DNA of 64,000 bases from Antedon mediterranea (taxonomy: Eukaryota > Animalia > Echinodermata), in assembly GCF_964355755.1 (NCBI RefSeq), contig NC_092678.1, positions 17,935,365-17,999,364 on the forward strand. The letters run 5' to 3'. This document shows positions 1 to 64,000 of the stretch, piece after piece. The position numbers were made by a program, and so were the translations under genes. Numbering within the stretch: the first letter of the stretch is position 1; every line of letters begins with the position of its first letter. The notes below the pieces were generated by a model. That model saw only the letters and a program-made list of their open reading frames with translations, had not been told where the DNA came from and searched no databases.

Positions 1-1057
1 TTCGCATTTTCCTATCTCCTTCTACGATAATTGTTTTTAATAGCTGAAAACCGGTTGAACAGCTAGAGTACAGCATCATAATGTTGAAGACAGGCCTACT
101 TTCTTCAAAAATACTATTTTGATATATTTAATATACGATTATACAAATGTATTGATTTGCGATGAATGGAACATTCCAATCTCTGTTTCACAAGTGTCTA
201 TTCCCTCAGGCGTCGTAAAGGCAAGTACAGTACTGTATACTCAAAATTCGATCCATTTTTGTTTTCAATCTGTGCTGCAGAGGTTGGATATAATTTTTTT
301 TTAAACGGATAATGAGCTAGCGTTTTCACTCGCCGTATATTATGTACAAATCTTTATTATTGCAGTTAAACCACCCACATCATCACCTTTCCCTCACTGG
401 CATGAGTAGCGTTGTAAAACCAGTAGAGAATAGGCCTACGGTACATCACATGCCCTAAACGCAGAACAACTTTGGTGGGTAGGGTAGAAACCAACTTAAG
501 TATGAATTGGCTCTAAGAAACAATTGAAAACCATTAGGCCTACTAATTAAGTTGAGTTAGATAATTTAATATTTATTGACGATTAAATCGAATTTATGGT
601 TTTACATTGTATTATAAACATATACACGTCGTAGTGATGTATCGTTACATGTGCTGTACTATTTCAATCGACTAGGACGGTGATAGCTTCAACAAAGTAT
701 TACATCGCAATGTTTTACTGTGTTTAGTGGTATATTATTTGTAAAACATGAAAGCAATTAATATTTCGTTACTAAATGGATAAAGAATAATATTTTAACA
801 TTGTTCCTCTTTGCACCCATCCTCTTCCCCATCTCAACCCTAATGTTACATACAAAACACAAATTAAGTTTGTTTAAATTTGACTTAAACAATTGGTCTT
901 ATAGGGTGCTAATTTTAGTTGAGTACATAAATCACAGTGTCTATTTATTCGTTCCTGTAAACGACATGTATTATTGTCCTGCGGTACGTACATTTGAAAT
1001 CGCCAGTTTTTTAACGCTGAAATTATTATGTATTCGAGAACCATCTGTGGGCACGAC

Positions 1058-1094
1058 CTAGATGGTACGCGAGCGAAGCGAGCGTACCATCTAG
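1058..1094. repeat. Perfect 13-bp hairpin with GAGCGAAGCGA loop (possible Helitron/Helentron-type terminus remnant)
   Basis: CTAGATGGTACGC-(11 nt)-GCGTACCATCTAG, followed by TTTT. Confidence 0.6.
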
Positions 1095-1297
1095 TTTTAA
1101 AAATTCATGGCAGTTGTAATGGTTGAATTAAACCATAGTCAATATAGGCCTATACTTTCAAAATCTTCAGCGTTGGTGCAAAATTAATTAATTATGGATT
1201 ATTTTTAATTTCCTAATTGAATTTTGTGCTTTAACGGATGTACTATCCGAAATAAAAGAAAGGAATGAATTAATTTATATAATTAGAAGTATCTTAC

Positions 1298-1400
1298 CGT
1301 TAACCGGCGCACCAGCACTAACAACATTCGCCGCCGAAGCGCTCTCAGGTTCTCCGATGATATCATTGATAGAAAAGCCGATTGACTGTTTCGTCATCAT
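1298..1400 (-). CDS. First coding exon of a probable Emx/empty-spiracles-like homeobox transcription factor (eh1 motif); rest of gene not found in window
   Basis: Translates MMTKQSIGFSINDIIGEPESASAANVVSAGAPVN and ends at a strong G|GTAAGA donor (1297). FSINDII fits the eh1 Groucho-binding motif (FSIxxIL), and KQSIGFSINDIIG resembles the N-terminal eh1 of Ems/Emx. Possible upstream acceptor ttttag at 1443. No homeodomain is visible. Confidence 0.6.
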
Positions 1401-2261
1401 TATTAGGCCTATACTCGATTTTCGTTTCTATCTTGCCAGAAGCTAAAACACAAACAGGTTTAATATAAAAAATATAATGGGCCTATTTGTGTTGATATTT
1501 TAAAAGCTTGACCAAATTTACGTAACATGAGATTAGAATGATGACCATATTCGCGAAGTACCTGTTGTATGCTGTACTGAAGTGTTAACAACAACATCTT
1601 CGCATTTAAAAAAAATTGTCTAGGTAGGTTGAGTATGCCGTATCTTGTAGGGTATAATAGTATGTTGCCCATTTGAGTAGCATTACATGCAGTAATCATA
1701 CCATTACTCTGGACATTTCTGTTAAATCACATTAATTTATATTTTACCTAACATCTTTTGCTAAAACACCTGTTTGCATTGTTTTCTGAAGTTACTGAAC
1801 ATCAAAACAAAGTATTTTTTTAAACATCTATTTACAATACCACTTTTTATATTAATTAAAATTACAAATTATTTTTGTGTACTGCAAAATCCACTCCACA
1901 TCATTAAGTTAACTAAAGCAAGTTGGTATTCTGAATTTAGCCCAGATAGATACATAGATGAATGTACCCCGTCCGGAACGTACTTGTAGACTATGTAACA
2001 GAGGAGAAGTAGAGAACGTCTTTCATCTTATTTTTAACTGTCCATTATCATTATAATCAAGATATAAATCGTCTCATTTCAAATTATATTTCAAATATGT
2101 TCTACTTTGTTTTATTATTTAAGTATAGAAACCCAAATACGATTAAGTTATTGGCAATGCTATTGTATCTGCTTTCAAGAAACGAACATTGTTATTATAT
2201 CAGAATGGCAAAAAATATTGTTATGATTAATATAAATACGACAATTACAAAATCCCTCTTT

Positions 2262-2325
2262 CAATTCAATTCAATTCAAAATTCTTCAATCATCCCACAA
2301 ATAAAAAGGTCTGGATTAAAATGAT
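2262..2325 (-). mobile_element. Short LINE/SINE 3'-tail remnant ending in (TTGAA)n; second copy at ~60896-60970
   Basis: attcaattcaattcaaaattct.caatcatcccaca...aataaaaaggtctggattaaaatgat occurs at both loci. Confidence 0.45.
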
Positions 2326-4469
2326 CTTACAAAATATACAAAATATCACAATACACAGTACAATATAACAAGAGTCAAAGTTCAAGAATTTAAGAGTCGG
2401 GTAGCCACTGGCAAAAACGAATTTCTTTTCCGATTTGTTCTACATGCCGGGCATCGAAAGCATGAGGCATGAGCTCGAAATCACTAAACAAGGCATGGTT
2501 AACATATTTTAGAATAGCTCTAGTTTTTCTAGAGTGTGCATGTCACAGAAAGAAGATAAGCTACGAAGTTGACAACCTATTAATTTAGAACTTAAGTTAA
2601 CAATTCTTTGTAGTGAGTTTTTCTCTCTCTCTATGACCCTAAGACTAAAAAAACAGCATATAGGCCTAAAGGAAAAGGGTAAAACGTTCTCAATAAAGAA
2701 TTACTTTATCGACACAAAAATGGTTCAGCTTCCTTAACAGATAAAGTATCTGGTGTCCTTTTGGGACAACCCTAAGGTACTTTTAGACTTTTTAGTGAAA
2801 ACTAAATTATGTGAATAAATTGCTGAAACAAAAAGAGCACAGAAATAAAAGATACACAATAACAAACACATAATGAATATTAATAGGATATAAATAATAT
2901 AGAAGCAGGGGGTGTAATTCTAAACAAAACTCCCTGATAGAAGGTAGTGCCGACATTGTGTTTATCAACTTTAATTTTGTTATTTAGTAATCAAGGTTAA
3001 AAACAATTAAAACCTGCAGAAATAATATTTTTAACAAGTACAAAAAATCAGGCCTTGATGACAAGGAATGCCATATAAAAGATATAAAAACTAATTTTCA
3101 CTCCACCACTCTACAAAGAACTGAGAAAATATACATAAAAAATACGAAAGATTACGAAATTCAAAATTTAAATAATAAAATCTACTAGCAGTATATCCAA
3201 AAATACATTAAGTGATGAGTTAAAATGACAATTATCTTTCCATGCTAATCAAAACATTATAATAATAGTCAGACTTGACACTTGACACTCCTCCTCCTTT
3301 ATTATTCTAGTGTATAAGTAGTAGGCGTATACAAAGTTTGTTTGTACCACCGAAATCTTTAAAAATAATTAATGATACATTAGTAACATGTGACACTGTA
3401 TCAAGAATGTTTACTACTGTATTAGTATCATTTTTAAAGATGTCGGTTATACAAACAAACATAATTGTATACGCCTATACTACTTTATGTTTGTTTGTAC
3501 AACCGACATCTTTAAAAATAATGAATGATACAGTAGTAACATGTTACGCTGTATCAAGAATGTTTACATTAAGATACAATAGGGGAATAATTTACATACT
3601 TACATATTTCTATGAAAGCTTTATTGATATAACGTCACATGTTGCTATACTGTATCAGTATAATTTTTAAGATACAATAATGGAATAATTTACATACTTA
3701 CATATTTCTATGAAAGCCTTCTTTCAGTTAATGTTGCTTAAGTTACGCGACTTATAAACTAAGACTGGTACAAACGTTGTCAAACCACGGAATATATACA
3801 TCTACAAAAAAAGTCATTTTTATACATACCATTATATACTATTAATGACTATGTAAATTTTATTATTAAAATGTTAACCCAAATAGTGCGTTTTTAATTG
3901 ATTTATAGACCTCAATAACGCCATTAGGCTTATAGCTGTCATGATTAAACAACCAATCTTGCTTTGTTCATTTAAAAACCTAACGAATATATCTTTTTAT
4001 TGGAATTTATTCAGCAGGCGAATCTAATAATATTACTTTTATTGATCTTAATATTGGTTATTGATAACAATGTATTGATATTATTGGTTAGGCCTATTAT
4101 AGTAAACAAAGAAAAATTTCTGAAAAATTACAATGTTAGAAATAAAAATTAAAATAAAAAAATAAACTTAAGTAAAAACAATAAAGGAAAACGACTAGAA
4201 AGAAAGTGGCAATATTTTTTTGTTTGCCTTATATGGGTTCGTCCCACTTTTATGTCATCATCTTTTCAAATATTGAAATACATTATACGTTATAAATTAA
4301 TAAATATTTTTGATAGTGCTATACAATAAAACTATCCTATTTTTCAACCTATATGGTACTTTTTTGTAATTTATTTATTTTTTGTCTCTAAACTTTCCTT
4401 TTTTGAGACATCACCATCCTGATTGGTTGAAATTTTCATAAACTAAATTTCATTTATCTATTTATTTAT

Positions 4470-5060
4470 TTCATTTATTTATTCGACATCATGTCCTGGG
4501 ACCCCAACAGCAACAGAGTTACCATAACATGTAATGTCTGGGGCCCCAGAAGAACTGAACAACATACCATTAAAAATCAATATACAGTTCAAAATACATT
4601 TAAAATATCACCAACATCAGTTTTGTACTTTTCCAAAAATGTTTAAGGTCCATCCTTCTTCGCTAATTAACAACGTGGCCATCTTTAACAGGCCCAACAC
4701 TTCATTACATTTATTTTGCCATAGTATATTTTTTTTCTTTATTGTGACGCAAACACCACTTTTATTCAAATTCTTATTATCTCATATCATTACATAAAAT
4801 CATATTATTTAACACATTTTTGTTAATTCTAAATGTCGTCAGTAACATGTTATATTTTTTAGTTCCGTATTACCTTCTTTGCCAATATATTTAACAATAG
4901 GCCTATATAATTGTACATGAAAACATCATCAACAGTTAAAATAGAGAAAAGGAGATTAAACCTACTCTGCGCCATTAGGATTACAAAGGTTGGCATCATT
5001 ACCAAAAGCGTAGACAAATAAACACTTCCTTTCCGCACATTTATTGGTGAGAGGCATAGA
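4470..5060 (-). mobile_element. Possible highly decayed L1/Tx1-like LINE 3' end
   Basis: Minus-strand fragments (LTVDDVFMY..LLNILAKKVI, ILWQ) loosely resemble the Tx1 ORF2 C-terminus. (TAAA)n-like tail near 4470. Confidence 0.3.
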
Positions 5061-6550
5061 GTAAAAAACAACAGAACTAATACCTTCTAGATAGATCCTT
5101 GTATAAAAAATGCAAACTTCTTAGAATAGATAGAACATCATCATATATAAAAATGTTAACTTATATCAACAAAAATATGATTTTAATTGATTTATTGATG
5201 CAACAAAGGAAAATTAGACTACTTGAAAAAAGACTGTGGGAATGGAAGTAGAAATAACATATTAGCAGAAAGTTATACTTAAAAAAGGGGAGAAGGGGAT
5301 AAAACTGAAACATCCAGAAATAATTAAGGTCCCAAGTTGTCGTAAAACAGTGTTCCTTACCCGGGCTATGAGAGTAAGAAGAGAAATATTATGACACTGG
5401 ATAAATCTAGACGCAGTAGTACCAAGAATCGGTGTTTCGTCATGTCAACGCATTATTTAACACACTAGCTATAGTCTGTCATTTCTGTTGATCTTATTTG
5501 CAGGTCTGGTTGGTGAATCAAAACAGCACAGCTTGTGTTATGATCGATACCATTATAAATTGTTTTTACACTTTACGGTACGGCAAATCTCTCTGACGAT
5601 ATGATGTTATATAATGCATAAATAGTATACATATAATATAATGTAATGTATGTAATGTAAATGTAAGGATGATCTCTTGCATAGTTTTTTAAAATGTAAG
5701 GGGAAACTTAATATAATATAAATGAAAATATTTATACAGTATATTTAAAAAAGATAATACACAAACATAATGAAATTGTTTATTTATCAAAATAATTATG
5801 TTTTGAAATGAAATAAAGGCTAGTGAATCTCATAAAAGAGAAAAAAAGACATTCAGTTATACATTTGCAAATTAATTTACAATAAAACAGAATCACATTC
5901 ACAGACACCAATTAAAAGCGAAATAGAAGCGACGTGAGTGAGAATTTTTAAACGAAATTCTCTTTAGATTAAAAAAATTAGTATTATTTAGTCTTACAAA
6001 AGTAGGCATTACTGAAAAAATATTTTTAGTTTACAGGGAAAAAACCCACTGATGTTTAAAAAAGGTTAGGCCTAAAGGTAATTAAACATTTGTTACAAAA
6101 AACGTATGATGCTGAACGCACGTGAATGGACCAATCACAATTAGCGACTTTGAACATGATCGGTCAAATTACTTTTTACAAATTATTGGCGTTTACGAAA
6201 ACTTGTAGTGGCTGACGGAAAGCAGACAATGGTCTTAAAATATTATTAACTTGTGAACCGAACATGTTTCCGTGCTAGTGTAAACCAAGCTTAAAACAAA
6301 TAGTTCTTTGAGGTCGTGATCCTATTTTATAGTCAATGTATATCAACTAGGTTAATGTTGATAGGGTCTACGCCCTTTAGACCAATCAATGCGTTAGTGG
6401 CTGGTACGCAAGAAAATGAAAACGGGGTACTATTAGGCCTAATAGAATACTGTTTTCTTTCGATTGGTTAGTTGGGTTAATTGTTAAAATAATGAACGTC
6501 TATAAAATATTATCGTCATTATAAACCATCAGTTGTAGACTAAGGTCTAA

Positions 6551-7134
6551 TTAAACTAAAACCTGCTGGTACTAAACGCTGCAATATAACCAGGTTCTTG
6601 TAAAACAGTGGCAAAAAAATGTATAGACTTTTGTTACATAAGTTTATTTTTTAGGACAGCATGCCATCTAATAATAACTATTACCAGGGAAGGATTCCAC
6701 ACACTCCCGACTTACTATCGAAGCAGTTTGCGTCATGGAGAAAAGTGAATTGGCCGTAGAATTGCATGGCATGGGTATTTAGGACAAAAAGAACCGCTTC
6801 ATAAGCATAGAACACATTATTACATAGATTGTGTCAACGGTTTTAAACTAAAACCTGCTGGTACTAAACGCTGCAAAATAACCAGGCTTCTTGTAAAACA
6901 GTAGCAAAAAAATGAATGGACTTTTGTTACATACGTTTTTTTTTTAGGACAGCATGCCATCTAATAATAACTATTCCCAGGGAAGGATTCCACACACTCC
7001 CGACTTACTATCGAAGCTGTTTGCGTCATGGAGAAAAGTGAATTGGCTGTAGAATTGCATGGCATGGGTATTTAGGATAAGGGACGCTTCATAAGCATAG
7101 ATCACATTATTACATAGATTGTGTTAACGGTTTT
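6551..7134. repeat. Two-copy tandem duplication, ~292-bp unit
   Basis: ttaaactaaaacctgctggtactaaacgctgcaa... starts at 6551 and 6843, with few differences. Confidence 0.9.
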
Positions 7135-7198
7135 CTAAAGAAAGTGGCTCAATGGTGTTAAACGGGTTTGAATGTTAAGACCAAATATACAAAAGATA

Positions 7199-8130
7199 CC
7201 GTAAATCTTCTAATAGTAACCCACACTCCAATAGTAACCCCCTTCTAATAGTAACCCACCTTATAAGTCAATCTATAATAGTAACCCACACTCCAATAGT
7301 AACCCCCTTCTAATAGTAACCCACCTTATAAGTCAATCTATAATAGTAACCCACACTCCAATAGTAACCCCCTTCTAATAGTAACCCACCTAAGTCAATC
7401 TATAATAATAACCCACTATTCTAATAGTAACCCATGGGGGTTACTATTAGAGTCACACAAACTTATGATGCATCCGTATTTTGAAAATAAGGAGATGCAT
7501 GTTGATCTCGGGAATGGGGGAGGATTGAGTGTTATTGAGTTTATAAAATAAAGTTAGAGTTCAAACAAATTTGTTTGTTTTATTATGTTGCTATGAGTTG
7601 CTGACCGGAAAAGTTAGGGTTGGGTACTATTTTCAGGTGCCTAATTTAAGATTAGTAATAGTAACCCACTCTCTAATAGAACCCTCCTTCTAATAGTAAC
7701 CCACCCTAAACAAGAATATTTCTTACAAAAAACGCTGCTCGCTTATTGTTATTGCTAAGGTCAAGTCTGGGGGTCACTTCATCACGCCTAGATACTTCAA
7801 GTATCCTATTACAAACAAAAACTTCAATGGACTGTTTTGATAATAATTCAATGATTATCTGACAGCGAATTATATCATGGGACTCATAAATACCAGAATG
7901 CTTTGAGATTTGTCGTTAGACTCTTTTCTCAGCCGTTTTTGGATTCAACAGGTGGTACCAATAAATTATAGTGGAGTTTCCATTTTAACAAAAATGTCAA
8001 AGTGTAGTACTATAAAGCTGCTTGATTTCATCTAATGAATGAGTCATCTCGTGTGACGTAGCGGGCTAGAGCAGCAGCGTGAAAACAATCAAAGAATAAT
8101 AACCGAGGGTTACAATTAGAAGATTGACGG
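7199..8130. mobile_element. Tc1/mariner-type non-autonomous element (MITE) with internal TAATAGTAACCC repeats
   Basis: TA|CCGTAAATCTTCTAATAGTAACCC ... GGGTTACAATTAGAAGATTGACGG|TA, giving a TA TSD. The TIR motif is reiterated many times in 7209-7450 and 7657-7705. Confidence 0.8.
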
Positions 8131-8499
8131 TATGCCGATAAGTTTCAAACCCGTTTAACAGACTATCAAACTAGTGCTCAAATGGTACCGGTAGTGATAT
8201 ACCCAAATATGGTAGTGATATGACATCATTGTGCCCATATGGAAACATCACATTTCTTGTCACATAAAGTTTTATAGTTTAGACAGAGCTTAAGTTTATT
8301 GACGCTTGCTTCCTCCAACCCGCAACACAATAAAGGAGCACGGCAAGTGAGTTTCAGAGACATATTTTTTTTTCTCTCTTTTGTGGTTAAACACCACTTT
8401 TATTCATTCAATATTTCATACATATTTCGTTCACATTTCATTTCGTACATTAAATTTCCGTTTTCTATTTTTTTCGTTATTTTCCTTATAGTGTTTTAA

Positions 8500-11390
8500 T
8501 GATATGCATACAAAAACCATAAAAATTTACACTTCATTTTGTACATGGTATAATACTGTACATTTTAAAATACAAATATGGATACCACTTATAAGTTACA
8601 ACATGCCTAGTGTATTCATATCTTTTAAAATATATTTAAACTGAATCCAGGGATTCTGGCATACAGGTTTTTTAAGTTACGTTTTAATTTTAATTATGTA
8701 TATGACGTACACAGCTATTGAATACAATTGATTTTTTAATTGATATTTACTTCCTAACAGGAGTTCTTTGAACGAGCTACTGCAGTTATCTAGCTTTTTA
8801 AATATATTGTCAATTTTTTTTCCACAGTATTTGATTACGTCTACAATAATAAAACATATGTTTTTCGTCTTCAATGACTCCACAATTGTTACATATGTTA
8901 TTTTTAGTCGCGTGGAAGCGACTCTATAGTTCACTATGTCGGTCGGTCGGTCTGTCTGTCTGTCGGTCTGTCTGTCGGTCTGTCTGTCTGTCTGTCTGTC
9001 GGTCCGGTATCACTATGCGTTTTATCGCTTTCTGACCTTATCTTGATATCAGTTTAATCTAGCTAGGTCAATTTTTCACAGTATATTCCTTATGGCCAGG
9101 AATCAATGTGGTTATGTTTTCACGGTGCGCAATAAAAAATTACGCGGTCTACGCACGATTTAACGAAATCACGTTTGTAATCATATCTTCACAACCATGA
9201 ATCACAATTAAATAAAATTTGGTACTCATAAATTTCAGGGCATAAATCATCATATGGCAATACAATTACGTGCGTAGCGCATGTAACGCATGCATACGCG
9301 CGCTTAACATTTTCAAAATTTATTTTCGATGAAATAAGAGTACATTTCAGGCAATTTTAAGCGTTTACAAAATTGCCATGAGTGCGCATATTTTTTGCGC
9401 GCGCACTGCGCGTTAAATGTTATTGCTCACTCTTTTTGCCCGATTTCTGTTTTCTTGACTTACTTTTCAACTCCAAATTACGTTATACGAGCACGTCGAA
9501 AGTGACAGGCTACGCACGTGTAAATTAAAAAAAAATAAATGTTTTTAAACATTTCAACATTTTTAAACATGTTCAGTAATTTCGGTCAGTATGGTTCACT
9601 ATGTCGGTCGGTCGGTCTCTCTGTCTGTCTGTCTGTCGGTCTGTCTGTCGGTCTGTCGGTCTGTCTGTCGGTCCGGTATCACTATGCATTGTAGCACGCG
9701 ACTTAATGGCTGTTGGCCTTGTTTTTTTTCAGTTTCCAGTTATTCAGTTTTAGATTTGTAGGTACAATTCTATTTAGTAATTTGTAATTCAATTGGGCAA
9801 ATTTCTTAGTTTTTTCGTTTTTCACTTTTCTTTTCCAGACATCACACCACTTGATATCTTGATCTTGATATTCCATTTAAGTATGCTTTTCGGGGGAATA
9901 AAAACATTATTAACAAAGTTAGAATAAACATCTTTTGTTGTCATGTTAATTATATTGTTGATATTGTATTCCAGATTCACATTCATATATTGGTTCATAT
10001 TTGGCATATTATGTTTAATTATACTTAACCACTCTTTTGGAATAGCTCTAGTTAAAGAAACATATTCAGCTATCCAGTTTTTCTTAATACGTAGTTGTTT
10101 AATTATTTCTATAGGTTTCATTAGACGATTGAAAATAATTATATCTCCAATTAATTTGATTAAAACCTGCATCTATCCAGTTCTTAAAGAATAGTGGGTT
10201 ATTTCTATATTTAATATAATTATTACCCCATAAGTTTTGCTTTATCACTTCTTCATACTTGTTAATTGTACCTTCATTATTCATATTATTAAATTCAACA
10301 CAACACGTTAGAACATTATAATAAAAAGATGGTATATTATCTATAAGCCCATGTTATTTTTTAAATTGATATTTGACATAGGCCCTACTTAAAATTAGTT
10401 GTTCGTTTCCAAATTTGCTAAAATAGTACCGTTAATTCGTTTTCTATGCCTCTTTTTGGCTCATGCCCCATAGCCTACGTATAGTGGTAAGATTTTCCAT
10501 CTTACGTGTTTTCTACACAGTAATTTTCTTGCCCATATCATTTTCAGAGAGTTTATGTGTAATGCGAAATCAGGCATACCTATGCCCCCTTTAATCATTT
10601 TACCGATTAAAGTTTTTCTTTTTATTTTTTCTGTTTTTTCATTCCATAAAAAGTTATGTATCAATTTATTTATTTTAAAAATAACATCACTGGTACATCA
10701 ATTATACATGCATTGTATGTTAGTTTAGACAAAGCTAAACTTTTTAAAATGGTAACTTTGCCAAAAGAGGTTAGGTTTCTTCCTTTCCATCTATTGAGTA
10801 GCATTTCTAAGTTTGCCACCTTACTATCCCAATTTAATTTAGCCTACTGCATTTGTTCTCATTATATCCCACATAAATACCCAAAATCTTAATTGGTTCA
10901 TTAACCCAATTTAGACTGCATGGTTTTTCAATTTTGTTTACATTTTTGCCAATACATATAGCGTTGGTTTTTTTAAAATTTAAAGTCATACCAGACACTT
11001 TACCAAACTTATTAACAATGTTTAAACCAATCTCTATACTTTTTTTCATTTCCCACAAAGAGTACAGTGTCATCTGCCAGATGCGCAATGCGAACTTCCT
11101 CACCATTATTATTGTTAGGTAAAGATATTCCTTTATAGCATTTATCTTTTCTTATATTATACGCCATATTTTCTACTACTATTATAAAGAGTAACGCCGA
11201 CAATGGGCAACCCTGTCTTATTCCGCATTCCATTTCAAAACTTTCTGAAATCCAACCATTATTAACAATAACACATTCAGTTTTACTATAAATTATATTT
11301 ACCCATTTTAAAAAGGAGTCTCCAAAATTAAATTGTGTTAGTACCTTAAACATAAAATCTCTATTACAGAATCAAAGGCTTTTCTAGACA
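8500..11390 (-). mobile_element. 5'-truncated, frameshifted L1/Tx1-clade LINE ORF2 (reverse transcriptase to C-terminus)
   Basis: ORF fragments KAFDS..FNFGDSFLKWV..GIRQGCPLSALLF..LADDT, SGMTLNFKKT, KILGIY, FLWNEK..KIKRKTL..GGIGMPD, QNLWGN..I..N.PLFFKNW are typical of Tx1/L1 ORF2. Interrupted at 8901-9723. Confidence 0.9.
8901..9723 (+). mobile_element. Helentron-associated non-autonomous element (HINE/DINE-1-like) inserted in the LINE
   Basis: Begins and ends in T-runs. Subterminal inverted repeats AGTCGCGTG (8906) / CACGCGACT (~9695), two (GTCT/GTCG)n microsatellite blocks, no TSD. LINE sequence continues on both sides. A short relative lies at ~57508-57626. Confidence 0.7.
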
Positions 11391-12828
11391 TATTTTTAAT
11401 TGTTGTCTGAGATACAAAAAAACTGTTTGGATGATCCATCATCATGATTGGTCGACTCAATTGAGTTGCGCTTAAGTCATTGCGTCGCGTCCAAGTTGGA
11501 ACTATAACAGGATGGGCCAGTTATATAATAATAATAGGTCGAATACCTTATTCTTTAACATTACAAATCCAGAAAGAAAACACTCCGAGAGTGCATATAA
11601 TACTTACGCCTAAAGTAATTCCGCTACATAATTATGATTTCCACCGAATTGTTGTTATTGTTGTGCCTTGTGCGATTAGGCACAACAATTGCACTACAAC
11701 CTTGTGAATGTGAGTTTCGTGTAATGATATTATATCCAGCCTTATTACACAGTTGTTGAGGGTCTTGGTTCTGCTCAGGATCTTTTTTTCATCACCTTTT
11801 AATATTTTTGTTTTATATTTTATTATTATTTCTTATTCTTAATATTTTACAATTTTTTTAAAGATCTTGTAATTACAGTACAACATAAACCCAGTCAGTT
11901 GCATTTTGTGACCTTTGACCCTAAGTTGCAACAATTTTACTATCGACTACGTTTAATTGAAATCAGCCCAGGATAAGAATATCATCTTTCTAATTATTAG
12001 GCTCATGATTATTAATTTACGGTTTTTGTCTCGGACATCAGGAAGGACTCTAAATCACTAGCCTAAAGGTTTATACATCTAACTGGTCAGGTGGCTAGGT
12101 AGATTTGCGCCCGAGAATAGTAATCATCAAAAGAATTCGAAATAGGGTAAGATGTTCTGGGTCACATGGATGCATCACATACTGTTCATTCGATGTATTT
12201 CGTGATCTGCCTATACTATAAAACAACAAAGAATAACATATACATAGTGAACTAGAACTCAACAATACAACTTTAACTTTACAAATTAATAATAGGCCTA
12301 TATCCACATTTAGTGTCTCTAAATTCATTTATTAAAAACTCAGTAAGATTCAGATTAACTTATTGATTTTACACATCAACATAATAATTGTACTACAGTA
12401 TATACACTTACATGGAATGCTCATCTTATAAAAACCATTATAATCTATAAATCATAATTTAGACACACAGTTGATCTATATTTTCTAATATAAAAAACAC
12501 TAATAGTCTAATACAATAAAACTATACTGTTTATGTTTATAGTATAGAATTTAAAATGAGAGAAAAAATACAGTATATTACAGTAGCATCCGGTAGTTGT
12601 GTGACATGGGTGTATATACCAATTTTATTTTGTTTATTTTGGTTAGTTGGGATTGGGAACCGCACAAAATGAATAACTCATTAGTAATATGGTATGGCGT
12701 ACGAATTGTAGTTTGTTTAGAGCCTACCGAATGGTTTAGACTATTTGCTAGTCGATGTATGGGGTTCGAATCCCATGAGCAACTCATTTTACTTACTCCA
12801 TAGTGAGAGATAGAGAGAGAGATCATTT

Positions 12829-13009
12829 AAGCGGGGTTCCGACTAGCGACGCAACACAAGGACGTAACGCAACGCAAGTGAATTGACCAATTACAAGCGA
12901 TGGCTTATTCGCTTGTGATTGCTAACTGTCTATAACTTCGCTTGTCATTGGTTAAAACGCTTGCGTTGCGTTTACGTCCTTGCGTTACGTTCTAGTGAGA
13001 ACCAAGCTT
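12829..13009. mobile_element. ~180-bp MITE (PIF/Harbinger-like) just downstream of the SLC35C1 stop; relatives near 6064-6292 and 63040-63345
   Basis: Imperfect TIRs AAGCGGGGTTCCGACTAG..ACGCAA / TTGCGT..CTAGTGAGAACCAAGCTT, with TTA/TAA flanks. Confidence 0.7.
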
Positions 13010-13184
13010 AAGTGAAAGACTGAATAGAAATATATTGAATAAGGCTTTGCGTGTTTCCCCAGGACGGAGTATCCAAAATCAAGTAGTATACGTATGAAAC
13101 GCCATATGTGCCAAAATATCTATCTTTTTACTAATATTAAGACAAAACTCCGTCTGGAACCCAGACTATCTTTCACCTTGCACA

Positions 13185-13711
13185 CTAAACTGGTTTTTCC
13201 AAGAGACCCTCTTTTGCTTCATCGTTCGCTTTTGCCTCATGCACACGTTTCATTTCGTTCCGTCTCACCACGGTGTAAACCAACGATCCGCCTAATACAA
13301 GTGCGTTACTTATCCACCACAACGCCGTTTTGATATCTTGAAAGTACATGATTGCAAGAATTGTCTGAGCGCACGCTTTCGCCGTGCCGCTTATATTGTG
13401 CGTCAGAGGACTCGTAACTTTAATCTGTAGTCCGCTTACAAAACCGATCGCAAATCCAAATATTCCAGTAATTGTCATCACTAACCAAAACACACCGCTA
13501 TATAATTTGTTAAAGTTTGCAACTTCTTGAAGTTCACCTGAGAAAATTAGTAACGGTATAAAGAGTATAACAGCGTTGATGTTATTGTTGTACATTAACC
13601 TCCAGATGTTGTTATCAACACACGGTAGTGTTTTCTTAGTGAAAATAGCATTAAGTGATACACATAAACTTGCTAGAACACCATAAATTACACCTTTATA
13701 GTTGAGAACAC
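13185..13711 (-). CDS. SLC35C1: GDP-fucose transporter 1, coding exon 6 (last)
   Basis: Acceptor ttttAG at 13713-13712, phase 1. Encodes [39 protein letters not shown]...[22 protein letters not shown]...EKPV*, with the SLC35C1 hallmark [18 protein letters not shown]. Confidence 0.95.
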
Positions 13712-14887
13712 CTAAAAGAATAAAGAAATTAGGACATTAATTCTATTAATTAATATATGTTTTCATAGTGAAAATGGCATTAAGTGATACACATAAACTT
13801 GCTAGAACACCATGAATTACACCTTTATAGTTGAGAACACCTAAGAGAATAAAGAAATTAGGACATTAATTCTATTAATTAATATATGTTTTCATAGTGA
13901 AAATGGCATTAAGTGATACACATAAACTTGCTAGAACACCATGAATTACACCTTTATAGTTGAGAACACCTAAGAGAATAAAGAAATTAGGACATTAATT
14001 CTATTAATTAATATATGTTTTCATAGTGAAAATGGCATTAAGTGATACACATAAACTTGCTAGAACCCCATGAATTACACCTTTATAGTTGAGAACACCT
14101 AAAAGAATAAAGAAATTAGGACATTAATTCTATTAATTAATATATGTTTTCATAGTGAAAATGGCATTAAGTGATACACATAAACTTGCTAGAACACCAT
14201 GAATTACACCTTTATAGTTGAGAACACCTAAAAGAATAAAGAAATTAGGACATTAATTCTATAAATTAATCTATGTTTTCATAGTGAAAATAGCATTAAG
14301 TGATACACATAAACTTGCTAGAACACCATAAATTACTCCTTTATAGTTGAGAACACCTAAAAGAATAAAGAAATTAGGACATTAATTCTATTAATTAATC
14401 TATGTTTTCTTAGTGAAAATAGCATTAAGTGATACACATAAACTTGCTAGAACACCATGAATTACTCCTTTATAGTTGAGAACACCTAAAAGAATAAAGA
14501 AATTAGGACATTAATTCTATTAATTAATCTATGTTTTCTTAGTGAAAATAGCATTAAGTGATACACATAAACTTGCTAGAACACCATAAATTACTCCTTT
14601 ATAGTTGAGAACACCTAAAAGAATAAAGAAATTAGGACATTAATTCTATTAATTAATCTATGTTTTCTTAGTGAAAATGGCATTTTAAGTGATACACATA
14701 AACTTGCTAGAACACCATAAATTACTCCTTTATAGTTGAGAACACCTAAAAGAATAAAGAAATTAGGACATTAATTCTATTAATTAATATATGTTTTCTT
14801 AGTGAAAATAGCATTAAGTGATACACATAAACTTGCTAGAACACCATAAATTACTCCTTTATAGTTGAGAACACCTAAAAGAATAAA
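13630..14887 (-). repeat. 129-bp tandem array (10 copies) comprising the intron-5 3' end, splice acceptor and first ~82 nt of SLC35C1 exon 6
   Basis: Exon-start-equivalent positions at 13711, 13840, 13969, 14098, 14227, 14356, 14485, 14614, 14745, 14874. Confidence 0.95.
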
Positions 14888-14934
14888 TGTGTACGCATGT
14901 GCATTTTGTGTGTAATGGATGTATAAATACGTAC

Positions 14935-15043
14935 CAGTGATTCCTTCTTGATCAACACCAAGTACAAAGCCACCAATGATTGTAATACAACACAATAGTG
15001 CTGACTTTGAGGTTGTCTGCTTTAATATAAGATATGACATCAC
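14935..15043 (-). CDS. SLC35C1: GDP-fucose transporter 1, coding exon 5
   Basis: ctAG|[36 protein letters not shown](G)|GTACGT; 109 nt. Confidence 0.95.
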
Positions 15044-15801
15044 CTAGATGAAAACAATTAAAATTGTCAAGTAGGGGTTCTTTTTTTTTCACAAAAAGGG
15101 GCAAGAGCAAGCGTAAGCAACTAAAGATAGATTTCAAGGCTTAGTTTTTAGTAGATGCAAATAATTTGCCTGCTGGCTAGGTATGTAGAATTGGCCATAA
15201 CATTGTAATAAGTTAGGCCTATTTTCTAGTACTTTGCTGCTAGTCTCAAGCTTGAAAAGGGAACTTTAACGCAGCCGGAGAGACCAATGAAGTGGTAACA
15301 AATGTGACGCACCTAATTCATTCATTAAAAAAACATTTATTTGTTCAACAATGGCATATTTTTTAACAGTATAATGAGGCACTATACCGATTATAAGAGA
15401 CTCTGTATAATAGGCCTAATATTTTTCACCTCTTTTTAAGTAAATACTACTCAATATAATGTCTTTAGTACATTAGGCGTGTTCATATCATGATTTAAAA
15501 ACCATGATCTAATTATCATAAGAAAGTTCAGCCCACTATAAGACAAACCATTCACATTGAAATAATTTCAAGATATATTTATGCTAATGAGGTGTTTTGT
15601 TGCATAAAATCGGGGCCAATACGTTTGCGCGCAACATTAAATCAAATGCCGATTAGTTGGTACTATCTTATGAATTAATTATGTTAAAGATAGGTTAATC
15701 ATGTTTCTCCAGCGTTCACATAAATTACTTGTTTGATCATGATCAGTGATCATGATCAACGGTCAATGTGAACCTTCCTGTACGGTCAATTTTCCACTTA
15801 C

Positions 15802-15918
15802 CACATTAAACACAGTTGTAAGAGATCTGCCAACATTGTAAAAAGCAACTCCAACATATTTTAAACAAAGATTATTAAATACAATCATACCAACAAATAC
15901 AATGGAAAGAGGTAAAAC
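15802..15918 (-). CDS. SLC35C1: GDP-fucose transporter 1, coding exon 4
   Basis: cAG|[39 protein letters not shown]|GTAAGT; 117 nt; highly conserved SLC35C1 segment. Confidence 0.97.
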
Positions 15919-16437
15919 CTGTAAAAAAAAACAATAATGGTAAAAATATTGAAATAGTATATTATTATTAGTATATTTACTATTTAAACTCTGGGCTCCC
16001 AATATTTATGTATGAACGAACATGAAAAGGTTTGGTCCCGATGGGCAACCAAGTAAAATCCAGTTAAATACAACTGTTGTACGCGGCAATCTCAATAAGA
16101 TGTTTGATCAGTAGTGTGTAGTAAATCATAAGATAAAATCTGGTGCAGCTTGTTACAAGTTAAAGATGTATTGTCCCTTGAAACACAAAAAAATGAAGGT
16201 CAAAATATTCTAAATTTAAACTGGCCATATCAAAGTAATATTAAAGTTATTCACTTTAAGTAGAAAATTCGAGCCAAAAACAACAAGTTTACGTAATTAA
16301 CAGTTAAATTAATTTGATTACATTTTGTCTGGAAAATCGTAGAGAGCGAAAGTAAACAAAGATTTTAAACCACGAGTATGCATTATGCATGATGATTGTT
16401 TACAACTCGTCACGGTTGAGAAGGTGTTCTCGCACAG

Positions 16438-19400
16438 TAGTAGAGCAGTTAACGCCATAAAAATAGCCAAGTTGTGCACTTTATTACCAAAGCATGAAAC
16501 TTGCCACAAAGTTTCTTTGATGTGTATAGATTCAAAATATCGGGGGGTGCCAAGTGTCCAACGTCCGGTATGGCGGCCATCTTGATTTCAAAATGGCCAC
16601 CATAAAAACAAAAAGTGTTCATATCTTGGCAACTATAAACAGTAGAGACTTGATTCTGGTGTTAAATTGTTCACAAACCACATATTTCTATTTGCTCTAA
16701 TGAAAAGTTTCGTAAAAAAATGACCGGAAATGACGTTTCTTCCAGCTTGACCTTTGACCTCTTATCTGTATATCTCGGTAACTACTGATCATTTTCAATC
16801 GATTTTGGTGTCATTTTGTTCAGAATAGAGACATTTATATTTGTAGTAATGAAACATTTTCACATAAAATGACTGGAAATACAATTTATAACCTTTGACA
16901 TATATAATTATGTGAACATATTGTATGTGGTTTACATTGATATAATGCACTTAATTTTTTTTACCGAAATAAATGACACTTAATAAAAAAATGACCAGGA
17001 ATTATTCTGAATTTTTTACTTTTGATGTGATAGGATAGGCGTAAAGTATGACAGATCACTGAGAAACATCAATCACTGAGCTCATCTATGCCGACTTGTT
17101 TGCTAAACTGTGATGTGTCAATCGTTAGATAAAAGTTTTGGTCCTCTCTCCTCCTTCATCTTTTCTTTTTTTTTTTGTAATGTATTATACCATATGGACA
17201 ATTGTCTGAAATAAAAGTTGAATTGAATTGTTAGATGCCATTTGGAAATATTTTTTCGTTGGCCTCTTTGATGTTGCATATGAGACAAGTTCGGAAAGTT
17301 CTCATTTTCACGAGTTAAGAGAACACCGTCTTTCAAAGTACTTACTACAAACTTATCCTGCATTTGTGCAGTAGACCTACTTTCATTAGTCCGAAACTCA
17401 GATAATTCTTGTTCATTTTCGTTGCATCTAAAAAAATGTACTCCATTTTTATGGTAATGGGCCTTTGCTGTAAACCATCTGAATCCTTTTCCTCGATTTT
17501 CTCTAGTCATTGATTTTTTAGCAAAATCCGAACCAAATCAATTCGTAAAAGACATCTCAATATAATTATTCAAGTAATCCTCAAATTAGTGACATGGACC
17601 TACAATATACTGTTCTGTACAAGACCTTTTTAGGCATCCACCTGTGGACTTTCACTTTGAAGGTCTTGGTCTCCTAATCATACAAGAAACAATGTCTGAT
17701 TTAATCAATCATAGTAGTGGGTCCAGACAAAGAAGGGGGTGTAAGACCATCCACAGACAAAGAAGGGGGTATAAGACCATCCACAGACAAAGAAGGGGGT
17801 ATAAGACCATCCACAGACAAAGAAGGGGGTATAAGACCATCCACAGACAAAGAAGGGGGTGTAAGACCATCCACAGACAAAGAAGGGGGTGTACGACCAT
17901 CCACACACAAAGAAGGGGGTATAAGACCATCCACAGACAAAGAAAGGGGTGTAAGGCCATCTACAGACAAAGAAGGGGGTGTAGGACCATCCACAGACAA
18001 AGAAGGGGGTGTAAGACCATCCACAGACAAAGAAGGGGGTGTAAGACCATCCACAGACAAAGAAGGGTGTAGGACCATCCACAGACAAAGAAGGGGGTGT
18101 AGGACTATCCACAGACAAAGAAGAGGGTGTAAGACCATCCACTGACAAAGAAAGTGGTATAGGACCACTTACAGACAAAGAAGGGGATATAAGACCATCC
18201 ACAGACAAAGAAGGGGGTATAAGACCATCCACAGACAAAGAAGGGGGTGTAGGACCATCCACAGACAAAGAAGGGGGTGTAAGACCGTCCACAGACAAAG
18301 AAGGGGATGTAAGACCATCCACAGACAAAGAAGTGGGTATAAGACCATCCACAGACAAAGAAGGGGGTATAAGACCATCCACAGACAAATAAGGGGTATA
18401 AGACCATCCACAGACAAAGAAGGGGGTATAAGACCATCCACAGAGAAAGAAGGGGTGTAAGACCATCCACAGACAAAGAAAGGGTGTAAGACCATCCACA
18501 CACAAAGAAAGGGGTGCAAGACCATCCACACACAAAAAAAAGGGTGTAATACCATCAACAGACAAAGAAAGGGGGTATAAGACCATCCACAGACAAAGAA
18601 GGGGGTATAAGACCATCCACAGACAAAGAAGGGGTGTAAGACCATCTACAGACAAAGAAAGGGGTGTAAGACCATCCACACACAAATAAAGGGGTGTAAG
18701 ACCGTCCACAGACAAAGAAGGGGATGTAAGACCATCCACAGACAAAGAAGTGGGTATAAGACCATCCACAGACAAAGAAGTGGGTATAAGACCATCCACA
18801 GACAAAAAAGGGGGTGTAGGACCATCCACAGACAATTCAGGGGGTATAAGACCATCCACAGACAAAGAAGGGGGTATAAGACTATCTATAGACAAAGAAG
18901 GAGGGGTAGGATCATATTAACCGAGGAAGCATACAAAAAGAAGATGCAATCAAAATAGGCCTACCACTTGGAAAACAATAAATTGTAGAATAACTGAGGC
19001 TTGATTGTTGAAATATAAAGGGTTCTTTGTAAGGTCATTAATAATATATTGATATAAACACGATCATCATACTATTCATTTGACATTCAAATACAGTCTA
19101 TCTCGAAAAGAAGCTCATGAATACTATCACCTTTTCGAGGTTTTACGGTATTCCATAACATGTATCTTAATTCCTCTGTCAAACTATTAAAACTTTTAGC
19201 GAATCAGAAGGTGCCAACATCATTGAACTAATGGTACCACCCAGCACATTGTTTACCAATTTTATGTAACATATACAATTTAAGTCCATTAATTATTTAA
19301 TATAATTACGCCTATCAGGTCAAAGTTCAAAATTAGATGCATTTAAGACCAACACAAACCCACATACAGTATATTCACATAATTAAAAATCAATAAATAA

Positions 19401-19854
19401 ATGTCAAAGGTCATAAATTGTATTTCCGGTCATTTTATGTGAAAATGTTTCATTACTACAAATATAAATGTATTTATTCTGAACAAAATGACACCAAAAT
19501 CGATTGAAAATGACCAGTAGTTACAGAGATATACAAATACGAGGTCAAAGGTCAAACTGAAAGAAACGTCATTTCCGGTCATTTTTTGAAAAAAATTTTC
19601 ATTAGAGCAAATAGCAATATATAGTTTGTGAACAATTTGAGACCAGAATTAAGTCTCTAATGTGTATAGTTGCCAAGATATGAACATTTTTTGTTTTTAT
19701 GGTGGCCATTTTGAAATCAAGATGGCCGCCATACCGGACGTTGGACACTTGGCACCCCCTGATATTTTGAATCTATATATATTAAAGAAACTTTGTGCCA
19801 AGTTTCATGCTTTGGTAATAAAATGCACAGCTCATGTCACTAACTGCTCTACTA
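16438..19854. mobile_element. Academ-like DNA transposon derivative with ~500-bp TIRs in SLC35C1 intron 3
   Basis: CAG|TAGTAGAGCAGTTA ... TAACTGCTCTACTA|CAG, giving a 3-bp TSD and TAG termini. Arm 16438-~16930 is the reverse complement of ~19365-19854. A decayed internal ORF (17118-17510, AHYHKN) may be a transposase remnant. Confidence 0.8.
17722..18912. repeat. 30-bp minisatellite (~40 copies) inside the Academ-like element
   Basis: Unit TAAGACCATCCACAGACAAAGAAGGGGGT(G/A). It explains all ORFs called at 17644-18895. Confidence 0.95.
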
Positions 19855-20265
19855 CAGATCGCGAGGAAGTTTTACGATTATGCATACAGGGTATAGCCAA
19901 ACAAGCGCGTTGCATTATGAGATATGTTTTGATACTGGAAGTCAAAGTTATTTTTTGAACAAAAAAACGTCTGTATTCCAGTTAAATTATTTTTTTTTTT
20001 CCGACAAATTTTTGGTGAAAGTTAATAACTATTATGATACTTCAAAATGACGCACTTTTTTTCAAAATTTTTTATTTTTTATTTTTTTGGAATTAGTCAA
20101 AGGGACAATACAGCAGTGTGAAAAGGGTATATAAACAGTACGTGGCAACATTAGGAGAAAAGGGACAATGAATGAATTATTTTGAGCAGAAAGTGGAATG
20201 TCATTATTATTATTACAAAATTAGACAGTTTGCAATAATGCTGAAATATGTGTTTATACATTTAC

Positions 20266-20406
20266 CTCTCTCGTCGTACGGTAATCAAACCGAAGCTTTG
20301 GAAACGTGATCATGCCTGGAAACATACGTCCCAAACAACTGAGCAGGTAACAAAGTAGAATCGTAACCACACATTGGTAACAAGTGATAAATAGGGGTGC
20401 ATTCAA
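20266..20406 (-). CDS. SLC35C1: GDP-fucose transporter 1, coding exon 3
   Basis: ttcAG|LNAPLFITCYQCVVTILLCYLLSCLGRMFPGMITFPKLRFDYRTTRE|GTAAAT; 141 nt, phase 0/0. Not in the ORF track in this frame. Confidence 0.93.
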
Positions 20407-20976
20407 CTGAAAATATAATAAATACAATGTGTAAATAAAGAATTACCTGTGACTTGCAGCCTACTGGGCTGAATTGAGCATAGTGGAGGACAAACTCCAC
20501 AACTTTCTACTCTTCTAAGGATCCCTTCGTGTCGAGTGATGCAAGCAAATGGAATGAATGGATGGACCAAAGGTAACCCCTTACTATTTTGAAAGATGTA
20601 CTGGGTTCTTTAAAATGCACACGAGCCAGATATGGTTTTTTTTTTTCCATATTTAATGAGGATAATCCATCCAGCAATTGCTGATCATAAGAGGTTCACA
20701 AGACAAACATATACACAAGATGCTCTACATAAAAAAAAGTCTTATTACAAGACTTGGCAGTGGAGTTGTAATTTTGTCCTTAGAAAAAATCTTGACATGT
20801 GGCATGTCATGATTTGCTATCTTGGAGTGGTAGCCCAGCATCATAACCACCAAGCCACAGCTCAACTCCTAATGTAGGTATGCTAATCAAAGAGCATATT
20901 ATTTGGAGCAGAGATCTTCCATAGAGGGTGTCCTAAATATAAAGTTTAATCAAATTATTTCTTTTATTCCGACATA

Positions 20977-21210
20977 CTGTGTAGAACCGCTCCTTTGGGA
21001 CACCCCCATTAAGAGGACACTTTCCCATGTAACAAATGACGGAAAGAATTAATTTACACTACAGTTGACCAACCCTTCTTTGGGGGGACACCCCTATGAA
21101 ACGAACGAGGGAAAATATTATAACACCAAAGCCAGCTCCTATTCAAAGGGCATCACTATTAGTGGCGCATTTTGTAAGGTCTAGTAAGTGTCCCCTTAAT
21201 AGAGGTTCTA
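20977..21210. mobile_element. Decayed Tc1/pogo-type MITE
   Basis: GAACC.CTC..TTGGGACACC / GTGTCCCCTTAATAGAGGTTC inverted motifs. Similar fragment near 62485-62520. Confidence 0.45.
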
Positions 21211-21224
21211 TAAACATTGAATAC

Positions 21225-21285
21225 CTTAAGATCTTCACTGCTAAGCAGGTATTTATTGAGAAATACAAGGGATATTGAAATAAAC
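21225..21285 (-). CDS. SLC35C1: GDP-fucose transporter 1, coding exon 2
   Basis: aacAG|(G)FISISLVFLNKYLLSSEDLK|GTATTC; 61 nt; completes the split Trp codon of exon 1. Confidence 0.95.
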
Positions 21286-22141
21286 CTGTTGAGAACAATC
21301 AAGGAAAAATAAGTCATTACATAAATCATATAAAATACTGTATACAGTAGTAGATCTATAAAGTCGAACAACAACCTTTATAATAACTTACTGTGACTAT
21401 AATTAAATACATATTTCCTTTTATTTATATACAGTCTGCCTTTTTTGGGCCTAATTAAAAAGTTATTAATTATGCCTATGCCTGTTAATTATTATTATTA
21501 TTATTAATATTAGCCTAGGCCTAGGACCAAACATTTGATCTCAAAATATTAAGTTGTAAATGTTTATATTGTTTATTTAATGCAGCTTATTCTTAATTGG
21601 TGTATCCCATTATAACTTTGTTTTGTTTTTAATTAATTTTTACTAGGCCTACTTTAGTTTTGTTATTTGTTAATGTAATATTTTTGTATTTTATAATAAT
21701 GATGGGAGTTAGAGTTAGTTTTCTGTTTGGCCTATTATTACTTGCTTCTGGCAAGATAGATGAATTGTAAAGTACTCTTAAGAACTTTTGCCGAATAAAT
21801 ATTAATATTATTAAAAATAAATATAAAAAAATCATAATTAAGAAATACCGGAATGGTGTCCGGCGGGGGATAGTTTATTACCATTAATTAGTTAGGGTCT
21901 AGGCCTAGACCTAGCCTAAATGTAAAGCACCTAGAGGGGTCAGTGATCCATTAGTCGCTAGCTATATAAATATTGTTTATTATTTTTATTATTAATTTAA
22001 AAAAAAACAGAAAGGGCCACCTGTCCTGGCAATCATTGATCAATCAACAATAAGGGTAGGCCTAGGCAGGCCTCTCTAGGCTAGTCTAGTTAAGTTAATA
22101 TAATATTATAGAGCTCAATCATGCATTTTCATTATTGCATC

Positions 22142-23021
22142 TGTTATGCGCGATTTGAACGATTTGCGCAATTTGAAATTGCGCAAAAAAATCCTTGCGC
22201 AATTTGAAATTGCGCAAAGAATTCTTGCGCAATTTAAAATTGCGCAAGGATTTTTTTGCGCAATTTCAAATTGCGCAATCAACTTGCGCAATTTCAAATT
22301 GCGCAAGAAAATCTTTGCGCAATTTTAAATTGCGCTGCACAATTTGTAAATTGCGCAAGATAGTTCTTGCGCAATATGACACCTTTGCGCAATTTGAAAA
22401 CGAACTGTAAATTTTCAAATTGCGCAACAAAATTCTACCAGACAATCGGTATTATAATAATTTATTGGAAACTAAATAACTCAAAATAAAACATAATAAA
22501 TGCGAAGATAACATGTGTATAATAAATACATAACATTTATTATTACAATTAAATAATATTATCACTGTAACTTGAAATAAATCAAAATAAATGTAAAAAT
22601 TAAGTTTTTAATATTAGTTTAAGCTAGGCCATGTAACCTAGTCAGTATCAGTAGTCCAGACCCTAGCTAGGCTAGAGTAGTATAGCCGGCCGCCCGCGCC
22701 GCGCCCGCCTGGTGGAACACCACCGCTTCGTTTTCCTTCGTCGGTTCTTCGACGGTATGCTAACTTATAACAATATTTGCACTACTAAAATAAGGAAATG
22801 CGATATTTATCTTTAATTTTGAATCATTCTTAGAAATTACTATAAAAATATGGGTGTGCATGATTTCACAATCTGTCGAAAAACCTTGCGCAATTTGCAG
22901 ATTACTTGCGCAATTTAATACGTTGCTTGCGCAATTTGAAACACATGTTTCAATTCAAATTGCGCAAGGATTTTTTTTGCGCAATTTCAAATTGCGCAAA
23001 TCGTTCAAATCGCGCATAACA
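22142..23021. mobile_element. Ginger-like foldback MITE (TGT...ACA, 4-bp TSD CATC) with TTGCGCAA palindrome arrays, copy 1
   Basis: CATC|TGTTATGCGCGATTTGAACGATTTGCGCAA ... TTGCGCAAATCGTTCAAATCGCGCATAACA|CATC; TIR ~65 bp. Confidence 0.8.
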
Positions 23022-23264
23022 CATCCAAACCACCGGTCAAGAAGGACACATTATGCCTATATCCATAGTATAGGCCTAGCTAGGCCTCTGTCTAGGCTAA
23101 TGTAATAGGGCAAGCCAGGCTAGGCCTACTAGGTCTAAGGCCTAGCTAGGGATAGCGCTAGCGCAGCCTAGGTAGGTAGGCCAGAACTAGGCTAGCCTAG
23201 TAGGCCTAGCCTACTTCTGAAATTGTAACAACATAGGTCTCGGCCTAGTATAAGTATACATTAC

Positions 23265-23443
23265 CAATATGAAGCTACAGCTAGACCTATTTGTATGTAC
23301 ATCGACCATAAGCTCCCAAAATCTTTACTTTTCGGCTTAGCCATTCTAGCGCCGTAATCCAGTCTTTGATCTCCCTCAGCAGCGGCGGCGAACGATGACA
23401 CATTTTCTAGGCCCAAGGGAAAATTCGATTTTTCTTCTGTCAT
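23265..23443 (-). CDS. SLC35C1: GDP-fucose transporter 1, coding exon 1 (proximal duplicate)
   Basis: MTEEKSNF...SLWSMYIQIGLAVASY(TG)|GTAATG; 179 nt; joins exon 2 in frame (YW-FISISLVFLNKYLL). Confidence 0.88.
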
Positions 23444-25044
23444 GATTTGTTAAAACTTCAAATTGTAATTTAAATTAGTTGATTTAACTGCTTTTTGGAC
23501 ATTTACAGCACGCTGCCACGAACACCAAACAGTCACTATTAACATAATAATAACTGTTTACCTAACCAATGAATGAATATGTTAACAAAAGGTAGAAGTG
23601 TGCACTACATTATACCCCTTTTACAAAATGAGCTGGTCCATTATTGGAGCGTCGTCGTGTACGTCCGGCCGTAGGATCGGAATTGACTCCGCCTCCTGCG
23701 GTCGGACGGTATGGTACCAAATCATATTTAAAATTTAATAAAATTTTTTTAAATACTGTTTTGTTTCAGTAACAGACCCTTTAATTGTTAAAATTCCGGG
23801 AAAGCTAAATTATTATGTTATTTTAATCTTAGTTGGAAACTGATGGTGAAAACTAATTACTGTATAAGTACTGCAAGCTGCCAGCACTGTATTTGAAAAA
23901 AACATTGATAAATACCACAAACACAAACAAACAAAATTAACGTTCATAACATGTATTTAATGGTATCCTCCAAAAACTAATTTGACACTTCTAAAAAAAC
24001 CCTCAACCTCAGAGCATGCTGAATTACTGTAGAGAGCATGGTGCCAACATACACAACGTCGAAAAAGAAGACCATCTCAAAAAGAAGCCCCTCTCTTTGG
24101 TTTGGAAAAATAATCCCGAAAAGAAGCCCAACTGATTGAAATCAAGCCCACTGGGCTTCATTTCAAAATATGCCAGATGCAGACTAAAATGTATGATTCT
24201 CAATCTCATAGATTTTTCATTACATAAATCATATAAAATACTGTATACAGTAGTAGATCTATAAAGTCGAACAACAACCTTTATAATAACTTACTGTGAC
24301 TATAATTAAATACATATTTCCTTTTATTTATATACAGTCTGCCTTTTTTGGGCCTAATTAAAAAGTTATTAATTATGCCTATGCCTGTTAATTATTATTA
24401 TTATTATTAATATTAGCCTAGGCCTAGGACCAAACATTTGATCTCAAAATATTAAGTTGTAAATGTTTATATTGTTTATTTAATGCAGCTTATTCTTAAT
24501 TGGTGTATCCCATTATAACTTTGTTTTGTTTTTAATTAATTTTTACTAGGCCTACTTTAGTTTTGTTATTTGTTAATGTAATATTTTTGTATTTTATAAT
24601 AATGATGGGAGTTAGAGTTAGTTTTCTGTTTGGCCTATTATTACTTGCTTCTGGCAAGATAGATGAATTGTAAAGTACTCTTAAGAACTTTTGCCGAATA
24701 AATATTAATATTATTAAAAATAAATATAAAAAAATCATAATTAAGAAATACCGGAATGGTGTCCGGCGGGGGATAGTTTATTACCATTAATTAGTTAGGG
24801 TCTAGGCCTAGACCTAGCCTAAATGTAAAGCACCTAGAGGGGTCAGTGATCCATTAGTCGCTAGCTATATAAATATTGTTTATTATTTTTATTATTAATT
24901 TAAAAAAAAACAGAAAGGGCCACCTGTCCTGGCAATCATTGATCAATCAACAATAAGGGTAGGCCTAGGCAGGCCTCTCTAGGCTAGTCTAGTTAAGTTA
25001 ATATAATATTATAGAGCTCAATCATGCATTTTCATTATTGCATC

Positions 25045-25924
25045 TGTTATGCGCGATTTGAACGATTTGCGCAATTTGAAATTGCGCAAAAAAATCCTTG
25101 CGCAATTTGAAATTGCGCAAAGAATTCTTGCGCAATTTAAAATTGCGCAAGGATTTTTTTGCGCAATTTCAAATTGCGCAATCAACTTGCGCAATTTCAA
25201 ATTGCGCAAGAAAATCTTTGCGCAATTTTAAATTGCGCTGCACAATTTGTAAATTGCGCAAGATAGTTCTTGCGCAATATGACACCTTTGCGCAATTTGA
25301 AAACGAACTGTAAATTTTCAAATTGCGCAACAAAATTCTACCAGACAATCGGTATTATAATAATTTATTGGAAACTAAATAACTCAAAATAAAACATAAT
25401 AAATGCGAAGATAACATGTGTATAATAAATACATAACATTTATTATTACAATTAAATAATATTATCACTGTAACTTGAAATAAATCAAAATAAATGTAAA
25501 AATTAAGTTTTTAATATTAGTTTAAGCTAGGCCATGTAACCTAGTCAGTATCAGTAGTCCAGACCCTAGCTAGGCTAGAGTAGTATAGCCGGCCGCCCGC
25601 GCCGCGCCCGCCTGGTGGAACACCACCGCTTCGTTTTCCTTCGTCGGTTCTTCGACGGTATGCTAACTTATAACAATATTTGCACTACTAAAATAAGGAA
25701 ATGCGATATTTATCTTTAATTTTGAATCATTCTTAGAAATTACTATAAAAATATGGGTGTGCATGATTTCACAATCTGTCGAAAAACCTTGCGCAATTTG
25801 CAGATTACTTGCGCAATTTAATACGTTGCTTGCGCAATTTGAAACACATGTTTCAATTCAAATTGCGCAAGGATTTTTTTTGCGCAATTTCAAATTGCGC
25901 AAATCGTTCAAATCGCGCATAACA
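25045..25924. mobile_element. Ginger-like foldback MITE, copy 2 (part of the 2,903-bp duplication)
   Basis: Matches 22142-23021, including the CATC TSD. Confidence 0.8.
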
Positions 25925-26167
25925 CATCCAAACCACCGGTCAAGAAGGACACATTATGCCTATATCCATAGTATAGGCCTAGCTAGGCCTCTGTCTAGGC
26001 TAATGTAATAGGGCAAGCCAGGCTAGGCCTACTAGGTCTAAGGCCTAGCTAGGGATAGCGCTAGCGCAGCCTAGGTAGGTAGGCCAGAACTAGGCTAGCC
26101 TAGTAGGCCTAGCCTACTTCTGAAATTGTAACAACATAGGTCTCGGCCTAGTATAAGTATACATTAC

Positions 26168-26346
26168 CAATATGAAGCTACAGCTAGACCTATTTGTATG
26201 TACATCGACCATAAGCTCCCAAAATCTTTACTTTTCGGCTTAGCCATTCTAGCGCCGTAATCCAGTCTTTGATCTCCCTCAGCAGCGGCGGCGAACGATG
26301 ACACATTTTCTAGGCCCAAGGGAAAATTCGATTTTTCTTCTGTCAT
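26168..26346 (-). CDS. SLC35C1: GDP-fucose transporter 1, coding exon 1 (distal duplicate)
   Basis: Same translation as 23265-23443. Spliced CDS 179+61+141+117+109+527 = 1134 nt = 377 aa + stop. Confidence 0.88.
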
Positions 26347-26399
26347 GATTTGTTAAAACTTCAAATTGTAATTTAAATTAGTTGATTTAACTGCTTTTT

Positions 26400-26620
26400 G
26401 GACATTTACAGCACGCTGCCACGAACACCAAACAGTCACTATTAACATAATAATAACTGTTTACCTAACCAATGAATGAATATGTTAACAAAAGGTAGAA
26501 GTGTGCACTACATTATACCCCTTTTACAAAATGAGCTGGTCCATTATTGGAGCGTCGTCGTGTACGTCCGGCCGTAGGATCGGAATTGACTCCGCCTCCT
26601 GCGGTCGGACGGTATGGTAC
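26400..26620 (-). promoter_or_regulatory. Probable SLC35C1 promoter/5' region (duplicated at 23497-23717)
   Basis: CpG-rich patch in AT-rich DNA immediately upstream of the ATG, with CCAAT/ATTGG boxes (~26468, ~26546). Confidence 0.4.
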
Positions 26621-27747
26621 CAAATCATATTTAAAATTTAATAAAATTTTTTTAAATACTGTTTTGTTTCAGTAACAGACCCTTTAATTGTTAAAATTCC
26701 GGGAAAGCTAAATTATTATGTTATTTTAATCTTAGTTGGAAACTGATGGTGAAAACTAATTACTGTATAAGTACTGCAAGCTGCCAGCACTGTATTTGAA
26801 AAAAACATTGATAAATACCACAAACACAAACAAACAAAATTAACGTTCATAACATGTATTTAATGGTATCCTCCAAAAACTAATTTGACACTTCTAAAAA
26901 AACCCTCAACCTCAGAGCATGCTGAATTACTGTAGAGAGCATGGTGCCAACATACACAACGTCGAAAAAGAAGACCATCTCAAAAAGAAGCCCCTCTCTT
27001 TGGTTTGGAAAAATAATCCCGAAAAGAAGCCCAACTGATTGAAATCAAGCCCACTGGGCTTCATTTCAAAATATGCCAGATGCAGACTAAAATGTATGAT
27101 TCTCAATCTCATAGATTTTCCGCTCATATCGTTTCAAATAAATTAATAAACTTTTTCAGTATATCACCGGGCAGTTTAGAATTTGTTCTGTGCCAGTTGT
27201 ATGGGTTTATAAAAGCGGTCTAATGGTTAGGACGGGAATCTGCATATAAAGGACATCACACTCTTTTTGTCAAACTTATGATACTGATAGTGTAGATAGA
27301 GCTTAAAATTTAAACATAAACACAAATTGTTTTGAAGTTCAACAAAACACAGATCTTCATAATTCCACAAAATCAAATGGCTGCTATTTAAGATGCATAT
27401 TATGTAAAAGAAAATACAAGGTAGGCCTGTATTGTTTATATTTTCTACACATGTATTATAAACCCTAAATAGATTCCTGTCATATGATTGGACGATTGTG
27501 GGTTACGGTATATTATAAAAAAATAATTGCCCTATTTTTACTATAATTCCACTCATATTCATTATTTGTATACTACTATATATCGGTATTATTATTACTT
27601 TCATTTAATTCATTTTAAAATTGTCTTTATACAACATCTCTACCTCCCCTTTAGATAAAAAAAGTTTGTGGATTATGATGCATCAGGAATGACTTGTAAA
27701 CTCCAAACACGCCTTCCATATTTTTAGGATTACTATTCCACACCTTG

Positions 27748-27798
27748 TCATAACTTTAGTCCTTTCTTTGTTAGATCTTGTTTTGCTTCCTCAATTTC
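27748..27798 (-). CDS. DPM3: Dolichol-phosphate mannosyltransferase subunit 3, coding exon 4 (last)
   Basis: ttattAG|EIEEAKQDLTKKGLKL*; matches the DPM3 C-terminal coiled coil (QIQEARADLARRGLRF type). Confidence 0.92.
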   Translation of the reverse strand, partial: EIEEAKQDLTKKGLKL

Positions 27799-27837
27799 CT
27801 AATAAAAAAATAAAAAAATTATTGGTATAATAAACTT

Positions 27838-28702
27838 AAGCACTGTCTACACTAGTGTGATGTGCCTAATACAGTAGTGATATGCAAAAATATTTTAGTG
27901 ATATGACATCATCATGTCCATGTGGACATCACATTTGTTTGTAACATATAAAGTTTAATAGTGTAGACACAGCTTAAAGCTTAAAGTTCGACAACAAAAA
28001 TGTGATGTGCCTAAATATGGTAGTGATATGCCTAAATATGGTAGTGATATGCCTAAATATGGTAGTGATATGCCTAAATATGGTAGTGATATGCCATCAT
28101 CATGTCCATATGATAGTGATATGCCTAAATATGGTAGTGATATGACATCATCATGTCCATATGATAGTGATATGCCTAAATATGGTAGTGATATGACATC
28201 ATCATGTCCATATGATAGTGATATGCCTAAATATGGTAGTGATATGACATCATCATGTCCATATGATAGTGATATGCCTAAATATGGTAGTGATATGACA
28301 TCATCATGTCCATATGATAGTGATATGCCTAAATATGGTAGTGATATGACATCATCATGTCCATATGATAGTGATATGCCTAAATATGGTAGTGATATGA
28401 CATCATCATGTCCATATGATAGTGATATGCCTAAATACCTGTATGGTAGTGATATGACATCATCATGTCCATATGATAGTGATATGCCTAAATATGGTAG
28501 TGATATGGCTAAATATGGTAGTGATATGACATCATCATGTCCATATGATAGTGATATGCCTAAATATGGTAGTGATATGACATCATCATGTCCATATGAT
28601 AGTGATATGCCTAAATATGGTAGTGATATGACATCATCATGTCTATATATGGGCACATCACATTTTTTTGTCACATAGTTTGATAGTGTAGACAGAGCTT
28701 AA
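27838..28702. repeat. MITE family (TIR GCTCTGTCTACACTATCAAAC): one short copy plus one copy whose interior is expanded into a 21/45-bp minisatellite; other copies near 8161-8292, 27250-27303, 49320-49487, 59170-59283
   Basis: Units GCCTAAATATGGTAGTGATAT and GACATCATCATGTCCATATGATAGTGATAT repeated 28009-28650. Single copies of the same interior lie between AGCTCTG..ACAC / GTGTAGACAGAGCT ends elsewhere. Confidence 0.85.
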
Positions 28703-29640
28703 AACTCTTTTCAAAGGTATTTGAAAAAAACAATATGATAAATGACAACACCAAATTGTGTGGCATCGAATTTTTGTTTTCAAAGTAGGTATTGAAATTG
28801 AGAAAAGCTAATTTAACCAACAGTCAACATTTCCATGACTACAAATCTGCAAATTCATTTGTTAAAAAGAGCATTTAGAGAAAAATTTGAGAACTGTTCA
28901 TTTAGATGGTTATTAACGCCAGTAATGCTATTCAAATGGGCAACATTACAATAAAGGTATTAGACAAACTGTCAAATTTTGGAAACATAAAATCAATTAA
29001 ATTCAAATCAACAGAATATTTTATTTTTAAGTAATTTTCTCTTGTTGATTCTTTCTTACTTGTCTTTCTTTCTACATAACCAAACTAGCTTGATCATGAT
29101 CAGTAAGCATAATCAACGTTCAATTTAAACTTACATATTGTCTTTCTTATTGGTCTTTCTTTCTACTGTACTAGGTGAATAGTGTTACTCTAATGCTCCA
29201 CTTAATCTCATTACAGTGATTAATTTGATACATTAATTTGATTTCTTTTTGGTTCACATAACCAAACTAGCTTGATCATGATCAGTAAGCATGATCAAAG
29301 TTCAATGTGAACTTACATATTGTTTTCAGAATAACAAATTGTACACAGAAATATTTGAGAACTAACTAAACCATTAAATAACTACCATATTTAAACAGGT
29401 GGTGCTACATTAACATAAATTAACAATTACCATACTACCAAAAAGCAATATCAATAAATGAAAAGATGATACAGTATTAATTTTCAAAATATGTTTTCCA
29501 GCTAAATCTAATTATTAAATAGTAATAGATGAATTTTCAAAATGTGTTTTAGTCTAATTCTCTAGATCCGTTTCTCAAAAATAAGCCCACTGGGCTAATG
29601 TTTACGATTTTCTGTGATATTTTCGTTAAACCTACAGTAC

Positions 29641-29718
29641 CTTTCGTAGTGATTCAGCAGCTTCCTCGCAATCATTAAACGTAGCGACCCGGTAACCAAT
29701 GACAATTAACGAATAACT
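29641..29718 (-). CDS. DPM3: DPM3 coding exon 3
   Basis: tcttAG|SYSLIVIGYRVATFNDCEEAAESLRK|GTACTG, with the DPM3 signature GYRVATFxDCExAA. Confidence 0.95.
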
Positions 29719-29788
29719 CTAAGAAACAACACAAAAATAATATACTGTACTGTAATTAATACCAACATTTATTGAATATACAGAGGGC

Positions 29789-29933
29789 TAAATAAATCCT
29801 TTTGTTTGACAAATCCAAATGAAATTACTCGCATTCTTTAGCTTTCGCCATCTTGGCTGATGGCTTGATCACAAGTGATCCGGTCCAATGCTACTTCCTT
29901 CATTTGGATTTGTCAAACAAAATGATTTATTTA
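29789..29933. mobile_element. ~145-bp hairpin MITE
   Basis: AAATAAATCCTTTTGTTTGACAAATCCAAATGAA / TTCATTTGGATTTGTCAAACAAAATGATTTATTT inverted arms. Confidence 0.65.
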
Positions 29934-30159
29934 TTAACTACAATCCTACAAAATGCACGTATTCACGGATATAGAGGGCCCCCATAAATAAAAGCCCCCC
30001 CATAGAACATCATTTGGAATAAATACCCTCATGTTTATTTATTTCCTCACATAAACACCTTGCCACATGGAAACAAGATAGTAGTAGAATTTCTTGATTT
30101 ACTAAGCATTTTGATACCATTTTTCTACTCTATTTTTTCACTTCTTGATATATTAATTG

Positions 30160-30325
30160 TGTCTGTCACAAAGGATGAAAGTCATCCTCTTTTCGAGAGG
30201 ATAAACTGTCACCTGAATGTGACAAGTGGCAGATATCGTCTGCCGGCCTCCCGCACTAAACAATATCTTACTCTCCTTCCTTCCACAGCCATTAAACTTT
30301 CAAATCAAATCAAATCAGATCAAAT
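30160..30325 (+). mobile_element. CR1/L2/Rex-group LINE extreme 3' end with (CAAAT)n tail
   Basis: DESHPLF..SGRYRLPASRT....LP.TAIKL, typical of an ORF2 C-terminus, followed by caaatcaaatcaaatc. Confidence 0.55.
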
Positions 30326-30659
30326 TGATACGCCCTTATCTTTCAGTATTTTTATTTCGTTGGGGCGACTTTTTCTCATTCTCAAAGATTTCCTCATCTT
30401 TATCGTATAAAATTAATTAATTAAATTTCAGTATATCACCGGGCGGTTTAGAATTACTGTTCTTTGCCTGATTTGTTTATATATATAAAAGTATCACTTC
30501 GGAGATCCCGCCTCGTGAATAAAAATACTGAAAGATGAGTGCGTATCAATTTGATCTCTGTTGCGCGTGCGTACAACTGAGGACTAGTGCTGTTCCGCCG
30601 TACCACGCCGAGAATGTTGAAGAAGCACTATCCAATCGAGTTCGAAAAATACCATGAAA

Positions 30660-30731
30660 GCCCCAGTGGTCTAATGGTTAGGACATCTGCATATCAAGCA
30701 GGCGGTCCGAGTTTGAGTCTCGGTTGGGGCG
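30660..30731 (+). pseudogene. tRNA-like cloverleaf (anticodon ATC), most likely the tRNA-derived module of a repeat rather than a functional tRNA
   Basis: Acceptor GCCCCAG/TTGGGGC, D-arm GTCT..GGAC, anticodon stem TCTGC/GCAGG with loop ATATCAA, T-stem CCGAG/CTCGG. A-box TGGTCTAATGG, mutated B-box (GTTTGAG), followed by TTTTT. Confidence 0.7.
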
Positions 30732-30784
30732 ACTTTTTCTCATTCTCACAGATTTCCTCATCTTTATCGTATAAAATTATAATA

Positions 30785-30824
<40 letters not shown>

Positions 30825-31547
30825 AATATGTTTTATTGTAATGTAATTTCAATTGTATTGTAATTGCTGTAATTTTGAATGCAAGCAATGGAATTTCCAA
30901 AAATGGATAAGAATAAAGTTTGAATCGTTGAATCTAATTGTGTTGTATTTTTTTTATATCTAAGGGTATTTATTTGATTACATGTTGTTACCATATAATA
31001 TTACACCCACAAAAATAAACACCTTAATAAAATAAACGGCTCCATAAAAACCCTCCTCGAGGGAGGGAATGATGTTCTATGGTGGAGGGGTGGGGGGGTA
31101 TTTATTTGATTATACAGTACATGTCAACATATAATGTTACTTCCCTCAAATAAACAACTCCCTCTAATAAACACCTCCTTTTTGTTGTATCCCATCCCCT
31201 CCGATACAACTCCCAGCTTTCGTCAAACATTCATTTTTTTATTTATTCACTTTTGTTCAATTTAAAAATTCATCTATTCAGCAAATATCTGGATACAATC
31301 TGCATCTTGATAATAATTATTTATAAAAATATAATATACAATAACAGGGAAAAATTTCATTTGAAAATTTTGTTTAGCAAAATTGCTATCAAACTGATTT
31401 TTTAGTCAAGAAACATAGTTTTGTATTGTATTTTTTGCTACACAATTGCAGAAATGTGTAGCAAAAAGGTTGTTTTGTATAGCTTTTTGCTATGCTACAC
31501 TGGCGAAATTATTCCCTGAATAATATAATAATATTTGATTATTATTA

Positions 31548-31824
31548 CCGTTTATCCTCTGGTATAATCCCACTACCCTAGAGCACGAAATTTGGCCAAT
31601 TTTGGTGGGTTGGGAATATACCCAGAAAAAGCCTGATTCAGGAAAGAAAATTATTGATAAGCATTTCTTGTAAAACCTCATCTAAACTGCCTAGAGAGAG
31701 GCCTACATCAATCAAAAGTCAATACTGGGACAATACACGAGGATACGCCTGTTTGTGAAATTAGACATACAGTGAGTAAGTGGTGGGATTAAACCAGAAG
31801 TGGGATTATACCTGAGGAATACGG
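31548..31824. mobile_element. Tc1/mariner-type MITE
   Basis: TA|CCGTTTATCCTCTGGTATAATCCCAC ... GTGGGATTATACCTGAGGAATACGG|TA. Confidence 0.7.
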
Positions 31825-31924
31825 TATAAATGTCAAATTGGTGTCTAAAATTCCCATGGTTTTATAAATTTTATTGATGTACACGTTAAACAGAAAAGGT
31901 TAGTAACGGTAATAATTTACTTAC

Positions 31925-31954
31925 CCCAAAGGCTATTAACAAATAGACAGGCAT
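31925..31954 (-). CDS. DPM3: DPM3 coding exon 2 (30-nt micro-exon)
   Basis: ttttacAG|MPVYLLIAFG|GTAAGT; corresponds to the LPAYLLVSAG-type segment of DPM3. Confidence 0.93.
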
Positions 31955-32195
31955 CTGTAAAATAAACAAAAAACTTGTTAAATTCAAGTCCTTTACCATG
32001 GTACTGAGCTCGCCTTGCCAAGATAGGAACTCGTAACACTAACAGTCCTTTGATCTTACTGTACGTCTGGCTGCAACAAATACCAACAGTACTGTACTAT
32101 GTACATATTCTCAGCGGTGCTCTGTGTCTGTTAAGGGCATGGGACTGATCATGTCGCAGCCACATATAAACCCTTTGATCTCCGGAGCTGAGCTA

Positions 32196-33236
32196 ACTAT
32201 TGGTTTGGTTACTACTTACAGGCCACAGTACTTCAGAGTCTATTGGTTTGGTTACTACTTACAGGCCACAGTACTTTATATATCCTAGAGTCTATTGGTT
32301 TGGTTACTACTTACTAATACAGGCCACAGTACTTTATATATCCTAAAGTCTATTGGTTTGGTTACTACTTACAGGCCACAGTACTTCATATATCCTAGAG
32401 TCTATTGGTTTGGTTACTACTTACAGGCCACAGTACTTTATATATCCTAGAGTCTATTGTTTTGGTTACTACTTACAGGCCACAGTACTTCATATATACT
32501 AGAGTCTATTGGTTTGATTACTACTTACAGGCCACAGTACTTCATATATCCTAGAGTCTATTGGTTTGGTTACTACTTACAGGCCACAGTACTTCATATA
32601 TCCTAGAGTCTATTGTTTTGGATACTACTTACAGGCCACAGTACTTCATATATCCTAGAGTCTATTGTTTTGGTTACTACTTACAGGCCACAGTACTTTA
32701 TATATCCTAGAGTCTATTGTTTTGGTTACTACTTACAGGCCACAGTACTTTATATATCCTAGAGTCTATTGGTTTGGATACTACTTACAGGCCACAGTAC
32801 TTCATATATCCTAGTGTCTTATTGTTTTGGATACTACTTACAGGCCACAGTACTTCATATATCCTAGAGTCTATTGTTTTGGATACTACTTACAGGCCAC
32901 AGTACTTCATATATCCTAGAGTCTATTGTTTTGGATACTACTTACAGGCCACAGTACTTCATATATCCTAGAGTCTATTGGTTTGGATACTACTTACAGG
33001 CCACAGTACTTCATATATCCTAGAGTCTATTGTTTTGGTTACTACTTACAGGCCACAGTACTTCATATATCCTAGAGTCTATTGGTTTGGATACTACTTA
33101 CAGGCCACAGTACTTCATATATCCTACAGTCTATTGGTTTGGATACTACTTACAGGCCACAGTACTTCATATATCCTACAGTCTATTGGTTTGGATACTA
33201 CTTACAGGCCACAGTACGTCATATACCCTAGAGTCA
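32196..33236 (-). repeat. 52-bp tandem array (~20 copies) comprising the end of DPM3 coding exon 1 plus its GTAAGT donor
   Basis: Minus-strand unit ACTCTAGGATATATGAAGTACTGTGGCCT|GTAAGTAGTA(A/T)CCAAACCAATAG; the terminal copy is the real exon end. Confidence 0.95.
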
Positions 33237-33328
33237 ATTTGTACTGGTACCAGATTGAATACAAGTGATGCCCAGACACTAACGAATAATGAAAGCCCAA
33301 TCAGCCACTGCATCAATTTTGTTGCCAT
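33206..33328 (-). CDS. DPM3: DPM3 coding exon 1
   Basis: MATKLMQWLIGLSLFVSVWASLVFNLVPVQIDSRVYDVLWP|GTAAGT matches the DPM3 N-terminus (MTKLxQW...VLWP). An acceptor caccAG at 33336 implies an unlocated upstream non-coding exon. Total 41+10+26+16 = 93 aa. Confidence 0.95.
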
Positions 33329-33404
33329 TGTGAATCTGGTGATAGAAAATAACATGGTTTTTACTTCCCTATCTTCGTAGGTACGTTTTCATAAGACTCC
33401 TTCA

Positions 33405-34385
33405 CTTTGTATTGTATTTTGACTTTCAAAAGGCTTTTGATAAAGTTCCACATAGCAGATTAGTTTTACGGAATATCTGATAACTTACTGAATTGGAATG
33501 AGGCATTTTTAAAAGATCGAAGACTGAGGGTTGTGGTAAATGGAGTCATGTCCGAATGGCGTAATGTATCCAGTGGGGTGCCCCAGGGTAGTGTCTTGGG
33601 CCCCTCGTTATTTGTATTAATGACCTACCCCAATCTGTTGTTGATTCTTATATTAAATTGTTTGCCGACGATACCACCAAGCTATATAGAGTAGTAAGTA
33701 ATGAGTGGAATATGTTTAAATATTATATAGGAGGGGGTTCGTATCGAGTTGAAATTGCAGAGGTTAATGTATTGTGGAATCGGACCTTGGTATTTTGTTT
33801 GATCGGAAACTGTATTTCTCAGCTCATTCTGTTAAAGTTGCGAGAGCAGCTAATAGAAGATTGAGTCTGATTAAAAGATCATTTAAATATCTTGATAGCG
33901 CGGGATATATACGTTTATATAAGTCTATGATTCGACCGGTTATGGAATATGGTAGCTGGGTTTGGAAGCCTAGATATTAGAAAGACTCAGATTTACTAGA
34001 GAAAGTCTAACAGAGATGTACTAGATTGATTAAGGATTTGAAGGATAAAGAATATGTAGATAGGCTGAGGGCTTTAAATTTACCTACATCATTATTCAGG
34101 AAAAAAAAAGCAGATGTTATTCAGACCTATAAGATTTTTCAAGGTATTGATTCTTTGGATCCTGATAGATTATTTAAGAGATCTGAGTATTCTAAGACTA
34201 GGCCTAGAGGTCATCCATTCAAAGTATATAAATCTAAAACAAATTTTAAGGAAGAAGTATTTTGCTTCTCGTGGAGTGAATGATTGGAACTTCCTTCCCA
34301 GTAATAAAGTTGTTTGTCGGGGTTCTGTCAATAAATAAGTTTAAAGCGGGTATTGAGAAGTTCTGGTCTGGCCACAATTTAAATA
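33405..34385 (+). mobile_element. Decayed CR1-group LINE reverse transcriptase fragment
   Basis: DFQKAFDKVPH, VSSGVPQGSVLGP.LF, KLFADDT, DLGILFD.KL.F, LYKSMIRP.MEYGS.VWKP, RGHPFK; many frameshifts and stops. Confidence 0.9.
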
Positions 34386-34489
34386 ATTAAAAACTCTCAA
34401 TAAAATGAGAAAGTTGGTCATTCAAAATACTGAAGATTGGTTTTGTGTAAATGTGGGACGATTCGGCCTGCAAAGTGGTCCCACTAAAA

Positions 34490-35185
34490 GGAATACCGTC
34501 GTGTTCGGCCGCCAACGAGTTCGGCCGCATGTATTTAGTATGGAACGCCAGGCTTGCTTGCTTGCATTGTTTATATTAAATGCGTTGTTTAGATTTGCGA
34601 TCTCCGTGGCTTATTCCATTAAAAAAATAGGGGTGCATTGCTTTACCGATTTTTCTCTACATTTGTATTATTGTATATAATATTACGATTTCTCTTTAGA
34701 TACAGTTAGATTCATCACAGATAGAGAAAAATGAAAATTATTTTATTATATACAATCTTAACACATTTATACATACTTAATGTATTATTAACTGATTTAA
34801 TGGTCATTTCTGTTTTTATTAGAACACATTAGGCCTGCAAGAGTAAATGTACAAGACACAAGTACAAGTTTATTGCCCGTTTAAGATTATTATTATAATA
34901 ATAAACGTATATCTAAATCATTTAAAATAGATTCAAATATATCCACACCACAGCATTCTAAATAATACTTATATCACAGAAAGTAATATGATAATACGCC
35001 GTACATTTTATGTCGGTCAATTTTTATCGATCACGTTAGAATGCACTCACATTTTTAGAATGGAATAACCCAATGAAAAGACCAAACGGAAGTTGATGCA
35101 TCGTTGGCGCTCCATACATAGCGCCTTATATGGGCATTCAAAACATTGCGGCCGTAACCGTTTGCGGCCGAACACGATGTACACC
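34490..35185. mobile_element. Merlin-like MITE nested in another short TIR element (~34455-35252)
   Basis: TIRs GGAATACCGTCGTGTTCGGCCGC / GCGGCCGAACACGATGTACACC flanked by a near-identical 8-mer (CACTAAAA / CACTAGAA). Outer GGACGATTCG / CGAATCGTCC. Confidence 0.6.
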
Positions 35186-35480
35186 CACTAGAAGTAGGCC
35201 GAATAGTCCAGGGCCGAACGAATCGTCCTGGAACCGGGCCTAGGCCTAGCTAGTCTAGCCGGTACGCACTCCGGCGAGCCTCTCCTCTTCCTGCACACAC
35301 ACGCGTTTAATAGCCTGCTGTGTAAGTAGTAGGCCTAGCCTAGCCCTTATAGCCTACTAGTTATCTATGAATAAACCTGAAAGAAATTATTTGGTTCAGC
35401 ACATGTTTTTTTATACTAATAATAGGGTTATTTAATAGCCTCCTACTTACTAGGTTAGGCCCTAGGCCTACTAATACTGT

Positions 35481-37006
35481 CAAAGATAGTGTAGTAGGAA
35501 GATGTTACACTTCCTATTCGTTCAATGCAAATAAAAGCGAGATAACATGGAGCTAAATTTAAAGGGCGCCTCGCACGTCGAGTGGGGATACGGAAAGTTA
35601 TATATTATAACAGTAGAATAATAATATGATTGTAAAATTAAGATTTAATACGAATTAACATATAAAATGTAATGTTATCTTTATAGAAAGTGCAAATGAA
35701 TCATATTTATATGCTTTGGAATACAAATTTGTGTTTCAATTACCTGGAATTGTTTAGGTACCTGGAATTTATCTACCCGTATTATTTCTTTTATTTTAAT
35801 GTTTTTATTATCATCAAATCAATTGAACTTTTTAAAATTATTTACATTTAATTGTTTATCATCGGAAACAGATAGAGAATTTAATACCTAGCTTTAGAAA
35901 CACTTCTTCATCAGAGTGAATACATATATTAGGAGCCTAGTGGTAAATAGGTACAATGTGTATGCCTATATAATAATCGATTACGTATGGTTTATTTCTA
36001 AGGGTAATAAAAGAGAATGTGTAGTATGCCATGTAATCAATAATCAATCAATATTTATTGTAATCAATAATATTATACAAATAGTTGATCTGCATACACT
36101 GAATACGGTAACCAATAGGCTTGAACATTATAGGAATTTAGGACTACGAGTTTTTTTACTGAAATAATACTGTAACCCGTTTAACACTCCGAACTTTAGT
36201 GCATTCAACGTAATTTTATATGCCATGATTGTAACGCCTAAAATTATTGATAATATTAATTATGCCAATAAGTTCATTATTAGTAATTAAGGTTATATAA
36301 AGGAAAAAATATAAATAGGGAGGCCTACTTTACCCGCTTTTATTATACTACCCAAATGTTCTATCATAGAAGTTTTAGAATTCTATGTTAATCTATAGAA
36401 ACAGATAATTTCTACTATAGAAATGAATTTACAGATTCTACCCCTAGAGTTTTATAGAAATTGCTTTATAGAAAATATTGAAATTGCAGAAGAATTGCTA
36501 TCATTTATTCATAAATCATATTGTTTGCCAACAACAATACTGTATACTGTAAAATGACTTCAGACTTGACTGGGGTTTACCAAGATGGGTAAGTGTTGTT
36601 ATGGGTACGGGTTGGTTTGGGTACGAGATGACCAGCATCCATTCATGAATGCCTCTACAGGCGCGCGTAAGCCTCCTCCTGATCCTAGCTCAGTGTTCAC
36701 AGTCATGTCATGCCAAAACTCACTCCAAATAAATGTAGGCCTATTAACAATTAAAAAGATCCAAAAACAGTATGAAAACATCATATTAATTTTTAACTTT
36801 GTATAATAAAAACAAAAAAGAAGTTTTTGTTTTGTTTTTTGTGGCTTATTTTTACAATTTATTGCCGAAAACACCATTTTCATTGAGCCATTGCGCTCCT
36901 CATGTTTGAGATTCGTCTATTCCTACTCGTCGTGAGAGGCGCCCTATCTCGAGCGGTTCTCTAATTTTTGAGCGAAGTGTAACATCTTCCTACTACACTA
37001 TCTTTG
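35481..37006. mobile_element. Non-autonomous DNA transposon with perfect 33-bp TIRs (P-like CAAAG termini)
   Basis: CAAAGATAGTGTAGTAGGAAGATGTTACACTTC / GAAGTGTAACATCTTCCTACTACACTATCTTTG, plus subterminal inverted GGGCGCCTC..CACG.CGAGT. TSD not clean. Confidence 0.75.
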
Positions 37007-38439
37007 CTACTATGTATAGGCAAAGAATATATATAACAAGAATGAGTAATCCGCGATTTTCCCTGTAACAGTAATATTGTCCATGTGGTAGGGCGCCGCC
37101 ATAAGTATGGATGTATCTGGGATGTATACAACTTTTTGTGACGGTTTCAATAATCAAAGGCTAGACCACCGGTAGTATTTTCATGATAAAAAATGTTATC
37201 AACTACATGCCAACATCATGTTAAATACTATTTAGATATTTAATTGTTCGTTTTATGCAAGTTATTTAGTAAAAACTGCCGTATAAACAGTTGGCTTTGC
37301 AACCGGGCGCTACGATAGCGTGACCGGGCGTGTTGGTGTTTACGCGTTTTCACGAAGGTTTCTGGTAAAACAAATAAATGTTAATAACATTTAACATTTT
37401 GTCCTATTAATAACATGTATTTTATACTAATTTATATCATAAAAACAATACTTAATTTACCGGGCGTAGAGTAGTACGGCAATGGTAAAGAATAGGCCAT
37501 GCTAACGATTCATTGATTTTTGGTGTTGCTGTGTTAGGCCTTTTTTGTGAACTAACTTAGCATGTTAGTAAATAATTGTCTTTAAAAGTGAATGTACACT
37601 AGTTTGTTAATAAATATGTATTATAAAATAGTTTAAAATTGCAAAAACTATTATCATAATTCTATTTAATGTGACATGTAGAATATCTATTAAATCAAGT
37701 CTTATTTAGTATGTATACATCCGCCCTTATGAGGGCGGGCATCACTCACTGGAGCTCTCTGTTACAAATTTCTCATGCAAAAATCGCGGAATACTCATTC
37801 TTGTGATATATATATTCTTTGGTATAGGACACAGACGATCGATCGACATGACGACAACACAAAACAATTAATTGAATGTGACACAAACTTCGCCGCCAAC
37901 GGTTATCAATTTCCGAAGTTAGTTGCATGCCCGCCGCCCTTAGCCAAATAGCAATAAGCCTCATATAATCAGCATAATTGATTTAAAAAACATAATGTTA
38001 TTATCAATAAGAGGGCTAAAAACGTCCACTGAATAAAAATGAAAAACGCCGCAACAGACTAACAAATATATAATTACTATTAATCTATTTTTTAGTAAAT
38101 AAAAATAGTGTACATAATCAATCAAACAGTTCGATCTTCTTCAACCTTACACATTGATATTTTTAAATTTTTTAATTGATTTTTAATTTAGGCATGGACT
38201 ATACCTATTACTCCGAAAAAAAATAGAATGATAACTTGGAATTTGTGAACACATAGTGGAACACGAACTGAACATTCAGGGGAACACATAGTGAACATAC
38301 AGAGTGACACGTGCGACAGTGTTTTTAATGTGAACACACACTGTGTGGCTGTGTGGCCGGCAATAACAACGTGTTAATATTATGTGTTTACTGTGTGGAA
38401 AACAGTGTTCAACACTGTACACTGGAACACAATGTGTTT

Positions 38440-38790
38440 CACACAGTGAACACGTAGTAGAACATGAACATACAGTGACACATGTGTTTTTTGTGTGAAC
38501 ACATAGTGGAACATGAACACAGTGACACATGTGTTTTTTGTGTGAACACATAGTGGAACATGAACACAGTGACACATGTGTTTTTTGTGTGAACACATAG
38601 TGGAACATGCACACAGTGACACATGTGTTTTTGTGTGAACACATAGTGGAACATGAACATACAGTGACACATGTGTTTTTTGTGTGAACACATAGTGGAA
38701 CATGAACACAGTGACACATGTGTTTTTTGTGTGAACACATAGTGGAACATCAACACAGTGAGACATGTGTTTTTTGTGTGAACACATAGT
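38440..38790. repeat. ~47-bp minisatellite (~7 copies, degenerate copies back to ~38243)
   Basis: Unit GAACACAGTGACACATGTGTTTTTTGTGTGAACACATAGTGGAACAT. Confidence 0.9.
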
Positions 38791-39216
38791 TTTTATGTGG
38801 AATTTTCCTAAGGGTTATCATACCGAATAGTTATGTATATAATTATTCATTTTAGAAGACATCAACATAATAAAAAACATACATGGGATCGTCTCTACTG
38901 CTCTGGTAGGTGCTGCAGTACCGGCTGCCTTGCGTTCGAGAATGTTCTAAGTCAGTTTCTCCATAACTATATCTCACAAACTGACTTCAAATAACGAGAG
39001 GCAAGCTATATGGTTCAACGATTCGATCTTTATTTAATCATCATCAGGAATGACAATTGTATAACTACAGTATAGGCATCCTACTACTAAGCTATGCTAC
39101 TAAGTATGTTAATTAGATATAAACAATTTCATAAGTGTTGTTGCAAAGGATGAAACAAAGCCGACTGACAAATAATATCGTCACGTTTTACCGTTATACA
39201 ATATAACAATAGATAG

Positions 39217-39806
39217 AACTAGGGGGTACTCCGAGAGTACAAACCTCCGCCTACTGTAAAATTCCCCTACAGAAAATGTCCCCGGAAAATATATACAGTA
39301 TATATATTTTTTTAATTTTTTTTATTAGTTCAAGCTAAGTGTAAATAGGCTAACTGTACACTACAAAGCTGTGGATGAGAGTTTGGTATAATGGTTATGT
39401 ATCCAGCCTTGCACTGTTGAGGTCGCTGGTTCAAGTCCCATTGAGTTTTTTTTTTATTATTTTTTTATTTATTTTTGTTGTGGAAATTGATCTTTGACCC
39501 TAAACCCTTCAAAATCTAACCACAATTTTATGATGAGTCATTGATCATCGTGGCTAAGTTTGATGAGAATCGGTTAAAAACTGTGGTCTCTAGGCAGTTA
39601 AAAATTTTTTTGTTAGTTGTGACCTAACCTATAACCTTTTCCCCTCACAATCGAACTCGTCCAACCTTTTAGGGCATAGATCATTGTGGCCAAATTTGGT
39701 GAGAATGGGATGAAAACTGTGGCCTCCAGGCTGTTCACACACACACGTACACCCCAACACACACCTACAGGGGTGAAAACATAACCTCATTGGCGGAGGG
39801 AATAAA
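39217..39806 (-). mobile_element. Helentron-associated non-autonomous element (HINE) carrying an internal tRNA-like module; partial relatives at ~45065-45185 and ~41885-41940
   Basis: Minus strand TTTATTCCCTCCGCC..GAGGTTATGTTTT, (GT)n tract, 3' GGCGGAGG + GTACTC-TCG-GAGTAC hairpin + CTAGTT: the classic sub-TIR plus 3' stem-loop architecture. Confidence 0.75.
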
Positions 39807-40876
39807 CACATAAAATAAAATATTGTTTAAATAGCAATGTTTTGACACACATGGCGTTTCATACGTAAAATAATTAAACTTAAATAAAAAATTAAAATTC
39901 CTAACTGGAACACTAAACATAAAAAATACAATGACTTGAAGAAAGTCCATATCGATATAAAAAATATGCATTATCTTTAAAATAAAATGTTATATGCTTA
40001 TCCACCACCACCTATAAAAACTGCATTAAAAACGAGCAAAAAAAGAAACAAATAAAACCATTAAAACGTAATTATAGCAACACAGAATAAATATAATGAG
40101 ATAAATATGCATTGAATGAATAGTTATTTATAGTTTAAAGACATAAAAAACGGTAAAAAAATGAATATAAGACCATTAATAAACTACTATTAATAACGGC
40201 ATAAAAAGACACTGTACGTCATTTAACGAATAATACATTTTGTAAAGAAATAACTTGTATAAATCACAATAAGATACAAGCTTGTATCTTGAGACCCACA
40301 AAAATGACAGAAACATGAAAATTAAATGTAATAAAAGTAGTTACAGCCATGGATAGTCTTTTCTGGTTGTAACCACCTTCGCTTTGAGAAGCAAAACGCA
40401 TTTTGCCACCGTCATTCAATGTCTGTTTTGACATTTATTTTTGTTAGAAAATCTAATCAATAGCAATACAAATACGTCAATATTCACAGAGAAGAAAAAA
40501 AGAAGGTACATAGACAATGATACAATAATTGTATTAATAACTAGGTTAATGGTGTGTCCAGAGAGAATAATGGACTGATCGCCTAACATAAAAGTTAATT
40601 CTCTCTAAACAACTAACCTGCGAAAAGATAACATTGATTACCTTCAATTAACACTTTTTTTTAGATAGGCCTACATATTATTTAAGATTTTTAAACAATT
40701 TTATTTACTTTATTACGGTATTTATTTGTTACAATGTAATACCAAAGAACTTATAACACAAGAATCTCCTGTTCTTCAATTTGCATTCAAAACACAGTAT
40801 CGGAAGTATAGGGTTAAAAGGTCAAACTGGGCGAAGCCATTTCACAGCATGGAGCAGCGCCCCCTCCAAACTAGGA

Positions 40877-41044
40877 AGTCAATTACTCTACCCCCTAGAG
40901 TATTAGCAGATCCCCTTTATGATTTTGACTTTCTAATTTGATGCGGGTGCCCTACTCCTCAGTCAATTACTCTATCCCCCCTAGAGTATTAGCAGATCCC
41001 CTCTATGATTTTGACTTTCTAATTTGATGCGGGCGCCCTACTCC
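40877..41044. repeat. Two-copy 84-bp tandem duplication
   Basis: agtcaattactcta.ccccctagagtattagcagatcccct...ccctactcc at 40877 and 40961. Confidence 0.9.
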
Positions 41045-41277
41045 GTGGCTCACAATGGCGCCACCCATTAGCTCTATTCTATCCCACAATGCCTTTCGAA
41101 ATTGTTACGCGCTTCGGACGAACAGGAGATTCTTGTGTTATAAGTTTTTTGGTAATACTAAAACTTTTAAAGGAAGACAAATACATTCGGTATTTTGTCA
41201 TCCGGCCATTATAGTACTTCCAGGCCAATTGCTATCCGACTACATGGCCTTTCATACCTGTTGCAATTCGACTACAT

Positions 41278-41478
41278 GGCCTTTCATACCTGTTCCGGCA
41301 CGGTTGGTTCCGGTCCGGCGAATCGAATGTGTCAATGTTTCGTTTTCACGACGCTCATGATCCAGGCGGCTATGCGCCAATCGATATGCGCGTAGCCGCG
41401 TAAAATTGAAACATTGTGGTTCGAATCGATTTACCGGCGCTGGACCCGGAACCGTGCTGGAACAGGTGTGAAAGAGCC
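41278..41478. mobile_element. ~200-bp hairpin MITE (Harbinger-like); shorter relative at ~42292-42376
   Basis: GGCCTTTCATACCTGTTCCGGCACGGTT / AACCGTGCTGGAACAGGTGTGAAAGAGCC. Confidence 0.7.
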
Positions 41479-42439
41479 TTAACACATTTAAGCAGTAATA
41501 TCAACTATTATTGTTAGGCCATTCCTGTATTAGATAGGAGCCTTAATTATCTCTTAGATCTTAGCTAAAACCAAACATCTCGTGGTATGATAAGGTATCT
41601 ACGTTGGTCTTAAACAGAAGAGATCCCAAAAGGTGGGAATTAACGCTTAAAGGGGACATTAGCTCTACAGAGAAACCTGGTTTCCATCAGAGACAATAGG
41701 CCTACGTCTCATATACAATAATAATGGATTCGTCATAGAATTGGAAGTCAAATGGCTGGCTGGTCAATGGATGTGTGGCAAATGTTCGGGTGGCAAATAC
41801 CATTGACAGGTGGCAACAGGCTTCAAGGGAGAAAATGCCGGGTGGCTTAAGGCCGGGTGGCAACGTCCGTTTTGACGCATTCGTCAAACAAACACACAGA
41901 CAGATTAACAAACCAGAATGATTGCATAATCTCCTTGTCGGACCTACAGGATGCAAGTCACGTTACAGAATTAACATAACATTTTAACATTCTATAATAT
42001 GTGAATAATTTCTTAAGGAATTGGTAATGGATTCAAAACATCGAATACGCATTGAAATTCTCTTCTGCTATGCCATTCGCGGTATCGTGTGAATTGACCC
42101 TTAGGGGAGAAGGAAACATAGGGTAATTTGAAAAGTTTATTGTATCCATTCATTATGTTAGCACCTTATGCTTATTCATGCAAAGGACGCTTTATAAATA
42201 CCGTTATTACTTATAATGGTCCTATATTTTCTATAACAAGTTGGTGTCATGGGCAAATTATCACTAGCTTGTGGGTAGGCCACCGACTAAAGGCGGGTCT
42301 TTCACACCTAGCCTGCTCCGGCACGGTTCCGATTTTCCTGCGCTGGACCGGAACCGTGCCGGGTGAAAGATCCCCTTACACCGGCAAATAACAATCTCAG
42401 ACCCCTTTTCAGACTCGACTGTTATTGCGAAACTGATGA

Positions 42440-43362
42440 TTACGGAATATAACAGTATACACCAGATTGTTTTGTAGATTTGTTCGGATATATACCAAAA
42501 TCATTAACTCGGACAGCATTACTACAGGCCCTTGGGGTTGTTATCGGAAATTGTAGTTTTCCGCTTGTGACCCACCCATAGTTGCAACAGTCATAATCAT
42601 TTTCCCATGCCTGATAAAGTTCGTCCTCCGTTGCCATTCGGCCGCCGTGGTCTATACACATTGCCTCTCCGTCGAAAAAATTTAACGTGTAGCGAGTAAC
42701 CCCTTCCCCGTAGATAACACGGTGCGCGGGTAATGGATCGATGTATGAGGTCGTCTGGTTTGTGGGAGGAACGTTACAAAAGGCGAACAGCTCACGCGTT
42801 GAGTCTCTGAAAAAAACATTATTACTTCCTGGGTATTGCCAGAAATTAGCACTGGCAAGCGACCCTTGGCTACACGCGACACCTGCCAACAGATATGAGA
42901 GCCAAGCAAATTCACAAAGATTGGCACCTGAGGAAACTGAGCTATTCTTCACCTCTTGTGGTGTCGCCAGTCTGCCGTTGAAAGTGTAGTTACAACACTT
43001 ATCTGCATCATGTCCTGTTAACTTGACGTCATTACTATCTGTCAGTCGAATAATCCGTTGGTTTTCTGGTAAGTAATCGAATGAGGTTGTCACAGATTTG
43101 TGACAATAAACGCCACTGCGATACGGCTTGCAAGGGAAGACATTACTGCGTGTCCCAGGTGACCTTAACGTACACGGATTTGTTAGTTCCGTAAATGCAA
43201 TTTCACCACTGATAAGCCAGCCGTGAGCGCAATCGTGTTCGCCCCCAAGTCGATACTCATCGAACAATTGTTCATAAGAAGCGATTGAGCCTAAATGGAA
43301 ACTGCATACATTACGAACAAACTCATAGTTCTCGTCTAGTGGCACAAAAAACAGATCGTCAC
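42440..43362 (-). CDS. PAN/Apple + triple Link-module protein, exon 3 (three Link/Xlink modules)
   Basis: tttAG acceptor, phase 1, in frame with ORF 42440-43345. Three repeats of C...G.(L/I/M)A(T/S)..(Q/E)(L/V)......C..(G/A)W......C...(VY/AF)C. The third (YTLNFFDGEAMCIDHGGRMATEDELYQAWENDYDCCNYGWVTSGKLQFPITTPRAC...GVYCY) is a near-canonical Link module. Confidence 0.85.
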
Positions 43363-43665
43363 CTAAATTAACAAAAAATACCCTTTGTTCAAGACAAATA
43401 CATTTAAATTATGGTTATTTTTTAAAAAATAAGGAGAATCAATCAAGATGAGTCCATTTCAATTCACTTGATATTTTAGATGGCTTTCGTGTAGGACTAA
43501 AGTCGGATTTCGAATGCAATTGAAGACGAGACAGAAACTGAAAGTTATTGAAATTAAGCGATATGTCTTTTTGTTGTATAATATGTGTTGATGCATTGAT
43601 TATTAGTTGTGTACTAAACTTTGATGATGGTAACTTTTGTTTTGAAATGTTATTTTATTACTTAC

Positions 43666-43690
43666 ATTTTGAAATCTCATCATCAAAGAT
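43666..43690 (-). CDS. PAN/Link protein, exon 2 (25-nt micro-exon)
   Basis: tttttcAG|IFDDEISK(T)|GTAAGT. Converts phase 0 of exon 1 to the phase 1 needed by exon 3 (T+GT = Cys). Confidence 0.8.
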
Positions 43691-43999
43691 CTGAAAAAAA
43701 AAACAAGAAAATAGTCATATAATAAACAGAGTAATCCATATATTAACAAAAAAAAATGGAAGTTCCACCATCTTGAAACATACAGTACTCATTTAAAAAC
43801 AGTGACAGCTTTTACCTATATAATCGCTTGTTTTGTTAGTACAGATTTGAAACAAGGAAGGTAACAGAAACGAAGATAAAGATATATCACATATCAATTA
43901 AAATGTTTTAAGAAGATACTCAACATTGGTGTGTGTTATGAAATTGTGTTGATATATTAAGCATAACCAATAATGAGAAGGAAATCTGCAAAAGTTATA

Positions 44000-44230
44000 A
44001 CAAGGCGATGGGAATGGATTGGGGTCGTGTTGAAGACTGGTAGAAGCATTCTCTTAGCGCATGGTGGCCAGAAGTCAGGGAGAAAATAAGTCTAAAACAG
44101 CGTGGAGGCCGACAGTGGAAAAGGAGAGAATGGGACGAAGCAAAGCTGGCTATTAAAGACTCTGGTTCACTAGAGACAGAAAAACGTACAGCCTTGTGGG
44201 CCCAAGGCGCCCGAAGAGAGGTATGTAGGT
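44000..44230 (+). mobile_element. RTE-like LINE 3' fragment in intron 1 of the PAN/Link gene
   Basis: Decayed W.W.G.VL, L.W.PE, KT(A)WR.TVEKE, WDEAK, ALWA.. motifs of the RTE C-terminus. Confidence 0.55.
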
Positions 44231-44484
44231 TGTTTGGGCAACCTCCGTTGCCGTATGGATCCATTTCGTGTACTACGTCACATATTCTGTGTGTAACTTT
44301 ACATCAATACTGTACGTGATAGGCCTACCGATATTCGATGAGTTTCGACGTACCGTTTGTTTAAAATCAACAGTTAGAGGCAAGCACCCAAGAGTTATGA
44401 ATTAACCTAAATTACATATATGGAAATAAAACCACCTAATATGGGTCTGCTGTACATGAAGTAAAAAGTATAAATCTAGCTTAC

Positions 44485-44766
44485 CTTTTCCATATAATCG
44501 TACGACGAATTGATAATCAACAATTCTCCGTTTGTTCCTGGCGTTATCTTATTAAGTTGACAAAGACCATCCTGATGGTAGTTTACCGACAAGCAGTAGG
44601 CTCTTCTTGAACACGAAAGCAGGCAATGAACACGATTGGGGGCGGTTACTTCCAAGCTCCAACCAGGTAAAAAACGTTGAGAAAAAATAACAAATTTACC
44701 CGACATAACAAGTGAAACATTCATTTGAATATAACAGATACAGAGAACTGATCTATAAAATCTCAT
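44485..44766 (-). CDS. PAN/Link protein, exon 1 (possible signal peptide + PAN/Apple domain)
   Basis: MRFYRSVLCICYIQMNVSLVMSG...HCLLSCSRRAYCLSVNYHQDGLCQLN...YDYMEK|GTAAGC. C..C.....C.S.NY.....C.LN is the PAN_1 pattern. Confidence 0.8.
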
Positions 44767-46329
44767 GTTTAAGAAATTGGTGTGTTGCTTTACTGTGAAC
44801 TATTCTTGTTTATGGTTGATGGTTTAATATAACTAGCCTTAACCAAACTCAGTAAGATCATTTTATACATGTTCAACATTGGGATAAACTCATTAATACA
44901 CAGTAGGTTGCCATAGAAAAAACAGTTATTGATCATTAATCCTTTGTAATTGACCAATTGGATTGAATCTTGGTGATTGCATGTACCACAATGTACCGCA
45001 TATTGTGTATAACTTATTTTCGCGATTCAATATTAAAAGCACTTTGGACGTGGTTAACAATACCTTTTTTACCTCCGCCAAGGAGGTATATGTAATCGAT
45101 CGCGTGTGTTTTTTTGTTTGTCTGTTTGTTTGTCTGTTTGTTTGTTTTACTCAAAAAGTAATTACAAGATCTTTACCAAACTGAAGGTATAGATAGATAT
45201 GTGGTCAAGGACCATTCCATGACATTGTTGGACCACTTAGGACCACGGTACCAATTCTGTACCACTTTTTAGTATACCTTTCAGACCTGCTAGTGTTATA
45301 AGATAGGGCAGTATTTTTCAAAAGCAGGCGAGCAGTCTTAAAGCTCAGGTACAGGCATGAATTTTAAATATAATATTTAGTTAATTGTACATAAATCAAA
45401 TACAAATTTTGGCAAAACTCTTCCATTAAAACCAAGAAGACTTTTTTTCAGTAGTTAGGTATGAGAAAGAGAAAACTGAAGAAAAGTAAAAATTACATAA
45501 ATGGCATTACTATAATAATATGAATATAAAATAAGTAATAGAAGAGTATTTACACATTTTTATAGAAAACCTAAGCATTATATAATGTTGTTAAATGTTT
45601 TTTTATACTTCGATGGAAATGAAATTAACTTAAAGATGTATTGTCCCCCAAAAACATGAAAAATGACGATTAATTTATTCATACTTTTAATATGTTATTT
45701 TGTAGTTTTAATAAAGTTAATCACTTCCGTAGAAAATAAAACGAAAAAAAAACAGATACTGGTTAAATTTAACCAAAAACCCACTGACAATTTGTTTGAT
45801 TTAAATTACAGTTTTTTCAGGTAAATGCATTTTTTTTTAAATCCAATTTTTTTTGTCAAAGTGGATAACTATTATGTTACATTAAAATGGCATATTCACC
45901 AAAAAATTGTGTTAATAATTATTTTTTCAGGGGGCCATCTTTAAAATTGACTGGGAGTTTATTACAGAGTTTGTTGCCTTGGTATGTTATATTGGGTTGA
46001 GATAGAGTGGTAGAACATAAGGGGATCGAGAGATTAAACGGGTCATTAAATCGAGTGTTAAATAATAATAACAATGATGATAGTATAATAATTATGATGA
46101 GGTAATCTAGAATAAAATAAACCGGAAATAAATTTAAGCCCATGCAACTCGCACTCAATATTAAAAACATCTAAAAGCAACAATTGCTAAAACAAAGGTA
46201 TATTACAATTCTCTTCGGGAGTAGTTTTACTTGATTCAACCTTTTTGTCATTGTTATTTTTTATTTGTATGTAATATTTTGATAATTGAATGTTTATTTG
46301 TATTTTTATGAATATAAAGGCAAATCACT

Positions 46330-46478
46330 GAAAAAATGACAATGCTGTGGGTATCAGTGTCTGGATCTAAATGGTGATACAAAAAAAAACCCCGAAAAGC
46401 TAACTCAAAACGATAAAGTAAAACAGCCAGAAAAGTTAGCAGAGCTTTCGGGGGAAACATTAGCCCTTTCCTCAAGTG
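46330..46478 (-). mobile_element. Possible Penelope-like element 3' remnant with a minimal hammerhead-like core
   Basis: Minus strand CTTGAGGA-AAGGG(CTAATGTTT)CCCCC-GAAA-GCTC followed by T-rich GTTAG...GTATCACC. Confidence 0.35.
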
Positions 46479-46933
46479 TATTTTATATATATTATATTTT
46501 TTAATTTCAGCCTCGACTATCTAGCTATTTTTGAATGAATAGATAATTATGATGGAAGTCGGAATAAAGTATTGGTATAACGCTTTCGTTCGTGAGGATT
46601 AATCTGACCTCTCTCATAAACTGGTGCATCATACACTATTATTGATAATAGAAATGAAATTTAAAAAATAACCAACCCAACTAAGTGGAAATACAATTTG
46701 AAAAATCAATACATGAACCGATAAAGAGCAAGAAAAAGTGGATTAAAAAACTAATAGTCTTTACAATTTCTTAAATATTTTTTTGATCGAGATGTTTAGA
46801 CGCGTTGTCATGATTGTCGTGATAATTTTAGGAACTATTTTTTTTACAACGCGATTTGGTGTCTTTTGCATTTTTAAATAGATCTTGAGCTTTTGCTTAT
46901 TACTATTTATAATATGAATTCAGTTCATGCATA

Positions 46934-47448
46934 GAGAATAATTGAGAAACGGTTGTTTGTTAAACACAGTCATCTAGGCCTATATCTGAACTCAAGTTAT
47001 ATTTTTATAATTCAATAAAAGCAATCTAACAACAGGGTGCTGAGCATCATGTGGTTTATCTGTGGCCGCGACAGTACAGTAATGTTGTTAATTGTCGCAA
47101 TCAGACATAGATCAAAAGACTGTTTAGATAGGTCTTGTGCTTTTGATTAGTTAGTCCAACGTTTATGTAAGAAATATGAATTGAGAGAATAATTAAGAAA
47201 CCGTTTTTAGCTCTGTTAAACACAGTCACAAATCAGCAAGCTTTTAACTTGTGCCCAAACGACATCAGATATATCTGAACTCAAGTTATATTTTACAATT
47301 CAATCAAGGCAATCTAACAAGAGGATGCTGAGCTCCAGAGATCAAAGGGATTGTCTGTGGCTGCGGCACTCTCGTTCCATGCCACGGAGAATTTGTGACA
47401 GTACAGTAATGTTGTTAATTGTCAGACTTAAGATCAACAGACCGTTAC
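46934..47448. repeat. Older two-copy ~250-bp direct duplication
   Basis: gagaataatt.agaaac...tatatctgaactcaagttatatttt...gcaatctaacaa...gacagtacagtaatgttgttaattgtc at ~46934 and ~47184, with indels. Confidence 0.75.
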
Positions 47449-49739
47449 GAGTTTCTATCTTGACAAGGCGAGCTCGGTGTCTTGTTGTTTGCCTTGATTC
47501 AACGAAACTCAACGCAACTCAACGTCGACTGCTGCCGCGGCGGCGTAGCTTAACTTCCGTGCCTCAAAAGGCCACTAGTCCTACACCATGTTCGAGGTGC
47601 TATACCAAGATAGTCATCTGGTTGGGCCTACGGGGAAAATAGTCATACACCATGCTGTCTACACGCGGCATGGGGTGGCGGCAGTACACCTTCCGGGCGG
47701 CATTATTTTTTTTCCTATCCAATTAAGGCAGAAATCATAAATAATTCATTACCTTAATTATTTTCTATTATAAAGAATTGCAAGATAGCTGCTCTTAGGT
47801 TAAAGCCTTTACCACTAGACCAAACATTTTGGGTGGCAAAACGCTGTTTACACAAATTATTTAAACTCTCTGCATCAGAGCCATATACTGTACATGGCTC
47901 TGCTCTGTATGCTTATATAGCGCCCTCTATAATATACCATATTATGTCATAATTATTCTATTAAATTATTCATGATTTTTGCCTTAATTTCATAAGGAAA
48001 CATGTAATGCTTCCGGGCACCAATGACAATAATCGGACAATCAACAAATAACGACCGTTTTGAGTAGCTGAACCCAAAATTTGGAATAATTTACCTCTAA
48101 TACTAATATGCCTATATATAAAGTGCCGCTGATTAGGATTTAGTGTTTATCAATAGAGGAGCTGTTCTCGTTTAGTTAGTTACTCGGATACTGTATACGT
48201 TGCTTTAATAGAAACAAAACTTTCGAGAAAAATAACTAAGCATGCGCCTAATGGGACTTCGGGTGTGGTTGGAATTACTTTGGGCGTGTGGATACGCCTT
48301 CGTCTCCTGCAAATTAGCAAATTATGGAAGGCGTGGTCAGTGACCGGCCTCGTCATAGATTAATTACATGGATTGGTCAAATCCGTTGTCCACATTTCGT
48401 AAAGAAAATTCCTGAACTTTTTGACGTTTTTCTAACATAAATGCATTATGTACTTTTAAAACATTAAATCAACTCATTCCTTGTTTTGTGTACGTTCTAT
48501 TTTTAATTGTGAAAAAAAGAAATCAATGCACAGGTCTGTCTCCAATTAAAGACTCCTTCCAATTATTTGATATTTTTACTTTTATTGTTTAATTTGCTAA
48601 TTAGATATTATTTAAAGGGTAATGTGTTTAAGAGCTTTGGCTCGTTGCATAACCTATTTTGGATCAATCACCATGTTTTTCCGTTCTTGTAAAAGAACTA
48701 CTGCATATCTGATGAACAAAATAAATGGTACGTCTAGTACCGCGAATAACTAAAAAAAAAAGACCAAACTGAACATTTGTCTTCCAATTAAAGACCACTT
48801 TAAATTGAACCTTTGAATTTTTAGTTCCGGTCTTTAGTTGGAGATAAATGATGATGGACTCTAACACCTCAAAAGTTCTCTCCAAACTTTACCACTTGCT
48901 AGAACCTAAACAAGAAAACGGGAAGTTGAAAATATCGATAGAGTTGTTCATTTGGTATTTTAACAAACTGCAATGCCGCCCTCTTGTGATTACGGCCTTA
49001 ATATAAAGGGAACTTTACATGTTTTAAGCTTACACTTACCAACAAATTAAAGTAGAAAAAAAAACACTAACACATAATGGCATTATTCTGGTAGAAATAG
49101 TTATAGATATCATTACATGATGAGTATAATGTTTGAAAATGCAATCCAAATGTTACGGATAAAATAAGAATATATTTAGACTGGAACCTTAAAAAGAAAG
49201 AGTGAGACATTAAACAAATAGAAACTAAACTATTTATTATCCCTTAGACCAATAGCTCATGGGTCACTTTATGTATATTCATTGCAATCAATGGGTATGT
49301 ACTATTTTCGTACCCTCCTAAAGCTCTGTTTACACTATCTAACTTTATGTGACAACACATGTGATGTGCCCATATATGGATATGATGATGTCAGCATATC
49401 ACTACCATTTTTTAAGCATATCACTACCATATTTAGACACATCTCACTTTTTTTGTCAAACTAGTTTGATAGTGTGGACAGAACGTAAGCAATATCGACG
49501 AGGTGCTACATTCCTGATTCTTTTATCATAGTAGGGCGGTTTAAGGGAGCCTAATTGATCGTTTTATTTATGGTCATTTTAAAAATCAAGAGAAGTGAAT
49601 TCTCTTGTACATGCTTAGTCACTCAAGGCTAATAGAATTATATTATGAATAAAAGAATTTAAAGTAGCTTTTACATAATAGAAGGTGAAAACAAAACAAT
49701 AATATACTGTACTTTATACATTGTAAGTAGTGGCTTTTG

Positions 49740-49991
49740 ACGATCACTGTGGTGGGCGGAATTACAGAGCTGAGTTGGCTTTAATTGACCAATTAGAATA
49801 TAGGATCACATTGCCTAAGTTTGATTGGCTTAAAAAATTGGTAGGTAAATCCTGTTAGAGGAAAGAACGTTTAGTTAGTAGCTGAATGCCAGATCATAAG
49901 TAGGTGAACTGAGATTTTGTATTGAAAGGAATATTTGTATTGCAGTTTATTTATAAAATAACTTACCTCAAGACGGAATTTTAAATATATG
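49740..49991 (+). promoter_or_regulatory. Probable promoter and non-coding exon 1 of the Ig receptor gene
   Basis: GC box GGGCGG (~49754), several CCAAT/ATTGG boxes (49788-49840), donor G|GTGAGT at 49992 and acceptor tttgtAG at 50191-50192, 24 nt before the ATG. Confidence 0.55.
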
Positions 49992-50216
49992 GTGAGTTTT
50001 AAAGTCAAGCATTCCGGTACCGATTGAGTTTAATATTATCGCTGTAGGCCTATGTTTTAGGCCATTTTGTACTCTGAAATCTGAGGGTAGCACACACCTG
50101 CTCATTAGCTGCCCTGTTTAAACCAAACCTCTCTGGTCTGGTTTACATTCTGTGCGAGTCTCGCCAATGGGACACTCTTTAACTATTTGTAGCATACATT
50201 GGATATATTAACTACC

Positions 50217-52499
50217 ATGGATACACATATAAATATACGCCGTTTATGGATTATTTTAATTTTTGCTGGATTGGTTTATATTGTCGAAGTTAATTCTCAG
50301 TTTTTAACAGAGCCACAATCTGCTGAAGTGACGCAGGGTATAGACCATACTTTGGAATGCGTTGTCAACAAAACCTATCTTGCTGGTTTGTTTTTTCTGG
50401 CATGGACTAAAGATTCTGAGGTTTTCTCGGCGCGTAACCAAATTGATAAGGTTGCTTTAGAAAATATAAATGGTGAAGACCCAGAAGATCGATACACAAT
50501 TACCAAAGTTGACCAAGGTGACACAGGAACGTATAAATTGATTATTGATCAAGTAAAAGGTGTAGATTCTGGAAATTATCAATGTGTAATTTGTCAACAT
50601 CCGTCAACTTCATATGTGTGTACAGCCATTACAGATTTTAAATCGAGTGTAGCAACATTTAATGTCTTGTACACTCCATCAGTCCCTGAATACCCAGAAT
50701 GTAATGGTTTGGACAGTTCTGCAACTGTGTCTATTGGAACTCAAGTTGAGGTGACATGTGTGTCGGAAATTGGTGATCCAAAGGTTCAATTACAATGGAA
50801 TAAGGATGGTGTACCATTATTAAGTACAGTAACTGAAAGAGAAGAGAATAACAGACTTTATCTTATATATACTTTTACAGCAGAACTCTCCCATACTGGT
50901 ATGATTTTAAGCTGCTCTTCTACAAGCCCTCATTTTACATCATATTCTGAATCTTGTAGCTTTAATGCGCTTACTGTTGTTGACATGCCAGTGGTGGCAG
51001 TTACTTCAGGAGCTGCAGAGTATGAAGAAGGATCACCAGCAAACTTTACCTGTACAGCCTCAAGTGCTACTTCAATTACTTTCGAATGGTCTACAGGAAA
51101 TATACCAAGCAGCAGGTATACACAGAATAATATGGGAATGGAATCTGTTTTGACTATCACTTCAGTTATAGCTAGTGATCATCAGACTGCAATCAAATGT
51201 GTTGTAAGAAATGAGCAGGGACAAACTGCAGAGGACCAAGTATTTTTGGAAGTAATTGGTGGGCCTACAGGTATAATTCCAACAAGCAGAATGAATCCAC
51301 CTACCACTAAATCAGTAACAACCAATAGTAACGAACCAAAATTAACTACAACACCGGTACCAGAAGATAGTAGTAATCTTGGTGCCGCTATTGGTGGCGC
51401 TGTTGCAGGCATTGTTATAATTATTTTGGTTATACTGCTCGCCATATATTTCTGTGGGAAGAGAAAACAGAAAATGGATTTGTCCGGAAAAGTCATGTCG
51501 ATTGGTTCACCTCCAAATGGAATTGGTAGCCATGCACCGCCAACAAAGAAAATGGATTTTGATGATGATGTTAAAAAGGAACCTTTACCTATTACTGATG
51601 AGCCAGATGTAGTGCCAAGGCAGCATAATGGTAATCACGATCCACGGTCCTGGTGGCGTGAATCTGTGCCCGGAGATGCGTATACCAAAGACGACAACGA
51701 ATATCCAACTATAAAACGTATGCAGATGCCATTTAATCAGAGGGCGCCATCTATGGAAAATCTGCAAGAGCGAGTGGAAATGGATAATTATCGTAGCGGA
51801 TCAAATGGTTATGTTGAAACCGATGTTTATCGTGAAACGGAAAATATGTCTCCAGCTAGCGGTCGCTACGATTACAATCCTCCGAGTGTTCACAGTGATA
51901 ACCCAGCATTGAGTTATCATGATTACCATAACCCTCAGTTTGATCAACCAGAAAGCTATCACAGACCGCCATCAGTTGATCATTACAGTGAATATAGTTA
52001 CCAACAGGAAGATCCTAGAATGCAACATCCCCAGGATGATCCCAGAATGCAACATCCCCATCCATCGGTAAATTATGGTCCACCGCCACCACAAGCACAA
52101 GATAGGTATGACAATTATTACAACAGTTACGATCGCAGAAACCCTGCTAATTACGGCCCCAGACCAGGAATTGACAATCCAAACTTTAACAGTGATATGC
52201 ACGTTGCGAATGATATGTATAACGCACGCAATCCAAATTATCCAGACAGTTACGACCCTCATGGTTTTTCCGAGGATGGCTCCGTGTTTAGCAGTGTAAC
52301 GGACCGTTATTATGATCAAGATTCAAGGATTGAAGGAGCCAGATCGCCTGCATTTTATCCCGATAATAATGGATACGCTTCATCGGATCGGCCAATTAGT
52401 CCATACGCTGATATCCCACCTGGCCAAACAAATAACTCAAGTGATGTTTTGTACATGCAGGGACATGACATAGATGTTACTGATCCCAGTTATGTTTAA
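50217..52499 (+). CDS. Type I transmembrane Ig-superfamily cell-adhesion receptor (3 Ig domains; CADM/nectin/Kirrel-like architecture), 760 aa, intronless CDS
   Basis: Kozak ACCATGG at 50217. Signal peptide (LWIILIFAGLVYIVEVNS), three Ig domains (LECVV..WTK..DSGNYQC; VTC..LQWNK..LSC; FTC..FEW..IKC), Thr/Pro stalk, TM AAIGGAVAGIVIIILVILLAIYFC+KRK, Tyr/Pro/Asp-rich tail ending PSYV. Confidence 0.92.
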   Translation: MDTHINIRRLWIILIFAGLVYIVEVNSQFLTEPQSAEVTQGIDHTLECVVNKTYLAGLFFLAWTKDSEVFSARNQIDKVALENINGEDPEDRYTITKVDQGDTGTYKLIIDQVKGVDSGNYQCVICQHPSTSYVCTAITDFKSSVATFNVLYTPSVPEYPECNGLDSSATVSIGTQVEVTCVSEIGDPKVQLQWNKDGVPLLSTVTEREENNRLYLIYTFTAELSHTGMILSCSSTSPHFTSYSESCSFNALTVVDMPVVAVTSGAAEYEEGSPANFTCTASSATSITFEWSTGNIPSSRYTQNNMGMESVLTITSVIASDHQTAIKCVVRNEQGQTAEDQVFLEVIGGPTGIIPTSRMNPPTTKSVTTNSNEPKLTTTPVPEDSSNLGAAIGGAVAGIVIIILVILLAIYFCGKRKQKMDLSGKVMSIGSPPNGIGSHAPPTKKMDFDDDVKKEPLPITDEPDVVPRQHNGNHDPRSWWRESVPGDAYTKDDNEYPTIKRMQMPFNQRAPSMENLQERVEMDNYRSGSNGYVETDVYRETENMSPASGRYDYNPPSVHSDNPALSYHDYHNPQFDQPESYHRPPSVDHYSEYSYQQEDPRMQHPQDDPRMQHPHPSVNYGPPPPQAQDRYDNYYNSYDRRNPANYGPRPGIDNPNFNSDMHVANDMYNARNPNYPDSYDPHGFSEDGSVFSSVTDRYYDQDSRIEGARSPAFYPDNNGYASSDRPISPYADIPPGQTNNSSDVLYMQGHDIDVTDPSYV

Positions 52500-54152
52500 A
52501 ATTGCACCAGAAGTTGTATGTTTATAGTTGACCTACAGTATTCCAAGGTCAAATCAGATTCAACTAAAAGCAAGCTTAAGGTCTGTTTTATTTGTGTGAA
52601 TTAAGCGGAAAATTTATTTTTTTAAATGTTCTTGTTTATGGAAATACGACTTCTGTACACAGTTACGTCTTGGAAACATACTGTACTGTACCTCCTGACA
52701 GGTAGCTATCTTTAAAATCAATGAATTTACTGTACTGTATACTTTGGAAATTCCCATTGTTGTTGCTCAAGTAGTTTAAATTTTGACCTTGAGGTCAAAT
52801 TTTAAAAATCATGAAAATAAGCCGGGATATATTTGAATTGAATTACGGTATTCTTAACAATAATATCCATTTGGTGTACAATTATTATTAATTAATTAGT
52901 AATTATTATATTACCTACAGTAGTTTTTTTTCAGGCACATTTCACAAGATTTTAATTTTATTTTTATCATTTATCATTAAAATAATTAGAAAAAAGTATT
53001 ATCTATATTTAATTTGGACATTCGTAGTAACCCTGCATAATTACATTCAAACGAATTCATTCAAAGACCACTAACTGAATTTTGAAATTTCCACATACAT
53101 TAAATAATATATCCTTTGTGGTAAGGCCTTACCAATTTGCAATATAAAATTCCATAAAATGTTGATTGATAAAGTCATAGATGCATTAATTTTATAAAAC
53201 ATTCGTTTAGTCATTCCATTAAATGCTTTAATAATATTAATATTAATGTATCAATTACATTTCAACTAATTGTGTGTTAAAAAGTTTTTCCAATATAATA
53301 TTCTTTCATTAAATTTAACGATAGTTTGTCCCTCGAAAAAATAATTGTTTTAATGTTTTAGTTGAATATGTAGGCCATTTTTTTTAATGTCACATGATAG
53401 TTATTAACTTTAACCAACAATTTTGAAAAAAAAAGCTATTTAATTTAAAGCAAAAAAAATACACAGTAAAATCATTACTGTAATTTTTTTTCTCGTCTGA
53501 ATAACTTTATTAAAACTGCAAAATGGCCTATTCAAAGTATTATTTTATCAATCTACATTTTTGGGGACAATACATCTTTTAATTTAATCAATTTAATAAA
53601 CAAGTTTTCATATTATTATCAATAATCCAGTACATATTAGGCAAATTTGTTAATTTTACTTAAATTTTATAAACCACTGAAATTGCAATTTTGATTAGAA
53701 TTAGTTATACAGTAGCTGTAACATGTACAGTGTAGCAAACAAAGACAATACGTACTATTAAAATAGTCAATAGTTGTAATATATTGGCCCTACAGTACAT
53801 TATTAAGACAAAGTCATTTTTTGTATGTATTACACAGTATGGGATACATAATTATTAATGATTAAATTTTTTCATATTTATTTAAGATTAGAACAAACAA
53901 GCCTACTGTATGCAGTGATAATGATATGAAACTTGTTTTATTTAAATATAAAACAAATATAAATGAAAAGTTAAAATACTGTACTGATCCATCATATTAG
54001 TTTAAAAGTGGCAAAATCATTAGATAATTTGACGTAGAGATGCATTTATTTATTGCTTCACAGTTTTATTATTTATTAATTTATACATTGTGTACTGTAC
54101 TCTATTTAATGCATTGGTTACCAAAACGTGTTTAATTTACCACTCTGGTATT

Positions 54153-57140
54153 TACTCTAGTAGCTAGATCAACTTTCGTATGCACTTTGAGGTCCAGAGA
54201 ATTTGACTTCAGAAATTGGTTTAGGGTGGTCAAACAATCATTTTTGGCTTGGTTACACATTTTGAAAATGTGGCGAAAGGTCAAAAGGTCAGGGTCAAAG
54301 GTTATAAAATCAAACACCATTATGTCCTTAAATCTCGACAACCACTGGTCACAGCGAGGTAATTTTGGTCTTAAATTAATCAGAAGGTATACATTTATAT
54401 TCAGTCTAATGAAACATTTTAGTCGAAAATGACCGGAAATGCCATTTCTGACCTTTGACCCATAAACCAGGGCATGTCTGTATCTCCGTAACTATTGGCC
54501 GTAGTGACTTGAATTTGGGCTCAAATTGTTCGAAATATACATTTAGTTATTTGTTACACATTTTGAACAATGTTACAAAAGGTCAAAAGGTCAAGGCCAG
54601 GGGTTATATGAATAAACACAAATAGGTATTTGTATCTCGGCAACCACTGGTCACAGCGAGTAAATTTTGGTCTCAAAATGTTCAGAAGGTATACATTCAT
54701 ATTCAGTCTAATGAAACATTTTAGTAAAAAATGACCGGAAATGACATTTCTGACCTTTGACATACATACCAGGGCATCTTCTTATCTCTGTAAGTACAGG
54801 TCGTAGAAACTTAAATTTAGTATCAAATTGTTAGAAATAAACATATTTACATTCATTCTAACAGAAAATTTGGATAAAAGATGATCAGAAATAATATTAA
54901 TTACTAATCTTTTAAATGAAAAACATATCTACCTAACTTATCATTAGACAGTAATGTTATGCAATAATTGATGCTTAATGATTTCATTATACTGTAGGAA
55001 TTAAAACAAATCCTTTACTGTTTGTAATAATTGTACTTTTGCTTATAATAATGCTAGAAAGTATTGTTGACCCCCGAACGTTCAAACATTTTGAGAATGC
55101 TAGAAGTAATTTACTGTAGTTACCCGAATAAAATCCTCTGGCATTTATTTATTCAGGGAAGGTGTTTATTTTGTTGGGTGTAATAATGGTAACATGTATA
55201 ATCAAATAAATACACCCCAGATATATATAAAAAAAAATATATATATATATAATGAGAATAATAACGGGATTAAACCTCATTCTATCCTGGAGGAAGTACA
55301 ATCATGTAATAAAAGGTATCGGAGACCACAATAATAAACCAAGTCATTGTCATTATTACGTAACACTGTTGCATAATAGTTTTGAATGTCAACGACAAAA
55401 CTTATACATACACGTCTGTTCCCAGTGTAGATAATAAAACAATATATATTTCTGGAGATTTATTATCAATACCACTAGAAACTTTGACATGTTTTAGGTA
55501 CTGAATGCATTGACAATAAAAGCATCAGAAGTTTATCATGATAAAATCATACTACAACACTGTACTACAGTACACAAGGGTGTTTTCAGGAAAGCTGGAC
55601 ATATTGTACAATAGTAATGAAACTATGTATTGGCATTTAAAACTATGCAAAAGATTGTTGTCAAATTGTAGTTACAAACAAATAGATGATAGAATGAAGA
55701 TCCATTATGAGTGCAATCGTGTCAGGATAATGATGTGTCATTGTTTTATATCATTATACTGGCACCTGGAGGAGAAGATCCATTTAATGGAATCTATCAC
55801 TTTTATTTTAAAAGACAGAAACATTTCGTTAAAAAGCATAAAGAGGAAAACGAATCATGTAAAGTACCTTTTATCAGTTGAGAAACGAAATACAATTATT
55901 AAAATTAGAGTATTCCTTCAAATAAACGCCACCATTCCCTCCAATAGAACACCATGTGGAATAAACGCCCCGCCACATGCATTTACAGAATAATTGTATG
56001 ACGTCAACACATTTCATTAACTACCATAATCTACAATTTACCAAGCATTTTGACATAATTTTATCACTTTTTGATATTAATTGTGCAGTATTTTTTTACA
56101 TCTAGGTGGTATTTATTTGATTATACATGTTACCATATTATACCCCAAATAAAGATGCCTCCTTTCCCCCTAAAAACCCTTTTGAACAATAAATGCCTGG
56201 AGCGTTTAATCGGATACATATGGCAAGTTACTTCTAGCATTCTGAAAAGAACTGTTGAGCTTAACGTTTCTATCAAAATGTCCTTGGGGACAGCAATAAC
56301 TTGAAATTAAAACAATTTAAAGTATCAGTTATTGCATAACATTACTGTCTATAGGATAAGTTGTGTAGATATGTTTTTTGTTTGAAACATTAGTAATAGT
56401 ATTTCTGTTCATCTTTTAACCACATTTTCTATTACAATGAATGTAAATATGTATATTTCGAACAATTTGATACCAAATTAAAGTTTCTACGACCTGTACT
56501 TACAGAGATATGAAGATGCCCTGGTATGTGGGTCAAAGGTCAGAAATGGCATTTCTGATCATTTTTGACTAAAATGCCCCATTAGATGGAATATAAATGC
56601 ATGCCTTCTGAACATTTTGAGACCAAAATTGTCTTGCTGCGACCAGTGGTTGCCGAGATACAAGTACCTTTTTTTATTTGTTCAAATAACCCTTGACCTT
56701 GACCCTTTGACCTTTTGTAACATTTTTCAAAATGTGTAACAAATAACTAAATGTATATTTCGAACAATTTGAGCCCAAATTCAAGTCACTACGGCCAATA
56801 GTTACGGAGATACAGACATGCCCTGGTTTATGGGTCAAAGGTCAGAAATGGCATTTCCGGTCATTTTCGACTAAAATGTTTCATTAGACTGAATATAAAT
56901 GTATACCTTCTGATTAATTTAAGACCAAAATTACCTCGCTGTGACCAGTGGTTGTCGAGATTTAAGGACATAATGGTGTTTGATTTTATAACCTTTGACC
57001 CTGACCTTTTGACCTTTCGCCACATTTTCAAAATGTGTAACCAAGCCAAAAATGATTGTTTGACCACCCTAAACCAATTTCTGAAGTCAAATTCTCTGGA
57101 CCTCAAAGTGCATACGAAAGTTGATCTAGCTACTAGAGTA
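54153..57140. mobile_element. ~3-kb foldback DNA element with ~800-bp TIRs (related to the Academ-like element at 16438)
   Basis: ATT|TACTCTAGTAGCTAG ... CTAGCTACTAGAGTA|ATT, giving a 3-bp TSD. ORFs 54187-54432(+) and 56861-57106(-) are identical mirror images. Shares AAATGACCGGAAATGAC and TGACCTTTGACC subrepeats with the 16438 TIRs. Confidence 0.85.
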
Positions 57141-58725
57141 ATTATACTCGTTCAACGAGTGTGAACATATTATACTCCTTGCTGGAGACAGTGAAAGTAC
57201 TCTGTGTACAGTAGCAAAGGATTTTCTATGTACTCTACAGTACATAATACTGATCTCCCTTTAATTAAAGACCACTTTTGGGATGATTATTTTAGTAAAG
57301 TAGCTTTGGTCCCTAATTAAAATCCCTCCAACTATAGACCGGCACTAGATGTTTAGAGGGAAACTAAAGAATGGTTATCTTGCTCCCTAAAGGGAAAAAT
57401 AATGTAATCAGGTTGGTTTGTTTGATTTTCTGTCCATTTGTTCAAATTTGTTCTTCAATTTTTTATTGGCTGTTCTACCCAAAAAAAGTGTTATTTCAAA
57501 ATTGTCGTTTAGTCGCGTGCACTACTGTAAGTCACTGTGTTGGTCAGTCGGTTGGTCGGTCGATCGGTAAATACTAACTCAAATTTGAGCACGCGACTGC
57601 GGTCATGTATACAGTATGGCCATGTTTAAAGAGGTGTATATTGGGAAAAATATTTAGTTGGGTACACCCAAACCGTGGTCATTTTTCTCTAATTAGAGAC
57701 AGTCTTTAATTAAAGGGAGCATCTAATGTTAGAAGATACAGTAGGCGATCATCTATGGTATGCGGTATTAAATTGAAATGGTCTTTAATTGGAGGGAGAC
57801 ATGTACTTTGAAGCAATCCACATTAGGAACCACCGCTTTAACATCAGTATTGTACTGTAAGTTAACAGCAGCTTTAAGATTTATATTTAAAAATATAATG
57901 TTTGTTTGAACTGTAATTATGTAAATTTCAATGGTTACCAAATTATCTGCCACTAGTTTTCTAATTATTTAACTGGAATGCAAGTACAGTATTTCACACT
58001 TTCATGTCTTTCTAGATCCATAATGTTGAAACAATGCCCTACTATTATGAGTAATTGAAAGCAGTTTTTTTATAGGCTCGTAACCTCTGTTTGATTTTAA
58101 GAGAATAATGGGTATTTAGAATTATAATCAGAAAAGAATGATTGTTGGTTTTAAAAGAAAAGGCATTTTGTCCTTCAATTAATTTTTTTTTACTTTTGCT
58201 GGCGTAATTTATTTATGTACAGTTGAATATAAAAACATAAATACCACTGAAGCAAAACAAGTTTAATATCATCAAAATTATTATTTGAAAAATTTCCAAA
58301 ATGGACATCAATGTTTTAATATCTTTTTATATCTTAGAATATAGTATACAGTACAGAATCTATACTGTTCATTGGATTGAGTGATGGGAACTTCAGGAGA
58401 AGTTTTAATTATATGTGATTAAATTTCTCTATTTTTTATATTAACCTTTCTTTAAACATAAAATTGAACTGTGTACAGTCATTAACTTCTTAGCCAATTA
58501 TGAGACATGCCCACCGACATTAATAGTCTATATATTTTTCTTTTCAAATAATTATTTTATGACTTTCTTAATTGTTAGAGACCAATTTGTTTAAATATAT
58601 CTTATGTTGTGATGTCTACTTAGTAAATTGGACATGTTTATGATATATTGTACTCATTTTTATTTTCATGAATATTTTTTTTAGGATTTAAGTTTTAAGT
58701 TTAATATGTTGAACAATTTTACTAA

Positions 58726-60414
58726 GGGGCCATGTCATAATTATTTTTACTGCAGTAATTACAGTAATCAATACACATTCTTATAACAGTCATTGTTTCA
58801 TAAACTTCTACTGAACTCCCTGCTACTGTAAGAACAAGCTAAATATATTTTGTTAGTGGAATAAAAAGTGTGGTTACTGCAGTAACTGCAGTAAAATAAT
58901 TTTGACATGATCCGCATGATACTGTATCTGTAAATAACATTTTGTATATATTATAATTGTATATTTTGTATATTTTAATAAGTCTTCGATAATTATTCCA
59001 TTTTGAACTTATCAATATCCACATTTTTTAATTATTTGAAGAATTATTTAAAGATAAATAAAACAATTAGTTTTACGTCCAGGATTTAAAAATGTTTTTT
59101 AATAAGGGCTTTGCTAATTATATTTTTGTTGACACTATAAAAAAGGGAGTGATAATCATATTTAAGCCTTATCTACACTAACTTTATGTGACAAAAAAGT
59201 GATGTGCCCATATATGGACATGATGATGTCATATCACTACCATCTTTGGGCATACCACTACCATATTTGGGCATACAGAGCTTTAGTTTGTTAATATACC
59301 AACACATTTGAATATGATCAATTAAAAAATTCCCCTTCATGAAAAAAAATATAATCATAATACATAATTATTTAATCCTGGATGTAAAACTAATGTTTTT
59401 TTTTACTTGGTCTAAATTAAGAAACATGCACTTCTTGCATACAAAACATGACTAAGTATTAGGTGAAATCTATACAAATCTTAATAAAATATTAGGGATC
59501 ATGTAAACAGTGTTCTACTGCAGTTCCTGCAGTAACTATATTTTTAGTGTAATAACACATGAGTTTAGTTTATTCCATTGTGAGTTTATGAGGCAATTTG
59601 TACTAATACACACAAAATTGTTATTAATAATTGTATAAACAGGTTAGACAATGCATTAATGCAGTAGAATCATTTTGACATGGTCCCTTAATGTTTGACA
59701 TGGTCCCTTAATGTTTGACATGGTCCCTTAATGTTTGACATGGTCCCTTAATGTTTGACATGGTCCCTTAATGTTTGACATGGTCCCTTAAGGTTTGACA
59801 TGGTCCCTTAAGGTTTGACATAGTCCCTTAATGTTTGGTATGGTACCTTTATGTTGGATAATTTCAGTCATGAAGATGATGCATCTAAATCTAAATTGTT
59901 GCTAATGGATTTGTTAAGATAAATGACCCAAATTGAACTACAGTACATGACCCTTCCAATAGGCGTGATTTTCTAATAGCTGTTTTTAAGCTTTGTCCAC
60001 GTTCAGTTATGTGACACTGTCTATTTCATTACTACAGTGTAATTAGAGGTATATTGTATATTTTTTATATTAATCTATATGCTTTGTTCATTTAAAATCG
60101 CATACAATAAAGTAAGACATACCATTTGTTGATCAGTCACAGATATTTTCTAATGAAATAGAAATTTATGTACAAAATATTAATGTTATATCAATTTTCT
60201 TTGTATTTGCTTTAGGGATCATGTAAAAATTATCCTACCGCAGTAACCATACGTTTTAACCTGTGCATTCATGCAATTACTTTGAAAGCTATTTTGGTAA
60301 TATGTATCACACATTGTAGTGACTGCCAGTAAACGTTTACATTTAAACTAAAACCAATTGCAGTGAGAAATAGTTGCTGCAGTAACTGCAGTAGAATAAT
60401 TGTTGACATGATCC
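58726..60414. mobile_element. Cluster of three ~190-200-bp MITEs of one family (58726-58913, 59495-59687, 60215-60414), Harbinger/Tourist-like
   Basis: TIRs GGGATCATGT(C/A)AA..CTACTGCAGT / ACTGCAGTA..TTGACATG(A/G)TCC; TTA TSD visible on the middle copy. Confidence 0.7.
59674..59856. repeat. 20-bp minisatellite (~9 copies) made from the right TIR + TSD of the middle MITE
   Basis: Unit TTTGACATGGTCCCTTAA(T/G)G. Confidence 0.9.
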
Positions 60415-60589
60415 ATAAGCTAGTGAATAGAGTATATTCACTGATACTGTGTAAACACTGATTTCCATGGTGCTGTTCTGCAGTATAACACCTGTGGAAT
60501 AAGAGTATTGTTTATTTTGATTGTACAATAAAAATTACGAAGAAATAAGAGATTGACCCCTCTAAGCTTATATTTAGTTCAGTTTATGA

Positions 60590-61320
60590 TGTGGTATAAT
60601 TGGATGTCTGTACAGTATATCAAACAGGGAATTCCTGGTTTGAATCCCTGGTCGGTTTGTCTCATTCTCATAGATGTCCTCAACATGGCAGGCGAGACAT
60701 GGAGAGAATGATTGGCCCCTTCGTTCTTCTGTTTAGTTACATCAGTTTGTGGTCTAATGGTAGGATGTCTGCATATCAAGCAGGAGATTCGGAATCTCGG
60801 TTGTGGAAGCTTTTTTCTCATTCGTACATGCTCACAACTTGACGGACGGGCGTTTTTGAATTTAAATTGACGGACAATAGATTGACGCCTTTGAGATTCA
60901 ATTCAATTCAAAATTCTTTAATCATCCCACACGGGGCAATTCAAATAAAAAGGTCTGGATTAAAATGATATGTAGTATAATGGTAGGACATTTGTATAAA
61001 TCAAGCAGGAGATTCCGGGTTCGAATCTCGGTTGGGGCAGATTTGTCTTATTCTCACACTCGTACAACATGTTTGTGAATTGTGAATAGATTGACGCCTT
61101 TAATCTTCTGTTTCAAGGAGAAATGTTTGGTCTAATGTTAGAATTCCGAGTTAGAATCTCATGTCTAAAGTTTGCAGGCGTGTTTGAATGCAAATGATAA
61201 AAAAACGTCGACGTCTTCGAGGTCAATCACTTTAAAGATAACGTATGTGGTTTAGTGGTAGGGTTTCCGCATACCAAGCAGAATATTCCTGGTTCGAATC
61301 GCAGTTTTAGCTGCTTTTGC
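60590..61320 (+). repeat. Head-to-tail cluster of ~5 degenerate tRNA-derived units (same family as 30660-30731)
   Basis: TG(T/G)GGT(C/A/T)TA(A/G)TGGTAGG...GCATATCAAGCAGG...GGTTCGAATC-like modules at ~60590, 60748, 60971, 61125, 61246. Confidence 0.7.
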
Positions 61321-64000
61321 TCATGATAATATTCATTTATACCGTAATTCTAACGAACATTTCTCATTGCGATGTGGAGTTAGGCCTACACTTGTCCTCT
61401 ACGTCTTCCCCTAGAGTCACATGTCAGTTCTGCCAAAAACATTGTCTGCCCACGACAATGTATGTGCCTGATAGCGTTTCATATTTATTTTAGCGGTAGG
61501 CCTATTGCCGAACAGTTTAAGATTTTCCGAATATACTTAACACTGACGATATTGCATGCGTATTTTATCATCCATAATCCATCTGAGATATACGAATATG
61601 AGTTATCATTAAAACCATCTTCTGTAGTCTGATTGGTCAGTTTGCTGACCCAGTTTACACTCCTGCAATGTTTATATTTTGTATGAATTACAGTAAACTA
61701 TGGAACGCCGTTTACGCAACAACTCGATCTTATGAATGTTATGACGCGATATGTAAAAGGTATATTTTAGTCGTTGCATTGCGGTTTTTTGTTTGTTTAA
61801 AAGACACGTAATAAGTCATTCAAATACGCATATACAGTACAAACAATTCTTTCTTTTATTTCAATTTTATTCAACAGTTATTGTCCAATCACAGGATGTC
61901 TTAAATCGGAAAATGTTAACATTCATAATTACAGTATAAAACACACATTCCAAGTTAGAAAGATAATAAATATAGAAGTATTTACAACATTACAATTACT
62001 ACATACAAATTACACTGGGAATTAGGACGGTACTCTAGCTCTGACAATGTATTACATGGAAAGTTTTATGTAATAGTTTCGTAAACTGTTTTTCTTTATA
62101 AAGCCGCTACGGTCGGTTTGATTCTGAAAAATATGTCATCCCCTGGAGAATTTGAAGCAATGTGGGAGACCCAAATATTTCAATATACCTACGGTACGCT
62201 TGACATAACCCTAACATGAATTTATTGTCTTGATATACAAGAAAAAAAACTCGTGAAAAAGTAAGAAAAAAAAAGAATGTTCAGTCCCTTGCTTGTTTGA
62301 TTGTTATTGTATTGTTATATATTTGTTCACTCATTATTTTTGTTTGATGTTTTTTTCTGTGTTTATTTTTTTAATTGCTATTTTATATATTTGGTCACTC
62401 ATAAGCCATATAATTGGTCTGGTCTTGTATTAAACAAGAGTGTGATTAAATAAATAAAATTTAAAAAAAATACAAAATTAATGTTTGGTCCTAAAGGTGT
62501 CCCCTTAACGGGGAGTCCAATTTACTTATTTTTAATACTGTTAGGCCTACTGTTCTACACGGATAAAAAGTTAAACAAAATAAATTAAATATTACAAGTA
62601 CGGTAGTAGGCTACTATACTATTCTTTTTCCTTATAAGACAATTATAAAAGTACGTTGCTAAATGTAATCCGTCATCAGCAGTATACGCGCTCATCTCTA
62701 GTGATTTGAATTGTTCTGCCAACATCATTATTAAAGATGAACGAGCACATCTAAACGTGTCACGTGGTGGCTAATGTCTTCGTGCCATAATCATTAAGTG
62801 ACGTAGTTGTTCCCGAAAGTTCAATATCCAGCGATTATCCACCCCAAGTCAATTTTGCACGAATTTAAAGTCATTTTATAAGTCTTGAAGATACATCGTT
62901 AAAATAAAATGTGTTCCCTGGTGCAGCATCGATTGACTATGCACGAAATATTATTTACGTGTCATCACCTCCCTCCCCCTCCATCACCATCTGACCCATT
63001 CATCCAATTGTGATTGACTTTTATGTTCTCACGTTGCGTTTCGTCCAAACCGCAAGGACGTAGTCCGCAACGCAAGCGAATTGACCAATCATAAAGCGTG
63101 GTTCCCACAAGCGACGCAACGTAACGCAATCTACGCAACGTAAGAAAATGCCCTTTCAATCATTGCGTTTTCCCCCGAAATCAAACCTACGATGTTTGCA
63201 GCACTATTGCGTCGCCGTCGGTTGCCACTTGTGATTACGCAATACATCAATTTGCGTCGATACGTCGCTGCGTTGCGTAGCGACAGTTGGAATAAACCAT
63301 TGCTTTTGATTTGCTTACGTTGCGTCCTATTTGTGGGAACCAAACTTCAGAGCTTGATTATCGGTAAGCCTTAGTACTGTCTAGATCAACTGTATTTTAC
63401 TGTGTTTTTACGTTTCACGTACATTGCAATTCTATTGTCTCGAATCGATAGTCAAAAAATGCTTCTTTGTCGTCGAACTTTGAAATGTTAATGCCTCCAG
63501 TGTTAAGCTAGCTAGTTTTACAACACGACAAGATATAACGTGTCAGAATGTGTTCTATTGCCGCAAGGTGAACGTTATTTCTGTCCATTTCAAAGAAATC
63601 GCTTTGTCCCTGAGTAACAAAATATTGGATTTGTGAAAATACGAAATTTGCTTGTTTAGATTCTAATGCCTGTGACATTTTAAATAATGTGTTTTATATT
63701 TCTCTGTCTGTTTGTGTATGTATTGCAGCTTTTTTATCTTTTGTGATTCACCACAACCTTCACTCATTTGTCTGTATAATTACTAGAAAATAATACAAAG
63801 TATTTACTTCTTAACATTCTTTTTTTGTTGTTAAATCTATTTACAACAACCAATTGTATATTAATTAAAATTACAAAAGTGTTTACCTGCAAATCTACGT
63901 TACACACATGTTAACATACACATTTATTTATATACTATATTTTTCACCTTTAGTATAATTATGCAAGGGTCATGAATTCAAGTCCCGTCACATGTCAAGA

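What the first reader, a model, noticed from the sequence alone, without database searches (positions are those of the whole stretch)
13630..14934. Ten tandem copies of the SLC35C1 terminal splice acceptor; only the farthest one makes a full transporter
Seen: a 129-bp unit (intron end with CCTAAT branch-like motif and TTCTTTTAG, plus ~82 nt of exon 6) is repeated 10 times. The copy nearest the exon-5 donor is only 60 nt away. Each of the nine upstream copies runs into intron-derived sequence and a premature stop (…FTKKTYIN* type), losing the C-terminal TM helices. Established: spliceosomes normally favour the first competent acceptor. Inference: this gene must skip nine near-identical acceptors. 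That could occur by terminal-exon definition, by recursive splicing (every copy is AG|GT, though GTGTTC is a weak donor), or by a copy-number-dependent fraction of unproductive transcripts acting as a VNTR rheostat on GDP-fucose import.
Basis: partly seen in the sequence, partly recalled or inferred. Interest (0 to 1): 0.85.

Follow-up and report, generated by a model that had tools for sequence, protein, structure and literature searches.

The report
Feather-star splice-acceptor "mirage" repeat allele
In a feather-star GDP-fucose transporter gene the end of the last intron and the start of the last exon are repeated ten times and only the final copy can give a whole protein; this is likely a tolerated, variable-length repeat of a kind already known from lancelets, which the cell would mostly splice past.

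Summary
The array is real (13629-14887, minus strand). It lies in a six-exon GDP-fucose transporter gene whose product is identical to an Antedon mediterranea protein. Only the acceptor at 13711 gives the 377-aa protein. Correction: copy 1, 60 nt from the donor, keeps only 13 nt of the intron end and lacks CCTAAT. Two runs of one sample hold the unit-to-unit junction, and their depths fit about 12 copies per diploid (10 plus about 2), not 10 plus 10. A close relative has a single copy at this place. Spliced RNA from another sample of the species is normal but comes from a different allele, so splicing of the ten-copy allele is untested. Protein-altering changes sit only in internal copies, which suggests that copy 10 is the one used. 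The regenerated recursive donor is weaker than all five real donors. Closest known: amphioxus "mirage" minisatellites and human CBS 844ins68. This scan has reported the same kind of array in other genomes. New member of a known kind; low to moderate interest.

The parts
26168..26346 (-). coding exon 1, upstream copy (inside a 2903-bp perfect tandem duplication)
   Evidence: tblastn and exon model; self-BLAST
23265..23443 (-). coding exon 1, downstream copy
21225..21285 (-). exon 2
20266..20406 (-). exon 3
15802..15918 (-). exon 4
   Evidence: spliced contigs of X5 and X9
14935..15043 (-). exon 5; its donor CTG|GTACGT opens the last intron at 14934
   Evidence: spliced contigs of X5 and X9
14888..14934 (-). 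47-nt donor-side unique part of the last intron; no branch-like yTnAy between -49 and -11 of acceptor 1
14792..14887 (-). copy 1: 13 nt of intron end plus 83 nt of exon start (acceptor 14874); exon part differs from copy 10 at one synonymous site
13758..14791 (-). copies 2-9: 46 nt of intron end plus 83 nt of exon start each (copy 2 has 2 extra bases); decoy acceptors at 14745, 14614, 14485, 14356, 14227, 14098, 13969, 13840
13712..13757 (-). intron end in front of copy 10; its last 36 nt match the single-copy relative B, so this is the ancestral acceptor region
   Evidence: record 32
13185..13711 (-). coding part of terminal exon 6 (copy 10 plus unique sequence; residues 203-377 and stop)
   Evidence: one contig of X5 runs from exon 5 through it (record 17)
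12624..12638 (-). first AATAAA hexamers after the stop (candidate polyadenylation signals, untested)
21314..27119 (.). 2 x 2903-bp, 100% identical tandem duplication holding exon 1, its upstream region and most of intron 1

Best explanation
This is a tandem array of the last intron's end and the last exon's start that is likely a tolerated, length-variable 'mirage' minisatellite allele, from which most mRNA would be made by one direct splice from the exon-5 donor to the tenth copy. Shown: the repeated unit, the stops after copies 1-9, the single copy in relative B and the ancestral nature of the 46-nt intron end. Inferred: a local duplication, perhaps helped by the 3-nt match ACA at the unit ends, was expanded by unequal exchange, and copy 1 lost its 33-nt branch-point region. 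Inferred mechanism of choice: each decoy offers only 83 exon bases, then AU-rich intron sequence (15% GC) and no good donor, so it cannot be defined as an exon. Copy 10 is followed by real exon (37% GC) and is the copy nearest the 3' end signals. Copy 1 lacks branch candidates, and copies 1-5 are predicted to hide their acceptor in a hairpin. Some leak to decoys is likely and would give a truncated protein of about 230-245 residues.
For: Depth of 8 contig records in X1 and X2 fits the assembled allele plus a second allele of about 2 copies (rms log2 0.039 in X2 with weights 145 and 153; 0.051 in X1), against 0.385 and 0.14 for two ten-copy alleles. Relative B: one 992-nt contig spans exon 6 and 36 intron bases with no repeat. 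Among exon changes seen only in the array, 3 of 4 alter the protein (Y>H in 5 of 9 decoys, K>M in 5 of 9, a frameshift in 1) and none is in copy 10. All 11 listed differences from B in exon 6 are synonymous. Copies 2-10 differ by 3.6 substitutions per 129 nt on average, with 1 identical pair of 36, so the array is not brand new. Precedent: mirages do not disturb normal mRNA and vary between haplotypes (PMC3087553 section 16; PMC3902484 passages); the distal site is used in CBS 844ins68 (PMC2630376 passages). Hairpin of -9.3 kcal/mol over the acceptor in copies 1-5, z about -2.5 in the two tested.
Against: No RNA from the ten-copy allele was seen. The X5 mRNA carries GGA at exon +20 and T at 13554, a combination no single copy of this allele gives, so it is another allele. 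Copy 2 lies 189 nt from the donor, inside the under-250-nt range where proximal sites are reported to win (PMC9225289 passages). Copies 6, 7 and 9 have acceptors like that of copy 10 and are predicted to be as open or more open. The X5 mRNA uses a GGA-type exon start, so the hairpin is not an absolute block if its intron end is the same. With equal haplotype weights X1 fits two long arrays better (rms 0.11-0.14 against 0.25-0.29); the 10+2 fit in X1 needs a 13:3.5 skew. End copies of arrays escape homogenisation anyway (PMC3087553), so the clean copy 10 is weak evidence of selection; only one exon-6 change (13554) can be placed on this allele's own lineage. Two array variants are shared with outside alleles and may be imported, which weakens the age argument.
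Confidence: 0.6

Rival explanations
1. The ten-copy allele is a weak or null allele: proximal acceptors (mainly copy 2) capture much of the splicing, giving transcripts with a stop in the last exon, and the allele persists because the other haplotype supplies the transporter.
For: Copy 2 has the full ancestral acceptor 189 nt from the donor; proximity rule for short introns (PMC9225289); the sample appears to carry a much shorter second allele; no RNA of this allele was available.
Against: Nine variable sites among the copies with an intact copy 10 and exon 6; published junction duplications splice distally; the best depth fit may put a decoy on the second allele too.
Confidence: 0.27
2. Copy number is a selected rheostat that tunes GDP-fucose import through the share of unproductive transcripts.
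For: Copy number appears to vary between alleles; the layout permits graded leak.
Against: Single copy in relative B; the one spliced contig of X5 has no tail sequence; 64 kb of this window hold many other tandem arrays (46 TRF rows); nothing points to selection.
Confidence: 0.04
3. The array is removed stepwise by recursive splicing at the AG|GT of each copy.
For: All 10 copies are AG|GT, and re-splicing would restore the frame exactly.
Against: The regenerated donor scores below all five real donors (4.5 against 5-7, crude count); the intron is only 1.2 kb; not conserved in relative B. Known recursive sites have strong donors in very long introns (recalled).
Confidence: 0.03
4. Repeats exist, but the assembly misstates their arrangement (11+1 copies, or copies 1-5 and 6-10 from different haplotypes joined).
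For: 31-letter contigs give only totals of about 12 copies; the two blocks differ at +20; the same gene holds a 100% identical 2903-bp duplication that could be an assembly fault.
Against: Counts of each variant type match the assembled copies well (4.2 observed against 4.2 expected for the GGA type in X2); variants are shared across the block border.
Confidence: 0.06

Closest known systems
Amphioxus 'mirage' minisatellites (globin BflGb6 acceptor type; Adh3, troponin C, PGBD5); PMC3087553 section 16 read whole, PMC3902484 passages
   Same: Tandem units made of an intron's 3' end plus the next exon's 5' part (BflGb6: 150-160 bp, 6 and 3 units on two haplotypes); splice signals kept; inner units homogenised and border units excluded.
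   Different: Here a crinoid, a terminal exon with no downstream donor, ten copies, and the first two acceptors within 60 and 189 nt of the donor. Normal splicing is reported for the amphioxus loci but is untested for this allele.
Human CBS c.844_845ins68; PMC2630376 and PMC7490669, passages
   Same: Polymorphic duplication of an intron/exon junction (52 intron plus 16 exon bases); a normal mRNA needs the distal acceptor.
   Different: One extra copy, internal exon, distal use shown by experiment; here nine extra copies with 83 exon bases each, before the last exon.
[quoted passage not shown]
   Same: Tandem duplication yields repeated AG|GT.
   Different: The duplicated AG is an existing acceptor; no new intron is shown, and the existing one lengthens from at least 60 to 1223 nt.
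Recursive splice sites (recalled; no paper read)
   Same: AG|GT at each acceptor.
   Different: Weak regenerated donor, short intron, absent in the close relative.

Membership tests
mirage minisatellite | tandem repeat that spans an intron-exon boundary | tested here: met
   46 intron plus 83 exon bases, 9.7 copies; intron part matches the single-copy relative
mirage minisatellite | units keep splice signals | tested here: met
   AG in 10 of 10, branch-like CTAAT in 9 of 10
mirage minisatellite | length differs between haplotypes | tested here: met
   indirect: depth fits 10 plus about 2 copies in both runs when haplotype weights are free; X1 alone is ambiguous with equal weights
mirage minisatellite | inner units evolve in concert, border units excluded | tested here: met
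   copies 6-9 share three exon variants; copies 1 and 10 differ at 1 of 83 exon sites
mirage minisatellite | normal mRNA is made from the array-bearing allele | tested here: inconclusive
   the spliced contigs seen (X5, X9) are normal but come from another allele and from relative B
mirage minisatellite | somatic length instability (reported for Adh3) | not testable with these tools
   needs raw long reads or single-molecule PCR
recursive splice site | AG immediately followed by GT | tested here: met
   10 of 10 copies
recursive splice site | strong regenerated donor (feature recalled) | tested here: not met
   4.5 against 5-7 for the five real donors, crude U1 match
recursive splice site | very long intron and conservation (features recalled) | tested here: not met
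   1223 nt; single copy in relative B
recursive splice site | splicing intermediates at the site | not testable with these tools
   all listed runs are kept as contigs
SLC35C1 / GDP-fucose transporter 1 | nucleotide-sugar transporter (TPT/EamA) domain, best hits named GDP-fucose transporter 1 | tested here: met
   PF03151 E 3e-22 and PF00892; 77% to Anneissia and 59% to human over exon 6; no tree was built
SLC35C1 / GDP-fucose transporter 1 | GDP-fucose transport activity | not testable with these tools
   inferred from similarity only

The most novel reading that the evidence does not exclude
Because the decoys precede a terminal exon and the first two lie in intron-definition range, the ten-copy allele sends a substantial, copy-number-dependent share of splicing to decoys. 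Those transcripts have their stop in the last exon, escape junction-dependent decay and make a half transporter, so array length grades fucose import among wild feather stars. The SNP-barcoded copies, half of them with a predicted acceptor hairpin, then form a natural ladder for measuring 3' splice-site competition at a last exon.
Probability: 0.15. Interest if true: 0.6.

Novelty: new member of a known kind. Interest (0 to 1): 0.3.

Why it matters
The papers read here report that mirages leave mRNA normal but say nothing on how the last acceptor is chosen. This allele is a compact test case: ten nearly identical acceptors that can be told apart by SNPs, in front of a last exon where definition by a downstream donor is unavailable, in an animal that likely also carries a short allele as an internal control. 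As a discovery it is ordinary, since the repeat type is described and recurs in this scan.

Tried and rejected
No genome is held for this window, so paralogues and a species splice-site model could not be examined. PDB sequence search of exon 6: 0 hits. No RNA holder was listed as such, and none for the sample of X1-X4; this blank is no evidence. X1 has no cover at 14914-15039, so the join that makes the 60-nt intron is not checked by reads; a hole proves nothing. The whole array was never laid with reads and all runs are 31-letter-word contigs, so copy order and phase are open. A splice inside the exon that would join the 5' part of copy 1 to the 3' part of copy 10, to explain the X5 mRNA, was rejected: no AG|GT exists at a matching place after +20 (sequence; donor list). 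Whole-region folding is unremarkable (z -0.98 and -0.97). The database model P0002 is not evidence for distal splicing, because reads of a short allele would support the same join. Paper searches with no or no useful hit; no paper on this locus appeared in these searches of the open library. The supplements of PMC3087553 (alignment of the BflGb6 units) were not seen and could bear on how close the match is. No structure prediction was run.

Full report
Observation. The window holds a six-exon gene on the minus strand. The joined exons translate to a 377-aa protein identical to database protein P0002, named 'GDP-fucose transporter 1-like [Antedon mediterranea]', with Pfam TPT and EamA domains. 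The SLC35C1 label rests on best hits, not on a tree. Between exon 5 (donor 14934) and the body of exon 6 lies a 129-bp array of 9.7 copies. The unit is 46 nt of intron end and 83 nt of exon start. Ten AG|GT acceptors lie 60, 189, 320 ... 1223 nt from the donor. Splicing to any of copies 1-9 ends in a stop; only 13711 gives the full protein. The unit ends at residue 230, behind the hydrophobic segment 209-227, so 3 of the 9 hydrophobic segments found (241-259, 276-294, 333-351) would be lost. One correction matters: copy 1 shares only the last 13 intron bases. It has no yTnAy candidate between -49 and -11, whereas copies 2 and 10 have four between -39 and -18.

Is it real, and in whom? Ten runs hold part of the stretch; all are kept as contigs. 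I laid 5 of the 10 on two single-unit stretches. X1 and X2, one sample, contain the junction between an exon piece and the next intron end, and the variant copies, at several times the depth of unique exon 6, so the repeat is not invented by the assembly. Modelling 31-mer counts for 8 contig records, X2 (depth about 300) fits the assembled allele plus a second allele of about two copies (rms log2 0.039, weights 145 and 153) and not two ten-copy alleles (0.385). The cleanest control is two overlapping records that differ by one base: their ratio is 2.11 in X2, against 2.12 expected if one allele is short and 4.23 if both have ten copies. X1 (depth 16-21) gives 3.14; with equal weights it prefers two long arrays, with free weights it also prefers 10+2 but needs a 13:3.5 skew. 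The tool warns that summed contig depth is no copy number, so this is an estimate. An 11+1 split fits equally.

Other animals. X7, a close relative (organism B), has one 992-nt contig that covers exon 6 and 36 bases of the intron end with no repeat. The repeated intron part is therefore the ancestral acceptor region, and it is copy 1 that has lost sequence. X9 (organism B) and X5 (same coded organism as X1, another sample) each have one spliced contig that joins exon 4, exon 5 and a complete exon 6, with no depth on the repeated intron tail. The X5 contig has GGA at exon +20, like copies 1-5, yet runs on into unique exon 6 and has T at 13554. No single copy of the assembled allele gives that, and no matching AG|GT allows a splice inside the exon. 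It is another allele. So the gene is expressed and spliced normally in the species, but the ten-copy allele was not observed as RNA.

History of the array. There are nine variable sites (8 substitutions and a 2-nt insertion). Copies 2-10 differ by 3.6 substitutions on average, and 1 of 36 pairs is identical. Copies 6-9 form a block; copies 1 and 10 differ at one synonymous site. Of four exon changes seen only in the array, three alter the protein (Y>H in 5 of 9 decoys, K>M in 5 of 9, a frameshift in copy 2), and none is in copy 10. The 11 listed differences from relative B in exon 6 (of 14 in that contig) are all synonymous. This fits a long-lived allele whose last copy is translated. It is weak evidence: border units escape homogenisation, two variants are shared with outside alleles, and only one change can be placed on this allele's own lineage.

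Mechanism. Most likely (0.6) the donor is joined directly to copy 10. Each decoy offers 83 exon bases followed by 15% GC, 52% U sequence, while copy 10 continues in 37% GC exon. The decoys have no good donor behind them: the best internal GT scores 5.5 on a crude U1 match and lies only 20 nt in. Copy 10 is nearest the first AATAAA signals (1073 nt against 2107 nt for copy 2); coupling of last-intron splicing to 3'-end formation is recalled knowledge, and my search for it returned nothing. A hairpin of -9.3 kcal/mol is predicted over the acceptor of copies 1-5, against -5.6 for copies 6, 7 and 10 and -2.3 for copies 8 and 9. It could dampen the five nearest decoys but cannot explain skipping 6-9. 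Against all this, copy 2 is a full acceptor 189 nt from the donor, where proximal sites are reported to win (PMC9225289, passages), so a weak or null allele sheltered by its partner stays a serious rival (0.27). Recursive splicing (0.03) fails on donor strength, intron length and conservation. A selected rheostat (0.04) has no support.

Comparison with known systems. Earlier notes of this scan pointed me to amphioxus 'mirages', and I read the source: tandem duplications of an intron's 3' end and the next exon's 5' part, 6 and 3 units on two haplotypes of BflGb6, concerted inner units, excluded border units, and no apparent effect on regular splicing (PMC3087553 section 16; PMC3902484 passages). 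Human CBS 844ins68 is a one-copy polymorphic version in which the distal site is strongly favoured (PMC2630376 and PMC7490669, passages). The array meets four mirage features tested here; normal splicing from the array allele is inconclusive. It differs in lying before a terminal exon and very near the donor.

Verdict. Observation confirmed with one correction; interpretation partly supported; new member of a known kind; interest 0.3. Its value is as a barcoded natural test of acceptor competition at a last exon.

Noticed in passing
window 21314-24216 and 24217-27119: Two 100% identical tandem copies of 2903 bp hold exon 1 of the same transporter gene, its upstream region and most of intron 1, ending 28 nt short of the exon-2 acceptor; blunt junction. 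Either a very recent duplication of the promoter and first exon or an assembly fault.
   Followed up: partly
window 14855 and equivalent sites (exon +20): The synonymous A/T variant changes a predicted hairpin over the acceptor from -5.6 to -9.3 kcal/mol; the A form occurs in copies 1-5 and in the mRNA of another sample.
   Followed up: partly
window 17724-18915: 30-bp minisatellite, about 40 copies, in intron 3 of the same gene.
   Followed up: no
window 50193-52499 (+): 768-codon open frame with V-set, C2-set and I-set immunoglobulin domains.
   Followed up: partly
window 42440-43408 (-): 322-codon open frame with two extracellular link (Xlink) domains.
   Followed up: partly
window 54152-54976 / 56320-57141 and 16473-16905 / 19397-19829: Two pairs of inverted repeats, 826 bp and 433 bp at about 93% identity, possibly ends of mobile elements.
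   Followed up: no
window 32235-33239, 28002-28648, 38446-38790, 6551-7134: Further tandem arrays (52 bp x 19, 21/51 bp mosaic, 47 bp x 7, 293 bp x 2), showing a repeat-prone background.
   Followed up: no
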